64,000 bases of DNA from Raillietiella orientalis (Eukaryota). Below, one piece after another: positions 1 to 64,000 of the stretch (positions are counted from its first letter, which is position 1; each line of letters begins with the position of its first letter). The translations under genes were made by a program, and so were the position numbers. The DNA lies in contig JAYWIR010000005.1 of the NCBI GenBank assembly GCA_036172245.1, forward strand, positions 1,426,001 through 1,490,000, written 5' to 3'. Under the pieces are notes generated by a model that was not told where the DNA came from, did no database searches, and was given only the letters and a program-made list of their open reading frames with translations.

Positions 1-997
1 TGGAGGGCGTCCTCTGAATTCTTTCCAGGATGCCTGTAAGTTCCATCTGAGTTCCCAGGTTCCCAGCTTGCTGCCGTCCTCAGGAAGCGCAGGACGAAGC
101 AGATGGCATCCCTGTCGCGCCGTCTCCCATTCGCGAAGCTCCAGGACGCCACAATCCCACTAGGCAGCAAAGAGCTGCCAGGGATGCGGCAGGCGAAAGG
201 GCATCGCGCACAAAGAGGCGCTTCATCACATCCTTGGGATTGTCATCGGTGCACCAAGGGTCGTTGTGTAACGCAAGCACAGGGGCCGGAGGGCAACACA
301 GTCTACAATCAAATGCGAGAACTGGGATTCCCGGTCCCCTCACCTGTAACACTTGGGCTCCACAGCCCCCCAGGTCCAGTGAGACCGGTGGACGTTTCGG
401 GAGGCCCCAGTGCAACAGCCGAAGTGTTGATTCCTGCCACTTAAGGGAGAGGACCCGATTGTTCTTCAGCTCTGGAGGCCCCTCGAGGTCTTCCTGTGGG
501 GTTCCCAGCAGCTCACCCCAGCGCAATAGTCCTTTCGGTGGGGCACTTGGGGTCTCAGAGTCTGTGAGTTGGTCCATGGGCCAATCATCTAATTCCTCCG
601 TCTGAGGACCTATTTCGCGACTAACTCCCCATTTGACCGGCTGGTTACTGCCCAGGTGCTCTCTGAGGGAGGGCAATGCCGCGGCCAAAGAGGTTCTTTG
701 CGCTCACGCACACGTGGTGGACTGCATGATGACGTCCTGCAGCGAGCTGTTGTCGTAGAAAGAGCGCAGTAGCCGCTGCCCCATCTCCGGTCTCGTTTCG
801 TCGGGTTCTTGGCCCACGTGCGAACTGTTTCCTGCAACCATGCACTACCGTTCGCAGGCCGGCAAAAGATCCAGTTGTTGGTCCTGGGTCAGCTTGGCCA
901 CTCCGGAATTTCAGTCCGCAGCTGGACAAGTCGCGTCTGCGCCGGCGCGCCAAGAACAAAGACAGTCCCGCGTAGCTGGTGGCTCTCTTGACCAGGT
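1..997 (-). mobile_element. Degenerate 3' part (ORF2 C-terminus) of an L1/Tx1-like non-LTR retrotransposon
   Basis: Frameshifted peptides match the ORF2 C-terminus of the full-length copy (LQETVRTWAK, LLRWGELLG, LKWQESTLRLLHWGLP, LFVRDALSPAASLAALCCL). It is interrupted at ~998 by the 3' end of another copy. Confidence 0.85.
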
Positions 998-1802
998 TTT
1001 TCACCCGGATAAGCCGGGCTTTTACTATTAAAATTTTACAATAAAATCTTATAATAAAGTCTGGTTCTTTCGGAAGTTTTTTCAGTCAGAACATAGTTCT
1101 GACTGTCTTGTCGCACTTGTCCATACCGACCCGCAGGCCGGTGAGATCCTCTACACGGGCGAAGAAGGTGGGGAAACCAAAAAAAAAAAAAAACCAAAAA
1201 AACAAATACGCAAGGGGGGACAAAGTTCTAAGGAAAGAGGAGGGAAGGGAAAGGATGACAGTACGCCATGAGGAGGCCTCTGCATCCGGTTTTCGATGCG
1301 GACAAGTACCGGCAGAATTTTTCTTAGCCGGCGCAAACGGAAGCCTTCTCCATATAGATGACCGCCCAGTGAATGGCATTTCGACTACTGCGGCCTCTCC
1401 TTGACGCGGTCCACTTCTCCAGGATTCCGCGTATGCAGCAGAGAGCTGTAACACACGCGGCGGCTGGAGGGGCGTCCCGCATCAGGAGGCGACGCAAAAT
1501 GTTTTTTGGGTCGCCCACCGAAATGTTCACAATCGACGAGAGTCGATTTCACATAAGCGGAGGGCAAAACACTCGATTATTAGGTGGGGGAAGCTCTTCC
1601 TTTCCCCAGACTCTGCACAATTGGCATCCATACTCCCTAATGTCCAGTGGGAGAGGCATCCCACCAAAGAAGACGGCATCCAAAGCCATCCCACTTCCCC
1701 GTGTCCTTCTAGGGAGCGGAGGTGGTTTGGCATTGCTCAGCGGTCTAGTTAGTGCGAAGGTTTTCAGTGGTTTTGTCTGGTGTGTAGGAGAGCCGGTGTC
1801 CC

Positions 1803-3512
1803 ATGGCAGAAATGCCTGAGGACACCGCGATGGAAATTGGGGGAGGAGAGGCGACTTGCTCTCCACCACCTATGAAAGTGGGGGCGTCCGCCCCCACGGA
1901 ATCCGGGGCACTTGCCCCATCGGAATCGGGGGCAGCCTCCCCTTCGCGACCCTCTTCGCCAGCGGCGAGGAGTTGGAGTGCCGTCGTTGCTGCACCATCC
2001 CCGGCTGCAGTAGCGGAGCAGACTGCCTACAAGGACAGCGGCTACAAACCGTCGCTGATCTACAAGGTAGGCAGTGTGTTCGACGAGAAAATTGCACGCT
2101 CCTTTGCTCCACTAAAGACCTCGAGGGCCTCTCCGTCCTTAGTGGGGGGCAGCGAGTTGAGCTGACTTGCAGAGAGGCAAGTCTGGCGCAGCGCCTGCTA
2201 AACACCCCCATTACGGTGGACGGCCGCAGGATCTTCCCCTGTGACGGAGGACCGCTCCATCGTGGTCCACCTCACGGGCGTATCACTCCGAATGGACAAA
2301 ACCAGCGTCCATGAGGAGTTGTCAAAACACAGTAATGTGCACGCGTATTGGGCCAAACCCAATGTCTTCCAAACGTACGGAAGGCTATTCAGTGGGATGG
2401 CCGCTGCCCGCGTCACACTACCGGAGAATGGTGGGTTTCCCCACAAACTAAATATCGGCGAAGAAAAAGTCGATGTTTGGTACGTGGGAAAGCCCAAGTA
2501 TTGGGGCCATTGCGATGCTACAGGGCACTTAAAAAAACGGTGCCCTAACATCCAATGCCACTTATGTGGAAACAAGGGCCACATCCGCAAGGTGTGCCCA
2601 AGACGAGAAATCCCGGTCCCCCCCGCTGCCAAAAAGGCAAAGGGGAAACGGGCGGGAGAGACGAATACCATGAAGCAGGCCGTAAGGAGCCAGATGCCAG
2701 TCCCTAAGCCATCCCAGCAAACGTCGGTTGAGAGCACTCCCGACGACGCTGGCGACGGCGAAGGCTGGCAGACGGTACAGCCCAGAAGAAAGCCCTGGAG
2801 TCCCGAACGAAGCGCGGGGAGAACAAAAACGCAGCGCGAAAAACCGTGCTGCGAAAAACTTCGCGCGTGTTCGGTGAAATTAGAGCGTGTGGAGGCACTC
2901 GATGCCGCCACCGGGGGAGCAATCCCCCCCCTCGCGTCCGCCGAAGCCGCGACGGTCGATGGCGAACCCTCTGGGGAAACAGAGGGGGAACCGCGCGCCG
3001 CGCTCGACGCGATCGAGGAGGCCGCCTTCCAGCAGGCGGTGGAAGAACTCACGGCAGAACTGCAAGGCCGTGAGAAGAACTCCCGGAAAGGCTTACGAAG
3101 GCCGACCGCGAGGAAGGCTCCGGATGCAGGTGAGGCCGAACCGGATGCCGGAAGTGCGTCCTCCTCAACGAAGGCGCCACCAAAGAAGACGGGACGCAAG
3201 TCCCAGAATCCCAGGAGGCGCATACGGATCAAGAAGGAGGAGGATGAACTGGCACCCGAGGGGGAAGCCGGCAGCGTGGGAGGCGAGGGTGGGAATCTCT
3301 CATTTCCCGACACCGTGCAGCTGGCGACCCCCATGGAGGAGGAAGTACAGGTGGGTGAAACCCCCCTTCCTCTGCACGGCCCTGACGAAGACTCGGCCCC
3401 CATGGAGGAAGGAGAAGCGGACCCCCTCCTCCTAGCGTCCCGCCAGACAAGGTGGCGGGAGCCCCATTGCCACTTTCCCAGGATTAACACCTGGGCTCGC
3501 CTGTCGCCGTAG
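1803..3512 (+). pseudogene. ORF1 (gag-like nucleic-acid-binding protein with two zinc knuckles), frameshifted near 2110-2240
   Basis: ATG at 1803, SWSAVV motif, knuckles HCDATGHLKKRC and CHLCGNKGHIRKVC, basic/acidic low-complexity C-terminal half, stop at 3512. Confidence 0.8.
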
Positions 3513-6500
3513 GATCCGCGTAGCCTGCTGGAACGTCAACGGGCTGCGCGACGACGGCAACAGGCGGGATACGGACGACACCCTGCGCGACTTCGACCTG
3601 GCGCTCCTGCAGGAGATCCACGTGATCACCGCGGAGAACGCCCAGGAGATCGAGAGGATCGCAGGGAGTCGTCTGTTTTGGCAATGCGGCGCTCGCAACA
3701 CATGTGGCGTCGCGTTTATTATGAGGTCAGCAGTCGCCGCCTTCGTCAAGGACGTACGCTTCGACAACGACAGTCGGGTTGGCCAGCTCATCCTTGGGTG
3801 GTCCGACTCGATCGACCTTGTCGTGACCAATGTGTACGCTCCGAGCGGAGAATGCGGGTACGGGGAACGTTCCCGGTTCCTCGAAACCCTGAAGCGCGAC
3901 TGGCTGGTGGATACAAACGTACGCAAGGTGCATCTGATCGGTAGGGATTTCAACATCCGCCTGCACTCAGGTGTGCCTTGCGGGCAAAAAGACGCAGCCA
4001 ACGAGTTGTGCGCTGCTATGCGCACGCGCAACTTGTTGGAGGACCTACCGGAAATGGTCCAAAGCGTAGACCACGTCTTCCTTGACGCCGACCTGTGCCC
4101 AAGGGTCGGCAGACGAGGGAAACTTCCGTCGACGCTATCGGACCATTTCCAGTTGATATTCGAGGTTATGCCTCGCGACAAAGGACCACCATCCAGGGCG
4201 TGGCGTCTCCCCAGGGACTGGACGCGCATCTCAGGTGCGGCGGAACATCTCCGCCAAGTACTGGGAGGCGTCATCCTCCGGAATCTCCAAGACTGGGACC
4301 GCATGAAGGCCTCGGTCCGCGAGTTCTGCGAGGAGTTCCCTGTGCACCGCCTGCCCCGGGGATTTGGTGAGGGGGTCCGCAACGAAAGAGCGTATTTGCA
4401 CTCCCGTCGTTTCGCGAGGACCCCTGACATCCGTCGCTTGGCCGAGTACAAAGCCGGGGCCGAGCGTCAAGCCTGGCAAACCGGGCCGCCCAGCGTGCTG
4501 GACGACCTGGACCAGGAATACTCGGACCCGGCATCGATACGTCGCCTCGTGCGTGGATTTTACTCCTCCCTTTACGCCAGGGTACCTGCGGAGTGGGACG
4601 TCTCGCGGCGCTTGCTCCCAGATGTAGCCCCGGCCATAGGGGAGGAGGAGAAAGAAAGCCTCGACGAGCCTTTTACGACCGGTGAAATCATCACCGCGAT
4701 TAAAAGGCTCAAGAGGCGTAAGGCGCCAGGGGAGGACGGCCTGCCGGCGGAGTTCTTTCAGTGCTTCGCTGCAGAGCTGACCCCCCTGGTGCTCCAATTG
4801 ACACGGCTGATCCAAAACGAAGGCGATGTTCCCGCCTCGTTTCGGTCAGCTAGGGTGAGGCTCCTTCCTAAGGGAGGAGACCTCAGAAAATTATGCAACT
4901 GGCGTCCGATCACGATTGTGAACACGGAAGCCAAGTTGCTGGCTGGACTGTGGGCTGCGCGACTGGGGCAGGTAGCTGACAGCTTCGTCAGCCCGGAACA
5001 GACGTACACTGTTCCCGGGCGAAGCATGGAAGCGAACCTGTTCTTCGCCAGCACATGGTTCCATGTGCAACGCGAGGAAAAAAAGGAAAAAGAACGGAAT
5101 GTCGACAAACCTGATTTGGGGGCGCCAGCGCGGCAAGTAAGGGACGACCGGGAAGGGAAGGGGGCTCTAGCGATCGCAGTCGATCTGCACAAAGCGTTCG
5201 ACTGCGTCCACCAGGATCTTGTGGAACTCCTAGAACGCATGGACTTCCCGGCCGCCTTAGAGGCCCACCTGCGCGCCTGCTGGCGCAATGCGATAATCAC
5301 CGTTTCTTTCAGAGGACAAAACGTGTTTGGCGTGAAGGTAAGGCGCGGCATCCGGTAGGGCGACAGCCTGAGTCCCCTGCTCTTTAGCACCTGTTTCGAA
5401 CTGGTGCTGAGAGCATACAGGGTGACATTGACTGCCCTGCCGAGCTCGTGCCCAGGTACGGCGGCCGTGTCGGCGTTTGTTGACGATCTTCTGCTCCTGC
5501 TTCTCATGTCCGCGCCGGCTTCGGCATTCGAAGATTTCTTCGACTTGCTGAGCCGTGGGACAGGACTACGGGTGAACAGGACGAAGTCGTCGCTGGTAGC
5601 GGTTGGTGCAACGTGGTCAGGACGACCTGATTGGATCCGCCTGGGGATCCCCACGGATAGGTACTTGAAGTACCTCAGCGTTCCGTTGGGGTACTTCTGC
5701 CAGTCAGAAGCCTGGTCAGGTCGTCTCCAGAAAGTGGAGTCGGCGATCGCCCGTTCCTGGAAGGCAAGTTTCACTTGCCGGAACGGGCCGTGGTGTGGAA
5801 CGCGTTTGCGGCTTCCCTCCTTCGCCCCCTGATTTTTGTTTGCCCCGTACCCCGTGAGATCAAAAAGAGAACGAAGAACCTCCTGCGCATCGCCCTGTGG
5901 GGCGGCGGGAGGCCTCGTGTGCCTCTGGAGGATTTGTGCGCTCCACGTCGGGACGGAGGTCTTAGCGTCCTGACGCTGGAGCGCGTGGAAATACAGCTGC
6001 AGTGGCGTACCTTGGCCATCGCGGCGAAGATGTGGAGCACCCCTTGGTGCGTTCCGCCCACCTCCTCGTCAGGTGTGTGTCCGGGACCGAAGGACTCGCA
6101 TCTTTTCTTCTGTGCCCCGGCTGGAAAATAAGAAGATGAGGCCTTCTCCTGGGACGCATGACCACCCTGGCAAAGGAGAACAGGTGGATGGCCTGCAGCC
6201 CCGCCAACTCCAGCGCATGGCTGGAAGAAACAGTTGGCACGTGGGCGAAGTTAAACCAGCCTAGTGGAGAATCCTGCAACCGCCTGCGTCCCGGCATCTA
6301 CACCCGCTGCACGCTGCGGAACATGATCGAGTGTCCCGCCAGAAGCACTTGGGCGGAGACGGCCCCACTGGCCACAGCGCTGCCCTTCCTACGAAAGGCG
6401 CTTCAAAATAGCCGGAAGCCGAGATGGCAAGTCTCCTGCCGGATAGTGGGCAAGGAGAAGGATCTAAGCGGGTGGACAATGAGGGAACTGGCAGACGCCG

Positions 6501-7072
6501 CAACCCCAAGCGTTCACCCTCATGGAATACGGAGATGGGGCGAGCTGCTTGGCATCCCGGCGGATAACCTAGAGTGGCCCCCGTTATTTAGAGACGCATC
6601 CACCCTCCCCCTCAAGTGGCAGGAAACGGCGCTGTTGTTGTTGCACTGGGGTCTTCCCTGCAACGCGCGCCGCCACCACTGGACGTTCGGGAACGTGGGA
6701 CAGAACTGTGCAGTGTGCGGGGAGAAGGAATCCCTCCCCCATCTGTTAGTGGACTGCGCTGCCCTCCGGCCCTTGTGAGAACGTTATGCTACGACCCTCC
6801 CTATGCCGGTCGGCAGTACCCCCAGAGACGTTCTGAGACTCCTCTTCGTGCGAGACGCCCTGCCACCAGCCTCAACCCTGGCAGCGCTCTGCTGCCTCCG
6901 AGGGATTGTGGCCGCGTGGAGCGCAGCCAACAGAGGAAGCAGCGATAGGGACCCCATCGTACACGCGGGTCGCTACCTGCGAATCGCGATCGGCTGGTCC
7001 CATCTGGGAGCTATGACGAGGGACCTCGAGGGCATCCTGGAAAGGATGGTCTCTTCCTCTAGCGGGTTGTGA
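3436..7072 (+). pseudogene. ORF2: AP-endonuclease + reverse transcriptase + C-terminal CCHC finger, with nonsense and frameshift lesions
   Basis: APE motifs CWNVNGL, LLQEIH, NVYAP, DFN, DHVF, SDH. RT motifs KAPGEDGLPAEFF, NWRPITIVN, AVDLHKAFD, GIR*GDSLSPLLF (TAG 5356-5358), FVDD, PRRDGGL. Finger CAVCGEKESLPHLLVDC. Confidence 0.92.
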
Positions 7073-9214
7073 TCCCTTCCCGGCCCCCCAAATAGTTTGT
7101 TTTTGTTATTTCATTTATTCTTCTTTTTGTTTTACCCCCCCCCCCCCACCCCCTCTCGCTGCCGAGGAGAGTCAAGCCGGTCTGCGAACCAGCTTCCTGG
7201 CAGGTCCCGGGAACTATTGGTCGTAGCGGGGCCTAGTACCGCAGATGTACTGTGTTTTTTTTAATAAACGCCCCGGCGTGACCGGGTGAAAACTCCCTAA
7301 TGTCCAGTGGGAGAGGCGTGCTCTGCAAAGGAGTCCCCAATGCAACACGAGCAGCGCCGTCTCCTCCCAATCCAAAGGGAGGGTACCATTGTCCCAATGC
7401 GTTGGGGACCACTTCGCCTCCTCCGGAGGTATATCGAGCAGCTCGCCCCAGAGCACAAGTCCATTAGGTGGGATACTCGGGGTTGCAGCGTTCTCTAGTT
7501 CCCGAGACGTCCACGCCTTTAAGAGTTTTTTCCTGCCTCTGATGAGGCAGAACACTTCCCACTATGCTTCCTCTTGGCTGTCCCTAGCGTCTCTCAGGGA
7601 AGACAGCACGGTACAAGGGGGGTGAATGAAGCCCACAGAAGTTTCCTTGGGTTGGAAACGATCTCTCGCAGGGACTGGCCAGCGTACCTGCCTCAACGAA
7701 GGCAGGAGTGGTCTTCATCGCTGGAGCCGTTGATTTTGCCCATGAGGAAACGGACTCCTGAAGGCAGATGGTCCAGTTCTCGGGGACGCCGGAGATCGAC
7801 GTATTTTAACTCACCAGGGCAACCAATTCCCGTAGCTGAAACCCACAATGGTTCAGACTGCGGTCGTTAGCCACTAGGATCGAGGTCAATCCGTAGCAGC
7901 CGCTTACCCTATAGGCGAGGAGTCGTGTGGGTGCACACCATGGCACAGTCCAGTATTTCGCCACAAGAGCGATTTTGCGTATTTGGAGCTGACGCTCCAT
8001 GCGCTCCAACGTCATGAGACAAAGTCCACCGTCCCCGCGTGGACCCCCCAAAAAAGGGGGGCGGAAGAGTGGGACTACCAACGTGTTCCACACCGCGGCC
8101 CGTTCCAGCAAGAGAAACTTGCCATCCTGGAACGGGCCGATCTCCGACTCTGGAAGCAGCTCGACCACCCCTCCGCCGAATAGTCTCCAAACGGAACATC
8201 AAAGTCCTTAAAGTACCGAACCATGGGGATCCCCAAGAGTATCCATTCCAGCTTCCGTATGCACACCGGATGGACTGCTACCACGGACGATTTCGCCCTG
8301 TTCACCTCCAGTCCTGTCGCACGGCTTAATAGTTCGAAGAAATCTTCGAGTGCCGACGCCGGGATGGACATAAGGAGCAGCAGCAGAAGATTGTCCGCAT
8401 ACGCTGACACGGACGGTGTGCCTGAGCACGCGCATGGCAGGCGAGCCAGAGTCGTCCCGTACGCCCACAGCACCAGCTCGAAGTAGGTGCTGAAGGGTAA
8501 GGGGCTCAGGCTGTTGCTCTGCCGTATCCCGCGGCGCACCGGCACACCGTAAACATTTTGTCCCCTGAAAAAAATGCCGTCGCTCCAGCAGGAGAGCAGA
8601 AAGGCGGTCAAAGAGGCTGAGAAGCCCGTGCGTTTCAGGAGATCCAGAAAAAGCCCCTGGTCGGCGCAGCGGATGCTTTGCGCAAGCTGACTGCGACCGC
8701 AAGGTCCTCCATTCCCTCCCAACCATCCCGTCTACTACTGGCGAAAGTTCCGGAATTCGGGGTGCCAACTGTGTTCCTTTCATTCATTCTTACTCTCTAA
8801 AACTGAAACCAGGTGTTCGAGAGGAACAGGTTGGAATCCATACTTCGGGATACACACTGCTTGGTGTGTCCCCCGAAGAACTCGCGTTCCCTCTCCTTTA
8901 TGTGGACACCTCCATGTTTCGTCTCGAGTGGAAACAGGATGCTCTGCTGTTTCTGCACTGAGGATTCCATTCAATCAGCGCAGACTCCTGGCTCTCGGAG
9001 GAGCTGCCTCTCCGAAATGTTGGAGGTGCAGAGCGATAGGATCGCTCCCGCACCTCCTGTTGGACCGCAGTGCCCTCAGGGATCTGTGAGGGAGACTCGC
9101 TCCGCCACTCCGACAACCGCAGGACACCACTTTGGACCAGCTGCAACGCTTCTTCATCTGAAGAAGGGCGATGCGAAGAAGGGCGCTGCGATCGCATTCG
9201 CGCCATGGTGGCAC

Positions 9215-9512
9215 GTTCTGGAGTCAGGTTCGCGGCGAAGAGAGGTCACCAGCATGGCAGCAGAAGCCCTCATGAGGACGGCAGCAAGGTGGCTTCATCT
9301 GCCAGAAGTCCCCAGGGAGATCGCCACTATCCACAGCCTCTTCTAGAAGGAGAGGAGCGCCTTTAACCAAAGACCTCACCCTCCCGTCTTTTTTTAAATT
9401 TATTTATTGTTCCCTCCCTCCGTTTCCAACTTTGTGGTAGCCGACCTGCGTGCCGGTGGTTCCCTGTGGTTTTTTTTTTTTTTTAATAAACGTCCCAGTG
9501 CCACCGGTAAAA
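9215..9512 (+). mobile_element. Short 5'-truncated Tx1-like 3' end
   Basis: AARWLHL C-terminal peptide, T-rich UTR, CCTGCG motif, AATAAA at 9485-9490 followed by a degenerate terminal hairpin. Confidence 0.7.
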
Positions 9513-9789
9513 TTAGATCAGCACCGTGAGCTCTGGCACCAGGGAGCGCTATCCTGAGGAGAAGACTTAGGAAAAAATTCCGCCGGCAGTCCATCCTCTC
9601 TCCAAGTGCTCTGCGTCTTGGGGGATCCCCGGTGGCGGCAGCGTTCCGCGCCATCGGGAAGATCACTTCCAAGCTTGCGCTGGAAGCTCTTCGCGTGACG
9701 CGGAAACGCCACTGGAAGCAGCTGTTCCGCGAAACCGCGCTACGTGGGTGCATTTTGCGTGACACCGAGAGACACTGGAAGACCACCCT

Positions 9790-11006
9790 CTTGACCTGTG
9801 TGGGAGCCGGAAAGCTGTGCGCCAGCCGAAAGTTTCAGGCCTTTCTCGTCCGGCAAGCATGGCGCCCCGAGTGGCCAGAACTGCCGCTCGGCCTTGACCT
9901 TGAACTCAGCCAGTTTGCTCAAACCCGGGCTTCTGAAGTGGTGGGACCGCGTTTGTTCCTGGCACCCTCCACGAAACCTTCCTGTCCTGCCTGCGATCCA
10001 GAAACTGCTCTCGCTGCTCGCTGCAGAACATCCTGGAGAGTCTCGGCATGAGCGTGTGGCGGAGCAAGACCCCTTTTGTTGCATCGATGCCCTCCCTCAG
10101 GGAGGCGAGTGGCATCAGCAGCCAATTGGTGAGGTGAGACGTCTCCTGCGAGATTGCAGGCAGGAGGAAGAGAATGAGTGGCCGGACCACGGGCAGCTGA
10201 CGTACGCTGCGATTCCAGGCGCCCTTCCACGAAGAATTCAACGCTGGGGTGGGCTGCTCGGTATTCTACGGGAAGATCTGAAGTGTGTGCGTGCGGACAG
10301 AAGCACCCCCTCCCCTTGAAGTGATAGGCGGGCCAGCACTTGTGCTTCTGCCCTAGGGTCTTCCCTGAAACGCCTCCCGAGACCGCTGGACGCTGGAGGG
10401 TGCAAGTCCGGAATGCTGCGGGCGCGGGGAACGGGAATCCCTCCTCCGCACCTGCTCGTGGACTGTGCCGCCCTACGGCCCCTATGGGAGCTCTTTGGCA
10501 CGACACTGCGGGCTCTGGGTGGCAACTGCAGGGACATTTTACCACGCTCCTCTTTGTGCGGGATGCCCCGCGGCCAGCCGCGGTCCCAGCAGCCCCTTGC
10601 TGCACCCGCGGGATGGTGGTGGCCTGGAGCGAGCTGAAGCGGAGCGAACAAAAGGGCTTTCAGTTCGCTTTCCATGGATGGGGGCAGCCAGAAGCCCCCC
10701 TACCTGGATGCCATGCAGACGGACCTAGCCGGCATCCTAGTAAGGAGGCAGAGGACTCCTCCCTACAGTGGATGGTGATTCCTTGCTGGCTCTTCAGAGG
10801 ATTTTTATTTATTTATTTATTTATTTTTAGGGGTGGGTTTCTTCCTCTCTTCGCCGCTACCGAGGTGAGACGCACCGGTCTCAGTACCGGCGACGCGGCA
10901 GGTTTCTTGTAGGTTCGGACATGGCTTGACTGCGTGTCCTGCCGCAGGTTGCAGGTTTATTGTTCTCCAAAAAAAAAAAAGAAAACGCCCCAGCGTGACC
11001 GGGTGG
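9790..11006 (+). mobile_element. 5'-truncated Tx1-like copy (ORF2 C-terminus and 3'UTR)
   Basis: RWGGLLGI, PHLLVDCAALRPLWELFGTTL, LLFVRDAP peptides; terminal CGCCCCAGCGTGACCGGGTG at 10986-11005. Confidence 0.85.
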
Positions 11007-11983
11007 CATTCCGGAGCCTTGGGGCACGAGGTGCAGTGGACACCGGACGCCGAGTCCTTCGAGTGGTCTTAGCACTCCAGATCGGCGGCTGCAAAGCCGC
11101 CGGGGGAAAGTACGGAACTGCTCCGTGACTTCCAGATCTACCCAACCTTCCGGTAGCCTGCACCCCTGCTCTGGTCCTCTGAGGATTGTTGGGCTCGGTG
11201 AGGGGCGACCTCCGCGTATTTACTTCTGGTAAATGAAGGCCCCGGCGCGCGACCTGGCGAGAAGGTATGGGAGGAGGGTAGTTCGTGTGCTTCCAGAGCA
11301 CACACCGCGTGCCTTGCGTGCTTCTGTCTCCTTGGCGACCGCGCTCTCCGAGTCGCTCTCCGGCCTGCCTACCAGTCTGCTTGCGAGCGGGAAGGTCGCG
11401 CGCAGCCGAACCCAGCGTGCCCGACCTTCCACTCCGCCCGGATGCCGTGCGCTCGGCATCCGATAGAGGGGCATAAGAATTAGGGGCCAGGCAGGACCCT
11501 GCCCGGGACGGTCACGCGACGTGGGGCAGCTGCGGAGTCCTCACCCGGCCTCGCGCCGGGACATCCGTTTGCAGCAAACGAGTCGGGAAAGCAGCGCCCA
11601 AGGAAGTTCGTAGGGGAGGAGTCAACCTAGGAGGCCGATCACCGACCGGAGGAGGAAGCGGGAGGGGACAACAAAGAAATAAAGAAAAGGGGGACAGGGT
11701 GATAGTCATGGGTCAGCATGGTATGTGACGCTCCCCCCTTTCTCAGAACCGGCGCAGATGACACGAGGCGACCTCCCCGACGATTCCCGGATGGAATCGC
11801 CTCCCTGCGGAACCCCTCATGACGGCGGCTGCCACCCCCCCACCCTTCCCACCGCTGCGTCTGGAGCTTCCCAGAGAGGGGGGCAGCCACGGTGGCCGAA
11901 CGGTTGCAACGTGGACGGACGACGCGGTGCATCCGGAGGTGGCGCGTGTGGCATGAGCATTGAGGTGCGCCCGTAGAGTAGAC

Positions 11984-12497
11984 AAGTAAATCAATAAATA
12001 GGTGAATGAATAAATGAATGAATAAATAAAGGAGGGAATAAATAAATGAACGAATCGATAAATAAATTGACAAAAAAACAAAAACGAGCGAACCAATCAG
12101 TGAATAAAAAACGAATTAATAAATAAATAAAAAACGGACAAGTGAAGAAATAAATAAACAAACGAACAAACGAATCAATCAATAAGTAAATAAATGAACG
12201 AATGAATCAATCGATAAACCAACGATCGAACGAATCGATAAATAAATGAACGAATCAACAAATAAGGAAATCAGTATCGATCGAATGAATGAATAAAAAA
12301 ATAAATAAATGAGCGAATAAATAAATAAATTGACGAATGAATCAATAGATGAACAAACGAATTGATAAGTACATAAAATGAATGAATGGATGAATAAATA
12401 AATAAATGAACGGATCAATAAATAAAGAAATCAGTGATCCATCGAATGAGCGAATAAAAACAAAAAAAAGATGAACGAACAAATGAATGTATAAATA
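11984..12497. repeat. Degenerate A-rich tetranucleotide tract (AATA/AATG/AACG/AATC units)
   Basis: About 500 bp of directly visible mixed 4-mer repeats; the ORFs over it are low-complexity F/I/Y strings. Confidence 0.9.
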
Positions 12498-13079
12498 CTG
12501 GTTTCCTGAGGATGTCCATCCAGCATGTGGAGCTGCCAATCCCGCAACCGGGGGCCTGCCATGGGGTTGGGATGGCTGGCTGGTGGCTCTGTGAGACGAC
12601 GGAAGCATTCCTTGATAAGGGTGATATTCTTGCACTGGAACTTGATGTGATGCTGAAGTATATACATCACTCGCCCTCGCCTGCCTGGATGAGCTGCAGT
12701 TCCTAAAATGTGGGGTTGTGGGAAATGGAAGTTCAACGCAGAATCACCTTCTTCTCGTAGCTGTCGGCTGATTCCTCGGTGTGGAGAGCCCCGCAGCCCC
12801 ATGGCCAAGGGTCCTGCTGCTGGCTGCAGTAGTCGACGGTTGATTGTGCGGATCCCTTGGCGTGTTCGAGATGACTACGATGAAATCGAGGGCGCCGCAT
12901 CCGTGGAGTGGTCCTTGGTTCATGCAGGTGTAAACATCCCTGTAGGTGTGGTGCCCCTGAGGCTGCACATTCTCGTCCGATGATTGCGTAAGATGCACTC
13001 TTGCGGTACCAGTTCTGGGTGTGATCGAGTTCGTCGTCGTTGTGGTGGAGCACCAGTTAGCATAGGCTGCGTAGGGCAT
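12490..13079 (-). pseudogene. rep: Endogenous CRESS DNA virus replication-associated protein (HUH endonuclease domain; helicase truncated)
   Basis: ATG at 13079. Motif I-like NWCST, then YAIIGRECAASGAPHLQG (motif II), HLEHAKGSAQSTVDYCS (motif III) and LRDWQ before the expected Walker A. At least two frameshifts; the frame runs into the A-rich tract. Confidence 0.88.
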
Positions 13080-13153
13080 AATGCAGGCATTTGCATGAAA
13101 ATAAAGACTGATTGTACTATGTCAGAGTGTGCAGTAAATATGGGTCGAGAGAA

Positions 13154-13192
13154 AAGGGCCATCTGGTAAATAGTATTACCCAGATGACCCTT
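13154..13192 (+). other. CRESS-virus rolling-circle origin stem-loop with nonanucleotide TAGTATTAC
   Basis: AAGGGCCATCTGG-TAAA-TAGTATTAC-CCAGATGACCCTT: 13-bp stem with one mismatch, nonamer at 13171-13179, ~75 bp upstream of the rep ATG. Confidence 0.9.
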
Positions 13193-13239
13193 GACCTTGG
13201 CCATGAAACTTAAATATTAGAGAGGATATTAGAGCTTCG

Positions 13240-14750
13240 CCGTGCTAGCGTTGCCACGGGAGTCCGTGGCACTCGCGGGGCCAGGGAGCGCGACGGCCCG
13301 CGTTGGAGGCCGTGTGGCTGCGGTCTCCATTAAGAAGAAGCAGAGGAAAGGTCCTGCAGGATGCTCTTGTGGCAGGATGCGTGCTGCCCAAAGATGCGAC
13401 CCCAGCTTCTCGGGAACTCTCTGGCTCTCTCTTTCCTCCCTCTAACGGAGCCAAGAAGCACCTATGGCCTCTGCAGCCGTCAGCCGACACTTCGCTCTTC
13501 GCCACTGGATCTGGACTGGAACGGGAAGTCCCGTTCATGATCTCTTGGAGGCGCTGGAGGGAGGAGCGGTGCAAAGGACAACCAGAAGGCAAAGAGGGAC
13601 AGCAAGCCCGGTGCGCAGGTAGTCGCCTGAGATGAGACTCGACGGGACCGGACAGATGCGCTGGACTGGCACTGCCTGACTCCGAGATGGGATTGGAGAC
13701 GCCCATTCGCGGCTGGAGACATCCGCGTTGCTGTGAGCGGCAAGTCCCCGCTGAAAGGTCGTGCGCACGATTCCGCCGCGGCCGGTGGACGCAGCAAGCG
13801 AAATGCCACGAACTCAGCATGACCCTTCAGGAGGAGAAAAACGCGAGCACGGATCAAAAATGAGGCGGGTCGGCGGGTTCCGGACCGGGGTGACTTTCCC
13901 CGCGCCGCGTCTTGGCCCCCGACCAGCAGGGCGGGTCCTTCCGTGACTCATTGGGCTGCGCATGTGATGGGATGCGCTTTTTGGTGTCGCCAGCCGCTGG
14001 TCATCCGGAACGCCAATACGGAACGGAGCACAGCCAAAGTCCTGCGGCCCTTCTTCGACCTGGTCTTCCTACAGGAAAGTCACGTCATTTCTCAGAAGGA
14101 CGCGACAGACATCAAAGCCCAACAAGGCGGCATTCTGTATTTCACGAGGGCACACGGGGAAGTTGCCCTCTGGTTTCTCCCGCATCCCGTTAGTGGGATA
14201 CAAAGGGCGCGTTCCGATAAGGCTGGTGAAGCTGGACACCCAAGGCTGGAACGACCCTACTTGCCGCGACCGAGGTCTTTCCATCCTCCAAACCTACGTA
14301 CCTCTTAGCGACCAGAGTGCGACGAAGAGAGCTCTCGCCGCAGGGAACTCCAAGGAACCGTGGCTTAGAGACCGTCATCCACGTGCTGACCGTTGGGATT
14401 TGGATGGTGTGGGTCAACCGTACAGTACTCGGAACGGCCCCCAATAGAGATGCAGTTTCCAGTATCCTGAACCTGGAACGGAGGGAGATAGTCTTTCCTA
14501 GACAATCGCCTGCCTTTCGCGGTTGGCAAGGAGAGAACAGGTGCGGACTCTGCTCTTAGACACCCCATACATGGACTCGCGCTTCTATCCAGCTCGAAAG
14601 AGCTCCGGGACTCAAACCTCTTCAAGGTGTCAGTCCAGGGACTCCGCCAGCAATATCCCACACCCAGTTGCTTACGTAGGAATTCGGAGGAGGGTTGGGA
14701 AAGCATCGCGCTTTTCTCCTGCATTCGCTAACGCCGGGACATCTATCGCA
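13240..14750 (+). mobile_element. Degenerate LINE 5' relic (ORF1 end and AP-endonuclease N-terminus)
   Basis: FDLVFLQESHVI in ORF 13943-14308 parallels FDLALLQEIHVI of the full-length copy. The rest is decayed and the boundaries are approximate. Confidence 0.55.
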
Positions 14751-14799
14751 AAATATCATTAACAACCTTCGACTAAGGAAGGTCTCAGTGGAACACACA

Positions 14800-14953
14800 A
14801 CCTACCTAAATGACCTACCTAACCTACCTCACCTCACCTAACCTGATGTACAGACCGAATGCAACTTAACCTAACCTAACCTAAACCTGACCCACCTCAC
14901 TAGCCCACCTACCTACTTGCCTATTTAAATTACGTCACCTAACCTAACCTAAC
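14800..14953. repeat. Degenerate (CCTAA)n / TTAGG telomere-like pentamer tract, left part
   Basis: Runs of AACCT/ACCT units such as TAACCTAACCTAACCTAAACCT. Confidence 0.75.
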
Positions 14954-15651
14954 TGAACCCTTTGAGTGCTAGGGACGCATCTATGCGTTTTTACCTTACA
15001 CTCGCGACATGAGTTAAGATCACCATCCATGTCTGAGATGGACGCATACATTTTCGTTCTTACGATTCCCTTGGCAACGACAGTAAGCAAAATTCTACTC
15101 ATATAGGCTAGCTGTCCTCGGTTTTTCTCGGTGTCTGTAGATACTGTTTTCTATCTTTGTGATACCTGAAAAAGTGGTGCCGTATATTATTTATTATATT
15201 GTTTTTTATCTTTGTGATTTCTTAAAAATGTCGAATAATTTTGAAGAGATTTCATTACGACCTCCTGTTGTACATGCTTGTCCTGCTTTGGGGCTATTGG
15301 GCTACAAAATTTCTAACATTCAACAAGAGATCGTAAAAATTCAACAAACGATGACAAGCACAAAATAACACAATAGGAATACAAATAACAAACAGTAATT
15401 ACAATACAAACAATCAGAACAATAATCACAAATTTACAATGCATGGTTATCACACACTTTTTGCAAGTTTTTAAACAGGCACAATACAATAAATACAATG
15501 CTAAAAGCACGAGAGTGTTATGAGTACACAGATAGGGGAAATGGGCAGATGGGTTCACAGGGAAGTTCATCTGGAACGTGAAAGCCTTCGGCAATGGACT
15601 GATTGTTCATGCCTTCCTGTGCAGTGAGCGTGCCCGTGCCTGAGGTGTTTG

Positions 15652-18600
15652 GCATCCGGGTGCGCCGGGGAGTTCATTTTAATAAGCAAGCAAACATGTG
15701 TAGGGCCCTCGGCCCTACAGCGTCCGAAAGAGTTCGGAACTTGCCGAGTAATTTCCACCCGGTTAATCCCGGGGCGTTTATTAAAAAACATTCTACATAC
15801 GTGGTACCAGGCCCCAACGCCGGACCTGCCGGGACGCAGCCCGACGTGGCTCTCCTCAGCAGTGGAAGGGATGGGGGAGAAAACAAAAAGAAAAATAAAA
15901 AGTAATGAAAACAAAAAGAAGTTGGAGGGCTGGGAAGGGATCACTGTGCACTGTGAGGAGGGCCCATCCTGCGAAGGAAGCCCTTTAAGTCCATTCGAAT
16001 TGTACCCAGCTGGGGCCATCCAGTAGCTCTGGTCAGGAAGCGAACAGCATACGGGATGACGTCCCTCTCGTTCTGGTCCACATCTTCGTCGGAGGCATCA
16101 CTCCACGCCTCCACAATGCCTCGGATGCAGCATAATGCTGCCACGGCTGCGGCTGGCTGCAGGACGTCCCGCACGAAGAGAAGTCGGAAAACGTCTCTGG
16201 GCGCGCTGCCCGTAGGGAGCCCTAGGGTCGTCCCAAACAGTTCCCACAGGGGTCGGAGGGCAGCACAGTCAACAAGAAGGTGGGGGAGCGATTCCCGCTC
16301 CCCACGCCGGGCACATTCAGGATTTACTCTCCCCCGGGTCCAGTGGAAGCAGCATGCATTGCAGGGTAGACCCCAATGCAACGTCAGCAGCGCCGACTCT
16401 TGCCACTTGAGGGGGAGAATCCTGGATCCAATTAAAACCGGAGGCTACTTCAGGTCATCCGTCGGGATGCCGAGCAGCTCGCCCCATCTTGCAAGTCCTC
16501 GCGGGAGGGCACTCGGGGTCGTGGCATCCGCCAGTTCTCCCGTGGTCCAGCCGTTTAACATCTCTCTGCCTGAGATCCGGCAGGAGACTTGCCACTTCGG
16601 CGTCCGGCCGCTGGTGAGAGCCCTCCGTAGAAGAAGCAGCGCCGTAGCTAAAGGGGTGGTCTCCGCCCACGTGCTTCTGGCGGGACAAATCAAAGTGGCC
16701 CGCAGAGTGCAGCAGGCGTTACTGCCGAATCGCAGGCGGTTCCAGTTTTCTTCTCTGGTGTTGTTCAACTTCGCCCACGTTCCAACGGTTTCCTCCAGCC
16801 AGGCGGAGGAGTTGGCGGGGCTGCATACTATCCAACCGTTCTCTCTCACCAGGGATTCCATGCGTCCGAGGAGAAGGCCGCATCTTCTAACCTTCCGGCC
16901 GCGGCACAGAAGATAGGACGCGAGCCCTTGCGTCCTGGAAACACGGCTGGCAAGGAGGCGGGCCGGAACGCACCAAGGGGTGCTCCACAACTTCGCTGCG
17001 ATGGCCAGGGTGCGCCATCGCAGCTGGATCTCCAAGCGCTCCAGCGTCAGGAGGCCAAGACCGCCGTCCCGACGAGGAGCGCATATGTCTTTCAGCTTTA
17101 CTCGGGGCCTTCCGTTGCTCCAAAGGGCAATACGGAGGAGGCCCTTGGTCCGCTTTTTCAACAGGGTATGGACGGGGCAAACAAAAAGCAGGGGTCGTAG
17201 GATGGGAGCCGCGAATGCGTTCCAAACCGCGGCCCGTTCCGGCAGAAGGAACTTGCCTTCCAGGAACGGGCCGATAGCCAGCTCTACCTTTTGGAGACGA
17301 CCTGACCAGGCTTCTGTTAAGCAGAAGTCCCCCAATGGAATACCCAGGTACTTCAGGTACCTGGCCGTGGGGATCCCCAAGCGGATCCAGTCAGGCCGTC
17401 CGACCCACGTCGCACCAACCGTTACCACCGACGACTTCGCCTTGTTAACCCGCAGTCCTGTCCCGCGGCTTAGCAGATCGAAGAAATCCTCGACTGCGGC
17501 TGCCGGGGCGGACATCGGCAGAAGATCGTCGGCGTATGCTGCTACAGCGGGCTTGCCGGGGCACGAGCTCGGCAAGGCAGCCAACGTCACCCTGTACGCT
17601 CTCAGCACCATCTCGAAATAGGTGCTAAAGAGCAGGGGACTGAGGCTATCGCCCTGCCGTATGCCCCGCCGCACCGGCACGCCGTACGCTATGATTCCAC
17701 TGAAATAAACATTGATCAGCGCGCTGCACCAGCATGAGCGCAGGTAGGAGAGAAGGGAGGGTGGGAAGCCCATGCGACCCAGGAGCTCCTGGTCAACGCA
17801 GTCGAACGCCTTGTGGAGATCGACCGCGATCCCTAGGGCCCCCTTCCCCGCCCGGGTTTCCATTCCCAGCCCAGCTGGCGCCCCCAAGGTGGGGTTGCCA
17901 ATCATTCGCCCATTCTCATTTAAACACCGCTGCACATGAAACCATGTGCTCGCGAAGAAGAGGTTGGCATCCATACTTCGCCCGGGAACAGCGTATGTCT
18001 GCTCCGGGCTAATTATGGAATTTGCCACCTGCCCCAAACGCGAAGTCCACAGCCCGGCAACCAACTTGGCGTCCGTGTTCACAATAGTGACCGGACGCCA
18101 GTTGTTTAATTTCCTGAGGTCTCCTCCTTTCGGAAGGAGCTTCACCCTGGCTGACCGAAAAGAGGCGGGAACATGGCCTTCGTCTTGCCGAGTAACCGGC
18201 ACGCAGGCCGGCGGGGTTCGGCTCGGCAGTGGAGGGGGAGGGGGCAAACAAAAAGAAAAAGAAAAGAAAAACGCAATTTACAAAAATAGGGAGGTCCGGG
18301 GAAGGGATCACGTTCCACTGCAGGCCGTCCTCTACATCCTTTCCAGGATGCGGGCAAGTTCCATCCGGATGCGTCCCAGATGGGGCCATCTGGCTGCCGT
18401 CCTCAGGAAGCCCAGGGTGGAGCAGATGGCGTTCTTATCGTGCTGCCCACCAGTGGCGTTGCTCCAGGCTGCCACAATCCCACGTAGACAGCAAAAGGCT
18501 GCAAGGGCTGCGGCAGGCGAAAGGCCATTGCGCACAAAGAGGCGCTTGAACATGTCTCTGGGAGCGTTCGCAGGTACACCTAGGGCCATTGCAAAACGCA

Positions 18601-18665
18601 ACCACAGGGGCCGGAGGGCAGCACAGTCAACAAGCAGATGCGGGAGGGATTCCTGTACCCCACAT
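15652..18665 (-). mobile_element. Short Tx1-like 3' copy split by a younger insertion (pieces 15652-15751 and 18184-~18665)
   Basis: LFVRNGLSPAAALAAFCCLRGIVAAWS peptide (18332-18601). The 3'UTR is continuous across the 12-bp TSD; terminal hairpin at ~15655-15677. Confidence 0.8.
15752..18183 (-). mobile_element. 5'-truncated Tx1-like LINE with a well-preserved RT domain
   Basis: ORF 16445-18247 contains NWRPVTIVN, AVDLHKAFD, RRGIRQGDSLSPLLF and AYADDL. CCHC finger in ORF 15941-16381. TSD CTTGCCGAGTAA at 15740-15751 and 18184-18195. Confidence 0.92.
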
Positions 18666-18669
18666 CTGA

Positions 18670-19540
18670 TGCTATCTTTACCAAGCTCACCTTGGAGCCC
18701 TCATTACATAACGACATAACTGCGTTGGAGGTTTGTTATTTGAACTGTTAGCCCAGCGATGGCCCGTCTCTTCGACTGACCGCAGAGTTGATGTTGTCAA
18801 CTCCACCTTAGAACATTTTTCTTCAAAATGCATCGACCGCGGTCATTTTAGACATCGTGGTGACGTTTGAAAATCGGTCTCCCTCGCTTGCCCGAGCTCG
18901 CGAGGTCAGAAAATCGAAATATACAGGAATTGAGGTCAGTCTTAAGGATCAAGTGTTCCATAACATCAATGATGCCATTGTGGTTGGTGCCTTTGTCTCC
19001 TGGGACCCCGAAAACGATAAGGGTTTAAAATTACTTGGCATCCCAGCATATACACCAAAGAACCTCGCCAATCACACCTGTAAAGAAATGATCAGCTTTG
19101 CACGTGATATTTACATCACTCACATTTCATTCCAGACGTCTCCGAACCCCAAAACCGAGGATGCTGAAATTCGACCTCAGGGCTTCTTCCCACATCACGA
19201 CTCCTTCCCTCATTCCTGTGGATCGTACGTCCCCCCCCCCTTCAGCACCCCACCCCCAGCATAAAACGTGAGCTAAGGTTTCTTTAGGACAGCTACAGCT
19301 CTGGCATTGCTCGAACTCTCCAGGTCATTTTCTATTACTATGTAATACTAGTTGATTTAATCGGGCACGATGAAGAAAGCACCAGTCAGCGAATCTTAGC
19401 CGGTCATATAGTGGGAGGAAAGGCATAGACGCGGGATGGAGACCAACACATTCGATTATTCTGTCTTGGTCAGGTCTGGCAAGTAGGGATGTTCCTTTAG
19501 GTCCCCAAAAGGAGGCACGGATGTCACGTGCCACCTGACG
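18670..19540. mobile_element. Utopia/NeSL-like (restriction-like endonuclease) retrotransposon C-terminal relic in two opposed pieces
   Basis: Minus strand ~19540-19260: RPDQ, RFADWCFLHRARLN, CQSCSCPKETLAHVL. Plus strand ~18670-19130: RHN, RVDVV, DIVVTFENR, RKSKY, AIVVGAFVSWDPEND, FARDIYITHI. Confidence 0.8.
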
Positions 19541-19544
19541 CCTA

Positions 19545-19902
19545 TTGGAAGGGTAGAACAAGAGACGACAGCGAAATGGATGAAGAGTCGGATTCGAAGG
19601 AAACATATGACAAAGTGAGTTCTTCATCGTCATCCGATTCTGAAGATATGAAAAGCATTTTAGAAAATGGGATAGCCAAATATAGATACAAAAAAAAAAA
19701 AAAAACGGCCCAGAGTACTGACCACATTCGCTGAAGAAGAGAATTCAGATTCAGTTCAGAGGAAACGGGCATTTCCCAGAAGACGCGTCGTGTTCGCAAA
19801 ACATAAGAAGGAAAGGAGTGTTACAGCATACGAATGTAAAAAACGAGACCTCGGACTGTGCGTTGATGTTTGGTGGTGCACCACACCCAAAGGAATTTCT
19901 GA
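19545..19902 (+). pseudogene. piggyBac transposase remnant: acidic N-terminal tract fused to a decayed C-terminal cysteine-rich domain
   Basis: DDSEMDEESDS...SSSDSED followed within ~150 bp by RRRVVFAKHKKERSVTAYECKKRDLGLCVD/CLVVHHTQRNF*. No DDD catalytic core is visible. Confidence 0.72.
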
Positions 19903-20149
19903 TTTATTCGAATTATGATTACAATTTTTAAATAAATATGTTTAGGAAAAATGAAGATATTTTATTTCATGTGGTGTGAATGAACGATCATAATAGTAAC
20001 TTTAATAAGCACTTTAGATAGTCAATCGGTACTAGGATAGAGCACGCGGTGCGCAAAAAGGCATTTCGTTCACAGATATTGCAACTGCGACTCGCGTGCC
20101 GTCAACAGAAAACGTTTAAATCTGATGAGCTCCACACCCAAAGGGTTAA

Positions 20150-20222
20150 TCAAACCTAACCTACAAACCAGATACAACCTGACCTTATCTACCTACCTAC
20201 CTGATCAACCTGCCTAACCCCA
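20150..20222. repeat. Degenerate (CCTAA)n-like tract, right part
   Basis: AACCTAACCT/ACCTACCT units resume immediately after the piggyBac TTAA. Confidence 0.65.
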
Positions 20223-20499
20223 GTAACGGAGCTAGCGCGTCTGGTTTAAAAGTCCGAGGCGCCAGGAAACCGGGAATGCTTGGGGCAGCGCCACGGTCCC
20301 ATCGTCCTCTCCGAGTTCCGCGCCGCTGGAAGAGGAAGCGGCAGGGTCGGGATCGCCGCGATAATCTAAAGAGATCTTGCGTTGCTGCAGGGCCGGTGTG
20401 CCAGCATCCACTTCGTTTGCTCCTTTCACGCGGATCACCCTCTTAGCATTCCTGGGCACGCGACGACGTTCATTGCTGCTGCCCACCGTTGTCTGTGAG

Positions 20500-22470
20500 G
20501 TACGCACATGCCTCCTATGGTTGATTACCCGGTTAACTTCCTATGGTGGGCTTCGCTGAAAGTTTGTCGGCTGTGCGGGCGATTGCCGGAGGCGCCGTGG
20601 TATTCAAACCACTCGAACTTGCTTCCATGTAGTCGTGCGATTCCCGCACGGTCGACGACTTCGTGCATTCCTAGCCGCAGTGCCTCTGCTCTGAGGCCAA
20701 ACAACGACCTTTGTGCCCCCGAGGAATTCTGGAGGCTGTATTGGGCGCTCTGTCATCCGGAGTACACCTCCGCGGACCTGCTGCGGCGTTTCTTCGCGCG
20801 TGACGGACTCTCGGACGGCGCTGTGATGGCAGCGAGGTGTTGCATCCGCCATCGTCATAGCCCGCGGAGCTTCGAGCTCAGAGAAGGGAGGCCTCTCGCA
20901 CGGCAGTTTCCTTGATGAGGACAGCTGTCAGGTGACCTCACCTCCAAGAAGTCTTCAGAAAGTGCTGCAGACTCTCGGTCCGTTCCAAGGAGGCAGATTT
21001 TACCTGCCGGAACCACGGTGTGGTACACGTTCGTGGCATTCTCTGCCCCCTGCTTTTTCTTTGCCCCCCACCGAGTAGCATTAAAAGGCGGACGAAAGAC
21101 CTGAGAATTGTATTGTGGGGCAAAGGAAGGCTCTGAGTCTGCCTAAAGGACTTGTGTGCTCCGCGTGGCGACGGCGACCTAGGCCTACTGATGCTCGAGC
21201 GAATGGAGCTGCAGCTCCAGTTTCGAACACTTGCCTTCCTGGCAAACCTCTGGAGCATCACCTGGTGTCAATCTGTCCTCTCCTCCAGCAAGCCACCGGC
21301 AGCGTGGGACTCCTGTCCTTCCTTGCGCGCCGTCCACGCAGCCTCATCCACTGCGGACTGCACCTTCGGCAGGTGACCATGGCGACGAGGAAAAACGGTT
21401 GGATCTCTTACCGTCCCGCGAACGGTGGTGCTTGGTTGCAGGATACCGTTCGCATGTGGGAGAGAATCCAGGAGCCAAGCGCGGAACAGGGGCGACGTTT
21501 CCTGTACGCGCGCAACAACTGCACGCTCCGGGAAATCCTGGCAGATCCCGTGAAGAGTGCATGGACAAGCAGAACCTCGCTCGCCGTCACGCTGCCCTAA
21601 TTTAGGGAAACATGGGCAGCAAACTCGCGGCAAAATGGGCCGAAATCCCCGGTAGGAGAAAGAAACTAGGCGATTGGACGACAGGTCAGCTAAAGGACAG
21701 TGCGAACTCGAGTGGTCCCCCTCGAGGCTACTGCGTTGGAGCGAGCTACTGGGTCTTCCAGTGGAAGGTCTGCAGTGTTTATAAACATCCGTACCCTCTT
21801 CTTGAAGTGGCAGAAGTTGGCGTTGATGCTGCTGCACCGGGACCTCCCGTGAAGCGCCCGCCGGCATCATTGGACGCAGGGGGAGGGGTGAACCTAAACT
21901 GTGCAAGGGGTGAACAGGGAGAGGAAAGCCCTCCCGCGCCTCCTAGTGGACCGTGTTGTCCTCCGGCCCCTTGGGTGACACTTTGTCTCAACCCTTGGTA
22001 ACCCCCGCAGCAACTTCAGAGACGTTGTAAGACTCCTCTTTGTGAGGGACGCCCTGCAGCCAACACTGTGTTGTCTCAGAGGGATCGTGGCGGCGTGGAG
22101 AGAGGTCAACAGAGGAGCGAAAAACAAGGACGCCATCCACTTGACTCTCCGCTTTTTGCGGGAAGCGGTCAGATGGCTCCACCTGGATAATAACATGAAA
22201 CAAGACCTTGCCGGCATCCTCTAAAGGATGCAGAGGATCCCCCCAGCAGGCTGTGATGCCTTCCCGTAACCCCCCAAAATTGTTTTATTTTTGTTTTTCT
22301 TTGTGTTCGTCCCTTCCTCTCTGCTGCCTTTTTGATCCTCACCTGTCTGCGGACCAGTAACACGGCAGGGTATCTACAGAAAGTACGTGGTTGGACCAAT
22401 GGTCCATCTACAAAAAACTGTAAATATTTATTTTAGTTTGAAATAAACGCCCTGGAGAACCCTAATGAAA
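20500..22470 (+). mobile_element. Degenerate Tx1-like copies (divergent C-terminal piece ~20500-20915 and a 3' half ~20940-22470)
   Basis: FFARDGLSDGAVMAARCCIR; CAPRGDGDLGLLMLERMELQLQFRTLA; CCLRGIVAAW. 3'UTR motif at 22324-22368 and AATAAA at 22442-22447. Confidence 0.8.
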
Positions 22471-22699
22471 ACTCTCCAAGTTGTCGTCAGCATCCAGCGC
22501 CAGCTCCAGGAAGAAAGGAATGAGTGATTGACACCAAACACCCCCTCCTTTTGATCCTTTACTGTCCCTTCCCTCCTGCTCCCGACTTTCTAAAAAGCCA
22601 GTCTGCGTGTCCGCAGTCCTTCCCTGCGAACTTGTGTTTTATTGCTGTTGTTTTCCAGGAACTCGATTCCCGGTGATTCGTAGGTTTATTTTTGCTTGA

Positions 22700-24900
22700 A
22701 TGAACATCTCGGAGACACCAGGTTGAAACGCACACCGTCGACCTCATGCGCCCTCATCAGCAGCCACTGGACCTGCGGGTGCGTCTCTTTCCAGGTGCCT
22801 GGAGGCCTCTTGTCCGTTGCATGCTCTATGCTTCACTGCAAATCGAGATCGAACGGTGCTTTCGCGAGCCCCATTCTGTGGGGGAGAGACCCGTCTCCCT
22901 TACCTAGCCGCGGGCCGCAGCGAGCCCACTCTAGGAACGGAAGTTAACTCCTCGGCAGGGTGGAGCTTCCGCCGCGGTGCGTGCACAGTGTCCTCGGACG
23001 AGACGTCGGTGAGGTTTCCTCGCAGAGGCAGCGAGGGACTCCAAGAGTTGCGGCCGTGCACTAGACTCATCCTTGTCAGCAAAGGAGGGGAAAAGGGGTT
23101 TCTTGCTTAGGGATGAGCAATGGCAGCTGCAAACCGGCAGGATGGAGGCTTCTTCTCATCTGAGCTACTGACGCTTAAAGAAGCACTCCGGGTGCGGGCG
23201 CGACCAGACTCCTAGGCGAATGACCGGATGATCTGCATTAGGGCGCGGCCACACACAGTGGGGGATGGTGAGCCGGTCGAACACTCGCGGGTTCCCGTGA
23301 ACGAACTGGTGGCTCTCTAGAACTGTGTGATCAGCTCCGTGCCAACCCTGCCTCTTCAGCGCACGGCTTTCCAGGATCCACAGTGAGATAGATCTCTTCA
23401 TCAGATCCCTAAACTACCCACAGTGAGATAGGTTGGAAGCGAGCCTGAACTTCTTGCTGTGTTAGTGGCGCCCTTGTGTAAGGATGAGAGAGCACAGCCG
23501 CAGCCCCCTTCTACCCATCTAACGGGCACGCCTGTGCATCTCCAGAGGCGTTCGTTGCTTGCTAGAAACCTCCCCACTTCTGACGATGTCGTGCTACCTT
23601 CGGGGCACCGTGTTAGATTTGAAGAGGCAGCAGCGCCAGGAATGCTTACGATGACTTCCGTATTATGCCATGCCAGAAACTGGTCCCACCCTGGTAGCGA
23701 AAGAAAGTATGGCTTGAATGATGGAACGCCTCGGGAACGGAATGACTGGAATTCGGGCATCCCGTTGAATTTCCAATATCCTTCGGATCATCATTTATTG
23801 TCTTTACTTCGCACAGACGACCCTCTTCAGAGTGAAGTCCAGTGTAGACTCCTACACTGCATCTGCTTCAGGGAGAAACCTGCTTCCCTTCCCACTGCAC
23901 GTCTGTTTGTCGCGATAAACGTCTTGGCTCAACCAAGGCTCACGAGCCATTCATCTGTAGCTCGACCCATAGGTTTCTTCCTACTGTGAGGGAAATTCCA
24001 GCAACGTGAGTTCCACTTCCCGGAACAAGTCATTTCCCGTGATGGCATCCTGAATTAGAATGAACCGAAAGAAATCGTTGTTGGCATCCATTTTTCCATC
24101 CAGCCTTCAACGCAAACTGACGACGGGGCTTTTCGTGATGTCAGCTGTTTCGTCGGATGACAAGAACAAGACAACCGGAGTTCTGCATTCCTGAAATTTA
24201 CAGTCCATGAGGTTATTCGCCACCTCATTAATTTTGCTCACAGCCCTGAGGGAGAAAACCGAGGTTTCCTAACCCCCGCCTCGTCTAAAGATTTGCTTTA
24301 AAGCATTCTTTGGACGACTCTCTTTCCAAGTGCAATTCGAGCTATTTTGCAATTATCCCACTTATGACAATCCTTGCTTTTCCGTCCGAACTCTTCTCAG
24401 CAGCTGTTAGAAGCTCGGTTGCAGAGTCCGTTTTAAGCTCAACTTTTTCACATTACGAGCTTTGCCGGAAGTATTTTTGACTTCGAAATTGTTGTCTAAT
24501 GAAATGCCTTTCTACATTGCTTTCCATCTTACCATCATCTTTCAAGGAGGAAAGTTCTCGAGTTCAAGAAGAGTTAAACTCCGGTTCCCATTGGCCAGAA
24601 GTCTCTCTTTCCTCCCTTACGAGAACTTAAGATCTTAGTAGGGCGCTGCCACCAACGTAGATCGGGAGTAAATTGAAAATCTCCTAGCAAAAGAAGGCAA
24701 TTGGACCAACCACACTTCTTAAACACTCTTCGAACTTACATATCTCTCAAAAAACTCATATTCCATGCAATCTTTGGTATAACCAGAAGCTGTTTACAAA
24801 GGATTTTTTTTTGTTTACTTTTGAACGTGCGGAGCAGCACATTTACGCCAGCAAATATCACAGTGAGCAGATTCACCCCAATTTCAAGAAAGCCTCGTTG
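22700..24900 (-). mobile_element. Possible highly decayed RT/RNase H-type LINE relic
   Basis: Only weak fragments (SPVVSL..AG near 24110-24140; GCGCAL..LPTYLTV near 23420-23520). Family and limits are uncertain. Confidence 0.3.
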
Positions 24901-27900
24901 GACCACCGGTTGCTCACTCCGGCCTTAGGCACGCCCAAACAATTTAATCAAAACAACTGCTAGGTATGCGTTGCCGCATGACGAGGCAAATCTATAAACT
25001 GGCTAAGGAAGATTGCCTGCTCCCGCAAACGTGATTATGGGAAAGTTAGGAGTTCAATTCGGGAAGCTTTCAAGAGTGCAGTAATCCTGTAAAAGTATCC
25101 CATTCCCCCAAACTTTTTGGCTGTGCAATACAATACGCAAATATACATCGCAATTGAGCCCGCAACCCTAAGAAGAAACTGAAAATAATTAACTGAATCG
25201 AAGCTAAACAGAGCTGGTCATATCTTTCGTAAATGTGACAGCAAATTCGTTAGGTAGTGATACGAACGGAATCCATTCGGCACCGCAAGACTACTCTTTC
25301 GTGTTTGTCGCATTTGCTCGTCTTGCACTCACGCAAAAACGGCGTAGATCCTGCTGCCTTGGAATCACCACTGCGTCATCAAAAGTGCGGCTGAGATGCC
25401 CAGTGTCTAAAAACCATGCTCCAGACAGATAATTGCCTATTCGTACTCATTTTTATTCCTTGACCACTCTTACATGGCGGCCTTTCCTTTGAACTTGGCA
25501 AAGGATCACTTTGGAACCATTTTCTGAGCACTCTTGGAGCCCGAGTTCCAAACCATTATGTTCGCTCTCGGTCACCCCGGGACAGTTATCAAAAAAAAAA
25601 ATCTGCAAAAAAACAGTCATTCGATAAACGAAAAGCCTTTCATTCTTAGTGGGACTATAACTCCCTCTAGATCGTTCTGAGTTTAGGAACGATCTAGAGG
25701 GAGTTATAGCTGTGTCTCTTCTGGAGAGCAGATTTCCGAGATAGGCCCACTCAGGAAACAATGAGAGAAGAGCAAATAAGCAAAACGAAAACTAAAAGAA
25801 ATTCTTTTCAGATGGAGGAAGGACACGGAAAAGGTTCACAGCAGGCTTGCTGGTGTCCTCGTGCTGAAGAGCAGAGGGGGCAGGCTATCTCCCTGCCGTG
25901 TGACTCGCGTCACAGACACGTCATACACGTGCCCGGCTCCCTAAAAATTACTTATTCCCGTATTGCGACAGCTGGAGCGCGGGTCGATCTGAAAGACGGA
26001 CGGGAATCCTATGGGATCCCGAAGCTACAGCAGGAGCTCTTGGTCCCCTCCCCGTCGAATGCTTTCTGCAAAGTCGACTGCGATCGCAAGGGTGTCCAGC
26101 ACGTCTGCTCCCCACGGTCTCCGTCCCAACGAGGAATGCAAGACTTCCGGGCCACTTGACGCGACGCCTTGTTGCAAGTGGATCCACGGACTTGCCAGAA
26201 AAGGTTAGTTTCCATGCTCCGTCCGGGTACATCCTAAGTCTGTTCCAACTAACCGCTCCTGGCATTTACGTTTACCATGTGGTTCCTGTGGTTCATCCCC
26301 AGAAATGTCAGATGCTTGTGATGCCTGCTGGAGCTTCATGAAGGACAACATGAATTTCTTTTTGTAATATTGGGAAAAAGGGTAGTTTATCCCAGACTTC
26401 CTTGCCCTTATAATATTGGTGCATACCATTTCATCTGTTCACCCAAGTATTCCACTCATGTTTGGATGGGACACCAAGTTTGCTGAGATCCATTGTTCTT
26501 AGAAATACGAAGGAAACCCTCAGGACATTCAGATATGACTGTAAAGCAAATGAACCCACAGCAACTGAGGATTTTCAATACCTAAATGATTTTTTATTCA
26601 ATCTTTTTCTTTATTTTTTATACCATCAGTACATCTCCATGCTGAATTCCTAAGCCTCTTGAAGACAAGGAATTAACAGTTTTTTAAGCAACAGCACAGT
26701 GGGAATCAAGAAAATCAAACATTTGAAAACTGTCCACAAAACATGACAAATGAAAATTGATCAAAGAATGCATGGCCACAAAACTGATTTTAGAGTTGCT
26801 CCAAGAGAAGATTGCAGCAGATGATACCAGTGGTTGGTCTTTGTGAACTTGACCAAATGTATGAAAGCTTCTGCCATGTTAATCAGTTCCTTACTGTATA
26901 ATGTACTTTACAAAAAAACCAATATAAGAATATGTACAATTCGCACTTTGAAAACTAGCAGCAGCAAAGCATAAAATGAAATGGAAAAAATTGGACAACT
27001 TAACCCCTGGTAACAGATAAACAGGTACACTGGTTACATTCTTTAAGGCATTTTGCCTTTGGAAAGGAACTAGTTGATGAAAACTGCAGTATTCATAAAG
27101 AGATGCTGCCTGTGCAAGTGTGACACTTTGCACTTGAGTTCTAGAAAACTCATGAAGCAGAAACTGCTGAGCCAGTGAGCGGACAGCAAGTAATGCAACT
27201 CATATCAAACAAATAAGAGATACATAAGGAGTAATTATGCGTGTTGGATGCTACACTCCTTCTTCAGGGATGCTCAGATAATAAAACCCATAGGATCTTT
27301 GAAGAAAACATGATTACCTCTCTTATTAAGAAATGTTATTCATGCTCTCCAGTTTAAAGCTTTCTGATCTCTACGTAATTAAACATCCAAACACTCTCCA
27401 TTTGGCCAAATTACCACAACAGAGTTCCTCTAAGAAGGCTTTTGAGACTGTGGGGTGCACACCCCTTGCTGCAACTAGATCCAAACAAGGACACTGATCT
27501 AAGGGTCTCCAACAGTTTTCACAATTCAATCTCATACAAAATGGATGGTATGCCTCAAAAATTATTCAAAACCTACTTTCAACAATGTATCTTAATTTAC
27601 TTTCATTCTAAAATACTATCAATGCATCCTGAAGTGTTAAGGGTGATAGGAGCAGCTCTGTCAACTAAAAAAGCTGTGTTCATAGGAATTTAACAGCAGC
27701 TAACGGGTGCAAAGCATAATAATCTGCTGCAAGTTAACCAGTTGGCAACAGTAGATCAGACTACAATGGGTAACTTTCCATGGTATGTAGTCCTTCTTTG
27801 GTCTGCTTATTAAAACAAACTCATTTACAGTGGAAGAATGGGTTTCACAGCTTTCATAGCAAATACCATCTTCTTATTTGCTGCCTACTTTTTATTGACG

Positions 27901-30599
27901 GCACACCTACGAAATACTTGCCGATTCTGCGGGCTCTTGTCGTCACTCCTCTAACGGCTCAAACGTGTATCAAGGAAAGGAAGAAGTCTCGGGATGAGGG
28001 TTCCTCTAAGCTGCTGGAGATCCCGGCCTCCATAACGTATGAGGCTTTGCAACAAGGGTCTCTTTCCGTGCCCTACGCAGGCGTGGGAGATGGAAGCTTC
28101 GGCTTCACAAAATCACCTCACTTGATTCAAAGTAATCGTAGTCACAACTTCAGTACCTTCTGCAGGCTACCCGAAGGTGTGCAAATAAAGTGACCAGTTC
28201 TTTCCATGCAACAGTTATGCTTCCTGTTGGCAAACCTGAAGGCTTCATGATGCAATGGATGCAGTCTGCAGCTTCTCTAATCAGCACGTACGGAAAGCTT
28301 CAAAATCGAAGGACGACCACGGGAAGTGTCTTGGGGGGGGGGGGGGGGGGGAAGGGGGGGGGGACAAGTCAACGGATGAAAGCGGAATAACGACCAGATG
28401 CAAAAGGATCGATTATTCGTTATTAATAACTTAGCCTTATTACAAGTAAAACTACACATAATTGCATGGGATGTTCTGTGATTTATCATTGTCAATGCTC
28501 AAGCTTACCAGAAGTGACACGCAAACTACATTTTGTCAGCGCCGAGTTTCTTCCCAAATGGGCACCGCTGATAATATCAACTCCACGTGTCATTTCCCAA
28601 ACTTGGCGATTAGTTATTTATTTTCATTGAAATTGAATGTCAAATAGAGGTGGGCAAAGGCTCTTAACCGTCTCCCACGACATCTTGATCATCTCATTAT
28701 AAAGATAAATACATAATCTGGGACATGAGTGCTCCCATCTACCTGATCAAGCTAATCTCATTAGTTCCACAGCAGAAAAGTATTTTGAAGATATGCGGAT
28801 TCATATTGGTGCAGCCCGAAGATCAGCAATTCACTTGGCACATTGGAGTGTTTCTTATTCCTCATGCCAAACTCTTGAAAGGGCATCCATTCCGAAGAGA
28901 AAAAAACAGAAACAGGATGCAGTGGAGTTATCTTTGCAATTCATTTGCATAATCTTCCAACTGTCAAGGGAAATTTTCCTTGTTCTTATCCTTCCCCTTC
29001 TTCTTTTGTCTTTTTCCAACACTATTTTATTTAGAATGAGCATGTTCGTATTTAAGGTCAAATAGCACTTCCCGATTGCTGAAAAAGCTTTCATGTGCCC
29101 AATATTAAGAAGGCCATTCCTGATTCTTTTCTTTTCTTACCATTCGTTCTACTGATGCTGCATTGGAGCAATATTCCCTAAGGCTTAAACGTAGCAAAAT
29201 AATTTGTCGTTTTCACTAAACGACTGACTGGGAGAGTTGTGTTCATGCATATGGAAGCAGCTATCAAGATCTTATTCACAATGTGCGTTCAGTGGAAATG
29301 TTTCTTCATCCATGATTTACAGCTGGTTCTCCTTGGACTTAAACAAACTTTTTTGTTGCCAAAGTTACCAGCGATGCTTGCAGATGTTTCTGTGCAAACA
29401 CTGGACGTGTAGCAGTGCCAGAAACCCATATGAATGCCCTGATTTTCATTTTTCATGAGTGGTGGTAGGAAGGAAAGCTCTTCTTGCTTACGGCTTCTGG
29501 ATCCAATTCTTTGTGCTGCCCACAGATTTCTTGCGGTTCCTTGTTCTTCAATCCTCTGTGCTCATTGCTCCCATTATTCAGTTATTTCTGTCGTCATCAT
29601 CGACCGCACGATTTATCGACTGTTTGTGGTTTTGACATTTATAACTCACCTCGTGTTACGATCACCTTTCTTTTATTTTTGATCTTTCGTTCCTATCTAA
29701 AGTTCAGAAGCGATTGCACTTGTGTTGCTGATACGTAGAGCTTTCGAACTTCTAATAGGAAGCTCTTCCTAGTGTTGCTCCAAGAAACGTTAAATCCGAT
29801 GATGACGAAACCTGATGGCATGTTTACTTTGGATGGGGCATTCCGATTTCCCTTTTATCTGTTTGAGTTTTTTCCTCTCGAGGATCCATTCTGCCGCTTC
29901 TGAGGTCTAGGCTTTCCTCGACCTGAAGTGCAACTCCCACTTGTCTTTTTTGGACTTTGTCCTTTTGACACCGTGAAGGCTTCCATCTTCATCGTGCCCG
30001 CTTGTTTCCGTTACATTCAGAGGATTGATTCCTCGTTTTGTTTTTCTCGACTGAACTTTCTGCTTTGCTTTCGCGGAAGAGCACTTTTTTTCGAAAAATG
30101 TTTCCTAAATGCTTTCCCATCCGGACTTTTTCTTCCCGTGTCATACGAACCGAATTATCGGGGAACCGAATTTCATGGAAGAAATACTGTCCAGATTTCT
30201 CCCTGATGCCAAACTCCATTTCCTGAAACACGAGTTGTTGGCAAAGGGAGCCGCTTCAGTATCCTCTGGCTTTGCTAGTGGACGCTTCTGTGACTGCCAC
30301 CATTTTCAAGCTCTCTCCTCCTCGGAATTTTCTTGGACATCCAACTGCAAAACGGTCAACGTGTATTGGGTGAACGCATCATGTGATTTCAAGCAGTTTC
30401 GTCTGGACGTTTCGGGTAGCGCTGAATTTCTCCTTCGTCGTTCTGTAAAGCATGGACTGAGAAGCTAACCTTACAGATTTCTCACCCTGATACTGACAGA
30501 TGTTCTCAGTGAACCTTTGGATGCAAATAGACAGAGAAGGAGCACAGTAAGCACGACGTCTTCAAGAAGGTCAAGGATATGAATACTGGGGAAGCACAA

Positions 30600-31000
30600 A
30601 GATCCACGAGGGATGAATTCAGAACAACAGGCACGCACCTTTCCAGTATGCTGCACTGCCTCAGGGGCAGACCTCCATAGTGGAGGGTAATCTGACACCC
30701 GACCGGGAAGGAAGTACCCCTGGAAAACTGCAAACCCAGCTGGATAGCGGCTTAGCTGCGGAAAGCGTCCAGAACCACAGGATTGAGACGGAAGGCGACG
30801 CACCTGGACGTCTCCTAAAGCTCGGTGGAAGCCCCTCCCATTTCTCGCGGATTCCCGCGCCAGTCCGCCATCTTCTGGCCCCAATAATGCAATGGGTCTT
30901 ACCCGGAAGCGGTCCCCCCAGCCTCGCATCGCTGGGGAAAATAGATCCCCGCTGTCAAAGACGCGGAGGAAGAGAAACGTTCCCGCACCTTCTCTTGAAA
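30600..31000 (+). mobile_element. Degenerate Tx1-like ORF2 C-terminal fragment
   Basis: MQWVLP...KIDPRCQRRGGRETFPHLLL matches the LHWGLP...C..C..E.LPHLL segment of the other copies. Confidence 0.6.
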
Positions 31001-32994
31001 TTGTCAAATAAGGGTGGCGACGAGTGGCGTACAGTCTGTTCCCTGACGGATGCGGGATCCAAGGAGCCGTTCAGTCGGTTCTTCCGGCGAAACGGACTGA
31101 CTTAAGCAGCGTAGGCAGCCGTTGCCTGCTTCCGACGGTGGTTGCTGGGCGCTCCCCAGAATTCCAAAGGACTCGGAAAGGCGTTCTCCAGATGTACAGG
31201 GACCTGCTCCGTACGGCCAGAGGATGGAAACACCTGAGGAGTGGGAGGCGATCCTTTGCAGACACAACAAACCCGGCGAATGTCCCTCCTCCTTTCCCTG
31301 TCTCCAACAAGGAACCGCTAACGTGACTTCTTTTCTCTCCGCCCCGCTGGATTGTAGGGTCAATGTGTGTTTGTTTATGTGAAAGTAAACATCTCGGCAC
31401 AATCGGGTACAAATCCCTAGTATTTCGACATCTCCCGATGCTATGTGCATTTTTTTCATAATTGATATGTAATCAGAGGTACAGAATTCACCTATTTTGC
31501 TAATCACCAAATGTCCTATTCGAAAAAGCAAAAATAAAGTCTGGCTGAATTCCGCTTCCTCATCCCTCCACGACGCATCGCGTTCATTTGCTATTCCAGA
31601 CAAGAAAGGGAACGAAGATCGAGAGACGTAGGAGAGAACACACACATACACACACAAAAAAATCAATATCCCCGCACTAATAATTGCAAACAAAAAGCCC
31701 TAGGACGGTCAGTACGTGCCGTGATCACCAGGTCATGCTCTTGGACCAGCCGTCGCCTGCATGGAAGGAAGCAGGCTTGCCAGGTAGCGCCGGCCACCGC
31801 CCCCGGCACGCGTCCGAGACAAGAGTCTGCACTGCAGCTTTGCATCCGTTTGTCGTCGCCTGCGTGTCGATCTCCTGCATGGGGTGAATATCCAGGAGCG
31901 TTCGGATGCAGCACGGAGTCGGGTCCCGCGGCTTTCGTGCAGACCCCTTCGCAAAAAACCAAAGGCGCCCGCTCGCCTTTCCTCGGAGCGATGCTTCTTC
32001 GGGACCTCCGGCACGCAGAACCTGGGGTTTTCGCTTCCTCGACGAAGTCTTCTCGTTGAATCCGCCGCCGTCCTTCCATCTTGCCGAGCTTTTGCGCGGC
32101 AGTGCAGTTTGCGCTGATCCGACGCACGGAAAGGTGTAACCCCTGAAAAGTGGGGTTCCCATGTCGCCAGCCCCACCGCCGCTCAAGGGGATGTTTGGGC
32201 GGACCCTTAGGTCTCGGTCGAGGACGGCTAGTTCGTGCTCCGTCGGGGCACGAGAGCGAGCATGAGCCCGTTTCCTTCGCCATTCCTGGTTGCCAGAGTT
32301 GCGCTCCCTGCTGCCTTCTTCGATCGCATCTCCTCGTCGCGTCCTCCTCTGAGCGCCCTTATTGTCAGCGTGGTCCTGCTGATACCCTGAAAGCATCGTG
32401 GTTCGCTGAAACGCGAGGTTCCTGCTGTGTGCTTCCCGCTAAATGAAGGAGCATCCCGGTTCGTAGTGACATCCCCCGGCAGTGGCAAGCTGGACCGGAG
32501 AAGAAGACCTCCTCAGCGGCAGTTGCGTTCGCTGCTTTTCTAGTATGAGATGACGAAGCGTCCGAGTTCCATGCAAGTGCAAGGGGGCAAGTCCGATGAC
32601 GTCACCGTGCAACCATGCGCGGCACGGTCTCTACCGGAAGCGTGCGAACGTCTGTCGGCGCACCAGGAGGAGCCGGTTCCGGCGCTTCGCGAAGGGCACC
32701 ACGAGAAGACTGGTGCAGCTGGCGGGGCTCCCTCGTCTTCAGCAAGAAGGGCATCCCTCCGCCGGAGGATCAGCTCATCAGCGAGTTTCCCCGGTCCTTC
32801 CTCCTTGACAGGACTTGCACCCAGCCTCTGCGGCGACCACATGCCCGACGAACGCAACACTCGCGTGAATCCAGGATTTCTTATGGTCTTCTCAAGCTGC
32901 TTCAGAGTGCACCTTCTGAAGCTCACGGGGAAGGAGAGACAAACGTGGGGGAAAGGGAAGAGGGGACGAAGTCATGGGAACCTGGTTCCTCTGA

Positions 32995-34315
32995 CGCCCG
33001 GTTGCACCGGGGTGTTTATGTATAGAAAAAATAAACATAGGAGTCAGTATCACACCAGTAAAATACACATATCGGTTAGAACCAAGCGTCTTGCCACGTT
33101 ACAAATGTAACCATGGGGACCTGCCGAGAACCGGAACGCAGGTCGGCGGGTTTCGTCTCGGCAGCAAAGGGGGAGGAGAAACAACAAAAAAAGCAAAAAT
33201 AAAAATACGAAAAATTGAAAGGGTTCGGAAAGGGATCACCGGATGCTGGAGGGAGCCCTCTGCATCCCTGCAAGGATGCCGGCAAGTTCCTGTTTCAAGG
33301 CTTCCGGGTGGAGCCATCTCGTTGCCTTGCCATCCTCGTGAAGCGGACGGCTAAGTGGATGTGGTACCCCTGTCTCTCGGTTCTCCTGTTGCGTCGTTCC
33401 AGGCAGCGGCAATCCTTCGTAGGCATCAGAGGACTACTGGAGAGCTGCAGGGCGAAGTGCATCGCGAACGAGGAGGAGACTTAAAGGGTCCCTGGGGTTT
33501 CCGCTGAGGGTTCCTAGGGTCGCGACGAAGCGTTCCCAGAGGGGCCGGAGGGCAACACAGCCCACTAGCAGGTGCGCGAGCTGGGATTCCTGATCCCCAC
33601 ACCTGGCACAGTTCGGGTTCGGTGATGCCTGCGGGCGTTGCACGAGAGGCCCCAGGGCAGCAGCACCAGCGGCGCCGACTCCTGTCACTCTGAGGGGCGT
33701 GTGGGTGTTCAAAAGCACTGGGGAAGGGCGGGTGGAGGTGGATCGACGTCCACCACGGACGAAATACAGCGCTGCCGGACGCGAGCGGCAGAGGGCACCA
33801 TGGTTTCACCAGGTGCTTCCGACGTCCCTGAGGGGCGTGGTTGAGGTTTCGAGTTGGGCTGGGCTGAGCTGTCCGTCAGGAGGTCCTTGAGCCGCCTACA
33901 CTCCAGCCGGGTTTCGTACCGCGTTCCTTAAATAGGGAGGTATCCATAGAAACGGGGCCACAAGAGTTCTATTCTCCTGCATACCGTCTCGAAGTTAGGG
34001 GGCAGCCCGTAGGGGTCACCCCATGAATCCATGAAGGCTCCGGAGGAGGAAAGGAGTCCGTTCCTCGTTACTCTTGGTAGGGCACCCCAGAGGGAACCAA
34101 CTCTTCCTTATTCTTTCCGCAGAAATCCCCCTGAAAGCATGTGCTCCTGATCCCCTCCTTCGAAGGAAACCCCGAAGGGAGCAGCGCTTTTCTCACACTC
34201 TGGAGAGGCAGCCCTCGATGGGGGTATCAACCAGCTGACTGAAACGCGATCTCTTCTCCCCCCCGAGGGGGAGGGCAGTTCCATCTTCACTACTGGAGGG
34301 GAACCCCGAAGGGCT
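32995..34315 (-). mobile_element. Headless copy of the composite SINE-like element (body plus Tx1-derived 3' tail)
   Basis: Body repeat ~34315-33950 joined to the Tx1 C-terminus (CARCGDQESQLAHLLVGC), 3'UTR motif at 33121-33164, terminal hairpin at 32995-33020. Confidence 0.75.
33398..34119. repeat. 722-bp exact duplication, copy 1 (copy 2 at 59745-60466)
   Basis: Four ORFs translate identically at a constant offset of 26347, and I saw no mismatch reading the two tracts. Confidence 0.9.
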
Positions 34316-35839
34316 TCTTCATGGGGAAGAGTTGCACTGTTCTAGCCCGTTGGGGCCACTGTTCCTCCCCCTTCGGAGGACAAGGAATTTGTAGCTGGCA
34401 CCTGATTGGTCAGGTGGAGATCTGCTCCTGCGCCTTTGCCCACCGGGTGATCTCTTGCTTTTCTTGCGCTCCCGGATCGCCGGAGAGGAGCTGAGAGCTT
34501 CCTCTGTCCACGGTCGCGATCGAGGAAGGCTCGCTTCCTGCCTCCGCTGTGCGCCCGCCGTTGCCAGGGAACGCCGCGGAGCACCCGGGTTCCGAAGGAT
34601 TGTCATCAGCACCTCCTTCTTTGTGGAAAACGCCCTGGCGTCGCCGCAGGGACGAAAATCTTCCTCTCAGGAGCAGCCGGGCGCCACTCCGTGAAGCGCA
34701 AAGACCGACCGCCACAGACCGTCTGGATGTCGGCTACGAACCGACTGGACGCAGGCTCCCTGCTGCTCTTGGCTTCAAGGAACGGAAACTGCGAATGGGA
34801 AGAAGGGATCTCATGGGCGCAGAGGAGGAAGGCGGGGCCGGGGCGGCAGACAGGCATTCAGGGGGAGCAGGCGTGGCGTGACGTGAGGAGTGCAGGAGCT
34901 CGCACTTCCGGGAAGGCGTGCGGGGTTCTTCGCACGCGAAGCTCACGAAGGGCAATGCACGAGCGTCGGACACGCTGATCTCTTGCCAGGTCATCGAGAG
35001 AGCACTTGGGTTTCCCCCTCGAGCTGCACGGTAGGCGTGCCTGCGGAAAAATGGACAGAGCACCACCGCAATCTTCATACCGCTTTCCACGCCATCACCT
35101 GCTCCCCATGCCATGGTCGCCGCCCTCATTACAGTGGATTCCGCCTCCCATAACACATCTGACCGCCAATGCCTCCACCCCATTCATTAGAATCGTCTAC
35201 CCCCCGTAAGAGGACCCCTTCCTTCCGCGCGCGGAGTTCCTTCTGTGAGACTACCGCGAGACCTCTGCCAGAACTTTCGGTGGTGTTTCGCCCGGCCCCT
35301 CCCGGCGTTTCTCCTTTCCCCGACCGGGGCAGAACCGAAGAGGCGCCATCGAGCGTGCTAGCGGCGCCAGGCGAGCGGCAGCGGCTGCTCGATTAACGAC
35401 AACGTGCATCCGAGACCCCAAACCGAAAGCCTCGGTTTCTGTTAGCAGCGCACCGGGTTCTCGTCGCTGACGAGGAATTCCGGAAGGAGCCCTGGAGTGA
35501 GGTCCGCGAGGCGAACCTTGGGCGTCTCCGCGGTCTGTCACCAACCCTGCTCGGGGTCATCTCTGGATAGGGTCGGCCGGCGTTGGCGGGTCGCGCGGAG
35601 CCTCACGCGTGAGGAGTGGGAAGGGGGGAAAGGAGGGAAAGGAGCCCTCAGGCAGACGCGAGGAAGACTCCCTATGCGCGCGGGAACTCCTCCCCACCCA
35701 GTCCCACCCGCTCCCCCCTGCGGGCGCACACCCCGAGGAGAAGGAAGACATTTCACTGCCACGTCCGTCTGCGGGCGGCGCCTGTGGTTGGATCCGACCC
35801 TTGGGAAGCTCGCTCAGGGGGTCTTCAGCCAAGCGCGCG

Positions 35840-35970
35840 CGAAGGAGGAGGAAAAGGAAGTGGAGAAAGGGAGGAGGAAGGGAGGAGGAAGAGAAGGAGG
35901 AAGGGAAGAGGAGGAGGAGGAGAAGGAAGAAGGGAGGAGAGAGGGAAGAAGGAAAGAAGAGGAAGGAAGG
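35840..35970. repeat. Purine-rich (GA) low-complexity tract upstream of the calbindin gene
   Basis: Directly visible. Similar tracts occur at ~46120-46360, ~47690-47810 (CT) and ~63610-63725. Confidence 0.85.
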
Positions 35971-36424
35971 CGCGCGGGAGTCTGGCGGCGCGAGTGCGCC
36001 GCGGGCCTCCCATTTGGACGCAGACGCGGCAGCGAGCGCGAGTCGCGGTCTCGTGCGGGCCTGCTGCGCATTCCGCCGCCGCCCGTCGCCGACGCGCCAG
36101 CAACCCGCCGTGCGTGTGCGATCGATGACGGGACGCCGCTGCTGATCAGGGAAGGCCAACCCAGGTACGTGCGCCGCCGCCGCCGCCGCCGCCGCGGGGC
36201 GGGGAGGGGGGGAGCGGCGGCATCTGGGCACGCTCGCGCGCAGGCAGCGCCGCTGCCGCGCAAGTGGCGACTGCGGGAGGCAACGCGCGCGCCGCGCCAG
36301 GGCGAAGAGCGCTGGATCCCCCTAAGGGGTGTGGACAGTGGGGGTGGAGAGTAAAAAGACCAGGAAGGGTCGCTGCCACCCACGCCTCCCGAAGATGCTC
36401 CTTGTCCCCAGGCGCGACTGCAGG

Positions 36425-36563
36425 ATGTCCAGGGACGCTGCTGGCGCAGAGCCTACGCGCCACGCCAACTTCATGCGGCAGTTCCGCGACCGGGAGAGCC
36501 GGGAGCTGCGGCGGCTGACGGCCAACCAGTTCATGGCGGTGTGGAGCCACTACGATGAGGACG
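36425..36563 (+). CDS. Cbp53E: Calbindin-32 coding exon 1
   Basis: MSRDAAGAEPTRHANFMRQFRD...VWSHYDEDG; donor GTGAGA. The ATG choice is less certain than the internal exons. Confidence 0.85.
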
Positions 36564-39500
36564 GTGAGAGAAGCACGCCCGTCATCCGGGGCGATGACGC
36601 CCTTCCTCGCTTCTTCCGCGGCGGGCCCTGCGACGAGCGCGTCCACTTCCAGGAAACGGGTACATCGAGGGGGCGGAGCTGGACAGTTTCCTGCGGGAGT
36701 TCGTCTCCAGCGTCAACGTCAACGACGACGCCGGGCCGGAGGTGACCCAGCCCTGGGGGAGGGGGCGCGCCCTCGCTGTCCGGCGACTCTCCATTCCAGG
36801 TCGTGCCCGAGAGCATGCTGAGGGAACTGAAGGCGTGCTTCATGGAGGCCTACGACAACAACCAGGACGGCAAGATCGACATCCGGGAGGTGAGTCCTGG
36901 GAGCGTCGCCCGGCAACGGGCCGGCCGCCGCCAACTCGCTCCGCTTCCAGCTGGCGCAGCTCCTGCCCATGGAGGAGAACTTCATCCTGCTCTTCCGCTT
37001 CGACAATCCCCTGGACAGCAGCGTGGAGTTCATGAAGGTAACCCCTCGCGCCCCAGCCGAGGGGAAAGGCGCCCCTCGGCTCCCCTCCTCAGCGCGCGCA
37101 TCCTCCGTAAGGGGGGGAGGGAAGGGGTCAGTGACCAGTTGCTGGCTCTCCCACTCCGGCGTTGCAGATCTGGAGAGAGTATGACCGCGACAACAGCGGG
37201 TTCATAGAAGCCGACGAGCTGAAGGTTGCCACGGGTAGGGAAGTTGGGGCTGACCTCGCCCGTCGCGTGCGTTCCAGAACTTCCTTAGGGACTTGCTGCG
37301 GGAGGCCAAGAAGCACAACGAGGTCACGGAGGACAAGTTGATCGAGTACACGGACACGATGGTGAGTGTTGTCCGAGGTCACGCGCGCGCTGAAGCGCAC
37401 GGTCGGCGAGCGGAGTCGGCCCCTTCCAGGACGGAGACCCCTGCAGCCCCGTAGGGCGCATCCCCGGGAGGTACAATAGCTCCTCGGAAGCGCGCCAGCA
37501 GCGGCGGCCGTCGGGCTCGCTGCAGGTCACCTCCCGGAAGAAGGGCGCCGCCCTTCAGGCTTCGAGGGCTTCACTCTCCCTCCGTGCGCCCATGAGCACC
37601 CACGAACCGGCGACCGGTTCATTTCCAAGCTGGTCTAGTCAGCTTCCGCGACGCGCTTCTCCCGCCGCTTAAGGGGCGTCCTCTGCCCCAGCTTTCACGG
37701 CGCGCAGGACCAGGCTCCGGCATGTGGCCTCTCGTTAAATCCCGCAGCATTCTGGGGCGCCAGCGGAGGAGTAGTTAGCGCGCGTTCCCTTGCCCCTGGT
37801 TGACGATGACCTCCCATGGTCGCCGGACTCAGCGTGCGAGGGCGTCTACGTGGAACGCGGCTTGCGTTTGGCGCTGAGCGGGGTGTGTGAGGGAGAGGAG
37901 CGAGGTCCGCCCGGCCTCCTGGAGGCACTGGCGGCTCCCGCATGACGGATATGCCTGCTTCCAGCTTCGGATTTTCGACACCAACCAGGACGGCAAGCTG
38001 CAGCTGAGCGAGATGGCCAAGTGAGTGGCAGCCGCTCCGCCCGCGCGCGCGCGCCCGTCGTCGCCGTCTCGGGGTGCGGCGGGCGCAACCGCTCCCCCCT
38101 CCTTGATCTGGCGCCGTTTTTTCCATGTTCCCTTCTCGGATGCCGTGTCGGTGCCCTCACGTGCTCCCGCGTCCCATCCAGGCTGCTTCCGGTTAAGGAG
38201 AACTTCCTCTGCAGGCAGATATTCAAGGTACGTCTCACTCTATCCCCTCCTCTTCCCGCGCGCGCGCGCGTTCTGTGGCACGGGCCGCCGTTCTTCCGTC
38301 CCTCCGGGTCGACGGAACGCGGCCACCGCCCGGAAGCTATCCGTCCCTCCGAGCCAACTGGCGCGGCGCGTCCCGCTGGCCGAGCCAGGAACGGCCCGCT
38401 ACAGAATGGGCGATGGGCGTTCCTGGGGGTCATGTGGAGCGCGACCGCCCTCTTCCTGCGACCAGATCTTCCTCCGACACGATTGTGATCCAAAATGACT
38501 TCTCGAAATTTTCCAGGGTGGCTCCAAGGTGACCAAGGACGACATAGAAAGAGTCTTCTCCTTGTACGACAGGGTGAGTGTGCCGAGATGCATGATCTGG
38601 AGAGGAAGGGAGAGACCGGAACGGGGAGGCTGAGATGGACCGACACGACGATGGGCAGGACCCCACGAGACTCCCACGTTTATCGGTCCTTCGACTTAGG
38701 CTTGTGCACTAGCGCGTCTCTTACCGATTGGGAAAATCGCCGAGCGCTTCCCTCGTGCCAGGGAGCGCGCCATCGCGATTTCATGCGCCACAGATACATC
38801 CTGTCCTCATCCTCCGCCGTTTCCTCAACAACGCGTCCAACATCAGGGAATTCGGACTCAGTCGCGGTTCCGTGATCCAGCGATGCGACGTGAAAATAGA
38901 CTTTTCCCTCGCTTCAAACGAGCTGCGTGGAGGGATGACCCCAGACTAACCTTGGCTGCCACCTGAGGCTACGCCCTTTTCGCGTTCCAAAACAAGCGCG
39001 TCCTTTCCGGGAAAAGCGTACATCGAGGGGGTGGAGCCGATCCCGCAGTACCCCTCAAAGGTAGGCAGCAGGCTCGGGCGTTTCCACCGCCGTCTCTGAT
39101 CTCTTCTTTCCGGAAACGCCATCCTTTCCCCGATGGAAGCTCCCGGATACGTAGCCCGGTCCCTGAAAGGGCGCTCCTTGACCCCCCCACTCTCCGAAGA
39201 AGAGCTTCGGGCGCAGCAAGTTCGGGGCACCTCGAAATTTTTGCTCGACACGCCGAGCGGTGGAACCTCAACGCCGCCACCGGCGCATCAGCTTCGCCTC
39301 TTCGCCGCCCCAAAACTCCGGCGGAAGCTGCCGTAGCAGGTGGCTTACCTGCCATCGGACGGACACTCGCCCTTCCCGGTCGGCTGCTGTTGCCCTCTCC
39401 CCCCCCCCCAGCTCTGCAGCCGTGCGGGAGGTTTCTTCCGTACGAGCGCTGTCCTGCTTTAGCGCGTTCCACTCCGCCGCCGCTGCCTGCTGCTGACGTC

Positions 39501-42500
39501 ACTCCGGGAGGCGACTCACCCTCCTCAAGCGCACTCTGCTCTGCCCCGGCGTCGCCCGCTGGCGCATCCCCGGTCTTCCGCGAGGCGCCGCACTTCAGTG
39601 GCGGGCGTATTCCAGCTCGACAGGGATTTCGAGAGAATCCTCGAAGATGGATCTCATGTCCGGGAGTAATTTCGTTCCGCGGGGGATCGCTGGATTACCG
39701 CCTAATGGAATTTCCGCGGCCTTAGACGTGTCCTCGGGAACGCTTCGTGCCTCTTCCACCCCGAGCTTTCCTATCCTACCCCTTCTCTTGCGTGCGCCAG
39801 GGCGGTTGGGAAGCCTCCCTGTTTCGACGATCACCTCCATCCCTCCGCGCATCCGGAGGAGGCGCCGCCACCACCTCCGAGGTCTCTGCCCCGGACCGGG
39901 ACGTCGCGCGTCCTCTTGCAACGGACTGGGGAAGGCCTACTCGGACGTCCTCTGCGGAGCCCTCGGGCTAACGCATGTGCCACGGATGCGAGCGAGCCCG
40001 CCGCTCCGTGTACTTGGGAAGACGCGCGGCCAGCCGGCTGGCGCGGTTTCTCTTCGGTGGTGAAAATGGAACCGTCCACCCACTCGGGGGGGGGGGGGGG
40101 AGGGACCCTGAAGCGCGTATCTCCAGATCGAGAGGTTGCCTCTCCAGAGTGTCAGAAGAGCGCTGCTCCCTTCGGGGTTCTCTTCGCGGAAGGGAACCAG
40201 AAGAGCATCCTTTCAGGGGGATCCCTCCGGACAAGAAACGAGGATTGGCTCCCACGAACCGGAGGGTCCCTCCGGAAAGAATAAGGAAGAGTTGGTTCAC
40301 TTTGGGGTTCCTTCCCAAAAGTAACGAAAAACAGACTCCTTTCTTCCTACAGAGCCTTCCTGAATTCAAAGGGCGGTCCCTCCGGGGTTGTCCTGACCTG
40401 AAGAGTGACACGCACTCTCGGGTGGCTTCGGCAGTATTTTAAGGGCAAGGGTTCCCAATGAGGCGAACGTCAGCCACCCGCCCTCTTTGGCGGCCACGTG
40501 GCTACGCGCGGCACCTGACATCGTGGGTTCGGATCCCCCCCCAGGGAGGGACGGGTCGACGCCGAGAACGAGGGGGTGCTTCGAGGGTTTCTAGTGTCCC
40601 CCGGCAAGATGACACGGGATGGGATGCGGCACTGGTGGAATCCCAGGAACCTCCCGAATGCCCTCCATTGACTCGCCGGGACTGGAAGTTGACCCTCCGA
40701 GGTCCTCCCAGGAATCCTTCCTTCTCCAGTTCTGGAAAAGGAGCCGTTACCATGGAGCTGGCTGGTGTCTTTCTGGAGGGGCTGCCCCTCCTGAGTGTGA
40801 GAAGCGCGCTGCTCCCTTCGGGGAGTGCACTCCAGAGAAGCCGGGAAGACTTCCCTTCTGGGTTCTCTTCTGAGGAGGAAACGAGGGGCGGTTCCCCTGC
40901 AGTTGTCCTCCGGAGTAGAAATTCCAGGAACGGATCCTTTCCGGGTTCTCTCCGGAGAAGAAATGAGGAGCGGCCCCCACGAACTGGGGGATTCTTATGG
41001 AGAGAGCAGGGAAAGGCGGTTTCCTTCGGGGTCCCCCTCCTAGTCGTGAGAGGAATACACTCCTCCCTCAGGAGGCTTCCTGGATCCATGAGGTGGTCCC
41101 TCTTGGGCAACCTCCTAGCCTTGAAGAGTTCCTCGCACCCCCGGGTGGCGTTGGAGGTGTCAAAGAGCTTCGTGATCTTCCCGTAAGGAGGCGAGCGATT
41201 CTTCAGCACCCCTTGGGGACCCCCCACAAAAAAGAAAGGAATCCCCTCCTCCTCAAAAAAAACTGAAAGAGAAGGATGGAGAGCGGAAGAGCCCCAAAGG
41301 GACATCGTGGTCAACCGTGGCCATCTCCCCGTGAGGTAGCCACTGGCCTTTTCCTGTGGGCGGACAGCTGGGCAAATGGAAAAGCGGAGTCGCCTCTGGC
41401 CCGCACCGTGCTTCACTCATTGGAGACCCTCCTTGCGCTTTCGCGTGGGGTCCACGAGGCCTCGCCAAGTCGGCTCGCTCGACGCGAGCGTCCTCCACCC
41501 TCGAACGAGCGGCCAGGTAGGCCAGGGAGCCGAGTTCGTCCCTCTGCCACCGGTCTCCACGGGGAAGGGTGGGGTGCATGGGCGTCGTTGTCTCGCTTGC
41601 GAGTCACCACCCAGGGGAGCTCGGGCAGTAGAGACCGGGGACTCCCACGAGTCAAGGGGAATCCGCGCCCGCGCGCGATAGAGAGGCGGAGAAGACGCCC
41701 TGTGCTCGCGGGGCCTCGGCGGGCACCGGAGAGACGGGGACCGGCTCTAGGGAGACGGGAAGAAGGACGCCGAGGACACTTCCTTGAGGAAGAACGGTGG
41801 TGCCCTGCTGTGCTCGCTCGGGCCAGCGGAGGGCGACTGGGGTCCTGGGACGCGTGAGGAAACTCTTCCGCTCCTCCCACGCACGGTCGTCCGCTCCGGG
41901 TATCGGAACCTTCACGATTGTTACTTCGCGTGAGAGCGGAGGCTACTTTCCCTTTCACTTCCCGCCCAAGCAGGTGAATTCGTAGCTCTCCCTGGAGCGC
42001 CCACTGGAGAGAGGCTCCCAGCAGTGTTACAGGAGCCTCTGCCGATAAGGGCGCGCGCGGCAGCAGAGCGGGATAATTGAGGACTCCCGTATCCGTGGGA
42101 ACGCGGCGGGCTGCGTGACAAGAGCGGGGCATGAGAGGTGAGCGGGATTGAAGCGGACGGGCGGCGTCCCGGGCAGTCAGACGATTGCGAGATGACGGCG
42201 CGATCGGCTGCCGCCCAACGCGCTGTCGAGAGCTGCGGTATCCCTGGGCAAGGGCCGGGCTGGAACTGTCCCCTTCCCCTCCCACCTTCCCCAGGTGACC
42301 GGTTCGTTTTCGACCGGCCGGCTTGGGTCGCGCAAGAACGCGGCGCTCCTCCAGATGTCTTCAAGGCGGCGGCGCGCGTTCCCCTGAAAAAGCCGGGTGG
42401 GATCTGCGGGACTGTCCGCATGCGATCTTGGCTCAGGGTTCCCTCCTCCCCCACCCCGTCCGGCAACTGTCAGCCCGAATTATCCCGTCTCCCCCCCCCC

Positions 42501-45500
42501 CTTTTTTTTCCCTCCGAACAGCGCCTGCGTGGCCTCGTGGCGGCCCCTTCCACGGAGCTGACTGCTCGGGTAACCGGCTGCATCCTGGAGACGGCTTGCT
42601 CTTCCGAAAGGTCCGTGCCGGGCGTAGCGCGTGGAGCGGAGGATCGCTTGCGCACGAGGCCGAGATCGCTACCTGCCCCGCCTCACCCTGGCGTGGGAGG
42701 AGGAACACCTGCACGTGCCATCTGCCAGGAGTGGGAGAAAGGCTCGTGCGCAGCCCGCTCTTCCTGTCCACGTGACGTCACCACGCGAAATGTTGCTCCG
42801 GCGGCCAGGAATTATCGATTCGGTGAAAGCGACGGACCCGGCGGATGCACCGGAAGAAGCAATGTCTTCCGGAATACATCCTTCTGCACACTCAGGAACG
42901 ATTGATGGATTACGGATGGTTGGCGAGGGGTCGGTGGGGTGGGGAGGCTGCGCTGGTCGCTCGGAGTCCGCGCCCCGTCCTAAGGACACATCTGCACGAC
43001 GCCGTTTCACCCCTGGTGGCTCGATTTACGTGCGCCTGGTTGTCGTCCACGGTCGCATTTACCAAGGTGATGCGAGCGCCAGCTCAGATCCAAATCTCAC
43101 CCTCGCCGTCTTCCACCTCCGCCCACAGTCTGCGAGGCATTAGCAGCCCATTCCCCACGGGACAGGCTACCGCTGCTCTTTGCCATTGCGGAGGAATCCA
43201 GAAATTTCCAGGGGTCATGCTGAAAGCGCTGTAGAGAGTCGACTGGAGCTGTGAAACTGCCAGCCTTCTGCAGCATCCTCGGGATCGATTGCTCTCTCTG
43301 GAGTGCAGTGGTTTCCCCGCGGTCTCTGCTCTCGGACGCCGGGAGCTTGGACCTGTGGTCTTGCCTGAGATGCGAACCGTGGCCGGCCGCGGGCAGAAAC
43401 CCGGAGTGGATGGAGGAGAAGGTCGCGAAGTCGATTTGAAGGAGCGTCCGTAACAATACGAGAGGACTTTGCGTCCGCCGCTGCCCTCGGCGAAGAAAGG
43501 AGAACGGGCGCACGGTGCTTGCCTGAAGCGCCAAGGTGCCCTTCGGTGGACGACCCGGGGCGGTCAGAAGTCCTTACTCTGGGGCTCCAGCCTGCTTCTT
43601 CGCCTTTCTCGTCCAGGACGGGTTTGCCGCCCTGATCCCGCATCCCGGAGGACGGTGGTTCGATCCAGGCGACGCGTCCCGTGCTCCACAAGGTTTCATT
43701 CGGCTCCAACTGAAGCGACAGCCGGGAGCCTTGTGGACGGGAGGGCCTCTCCGGCAGACGGATTTCGCGCGAGGACCCCTGAGGACTTCCCTCCTCGCTC
43801 CTTCCGGGAGACCTGGTCAGACCAACCCGCCCTCGCCGGAGATGGACGATAGCGCCTCCGCTCCTTCCCCGGTCTTGTCGCGGAAGGAACGCGACCCGCT
43901 AGAGTTCGGCCCGGAAAAGCCCAGCGTTGGCGGCGCAGTCCTCGGAACGTCTTCATCGTTGCCCGCTGACGTGCTGCTGACAGCCGTCGCCGCAGCAGCA
44001 CGCACTGCATGATGAGCCCGCTCCGTAGAAACGCCCTTTGCTCTTTGACTCAGCTCAGCTTTTGTCCGCGTCTCCTCCGCACGTGAGAAGCGGCGGTGCG
44101 AGCGCTCGTCCCGCTATCACGGGATGCACTGCTTGGCGATCCGCCGCCTTCGCCCTGGACGAGCGGCAGGCACGAATCCGTCCTTCTGTCGGGGAACTTG
44201 CGATCCGGAGGATGCGGCAGCCGGACAGATACGGGTGCACAAGGGCGGATGCAGGTGTTCCAGCAGCACGTCTTCCCGGAAGTGAGGCTTCACGATGCCA
44301 GTTTAAGAAGAATGCTGTGGCGCACGGCGGGAACGTCTGTTCGGAAAAGATCGATGAGCTTCAACCGGGGCCCAGTGCCAAATCATCTGCTCGCTTGCTG
44401 GATGTTCCCGGATTCTGCTCCACACGCAACGCTCGCAACGCGGCTGGAGCATGATGCTCCAGGAAGAGGCCTATGTCATTGGCCTTGCTACTTGCCACAG
44501 AGCAACCATCGCAGCTGTGAAGTAGAAGTTGTACCTACGAACGGATGAAGTTTGGCACGCCTCAACCCCCCCCCCCCGTGCGTCTTCCAAACGACGGAGT
44601 CTCGTTGAAGGCTCTGCATACGACCGCTAGCAGGAGCGGCGCCACCCTGCTAAGAGCTTAGGCGCCGCTGCGACATCCTGGAGGGCTTCCGGCGATGACA
44701 AGGGAACGCCTCCGTGGTCGGATCAGAGTTCTGCAGGCCGGACGCTCCAAGTGGGGTGGGAACCTCCTTTTTTGATCCCGGAAGTGGAAAGGAAAGCCAG
44801 CTCTTGAGAATTCGCGTGTGGCTCAGCGGTGGGAAGGGCAAGGGGAGAAGGTCCTGCCGCCGGAGGAGTCGACAGGATTGTCGAGGCAGGCTGCGGATGC
44901 TCCATTCCATCGGGAATTCGGGAGCTTAGCGACAGTGCTCCCGTCGGACTTCCGGCGCGGGAAGCGGAGGCGTCCAGGAAAAAAACGCTCCCTTGGAACG
45001 GCGAGCGCGAGCCGGGGAAAGCGGCCAAAGTTACCGGAGGCGGACAAGCCGGTTCTCTGGCCGCCGGCGCGGGCACACCCCTGGCGCACGACCACACACC
45101 CCCGTAGGCGTCCAGGAGCCGCAGGCCAATCAACTGAGGGCCTTCCACAGCGGCCCTGAAGAACAAAAGGTCGTCCGAGCCATGTGGAGGGAAAGTGGCT
45201 CCTCGGCGGGACCATTCGATCCTGTGCGTGCGTCGACCTTCCTCGGATGCCGTCCCGCGAAGGTTTTCCCTTCGGGAGACGAGAGGGTGAGGGCGCCCTG
45301 GCGACACCGATACCAGAGGAGAGGCGGGATTTCCTCTCAAGAGGATTCCGCTGACCATCCCACAGCCTTTCGGGTAAAGAGCGGTCCCAAGACGGTCAAC
45401 CTGTCTGGAGGCTTTCCCCGCGCTGCAGGGCTTCCGCGCTTGCGTCGCGCCCCGGAAGCACTCGGAAAAGCAAGCGGGTGGGAGGTGCAAAGGGTGGAGG

Positions 45501-48500
45501 GGGAAGGGTGACTGCCGCGCCGCTGAATCGAAGAGCCCCTCCTCTTCCTCTTTCTCCCGACTTTCTTGAGACCTATGAACCCCCGACATCTCCGACGCCC
45601 ATTCGTCTCTTGCTTCCCTTGGGAGCGTGCCACCGGCTTCCGACCGATCGATCTCCAACCTCTAGGAGAGAAGAGCCTGAAAAAGTGGCAACGGAGTCCT
45701 TGTCCCAGTCCTCTCGAGAGACGCGTGCTTCCGGGATCCCTCTCCTCTCCCCTCTCCTACGAAAGCTCCTGCAGAGAAAGTGTCAGTAAGTGGTCAGTAA
45801 ACCTCCGGGCTTGTCCTGAAAGCAGCCTGCCGATCTTTCCGCCGGGGACAAGGAGGAGGAAACACTCGGGCGAGGTCGCGAGAGAAGGCGATCGACCGAT
45901 CAGGAACGCTTTCTCCGGCAAAGCGTCTCGGGAGTCTGGGAAGAGAAAAGCGGGTATGGACGGAACCTGTTTTCTCTCCTCGTTATTCCCTCGCATCCTG
46001 GTCCTCAAGGAGAACTCTGAGGATGAGGCAAAGGGACTAGCTGATCGTCATAGGGCATTCGTCGCCTGGATTTCCGAGCAGCGGCGGCCAAACGCCAGGA
46101 GCACAGAGGGGATCTCTCGAGAAGGGGGAAAAGGGAATTGGAAAAAGAGAAAGAGTAAAAGAGGGGGAGGAAAAATGAGTTATAAGAGGAGGAGGATGGA
46201 GAAAAGGAAGAGGAAAAAGATGACAAGGAAGGATGAAGGAAGAAAGGAAGAAAAGGAGGAGGGAGACAGGAAGAGGAGGAAGGGAAAAAGAAGACAAAGA
46301 AGGATGGAGGAAGGAGAAAGAATGGAGGAAAGGAAGAGGAAGGGGAAGGGGAGGAAGAGAGTCTGTCCAGAAGTCCGCAGAATCTGTACTGAACCCGGAG
46401 CAGGGGGGAGGTGGTGGAGCATCAGGTCCTCGCACCCTTGCTTTCGGCGAGCCACAGAGTGCGTGAATATGTGTGAGGACCTTTGCCTCTGGCCCTCCGG
46501 CTTGCCGGAAGCAAGGGTGCGGGGTGCGCAGGGAGCCACAGGGATGCTAGCCACCTTGAGCGGCGGGACGGGCGGGCATCTGCGGTGCAGAGTCCCCGAA
46601 GATGGCTCAGCAAATGGGCTCACAGAAGGTCCTGATTTAAGAGGAAGAGCAGCGGGATGCCTGCCCTGGAGATCTGCCGGTCCCCGAGAGAACAATCGGG
46701 GCTCCTTGCTCTTCATCGGCGAGCAGAAAGACTCGGGCTGCACAGTCCATTCCTCTGCATCCTTCTTTTCCATTCATCCCATCCGAATGTCTTCCTCCCT
46801 TGCGTGAGCTCTCCCGTTCCAGTTCTTCCTCCCATGCCTCTCCACATTTCTTCCCGGATCAGAGACCCTCCTTCACTTGCAAAGAACGGCTCGTCCCTCC
46901 GTTCCCTGCTACTTGGACTTTCGCCTGCATGTCCACGCCAGCTACAGGCGGTGGTGCTTCTCCTCTGGCACCGCTGAAGACTGCACGCGCCCCGCCTCTC
47001 TCGGACCGGACCCACTCTCTTCGCGTGAGGTCTCTTCGTGACCGAAGGCTTCCTTCCCCAAAGGAGTCACGCGACCCGCCGAGCGGGCATCCTCACCGAA
47101 GCAACCCCAGCCGTCCGCTCGCCTTTTCCCACACGGCCGTTGGGCCGTTCCGCAGTTTTCGGCTTCTGGAACGTCCTCTGCGCTCTATCCTGCGCATCCG
47201 GACGCCTCACTTCATCCTGTGGGTGGGTACGTCCGTGCGATCTCCGATCAGGTCAGTCCTCCGCCTGGTCCTCCGCCGATCAGGTCAGTCCTAGCCCTGC
47301 TGGATCCGGCTTCCGCCTTCCTCCGGGCTGCTGCTCTTCGAAGACCCCATTCGGCAGCCTCCTTCCTCGCGCATCGCCCTCGTCTAGCGAGCGAAAGCGC
47401 AACTTCGGTCGCACGGACCCAGGAAATCGGGCAGCCAATAGAAATCGAGGAGTCCACCGGACACATCCTTCTCGACCGAAGGGATGTGTCCAGGTCACTC
47501 TCTTAATGGTTCACTTGCAGGTCCCCTATCCCCTAAATATATGTGTGTGTGTGTGCGCGCATAGTATTGGTTGTGTACCAACCCGAATAGATGACAGCAC
47601 CAGCATTCAGCTTCGTGACAAGGAAAAGAACGAAGTAGTAGTAGTCTTAGTAGTCATACTTTGGCGCGCTTGCGTTTGCAGTTTCCAGGGAGATTTCCTC
47701 TTTCTTTCCTCCCTTTTTTCCCTTTCCTTCCTTCATCCTTTCTCCTCCTCCTCCATCCTTCCTCCTTTTCTCTTCCATCTCCTCTTCCTCTCTTTCTCCA
47801 TTCTTCCCACTTCTGTGGGAAGAATGGAGAAAGTCCATTGTTACTGTTGCCCCGACACCCAGACGTGCCACGTGGTTTCCTGCGCCGCTCTCTCTGCTTT
47901 CGGACCGCTTCCCTCCATCGCCTACCATTCCCTATTATTAATTCAAGGGCTCGTTTCTCCAAGCACCCGGCAGGAGGAAACTCATGCATTTGTGATCAGT
48001 GATTCGGACCGTTCCTGCCTCCAGGATGGTGGCACGCGTTCGAGGTGACAGTTGATTGATGCTCGGATTCGTTCCCGCCCAGCAACCCTGACGCCCCCTC
48101 GGGGCGTCGGCTTTCTCGCCGCCCGCCGCGGCTCTTTCCGCGCGTCGTCGAAGAGCACGTGTGCGATGCAGTCCTCTCTCGAGACGCCATGCGCTCTCGC
48201 GAAAGGACGGGCAGCACAGTCGGAGATTTGCCAGACCTCTCGGCCGACCTTTCATCTCCCTTCTCCAGAGTGAGACGACGGGAATTTTTTTCACCTATGG
48301 GGACACGGGGTGTCTTCTCTGCTTGCTCCGGCAGATACCTCTGCCTTGTGGTCTTCGCCGGACCAGCTACGGGTTGCCGAGCCGCATTCTTGTATGCATT
48401 CCTAGGTCGTTTAATCGCATGTTCCGGGGGAGAACGGAAATCCGCTCAAGGAACCCTTGAGCCTAATTCCAGCTCGCCGGGGACGAAGAACTCTGACAAA

Positions 48501-50570
48501 AATGCTTTGCAGGACAACAACGGGACCATAGAAAACATCGAGCTCACCGGATTCCTCAAGGACCTTCTGGAGTTGGTGAAACAGGTATGCGGGCCGGGCT
48601 GTCCGTCGTTTGGTTTCGCCGCGAATCGATATATGGATAGAAGGACAGAGGAGGATCCATCCTTCCGTGCCTGCATCTGTCCTTCACGCTTGCTGGAGGG
48701 CGAAGGAGCCAAGTTATGGTGGTTCCCGTGGTTCTCGATCCAAGCGCGACGCTCGCCGGTGTGGAGAACTGAGAGTCGGCTCCAGAAAACCTCCATCCGC
48801 AAGCTCCAGCTTCAGCGGCAGCATCACGAGGACAGGAGGAAAGAAAACAGGAAAACGAGGACGAGAATTCCTCTCTCCTCTAAGAGCAAAGACTCCAGGA
48901 CCAGCCGAAAGTTGACGGTGCACTCGCTTCCCCTATTCCACTGGCACGTTCTTGTCGACTGCGCCGGACGAGTTCCTTGCAGCTCTCTCGACCGGGGTCA
49001 ATACTGTGTTCTTCGGATACGGGAAACCCCTGTGGTCGGAAAGGGTTGCCGAGGCCGCCTGCAAGAAGGGGAGAAGCCCAGTCTGAGGGGCACCCACGTG
49101 CGCCCAGTGACCTGGGAGTTCCATCCCTTTCTCTGTCCTTTCCCTTCCTCTTCCTCCTCCTTCTCCATCCTTCATTTCTCCTGATGGAGAATTTCGTCCG
49201 TGTTCATCCATTACGGAAGAATCATCTGCTGCAGGAAGCAAGTAGTCACCCTGAATCCCCCGAGGCGAGGCGATCTCCGTTCCAAGGAAATGCGCGCGAA
49301 GCACCGGGGCGAAGAGAGGTGAGCGCAGAAGCGCGAGACCTCGTTCGACTGGAAAGCCGCAAAGGGAGGTCCTTGAGGAGTTGGAACGGGACTGCCACCC
49401 GAAGACGCTGCGGATGGAGATGGGGACAGCGGAGAAACGGATCCCGCGATCCCGGAGTCCTCTCAAGACGTCTGTGCGCGCACACGGGGGCGTTCGCCTC
49501 CCGCCGCAGGGAAGTCGAGCGCTCGCGGCCTTCACCGACTGAAACCGATTGCTCCGGATGGACCCCATCCGAGTCTACGAAGAGGTTCCCGACTGCCTTC
49601 GTCGAATGGTGGATGTCGGCCTCTGGAACGAACCCGGCGCGTTTCCGTTGATGGAAGGCATCGCCACTACCACCGCCGCGTAGGTGGCGGTGGCGAATGG
49701 GCACTTGGAAGACCTCGCCATAATGACGGCGACAGGAATGTGTGCGTGTGTTTTTTTTACTCCTCCCCCTCCCGCCTTTCTTCCTCTTCGGAAGAGTGCT
49801 ACGCAATCCACACCTTGAGCGGAGCGCCGCTCGAATCCGGAGGTCTCAAGTCGAAGATTTGAGGGGAGCGTGGAAAACGGAAATCAGAGTAAACAGGCAG
49901 CAGGAAAGAACCAGGGGCACATCTCGAAGAGGTTCTTCCGCAGGCTGGGCTTAGCTCTTGGAGCAACAAAAGATGGACGGAAGGAAGGCAGCACTGCTTT
50001 CTGAGAAGACATTCGGCAGCTGCCCGGCACGTGCGGGAGCAGCGGTGAAGATGCTGCACGGGGAGACGATACTCGGGCCGTCATTGATCAGTGCGTGTGG
50101 GACGGTAAGCGATATCGATCGAGGAACATTAGAAGATGCGGAAATCTCTCGTGCTCTGGGAGGACCTTTCGGCGCGCCTTCCTTCCCATCGGACGGAGGA
50201 AGCCCGGTCGGCACACACACCGGGAGGGGAACCGTCTCCTCCGACGGCGCTGAGGTGCTGCTGCTGGCGTTCTCGTGGCAGGTCGTGGGAAGAGGGGAGG
50301 GGAGGATTCTGCGAATGCAAAAGTAGGCTCGGGGAGGCATCCTTTCTTCCCGGGGTATCCCGAATGTGGTCGTCTGGTGCGATAAACATTTCTCTGACGA
50401 CATTTAAAGAAAATTTTTTTCAGGATTACGACGCTAAGGATTTGGAGGAATTCAAGGATACGATCCTGCAAGGATGCGACTTCGGTCGGGGAAAGAAGAT
50501 CAACCGCAAGGAACTAACGATGATTCTTCTGGCGCTTGCCAAGTTTGGCGCTGAAGAAGACGCCACTTAG
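36425..50570 (+). CDS. Cbp53E: Calbindin-32 / Cbp53E orthologue (six-EF-hand calbindin/calretinin/secretagogin family), 11 coding exons, 307 aa
   Basis: join(36425-36563,36653-36741,36800-36889,36951-37037,37168-37224,37278-37361,37965-38020,38182-38227,38517-38573,48513-48584,50424-50570) gives 924 nt, all introns GT-AG, no internal stop. Peptides NFMRQFRDRESREL, QLLPMEENFILLFRFDNPL, LLPVKENFLCRQIFK and RKELTMILLALAK match Drosophila Cbp53E as I recall it. Confidence 0.95.
36653..36741 (+). CDS. Cbp53E: Calbindin-32 coding exon 2
   Basis: NGYIEGAELDSFLREFVSSVNVNDDAGPE; AG/GT boundaries. Confidence 0.92.
36800..36889 (+). CDS. Cbp53E: Calbindin-32 coding exon 3
   Basis: VVPESMLRELKACFMEAYDNNQDGKIDIRE; donor GTGAGT. 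Confidence 0.93.
36951..37037 (+). CDS. Cbp53E: Calbindin-32 coding exon 4
   Basis: LAQLLPMEENFILLFRFDNPLDSSVEFMK; donor GTAACC. Confidence 0.93.
37168..37224 (+). CDS. Cbp53E: Calbindin-32 coding exon 5
   Basis: IWREYDRDNSGFIEADELK; weak donor GTTGCC. Confidence 0.92.
37278..37361 (+). CDS. Cbp53E: Calbindin-32 coding exon 6
   Basis: NFLRDLLREAKKHNEVTEDKLIEYTDTM; donor GTGAGT. Confidence 0.93.
37965..38020 (+). CDS. Cbp53E: Calbindin-32 coding exon 7
   Basis: LRIFDTNQDGKLQLSEMAK; donor GTGAGT. Confidence 0.93.
38182..38227 (+). CDS. Cbp53E: Calbindin-32 coding exon 8
   Basis: LLPVKENFLCRQIFK; donor GTACGT. Confidence 0.93.
38517..38573 (+). CDS. Cbp53E: Calbindin-32 coding exon 9
   Basis: GGSKVTKDDIERVFSLYDR; donor GTGAGT. 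Confidence 0.93.
40060..40445 (+). mobile_element. Partial body of the composite SINE-like repeat (intron 9)
   Basis: Shares blocks such as CAGAGTGTCAGAAGAGCGCTGCTCCCTTCGGGG with the copies at ~40790, ~55150, and on the reverse strand ~34190 and ~51650. Confidence 0.7.
40460..41260 (+). mobile_element. Composite SINE-like repeat: tRNA-like head plus body (intron 9)
   Basis: B-box-like GGTTCGGATCCC at ~40526-40537, followed by GGGTCGACGCCGAGAACGAGGGGGTG and CCGGGACTGGAAGTTGACCCTCCGAGGTC; both align with the reverse complement of 60590-60780. Confidence 0.7.
48513..48584 (+). CDS. Cbp53E: Calbindin-32 coding exon 10
   Basis: DNNGTIENIELTGFLKDLLELVKQ; acceptor TTTGCAG, donor GTATGC. Confidence 0.93.
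50424..50570 (+). CDS. Cbp53E: Calbindin-32 coding exon 11 (terminal)
   Basis: DYDAKDLEEFKDTILQGCDFGRGKKINRKELTMILLALAKFGAEEDAT*; acceptor TTTTTTTCAG. Confidence 0.93.
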   Translation, partial: DYDAKDLEEFKDTILQGCDFGRGKKINRKELTMILLALAKFGAEEDAT

Positions 50571-50675
50571 TGCTCCCAGCCTCCGCTTCGAATCTTCCCT
50601 TGCAGTCATAGATGTTGTTCATGATCGATGTTGCGGACATCTCCGACGAGCTTATCAGTGTTTCCTTATGTTTTT

Positions 50676-50681
50676 AATAAA
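50676..50681 (+). promoter_or_regulatory. Candidate polyadenylation signal of the calbindin gene
   Basis: First AATAAA after the stop codon, ~105 nt downstream. Confidence 0.6.
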
Positions 50682-51299
50682 CACGTGGTCGCAGAATGAG
50701 AGCCCGCTGCGGCTGCTGCTGGACTGCAAGTGCAGCAGCAGCACTCCTCGTGAAGAACTGGGATCTCTTCTTCCGCTGGACCGGCTGGAGACTAGCGGTC
50801 CGCGAAAGATACCCGCAAACCGCGTAAGGAGACAACCGAGAATTCTCCATCATTCGTTTCTTCGTATTCCTTTTTTTTTTTGGCACCCGAAATTTCAGGA
50901 AATCGGAATGCAGGGACGTAAGGGGACATTCCCCATCATTTGCTGGGTATTAGCTGCTGGCAAAGAGCAATGCGGACAAAGAGAAGCAATGCGAGCCATT
51001 AATCTCGATTACTGCAGCATGCCGCGCGGCTTTTCTGCAGTTCTAAGAAGGTCGCCACTCTTATCGAACAGACGGGGCAATTTCGCGGCCTTTTTTTTTT
51101 TTTATCCTACTAGAGAGGATGCTCCTTCGCTTGGATGCCGCCGAATTTCCGAAACCGCTTTCCTTTTCTAGGGGATTTTCTCAGGTCAGCATCCCCCACT
51201 TGGAAAAGGATGAACCTTTCGCATCAGTTGCTTTCCAGCTTTCAACAGTGGTATCAGCCCCGCATGGCATGCAAGCCTACCAGATACCTCATGGATCCG

Positions 51300-51790
51300 C
51301 CTTCACATGGGTTCACTCTTCAGAACTCTCAAAGTACAGTCACGCCAAACCAGGGAGCAGACTCTTCAAGGGGAGAGGACAACCGACCACCCTATGAATC
51401 CAGGAAGGACTCCGAAGGAAGGAGTGCGTTTCTCTCACGTTCAGGAGGGAGTCTTGCAACCTGGTTGTTTCCGAAGGGAATCCGGAAAGGATCCATTCCT
51501 GGAATTGTTACCTGCTTCGGCGGTACATATACTAAAATTTCTCCTCCGGAGAGCAACTGCGAGGCAACCGCCCCTTGTTTCCTCTGAAGACAACCCCGGA
51601 AGGACGCTTCCCGATTTCTCGGGAAAGCGCTTCCCGGAGGAAGCAGCGCGCTTCTTAACACTCTAGAGGAGCAACCCCCGAGGGGAGTATCAATCAGCTC
51701 CATCAGGAGGGGAACCTTGAAAGGCTCCTTGATTCCTGGAAGAACCCAGGAGAGTCGACTCTGCCAATCCTGGCCACTTAGCGGGGCACC
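51300..51790 (-). mobile_element. Body of the composite SINE-like repeat
   Basis: ATGAATCCAGGAAGG..., GCAGCGCGCTTCTTAACACTCT... and GTATCAATCAGCTCCAT blocks are shared with the other copies. Confidence 0.7.
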
Positions 51791-51849
51791 CAACTCCCAC
51801 TGGCGTCTCACCTGGATAGGTCATCTTGCGGGAGAGACTAAAAATTCGC

Positions 51850-53050
51850 GCACCCCCATTCTCGATGCCGATCCCCAGGCGGAATTCTAATCAGCGACTC
51901 CCGGTGCCACTCGCGGAGATCGTAGCAACAAGGTCTCCAACACGGCCAGTGTGACCATCCCGCGGGCCCGCAGGCGCACGACGCGGACCTCCTGGTTTCC
52001 GCACATCTCTGCGACATCTTTGGCTGACCCGATGTGCTCGCCGACCATCTGCCAAGGGCTGTGTTCTGAAAAGCGCCCCCTGGCAAGTTCTCGTTCTGTT
52101 CGGCGCTCCTTCGCTGGATCGGAACAGCAGCCGTCAGAGCAAACATTGGCGTATTTGCGTTTCACCTCTGCGGATGCCGGAGACGGATTGCCAGGCCTGA
52201 ATCAGCACGCTGGACATTGGACCTGTATGCCGATGCCATCCATCAGTTTCGAGTCAGCAGCGAGAGGACTGCGAGACCTCGGACGGCGAGAGAGCACTGC
52301 AGAGGGAACACGCATGGCGATCCCTGGCCCAGAAACACAAGAGTCAGGGGAAAACCATGCAGTGTGTGGGCATGCACCACACCTCAACCTTCCTTCACAC
52401 CAACGGGAAACCTCCTGAGATTCCAGGACAACCAAATCATCCACGCAGCAAGACTCAACGTACCACCAGTCAACGCTGAGCCAAGAATGGAACCGGAGAA
52501 TCGCTCATGTGGACAGAAGATCAAACGTTGTCCCACATACTAAACCGAGGCCAAGAATCAAGTTCCTCTGTTCGTGGCACGCCACAACACGATTCAAGAG
52601 ATGATCAGAAAGCCCAGAGGGTGAAGCGAAATGGACCCTCGTGTCCAACCAGGGAATTCCAAGAACAAATTCTCTCCTTAAACCGGACCTGGTCACGGAA
52701 AAAAGGAAACCGCGTATTCGTGCTGGAACGTCTGCTGCCCTTACGAAAATGGGAGAGAGGCGTTCAGCACAGCCAGAAGAAGCAAAGAAGGAAAATACAA
52801 GAATGTACCCCTACATCTGGGAAAAGGGGGAAGGCAATGCAAGGTACATGCATTCATCGTTGACTCTCTGGGAGCATGGGACCCAGGAAACGAGGAAGTA
52901 CTGCAAGACCTAGGAATCCCAAAGAAGAAACTGGTGGAAACGAGGCACCAGATGGTGGTTTCGTGTATCCGGCGGTACTCCAGCGACATCTGTGCAGTCC
53001 ACGTCACGCGGAAAGGCGACAACCAGCCGGAGAACCCTAGCAGTCTGCTT
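51850..53050 (+). mobile_element. Second Utopia/NeSL-like RLE retrotransposon C-terminal relic
   Basis: QGKTMQCV, GNLLRFQDNQIIHAARLNVPP, QTLSHILN, LKPDLV, HAFIVDSLGAWDPGNEEVL and YSSDICAVHVT appear in order across frameshifts. Confidence 0.78.
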
Positions 53051-53699
53051 TACCATACGGAGGACAGGAAGCGGAGGGAACAGCATGATGAGAGGCGACG
53101 ATTGCCCCAGATGAACAGTGGAGGAACTGCGAAAGGATGTCCAGAGCCTCCCTGAAACCAGTTATGTAACTTGAATATGAACAATGAAGTTTCCTTCCAG
53201 AATCTTCGGTTCTTTCCGGAGCAAATGGTTGGAAAGGAAGCCAATCGTCTTTCTGCCTCCGACTCGAAGAAGAATGGCTGCACAGAAGGATGCTGCTGTG
53301 GCAACCCTCCAGCTGAGACTCCAACGTGGCGAGACCTCAGTACCAAGTGACAAGCGCACGTGGGTGAAGCGCCCTGTGGAAACGGTCTTCGCCACGGGGA
53401 GGTTGCGATTCTGCAGTTGAAAGCCGCGGGCTCAACCACCGCGAATCGGCAGCACCGGCTGCTCAAATAGCGATTGACGCTGACGACTGCTCTCTTGAGA
53501 TTCGCGGCCATCGTTCGATCCAAAAATGTCCCAGCGTTCCGGCCACTCCTAAAAAATGCGCTTCTGACCTCTCAGGTCCAGCCTCGATTCGGCTCAAGGT
53601 CACACGGAACCGACCCTGACCTGACCTGACCTCACCGCAAAGCACAAGCGAACGCGGACTTTCGGCTCGCGCGCCGTGGATTTCTCCTCGCGAGATGCC

Positions 53700-54127
53700 C
53701 TCGACTCCTCCTGTGTGCGCGGGCACTGCCCTCCAGGCCGAAGGAAGGACGGCGCTGTTGCTGCAGATGTGGGAGAATCTCCCCGTTACCCTAACCCCTC
53801 CTTCTTCCCCTCCCTCCTTTCTTGGCATTTGCGTCAATGGCCGGACAACTCACCACGAGGAGTCAGGACGAGCTGATGACCCTCTCCCTCCTCTCCCAAA
53901 ATCAAGAGCGCTACACTGAAAGATCTGGGAGCTGGTTGCCGCCGACAGGACCGTTCCGGAAGCAGACTTGGAGCGGAAGGGCTCATCCGGCGCTCCAAGA
54001 CGAAAGAAAAGTCGTCGTGCTGGATTTCGATTGCCTTCGCGAGCATTCATCAGCAGGAGCAGCGCCGAAGAAGGAGGGCAAAGTAATCGATGATTGGCTC
54101 TTCACTTCGCCGCTCGGCACTGCATGA
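53700..54127 (+). mobile_element. Possible RLE-type retrotransposon C-terminal fragment of another family
   Basis: A CCRCG-like finger remnant followed by KVVVLDFDCLRE...APKKEGK, resembling a PD-(D/E)xK RLE segment; heavily decayed. Confidence 0.35.
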
Positions 54128-54969
54128 GCGATAGGAGTGGGATCTCCGGGATTTGGGGATTCGGGAGATGATGAAGTGTTGAGGGAATTGAGAATTCTCA
54201 AGGAGTAGGACGGTGCACAAAGGAGATGGATCGGCGCGCGCTCGAGCTTGCGGGAAGCACCGGCAGGTGAGCTGGGTGGGTCACTGTGATGGAAGAGCGT
54301 TCGAAAGAAAAAAAAAAAAGAAGGCACGGGAAGGGGAGGGACAGGAGGAGCAGGAGAGTATATGGAGCACCCGTCCTGCGCTTCCTCACTCGGTCCGCAG
54401 TTCTGGCTTGCCATGACGTCATTCTCACGCGGCGAGGATCCGAGCGGCCGCTCCGCCGGCGCCGGACAGGCTTCGCTCAGCATTGCGCTGGGGAAACGCC
54501 CGTAGGTCCCTTCCCGAAAATTCTGAAATTTCGGCGACCCAACGGACTGGTAGCCGTGCGGCTGCGGAGTCCTTGAGCGGGGAGAGGCGAGGAGACATCT
54601 CCTTCCCCGAGTTTCCCTTCCTGAGAGGGAAGCCGGCAGCGTCCCGTTTCCTCGGTACCGAGGATGTTCCTGGAACACTCTCGATCGAGCTGGGAGAACC
54701 CTTCTTGTTCGAGAAGGAACGGAAAGCGTCCGCATCCCGGAGATTCGCGTCCGTGCGGTCTCCTCCGACTGAGTCTAGCGAGGTGGAAACGCGCTCTCGT
54801 TGCGATGGCGACGATAAACCGTTGCGAGTTCAAATCCCCGCATGGACGATCCAAGCTGAGAACGGGAAGGGGGTGAGGGTGAGTTTGGAGTTTCCCTCCC
54901 TTTCCTCGGCAGGACGACGCTCGTTGGTCCACGGGCTTTGGGTGCGGCACTGGTGTAGAGGCCAGACCC

Positions 54970-55730
54970 CCCGTTGACTGGCCGGGATTGGAACATTGGC
55001 GCCCTCTGGGGTCCTTCCAGAAATCGAGGAGTCCTTCCAGGTTCTCTTCCGGCTATGAAGATGGAGCCGTCCTCCCCTATTGAGGGAGGGGGCACTCTGG
55101 ATCGCGTGCCATGGAGCTGGTTGATACCCTCCCTTGAGGGGTTGCCTCCCCAGAGTGTCTGAAGCGCGCTGCACCCTTCGGGGTTCTTTTCGGGGGAGGG
55201 GAACAGGAGTGGATCCTTTCCTGGGGATCTCTCCGGAGAAGAAGCGAGGAGTTTCCTCCCCCAGAGGGTCCTTCTGGAGAGAATGAGGAAGAGATTCTCC
55301 CTTCGGGGTTCCCTTTGGGGACGACCAAGGCATCGCCAAAGTCGTCTCCGAAGGTTGGTAGCCCCAGAGTCGTTTTATCCGCTCTTCTTTGCTCCGGATG
55401 CCCTGCGGCCAGACGCGGCTGCAGCAGAGTTTCTCTACGTCCGCGGGACTGTGGCTGTCAGGAGCGAAGCCGACAGAGGAAGAAACAGGAGGGACGCCAT
55501 CCAGTCCGCAGTTCGCCTTCCTCAGATAGAGGCCGGACGGTCCCACCTATTCGGATGGACCTAGCTGGCATCCTGGGAAGGATGCAGAGGAGTCCCTCCA
55601 GTGGACAATGGCCCCTTCCCGACTCTCCCAAAGATATTTATTTATTTTTATTCACTCTTCGTTTTCTCCTCTCCTCCTCCGCCTGCGAGGGGAGCCCCGC
55701 CAGCCTGAGCACCTGCAACCCGTGAACAAA
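54970..55730 (+). mobile_element. Internally deleted composite SINE-like copy (body plus Tx1 3' tail)
   Basis: Body 54970-55330 runs directly into LFFAPDALRPDAAAA...IRMDLAGILGRM and a T-rich UTR with a decayed structure motif. Confidence 0.7.
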
Positions 55731-55779
55731 CGGATTGTGGTCGGACCACATGTTCCACCACAATCTATGAATTTCTTTT

Positions 55780-57016
55780 CAGAGACTTTTCAGAGACTTT
55801 CCCTTCGGGGTTTCCCTCCCAAGCGTAAGAGGAACGAACTCCTTCCTCCGAAGCCTTCCTGGATTTATAGTGTGGTCCCCACGGTGCTTCCTCCCTACCT
55901 GAAGAGTAGCACGCACGCTGGGGTGGCGTGAGCAGTTTCGAAAGAGTTTCGTGAACTCACTCCGAGAAGAGGCAAGAGGTTCTTCAGTACTTGGCAGCCC
56001 CCTAAAAAAAAAACCTAAAAAAGAAAAAGAAAAAAAAGAGAAACAAACAGAAGAACCCGAAAGGGTTTTCATCATCTTCGCCACCCCTTTTGCCCCAGTG
56101 CCGCCCTCCCTGAGGGACATAAGGGACAGCGCGATCCTGGCAAGTGGGAAGCGACGTGCTACATAGCAGCAAAGAAAAAACTTTTGGGGCGTGGACGACT
56201 CTGGAAGTGACGGATGCTTTGACCCCGAGTGTGAGGTCCCACCCCACGGACCTCTACGCTGGGGAGAGCTGCTCGGCATCCCTCCGGAGGAGGGGAATCG
56301 GACCTCAGAACCAGTTAGAAAGCGAACCTGTTAGAAAGCGACACCCTCCTCATCAAGTGGCGGGGGTTGGCGTTGCTCGTGGTGCATGGGGGAATCCCAC
56401 GCAAAACGCGCCTTCACCAGTGGACACGGAAAGAAGCAGTGAGCGCTCAGAGTGTGGCAGGTGCGGGGAGAGGGAGACCCTCCCGCTCCTATTGTTGGAC
56501 CGTGCTGCCCTCCGACCCCTTTGGTATCACCTCGCGACGATCCTAGGTATCCCAGTAGGCGGTCCCACAAGCATTTTGGGACGTCTCTTCGCGCGTGGTT
56601 GCGCACTGCTGCCAGCCGCTTCCCCCACAGTTCTCTGCTGTTTCCGCGTCAGCCTGGAGCGCCAGAAGAAGAGGCCGAAATGACAGGGACGCGATCCACT
56701 GGGCACAGATCTTCCTGAGGACCCCTCGAGATGGCCCCACCCAGGCGCTATACAGACGGAACTTGCCGGTATCTTGAACATGATGCAAAGGACGCCTGGC
56801 AGCGTACCATGATCCCTTCCTCGGTCTCCTTTCCCTCACCGTGTACGAATTCCTCTCCCCTATTTTGTGTGTTTATTTATTTTTTGCTTTTGTTTTCCCC
56901 TCCCCCGCTCTGCCGAAGTGGACCGCGCTGGTCTGCGCACCGCTCTTCGGCAGATTCCTTGAACACCAATGCACTTTTATTACGTTGCGTAATAAATGCC
57001 CCTGCAGAACCGGGGG
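55780..57016 (+). mobile_element. Composite SINE-like copy (3' body plus Tx1 3' tail)
   Basis: Body 55780-56010, then CGRCGERETLPLLLLD, UTR motif at 56909-56954, AATAAA at 56991-56996 and the terminal hairpin. Confidence 0.75.
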
Positions 57017-58211
57017 ATGATCATCCAAGGTCAATAGCAGCGATCTCCCTTTGAGGTTGCTGCTGGCCTGTAAAAAAAGAAAAAAATTCCGAAACACTCC
57101 GCCGTTAGCACGCTGCATCAAAAGAGTGGATTCTGGAGATTCCTACTTGACATCCTCCTCCCTTCCACCCCCCCCCCCCCGCCTGCCTCCTTTTTCCTTT
57201 TTTTCCCCTTCTTTCTCCGCACCAAGATTTCCGATTCCCACAGCAGCCATGTTCTCCAAGATGAAAAATGGGGAGTATAAACGTCAGTTCAATACACGTC
57301 GTTGGATGATGAAGAGCACTGGAGCGGCTGACTCTTGTAGGAGCTCGGTCCATGAAATATTCATGATTTTATGTTAAACGGTCATAAAGACCTCCCACCG
57401 GCGGTGCGTTCCGGGAAGCCCGAACCCCGGAGTGGCAGCTGGTTCCTGTCGAGAGGGGCGATTCCCATCTCCTGTACCCTTGGCAACGAAAGTCCTTTCT
57501 TCTTTAGCGAACCGCAGCCCACGATCGGTAGCGGTGTTCCGTCACCTTGCTGATGATCGACCTCCGCGTTGGTCGGGCGTTTTTCTCCAGCGCTGCGCTT
57601 CCGCGTCGGGTCACCTGCCGCGCTGCACACGCTGTTCGGGTCACGCAGCCAGGTTGGAGCGGTCTCCTTGGGTCCGTCCAAGGTCACGCTCAAGGATTAG
57701 CAAGGCGCTTTGCTCGCTTCGGAACATCCGGCCGGATTTCCGGGGACGCTGCCTCTGACGTCAGCTCGGTGCGCGGGAATGACGCTGCCTCCTAGAGGCG
57801 GAGCCTTCCGAACTTCAGGCTCGAAGACCTCTGGAGACTGCACCAAGACATATCCTGGATATGCCAGATGTCCTGCATCTCACCTCTTCAAAATGCCTTT
57901 CTTTTGGGTCAGCTTTCAGGTCGCCATCTTGCGGCCCGAGTCGCCCGAGGACTGTCCTCCGAAAGGACCAGTCGTGAAAGGGGTCCTCGAAGAGGACTGC
58001 AGTCTGCCTGCGACACAGCAGAGGGCACCCAGCTTCGTCGTCCTTGACAGCGACCGAGGAGGCCACTTCGATCCACTTCCCATCCCGCGGTCCCCTAGAT
58101 CGAATGGCATCCTGATTCCCTCGACGGCATCCTGACCTCCTCCCTCAAGGTCAGCTCCCTCCCTGGTGCCTCTCCCGCAGCGAAAACGCTGCCCTCCGTC
58201 GAGGTCATCCA

Positions 58212-58525
58212 TTAAGCATCCCGCGCACCATTCGTGTTGAAAACATACTCAATAATGATTCCAGCCGATCGCTCCATCTCGTATCCAAGTCTCAAATCAC
58301 GGTGTTTATCATCATCATCACTCAACTTGGTGTCTTGCATCATACGCACAACAACCTCTTCGAAGGCCGTTTGTCCACAGTTATCTTGCACGCTGACATC
58401 AGGCTGGTATTGCAGAAGTGTCTGAAGGACTCCCACGTCCGCAAAAGCGTCCGCATAGTGGAGCACCGTTTTCCCATGTTTGTCCCTGGCGTTGATGTCC
58501 GCTTTGACGTCTCTAGAATTCTCTG
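58212..58525 (-). CDS. Ankyrin-repeat coding segment (about two repeats); orphan exon or gene fragment
   Basis: ADINARDKHGKTVLHYA and PDVSVQDNCGQTAF fit the ankyrin consensus, and the frame is open to TAA at 58212. The ATG at 58592 belongs to the adjacent LINE terminus. Confidence 0.75.
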
Positions 58526-58561
58526 CGAATTGGATGAGAAATCGTCGATGGGACACTGGGG

Positions 58562-59200
58562 TGTTTCCACCCGATTGCGCCGGGGTGTTCATTTTTTTTT
58601 AAAAAAAAGAAAAGAACGGAAAACAAAAGGAGTCTGTTAAAATTAAGGGTTGAGGACGAGGAAGGAAGGGACCACATCCTGCGATGTGGGGATGTTGGGA
58701 TCGCTGCATCCTTTGTTTGATGCTCCTCTTGGTATGATGGCAGGCGGCTCAATCTTATCGCAATCCGAATGAAGACCGGACAGGGTGGTGGTGGCACCCC
58801 TGTACTCTCTCTCGGATTCGCTCCTGGAGACTCCCACGCGGATAGCACGGCGCTGCTGCTGAGCTGCAGCTGGCGACCAGGCACCCCGCGCAAAGAGGTT
58901 CCTCCAACGGCTTTCCGGGTTGTCTGCTGTGCTCCGCTCCTACAGTGCCATCGTGGAGAACCCCAGTACGAAGAGAAGAGTCTCCATGGAGATTACGGTG
59001 ATGGAAGGAGACTGGACAGTGGATCTGGGCGCTCCCTGGAGCAGAGAGCGCCCAGGAAAACCAGTTCTGACTCTGGGGAGGAGGCGGCTGGCGCTCCATA
59101 GTCCTGAACACGCCGGAAAGTATTGCTCGAGGGCAAGGAGTAGGTGGGGAACGGAGGAAGGGAGGGGCGTTCCCAGGTGGAGCTAGCTCCGACGGCGAGA
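58562..59200 (-). mobile_element. Divergent Tx1-like 3' end
   Basis: Terminal AATGAACACCCCGGCGCAATCGGGTGGAAA on the minus strand; LFARGAWSPAAA-like peptide upstream. Confidence 0.6.
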
Positions 59201-59310
59201 TCAGAGGCAGCTCAAGAACGTTCCCGCGGGCTCTCAGCCCAGCCAGCCAACCCTATAGCTGCGGGGCAGCGCCGGAAGCGATTCGTCGACCGAGCAGTGG
59301 CCGGATTATA

Positions 59311-60815
59311 GCCGGATGCTCCGGGGCGTTCATCTCGTATGAAAAATGAACACTGGTAGTCGCTGTGGCTGGACCGGTGCTCCAACCACATCTTTTTCAG
59401 ATCAAAACTGCCGCTTTACCGGCGCGCAGACGAGTGAGGTCCGCAACGGCAGCGGGGGGAAAGGGGGAGCAAGCAGAAAGAAAAGAAAACGAAAATAAAA
59501 ATAAATACATAAATTTATGGGGAAGGGAGAGGGTGCAAGAAGGGATTACGTCCTGCTGAGGACGCTCCTCTGCATCCTTATGAGGGTGCCGGCAAGCTCT
59601 TGTTGGATGCTATTGTCCAGGCGGGATCATCTCGTTGCCATCCTCGTGAAGCGGTCGAATAAGTGGATGTGGTGTCTGTCTGTCGGAGTCTGGCTAACGA
59701 AGTGGGTGTGGAGTCCTTGTTTCTCGATCCTCCTGTTGCGTCGCTCCAGGCAGCGGCAATCCTTCGTAGGCATCAGAGGACTACTGGAGAGCTGCAGGGC
59801 GAAGTGCATCGCGAACGAGGAGGAGACTTAAAGGGTCCCTGGGGTTTCCGCTGAGGGTTCCTAGGGTCGCGACGAAGCGTTCCCAGAGGGGCCGGAGGGC
59901 AACACAGCCCACTAGCAGGTGCGCGAGCTGGGATTCCTGATCCCCACACCTGGCACAGTTCGGGTTCGGTGATGCCTGCGGGCGTTGCACGAGAGGCCCC
60001 AGGGCAGCAGCACCAGCGGCGCCGACTCCTGTCACTCTGAGGGGCGTGTGGGTGTTCAAAAGCACTGGGGAAGGGCGGGTGGAGGTGGATCGACGTCCAC
60101 CACGGACGAAATACAGCGCTGCCGGACGCGAGCGGCAGAGGGCACCATGGTTTCACCAGGTGCTTCCGACGTCCCTGAGGGGCGTGGTTGAGGTTTCGAG
60201 TTGGGCTGGGCTGAGCTGTCCGTCAGGAGGTCCTTGAGCCGCCTACACTCCAGCCGGGTTTCGTACCGCGTTCCTTAAATAGGGAGGTATCCATAGAAAC
60301 GGGGCCACAAGAGTTCTATTCTCCTGCATACCGTCTCGAAGTTAGGGGGCAGCCCGTAGGGGTCACCCCATGAATCCATGAAGGCTCCGGAGGAGGAAAG
60401 GAGTCCGTTCCTCGTTACTCTTGGTAGGGCACCCCAGAGGGAACCAACTCTTCCTTATTCTTTCCGGAGGGGTTCTCTGGTTTGCGGGGTCCACTGGTGT
60501 CTTCTACGGAGGGATCTCTTTGTAAGGATGTGTTCTTGGTACCCTTCTTCGAAAGAAATCCCGAAGGACTCCTTGAGCAGTCCTGAAAGGACCTCGGAGG
60601 GTCAACTTCTAGTCCCGGATAGCCAACGGGAGCATCCGGCCTCCGCCAATGCCGCTACACCCGAATGGACCAATTAGAGCCATCCTGTAGGGAGGACACT
60701 TAAAATGCATGATACCACCCCCTTATTCTCGACGTAGACCCTTCTCCGGGCCGGATTCGAACCCGCGATGCCCGGTAGACCCGCGGAGGTTGCCAACGCG
60801 GGGTGCCTTAGGAAT
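59311..60815 (-). mobile_element. Most complete composite SINE-like element: tRNA-like head, body and Tx1-derived 3' tail (~1.5 kb)
   Basis: Perfect B-box GGTTCGAATCC (60753-60763, minus) preceded by CTAAGGCAC. Body 60640-60300, Tx1 C-terminus, UTR motif at 59408-59452, terminal hairpin at 59311-59332. Confidence 0.72.
59745..60466. repeat. 722-bp exact duplication, copy 2 (copy 1 at 33398-34119)
   Basis: Same sequence and same orientation as 33398-34119. Confidence 0.9.
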
Positions 60816-63339
60816 GAAGGCGGCGCGGCGCTCCTTCGTTTCTGGGGCTGCTGCATTGCTCGGCGCTTGCTGGGAGACCATCCCCGTCCCCACTTCCTCC
60901 CTTCCTCCCTTCGGACCCTGCTTCTCGGCTCAAACCGAGAGAGTTCTTCTGCACATCCCGTGCCGACATAGGGAGCCACGGTTCTCCCGGCGTTCGCGTT
61001 CAGGGTCAGAAGCTCCATTTCTCTCTCTTTTCCCTTTAAGGGCGCCCTGAACTCTAACCGCAATGCCCGATGGAAGCTCTCTCTGCCGAGTTCCCATTCC
61101 TCCAGAGTACTGACGAAAGGATAGCATCGAAGGGAGAGCCTTTCCTGGGCTCCTTGATCTCCCCTGGGCGGAATCCTCCGCCTCCGGCGCCTCTCACCCC
61201 GTGCTTCTCCCAGGAGGCTGCAGCAGTGACAGTCGCCTCCCGCCGGAGCAGCACGCGGCAGCAGCGGTAAGGAGTCCAGGGAAGCGGTTCAGCATTGGAG
61301 AGGGATGTCCTCAGGCACCCTCAGCGCCTCCTGGACGGCCGCGCAGATGGGAGGGGACTTCCTGGGGCGAACACGACGACACCTCGCTGTTTCGAGGAGC
61401 GCTGCACCTTCCGTCGCGGTCCGCAGGTCGCGATCGGTCCACCAGCCGGAAAGTTCCGGGGCAGGACAGAAGGGAACAGCTGGCCGCTGCCCTTGCACAC
61501 CGGTGAGTGGAGAAGGCGCCTCTCCAAGCGACCGGTGAGGGGGCGAGACAGCCACCGCGGAGGGAATGGCGGCGCTGCGTTCTTCGAGGGCCACTTCCGG
61601 TCCGAACAGGAGCTCCCGGGAAGGAAAGGAGGGAGGAAGAGTAAGGAAGGATGCGCGCATCCTACCCCCGTCTTGGAGGAAAGGCGTTCTCGGCTGCAGG
61701 GGGAGAAGGGAATCCCGGGTCGCTCGCTTCCGTCGCGCCTCCAGTGCGTCTTCCTGTCAGCCCGGGCGGAGCGACCCTTCGGCAGTTTCTCTAGACAGGT
61801 CTTCGAAATCGGTCTCCTCGAAGGAGCTGCCCTGCTCCCCGGCCGGGAGACTTCCGGCTTGCACAATGGAGTTCTCCCGGAAGAGAGAGAGGCACCTGCA
61901 TCCTCGCCAGTTCGTCCTCTCGTCGAGAATTCGATTTTCGGATCCCGCTAATGGTGTGGCGCTTCCCCCCCCCCCCCCCTCCAGGAAATGAGTGGCGGTG
62001 CCACAGCAGAACGACAAAGCAACTAAGAGGAGGGAGCAGGAAGAAGAGGGGGAGGGGAGGTAACAAATACCTTGAAGCGATCGATAATCGAAAGCTCCTG
62101 GAATTAAGGGCTTTCTCCTCGTAATCAGCGCGCTTTGAGAAATCCCACAGGTTCCCCACTTCTTCGCAAGGGCTCTGTCGCTCCCGATTCGGCAGGAGTT
62201 GCAAGCGGGGAAGGGGCGCGACTTCTTCTTCCCTCCCCCCTTCTCCCTTTCTTCTTCCGGGAGTCGGTTGTCACGGCACCCCGGACGCCGGCGAGTTTCG
62301 GGAGCCGGCGGCCCCGCCTCGGGTTCAAGTGGGCATGCGCTGGCCGGGAAAGACGACGGGGGGGGGGGGGAAGGGGTACACCGCGTCATCCCTCCCTCCC
62401 TCCGTGGGAGAGAGCAATCTGCCGAAGAAATGGAAGAAAGAAGATCCGAACGTGCGTTTGGGTCCTCCCATGCTCCATCTTCCGTCGAAGCGCCCGGTCA
62501 GGCTCGGCCTTCGGTGGTCACTTGCGCTGCCTGCTGCCGCCGCGGCGACTTGAGAGAACTTGGCGGCCGTCCTCCTTGTGAATCGATCTGGATGCAGGGC
62601 TGCCGCCATCAGGTTTCGCCCACCTGGTCTCGCAGTTGCCAGCTGGCGCGCGAAACCTCGCGTTCCTCCCTCTCGCCGACAAGAGAATTGACAGCCATGA
62701 AGTCCGAAAACAAAAGTGGGGAGGGGTGGGGCGGGGAGGGTAGAGGCAAGTTTGACCCGGAGCAGGAGAAAATGCGTTCCGAAATCTGGAAGCTGAGAGC
62801 GGCAGAGCGCCTATGCGCCGCCGACGCTGCGGCTTCGTTCGTACAGAACGTCCTTGAGAACAGAGTTGGGATGAACGTCTGCGAGATGACGATGATGGCC
62901 GTTCGTCCGCTCTGCATCCCGCAGGCAGTGAAACTGATTCCAGAGCTGCACGAGCAGCCGGCTGCTCCCCGAGATCAATGTCAGCCTCTTACGAGAAAAG
63001 CTGATGGTCCCGCCTTGAACCCGATCCCCGGCCTCCGAGCGCAGTTTAAGGGAGCTGCTGCCGTTTCGCTCCTTCCTTCCTTCGCGCGCGATCCCCTCGT
63101 CCCCTTCGGTTTCTGGGCGCGCTTCCGTAGCTCCGCTGCTGCACGCACTCGTAACCGTTCGCACGGAGTCCGCACCCTTTCCTCCAAAGAGGGGAAAAAC
63201 CGTCCGCCCCTCCTCGGCTACACGCAGACTAAAAATAAAAAAAGCTATGGCATGGCAGGTTGGCATGTGCTTCAGTCAACCCTTTGTGCAGTCATCCCGG
63301 ACATGGGAACAGACGGGGCACTTGAATTGTCACCAGGGT

Positions 63340-63605
63340 GCGCAAGGGTGTTCACTCTCGATTCGCAAAGAACTCAAGAACCGTTCGCCATGGGGGATCA
63401 CGAAGCTCTTTAAGACTGTCCACGTCACCTGAGGGTTCACATGACCTTCCAGGTTATAGGGGGACCCCGGAGGGACCACTCATGAATCCAGGAAGGCTCT
63501 GGAAAAAGGAATCTGTTCCTCTCTTTCTCTTGGGAGGAACTCCGAAGTGAACCTTCGCCCTGGTCGTCTCCGAGGAGAACTCCGAAGGAAACCTCTTCCT
63601 TATTG
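63340..63605 (-). mobile_element. Partial body of the composite SINE-like repeat
   Basis: AAGAACCGTTCGCC...GATCACGAAGCTCTTT and CATGAATCCAGGAAGG blocks match the reverse complement of 41080-41210. Confidence 0.7.
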
Positions 63606-64000
63606 TAAGAGAAGGAGGACGAAAGGAAGAAAGAGGGGAAGAAACGAAAAGAGAGAGGAGGAGGGAGAGGAAAAAACGAAAAGCAAAGAAAGAAGAGGGA
63701 GGGAGGAAGTGAGGAGGAAGGGATGCGACTGATGCGAAAAGATTCGGGAGAATAAATACCGAGATGCACTGAAAAAAAACTTCAACACCTGATCAGGCTC
63801 AGTAGCGATGCCAAGGACAGCTGAACATCGAGCAGGCGCGCCGTCTATGCGTGCAACCCTAACGCGGACCTTTGAAGAAAACGAGCCGAAGGTCCTCAAC
63901 TCGTTTAGAGATGCAGTTTCGACAAACACATAATCAGGAAAATCGCGTCATGGCTGCGAGAGCTCCAGAGCATCACAAGGTTACTCGACCGTGATAAGAC

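Follow-up and report, generated by a model that had tools for sequence, protein, structure and literature searches.

A conserved CUGCGN stem-loop in the 3'UTRs of an L1-like LINE family

Results

Copies of an L1-like LINE family

In the window – the whole 64-kb stretch of DNA analyzed here – a single L1-like family of non-LTR retrotransposons is represented by 11 decayed copies, obtained by grouping 20 HSPs from a tblastn search with the ORF2 C-terminus as query. One of the 11 is split by a nested insertion, and for 10 of them the 3'UTR lies inside the window. Two copies are bounded by target-site duplications:

1658..7292, + strand: copy A, whole, near full-length; 25-bp target-site duplication at 1633-1657 and 7293-7317
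2202-3509, + strand: copy A ORF1, with a CCHC knuckle
3436-7069, + strand: copy A ORF2, with endonuclease, reverse transcriptase and zf-RVT; frame broken by stops and frameshifts
15752..18183, - strand: copy p15839, whole, 5'-truncated; 12-bp target-site duplication at 15740-15751 and 18184-18195

Domain content and structure-database matches support an L1-like assignment. The predicted ORF2 product matches the Pfam families Exo_endo_phos (E 1.9e-7) and RVT_1 (E 1.7e-16) and, under the gathering score, zf-RVT (E 6.6e-4); ORF1 of copy A carries a canonical C-X2-C-X4-H-X4-C knuckle, for which the Pfam zf-CCHC match is likewise under the gathering score (E 0.0032). This layout – endonuclease, reverse transcriptase and C-terminal zf-RVT in ORF2, together with a separate ORF1 – is that of the L1 clade. 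Among solved structures the top matches of the reverse transcriptase are human LINE-1 ORF2p (E 6e-17 to 4e-16), compared with 1e-9 or weaker for R2 proteins. The label Tx1-like, given to the family in an earlier note on this DNA, is putative. The two insertions defined by target-site duplications lie in unrelated targets (a stem-loop in copy C for the 12-bp duplication, antisense ORF2 for the 25-bp duplication) and thus give no hint of Tx1-style site specificity, a weak indication at n=2. Protein searches returned a single close relative, P0001 (65% identity, on a 2.9-kb contig), and the Protein Atlas matches are eukaryotic RT clusters of mixed phyla.

One stem-loop in ten 3'UTRs

All 10 of the 3'UTRs in the window carry, in sense orientation, the same stem-loop (SL1), which is complete in six and damaged in four. 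Its place is fixed, 67-97 nt past the ORF2 stop in the seven copies for which this position was determined. The earlier note had placed the motif at ten positions, four of them as partial versions, and every one of these holds SL1:

7159..7203, + strand: copy A, complete; lower stem CUGCC(G)AGGA/UCCU-GGCAG
33121..33164, - strand: copy B, complete; 9-bp lower stem CUGCCGAGA/UCUCGGCAG
18185..18229, - strand: copy C, complete; minimum free energy (MFE) structure equals the consensus fold
56909..56954, + strand: copy D, complete; 10-bp lower stem UCUGCCGAAG/CUUCGGCAGA; inner pairing of the MFE structure differs
59408..59452, - strand: copy E, complete; lower stem CUGCCGUU/AGCGGCAG with one U.G
22324..22368, + strand: copy F; lower stem intact in the basal 5 bp only
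10857..10901, + strand: copy p10880, damaged; CUACCG, loop CUCAG
15826..15862, - strand: copy p15839, damaged; 8-nt deletion in the 3' half, GGG-CUGCGU-CCC upper hairpin retained
9423..9467, + strand: copy p9446, damaged; upper hairpin and loop only, without the lower stem
1115..1159, - strand: copy p1136, damaged; upper hairpin and loop only, without the lower stem

In the refined consensus, the lower stem of SL1 has 8-9 bp (CUGCCG.../...CGGCAG), and above it an asymmetric internal loop (8 nt in the 5' strand, 1 nt in the 3' strand) leads to a 6-bp upper stem capped by the hexaloop CUGCGN; in copy A the upper stem is GCCGGU/AACCAGC, with one C.A mismatch, and the loop CUGCGA. The loop had been given earlier as YCTGCGNN. 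Its CTGCG core is indeed the most conserved part, but the Y (column 30) and the second N (column 37) pair with each other – UA in four copies, CG in three, GC and UG in one each, and a single mismatch – so that the loop is a hexaloop; this pair joined the refined fold after RNAalifold had proposed it. RNAalifold recovers the upper hairpin across all 10 copies and both helices on the seven that have a lower stem. MFE predictions for individual copies contain the lower stem in six of 10 and the consensus upper hairpin in only four of 10, copies D and E favoring a different inner pairing.

SL1 is an island of conservation

The core pattern CTGCGNNCCRG occurs 11 times in the window against 1.83 expected: seven of these sites are the 3'UTR motif, and the remaining four (6284+, 9991+, 13608- and 32008-) are chance matches elsewhere. 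The full pattern, CTGCC-N17-YCTGCG-NN-CCRG-N4-12-GGCAG, is found four times against 0.01 expected. When the 64 kb were scanned with a covariance model of SL1, only the 10 LINE 3'UTR sites were returned (43-62.5 bits), the next-best match scoring 15.2 bits (E 0.19); because the ten sites are the training set, the scan is informative solely for the absence of extra sites.

Mean pairwise identity among SL1 copies is 0.62 (shuffled 0.50), similar to the 0.60 of the last 120 nt of ORF2, while the stretch just downstream is unalignable (0.405 vs 0.396 shuffled). SL1 is thus an island of conservation in the 3'UTR, and the claim that one fold persists in otherwise divergent 3'UTRs is supported. Loop columns C31, U32 and G35 are invariant, and G33 and C34 are kept in nine of 10. 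The loop is the most conserved part of SL1, as a sequence-specific protein contact would predict.

One candidate for such a contact is ORF1p, for which SL1 could be a binding or packaging site recognized through the CCHC zinc knuckle. Retroviral-type CCHC knuckles, those of nucleocapsid proteins, bind exposed G residues in hairpin loops; copy A ORF1 has a canonical knuckle, and the CUGCGN loop exposes two G. The argument is nevertheless pure analogy, the zf-CCHC match being under threshold, and L1-type ORF1p is generally an RNA binder without sequence specificity. We consider this role quite unlikely.

Covariation in the stems

Covariation was evaluated on the 10 related, decayed SL1 copies of the one 64-kb window, a sample in which shuffles overstate significance. 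For the fold of the earlier note, 75.4% of cells are paired compared with 71.0% after shuffling (16/500 shuffles), and the covariation score is non-significant (140/500; 10 copies). For the refined fold, 76.4% of cells are paired compared with 70.1% (0/500), and covariation is 0.286 compared with 0.221 (26/500); sliding the partners reduces pairing to 24-45%. Separate permutations gave 115 of 150 cells paired where 104.8 were expected (p about 0.002-0.004). Two of the five measures for the refined fold, the counts of pairs and of pair types, are non-significant (306/500 and 275/500), and these are the measures most robust to relatedness.

Individual pairs differ in what they contribute. Pair 30-37 is UA, CG, GC or UG, and pair 25-42 GC, GU or AU, each in nine of 10 copies; pair 14-46 is AU, UA or UG, pair 15-45 GC, AU or UA, and pair 16-44 AU, GC, UA or GU. 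In a control that preserves relatedness, applied to 530 pairs of variable columns, pairs 30-37, 25-42 and 14-46 rank 1, 8 and 13, and pairs 16-44 and 15-45 rank 40 and 58. The earlier note had the outer arms changing together: some stem pairs do change on both sides, but the basal CUGCC/GGCAG is simply conserved, variation in the lower stem being confined to three distal pairs. The distal lower stem reads GAG/CUC, GAAG/CUUC or GUU/AGC in different tail lineages.

Single-sequence stability is unexceptional. Sense-strand z-scores range from -4.3 (copy D, the most stable) to +0.8 and average about -0.9, and the antisense mean is about -1.15; with z-scores ordinary and equal on both strands, thermodynamic stability was dropped as evidence. 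CpG decay as the source of the mismatches was likewise dropped (CpG observed/expected 0.89).

These results bear on an account in which SL1 has no function and is an inherited palindrome of a GC-rich UTR, its covariation arising from relatedness, choice of alignment and lucky columns. In its favor, the basal stem and the CCGG arms are plain conserved palindromes, GC-rich sequence folds well by chance, z-scores are ordinary, and several measures are non-significant, namely two of five for the refined fold and the covariation score of the earlier fold. Shuffling 10 related sequences also inflates significance. Set against this, SL1 is kept like coding sequence where the adjoining UTR has fallen to shuffled-level identity, three pairs rank 1, 8 and 13 of 530 with relatedness kept, and the distal lower stem takes different paired forms between tail lineages. 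We judge an absence of function improbable. The covariation of SL1 is real yet thin, coming from 10 related sequences.

Strand

SL1 might instead act as DNA or on the antisense strand, serving as a site for protein binding or for preferred insertion, as part of an antisense promoter, or through a structure formed in first-strand cDNA. Antisense folds match sense folds in stability, and one copy (p15839, 15752-18183) is inserted exactly into the 3' arm of copy C SL1. Wobble pairs do not decide the strand (16 G.U vs 11 A.C). However, pair 25-42 varies as GC/GU/AU with G.U in four of 10 copies, which on the antisense strand become C.A mismatches; 115 of 150 cells are paired in sense compared with 110 of 150 in antisense; and the second insertion defined by a target-site duplication lies in unrelated ORF2 sequence. 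A DNA or antisense role is, in our view, highly improbable.

The remainder of the tail

The modules flanking SL1 are best seen in copy A, and terminal modules were delimited in four further copies:

7070..7158, + strand: copy A, stop-to-SL1 region; TGA in the conserved context TGATCCCTTCC, then a T-rich followed by a C-rich pyrimidine tract
7263..7292, + strand: copy A, terminal module; AATAAACG, SL2 CCCGG-cgtga-CCGGG, then UGAAAA; end fixed by the target-site duplication
15752..15782, - strand: copy p15839, terminal module; AATAAACG, SL2 CCCGG-gattaa-CCGGG, UGGAAA; end fixed by the target-site duplication
32995..33019, - strand: copy B, terminal module; SL2 CCCGG-tgcaa-CCGGG
56991..57020, + strand: copy D, terminal module; SL2 variant CCCCUG-cagaac-CGGGGG
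997..1026, - strand: copy p1136, terminal module; SL2 GCCCGG-cttat-CCGGGU, GAAAAA end

The order seen in copy A – stop, pyrimidine tracts, SL1 – recurs in the other copies. The poly(A) signal follows SL1 at a distance of 17-100 nt, and the end of SL1 is 45-125 nt from the 3' end of the element. Downstream of SL1 there are also long variable hairpins, and four copies (D, F, E and B) have their AAUAAA-like signal within the 3' arm of a hairpin of 7-11 bp. The AATAAA is followed by a terminal hairpin, SL2 (CCCGG-N5-CCGGG), that is absent from the earlier note and stands 3-4 nt from the element end in seven of 10 copies. The insertions bounded by target-site duplications end ...CCGGGUGAAAA and ...CCGGGUGGAAA, with four and three A respectively, and three further copies end in G(A)4-5; none of the 10 copies has a long terminal poly(A). 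Mosaicism between copies B and E suggests that tail modules can be exchanged between subfamilies.

Several of these features would suit a function exerted through host factors in RNA metabolism, in 3'-end processing, stability, export or localization, perhaps together with the hairpins at the poly(A) signal. SL1 is upstream of that signal by 17-100 nt and not terminal; regulated polyadenylation is suggested by the placement of the AAUAAA-like signal in a hairpin 3' arm (D, F, E and B); and conservation with covariation fits any function at the RNA level. On the other hand, SL1 matches no known host-factor motif: the two 3'UTRs scanned against Rfam at E up to 10 gave only noise, namely lncRNA fragments and a CRISPR repeat with a best E of 0.51. 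The same loop, moreover, is found across tail lineages that lack an alignable UTR, which an element-specific partner fits at least equally, and A tails this short and precise speak for specific initiation. A host-factor role is, in our assessment, unlikely.

At the gathering score, Rfam – whose families include self-cleaving ribozymes, IRE, SECIS and R2 elements – gave no match anywhere in the window, in agreement with the earlier note, which did not recognize the motif as a described one. A self-cleaving ribozyme (self-cleavage is unsupported), an IRE-like element and a pre-miRNA were each rejected for want of an Rfam match, the last also because 45 nt is too short for a miRNA precursor.

Searches beyond the window

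Searches for relatives with a protein alignment (A2) gave 138 pattern matches in metagenome contigs, 34 in genome contigs and 30 in viral contigs, none of which was confirmed. An RT alignment search gave two distant matches, 22-31% identical, both on short contigs (1.0 and 1.6 kb) with a bacterial MAG label, and 595 pattern matches in viral contigs with none confirmed. No relative with usable DNA emerged from these searches. The SL1 motif pattern itself was found at eight viral and 69 metagenome loci. The LINE context of an upstream pyrimidine tract and a downstream AATAAA was present at none of the eight viral loci; among the metagenome loci, the best-ranked 25 of 69 all lack an AATAAA in the 160 nt that follow, and the pyrimidine share upstream reaches at most 0.63 across all 69. 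Among the matches listed in a search of the open-access literature, none deals in title or abstract with a LINE 3'UTR hairpin that has a CUGCG loop.

Discussion

The earlier note started from the premise that L1-clade elements generally need only poly(A). This is too broad, since Ohshima (2012; PMC3472496) describes monocot L1-clade LINEs (the LINE1-1_ZM group) having a conserved 3' hairpin with compensatory changes, and a common LINE/SINE tail in Chlamydomonas L1-1_CR and SINEX-3_CR. Hairpins of this sort are therefore on record for certain L1-clade LINEs (PMC3472496), and SL1 would be a further member of that class. SL1 shares with the monocot hairpin a 3'UTR island kept far above the rest, compensatory stem changes, a few fixed loop bases and a reading as stringent template recognition; the monocot hairpin differs in its UCU loop and CGAG flank, in contrast to CUGCGN, and in lying within the last 45 nt, whereas SL1 is 45-125 nt from the end and a second hairpin is terminal (PMC3472496). 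The elements of that study end in poly(A) and have known partner SINEs (PMC3472496); those in the window end in 3-5 A, and the covariance model found no SINE or other non-autonomous element with an SL1 tail in the 64 kb.

The mechanistic model for SL1 comes from elsewhere among LINEs. Stringent L2-clade LINEs with a 3' stem-loop are said to include eel UnaL2. In zebrafish ZfL2-1 and ZfL2-2, the source of the model, a short hairpin in the 3' tail is bound by the ORF2 protein and needed for retrotransposition (Hayashi et al. 2014).

These zebrafish elements belong to another LINE clade, their hairpin directly precedes short terminal repeats, and its binding was shown experimentally, whereas binding of SL1 is only proposed (PMC4176376). 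With its 6-nt loop and an interruption 6 bp below, SL1 fits the consensus given for stringent LINE stem-loops, a loop of 5-7 nt with a bulge 4-6 bp from it (PMC5135761). The same source (Grechishnikova & Poptsova 2016) predicts a conserved 3'UTR stem-loop in human L1 and Alu and proposes it as a handle for RT, a positional prediction made without covariation; human L1 has a long poly(A) and a G-rich tract, whereas the tract of the LINE in the window consists of pyrimidines and its copies end in 3-5 A. Tracts of poly-T and poly-C are also reported for the L1 3'UTRs of frog, lizard and fish (Boissinot & Sookdeo 2016; PMC5381506), which have in common with our family a T-rich then C-rich tract after the stop and an AATAAA near the end. 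Unlike the 3-5 A here, a poly(A) tail is present in all of those species, and the passages on the 3'UTR mention no hairpin there, stem-loops being brought up for the intergenic spacer (PMC5381506).

Our preferred reading, put forward tentatively and at somewhat less than even odds, is that SL1 is a selectively maintained sense-strand 3'UTR hairpin of an L1-like LINE that serves as a cis-acting recognition element in a stringent-type tail. A stem-loop kept above the surrounding UTR, with compensatory stem changes, is found in these 10 related copies. The tails behave as is typical of stringent LINEs, two ends being fixed by target-site duplications and none of the 10 copies carrying a long A run there; a role in recognition by ORF2 is proposed by analogy and from position. 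The nearly invariant CUGCGN hexaloop would be exposed on the 6-bp upper stem, and the asymmetric internal loop, with conserved G18 and C22, would complete a binding surface. A protein encoded by the element – most likely ORF2p – may bind this surface, and such binding would select the RNA of that element as template in target-primed reverse transcription. The tail would then be modular, in the order pyrimidine tract, SL1, variable hairpins, poly(A) signal and terminal SL2, with SL2 probably ensuring that reverse transcription begins at the poly(A) junction.

The reading of SL1 as the element recognized by ORF2 is weakened by its distance of 45-125 nt from the 3' end and by the presence of a terminal SL2: it is SL2, not SL1, that occupies the place of the recognition hairpin in stringent LINEs of the L2 type. 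SART1 reportedly has essential motifs away from the 3' end, so terminal position is not strictly defining. In its strongest form, the proposal would make this family an L1-clade LINE from outside the green plants with a multi-hairpin tail (SL1, variable hairpins round the poly(A) signal, SL2), stringent recognition and a start exactly at the poly(A) junction, which we think possible but doubtful. The family's use of an AATAAA signal speaks against a green alga as host.

Template choice by LINE reverse transcriptases is well understood only for a few elements of the L2, R1 and R2 types, and elements of the L1 clade are as a rule regarded as depending on poly(A). An L1-like family in which a conserved, covarying hairpin keeps its loop fixed and copies end precisely in 3-5 A would bring a case from outside plants to the few "stringent" L1 lineages, and SL1 would offer a compact RNA-protein recognition pair open to testing. 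SL1 and SL2 are, in addition, useful markers for annotating the 3' ends of the family and for finding non-autonomous hijackers. Were the multi-hairpin stringent reading true, SL1 would be a new protein-binding RNA motif within a tail module exchangeable between subfamilies, and the family would support stringent recognition as ancestral in the L1 clade.

An L1-like element and its copies

The window (G+C 56%) is filled by diverged copies of a single non-LTR retrotransposon at ~66-75% nucleotide identity. A tblastn search with the C-terminus of ORF2 gave 20 HSPs, which correspond to 11 element copies; one of these is interrupted by copy A, which inserted into it, and in another the 3'UTR lies past the window start. 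ORF1 of copy A carries a canonical CCHC knuckle, while in its ORF2 an endonuclease of apurinic type (E 1.9e-7) and a reverse transcriptase (RT) are joined by a weak zf-RVT match that falls under the Pfam cut-off. Among solved structures the best-preserved RT matches human LINE-1 ORF2p most closely (E 6e-17) and R2 proteins less well (1e-9 or weaker), a ranking that supports classification of the element as L1-like.

1658-7292, + strand: copy A, near full length, with ORF1 and ORF2; inserted into ORF2 of the p1136 copy (25-bp target-site duplication, 1633-1657 and 7293-7317)
15752-18183, - strand: 5'-truncated copy, inserted into the SL1 3' arm of copy C (12-bp target-site duplication, 15740-15751 and 18184-18195)
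16448-18277, - strand: best-preserved RT

The remainder of the copy C 3'UTR resumes after 15740, beyond the nested insertion. Two further copies, B and E, are 98.7% identical across 770 bp of ORF2 (33353-34122 vs 59700-60469), but 3' of this segment (roughly 100 nt at the end of ORF2, then the 3'UTR) identity falls to ~73% or alignment fails, and the lower stems of their SL1 hairpins differ. A mosaic of this kind suggests that tail modules were exchanged or that gene conversion took place.

Over the window as a whole CpG is undepleted (observed/expected 0.89) whereas TpA is strongly depleted (0.52). These dinucleotide ratios and the AATAAA signal together speak against a vertebrate host whose transposable elements are heavily methylated. 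The region ~35000-55000 is G+C-rich (up to 66%), and both of its strands carry numerous long open frames; none of these matched Pfam in a window-wide scan of 79 frames of at least 157 aa.

A hairpin recurs in the 3'UTR

The earlier note had proposed that a structured motif recurs in the 3'UTRs of the family. This is borne out: the motif – a hairpin of ~45 nt (SL1), comprising a lower stem, an asymmetric internal loop and an upper stem – is present in sense orientation in all ten copies whose 3'UTR falls inside the window. All evidence on SL1 comes from decayed, dead copies in this single 64-kb window; searches of metagenome, genome and viral contig collections found no relatives of the element with usable DNA.

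The tail has the same order in every copy: stop, pyrimidine tract, SL1, an unalignable stretch, an AATAAA-like signal, a small terminal hairpin (SL2) and the end. The ORF2 stop sits in a conserved context, TGATCCCTTCC (7070-7080 in copy A, and equivalents), which is near-invariant in seven of ten copies, the upstream coding sequence being only ~60% identical. From stop to SL1 there are 67-97 nt (seven copies with the stop located), T-rich and then C-rich; from SL1 to the AATAAA-like signal there are 17-100 nt, unalignable between lineages. When copies are aligned on the loop, the 5' half of SL1 is gap-free and the 3' half requires one indel.

The recurrence of SL1 is unexplained by chance. The string CTGCGNNCCRG is found 11 times where 1.83 are expected (seven motif sites and four chance matches elsewhere), and the full motif pattern four times against 0.01 expected. 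A covariance model of SL1 finds ten sites at 43-62.5 bits and nothing else in the window above 15.2 bits; since it was trained on those same ten sites, its result is informative only in that no others appear.

Conservation of 3' regions among copies (mean pairwise identity; shuffled value in parentheses)
Last 120 nt of ORF2: 0.60 (0.50)
Pyrimidine tract: 0.63 (0.54)
SL1: 0.62 (0.50)
Stretch after SL1: 0.405 (0.396)
Terminal ~30 nt: 0.65 (0.475)

SL1 is thus conserved to the level of the ORF2 end, beside UTR sequence free of similarity. The earlier note had made its motif depend on the loop being better kept than flanking UTR; the outcome favors the motif (SL1 as a whole 0.62 vs 0.405 for the stretch after it), the loop being the best-conserved part of SL1.

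Fold and covariation

RNAalifold applied to all ten copies gives an upper hairpin of 6 bp closed by the pairing of alignment columns 30 and 37. The loop first described as YCUGCGNN therefore becomes a hexaloop, CUGCGN: the CUGCG core stands, while the outer Y and second N pair. With p15839 (8-nt deletion in the 3' half) and p9446 and p1136 (no lower stem) left out, both helices are recovered from the remaining seven copies. On its 5' side the internal loop comprises 8 nt, among them G18 and C22 (each kept in 9/10), and on its 3' side 1 nt. Single-sequence folding of SL1 is unremarkable: sense z-scores range from -4.3 to +0.8 (mean ~-0.9; antisense mean ~-1.15), and minimum free energy structures hold the lower stem in six of ten copies and the consensus upper hairpin in only four, copies D and E favoring another inner pairing.

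Conserved palindromes make up the basal lower stem (CUGCC/GGCAG) and the CCGG arms, which are uninformative on covariation either way; the information is confined to five pairs.

Informative pairs (alignment columns) and their states
14-46: AU5 UG2 UA1
15-45: GC4 AU1 UA1
16-44: AU, GC, UA, GU2, UG (one gap moved)
25-42: GC2 GU4 AU3
30-37: UA4 CG3 GC1 UG1, one mismatch (adopted post hoc, following the RNAalifold suggestion)

For the fold as originally drawn, 75.4% of cells pair vs 71.0% when shuffled (16/500), with a non-significant covariation score (140/500 shuffles). For the refined fold the corresponding values are 76.4% vs 70.1% (0/500), with covariation of 0.286 vs 0.221 (26/500), 12 vs 7.5 cells changed on both sides (25/500), and 24-45% pairing when partners are slid; counts of pairs and of pair types fall short of significance (306/500 and 275/500). 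By permutation, 115/150 cells pair vs 104.8 expected (p ~0.002-0.004), as do 20/30 vs 13.5 in the three distal lower-stem pairs (p ~0.006-0.011). Because shuffles and permutations ignore the relatedness of copies, the proposed pairs were also ranked among all 530 variable-column pairs of the same alignment, a control that retains relatedness: they rank 1, 8, 13, 40 and 58. Some of the covariation claimed in the earlier note is supported, in that certain stem pairs change on both sides. From this sample of ten related, decayed copies the SL1 fold is probably real and selected, a case that is suggestive and short of proof; that SL1 is without function we regard as quite unlikely. Action at the DNA level or in antisense is very unlikely: wobble pairs lean toward sense, though only slightly (16 G.U vs 11 A.C, hence 115/150 cells pairing in sense and 110/150 in antisense), and the GC/GU/AU series at pair 25-42 also points to sense.

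SL2 and the element end

SL2, CCCGG-N5/6-CCGGG, directly follows AATAAA(C)G, is itself followed by UGAAAA, and lies 3-4 nt from where the element ends. In seven of ten copies the stem has at least 4 bp, in two more it has a single mismatch, and in one it is degenerate. Here the stem is fixed and the loop free, the opposite of SL1.

SL2 positions
7263-7292, + strand: copy A
15752-15782, - strand: copy p15839
32995-33019, - strand: copy B
997-1026, - strand: copy p1136
56991-57020, + strand: copy D
59306-59334, - strand
15648-15680, - strand

In the unalignable stretch that separates SL1 from the poly(A) signal, copies C, E, F, p1136 and D contain perfect or near-perfect hairpins of 9-11 bp and differing sequence, each matched in no more than 5% of mononucleotide shuffles. 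Those of C and p1136 (9-10 bp, unrelated sequences) may represent a third structural module, conserved in shape alone. In copies D, F, E and B, and at the equivalent place in p1136, the poly(A) signal is enclosed in a hairpin of 7-11 bp, whose 3' arm contains it and whose 5' arm is the U-rich stretch just upstream; A-lineage copies have a plain T run ahead of AATAAA in its place.

~15690-15720, - strand: perfect hairpin, copy C, UGUAGGGCC-gag-GGCCCUACA
~1075-1105, - strand: perfect hairpin, copy p1136, CAGUCAGAAC-uau-GUUCUGACUG
56976-56996, + strand: poly(A)-signal hairpin, copy D, UUUAUUACG-uug-CGUAAUAAA

The two copies bounded by target-site duplications end in ...CCGGGUGAAAA (copy A, 25 bp) and ...CCGGGUGGAAA (p15839, 12 bp), three further copies end in 4-5 A, and a long terminal A run is absent from all ten. 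The element ends 24 nt past the AATAAA hexamer, the place where eukaryotic transcripts are expected to be cleaved and polyadenylated, so reverse transcription seems to begin at the first nucleotides of the poly(A) tail.

Proposed function and relation to known tails

The tail resembles those of 'stringent' LINEs, with structured RNA that is conserved, precisely defined ends and a fixed-sequence loop on a variable stem. The place of SL2 near the end is that of the recognition hairpin in such elements. The best explanation, held tentatively, has the SL1 hexaloop and internal loop read by a protein of the element itself, most likely ORF2p; this would mark the transcript as template, with terminal SL2 positioning initiation. 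That SL1 instead serves a host factor, in 3'-end processing, stability or export, is unlikely, and that it is a binding site for the ORF1p zinc knuckle is quite unlikely.

Comparable tails are known. In zebrafish L2 elements ORF2p binds the tail hairpin (Hayashi et al. 2014, PMC4176376), and SL1 fits, in loop size and bulge position, the consensus of a 5-7 nt loop with a bulge 4-6 bp below as given by Grechishnikova & Poptsova 2016 (PMC5135761). Poly-T and poly-C tracts are described for L1 3'UTRs of frog, lizard and fish (PMC5381506). A monocot L1 lineage has a conserved 3' hairpin, common to SINEs, with compensatory changes and fixed loop bases; Chlamydomonas has an L1/SINE tail pair; and stringent recognition is argued to be perhaps ancestral in plant L1 (Ohshima 2012, PMC3472496). 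With stringent-type L1 tails on record, the assumption that poly(A) is all that L1-clade elements require was too general.

The motif had been put forward as undescribed, and this agrees with Rfam, where no family matches SL1 (whole window at gathering score; two 3'UTRs at E up to 10); no open-access paper on it was found by title or abstract among the matches listed. SL1 adds a new sequence family to the LINE tail hairpins, a kind already known, and is carried in this case by an L1-like element of what is apparently a non-plant host.
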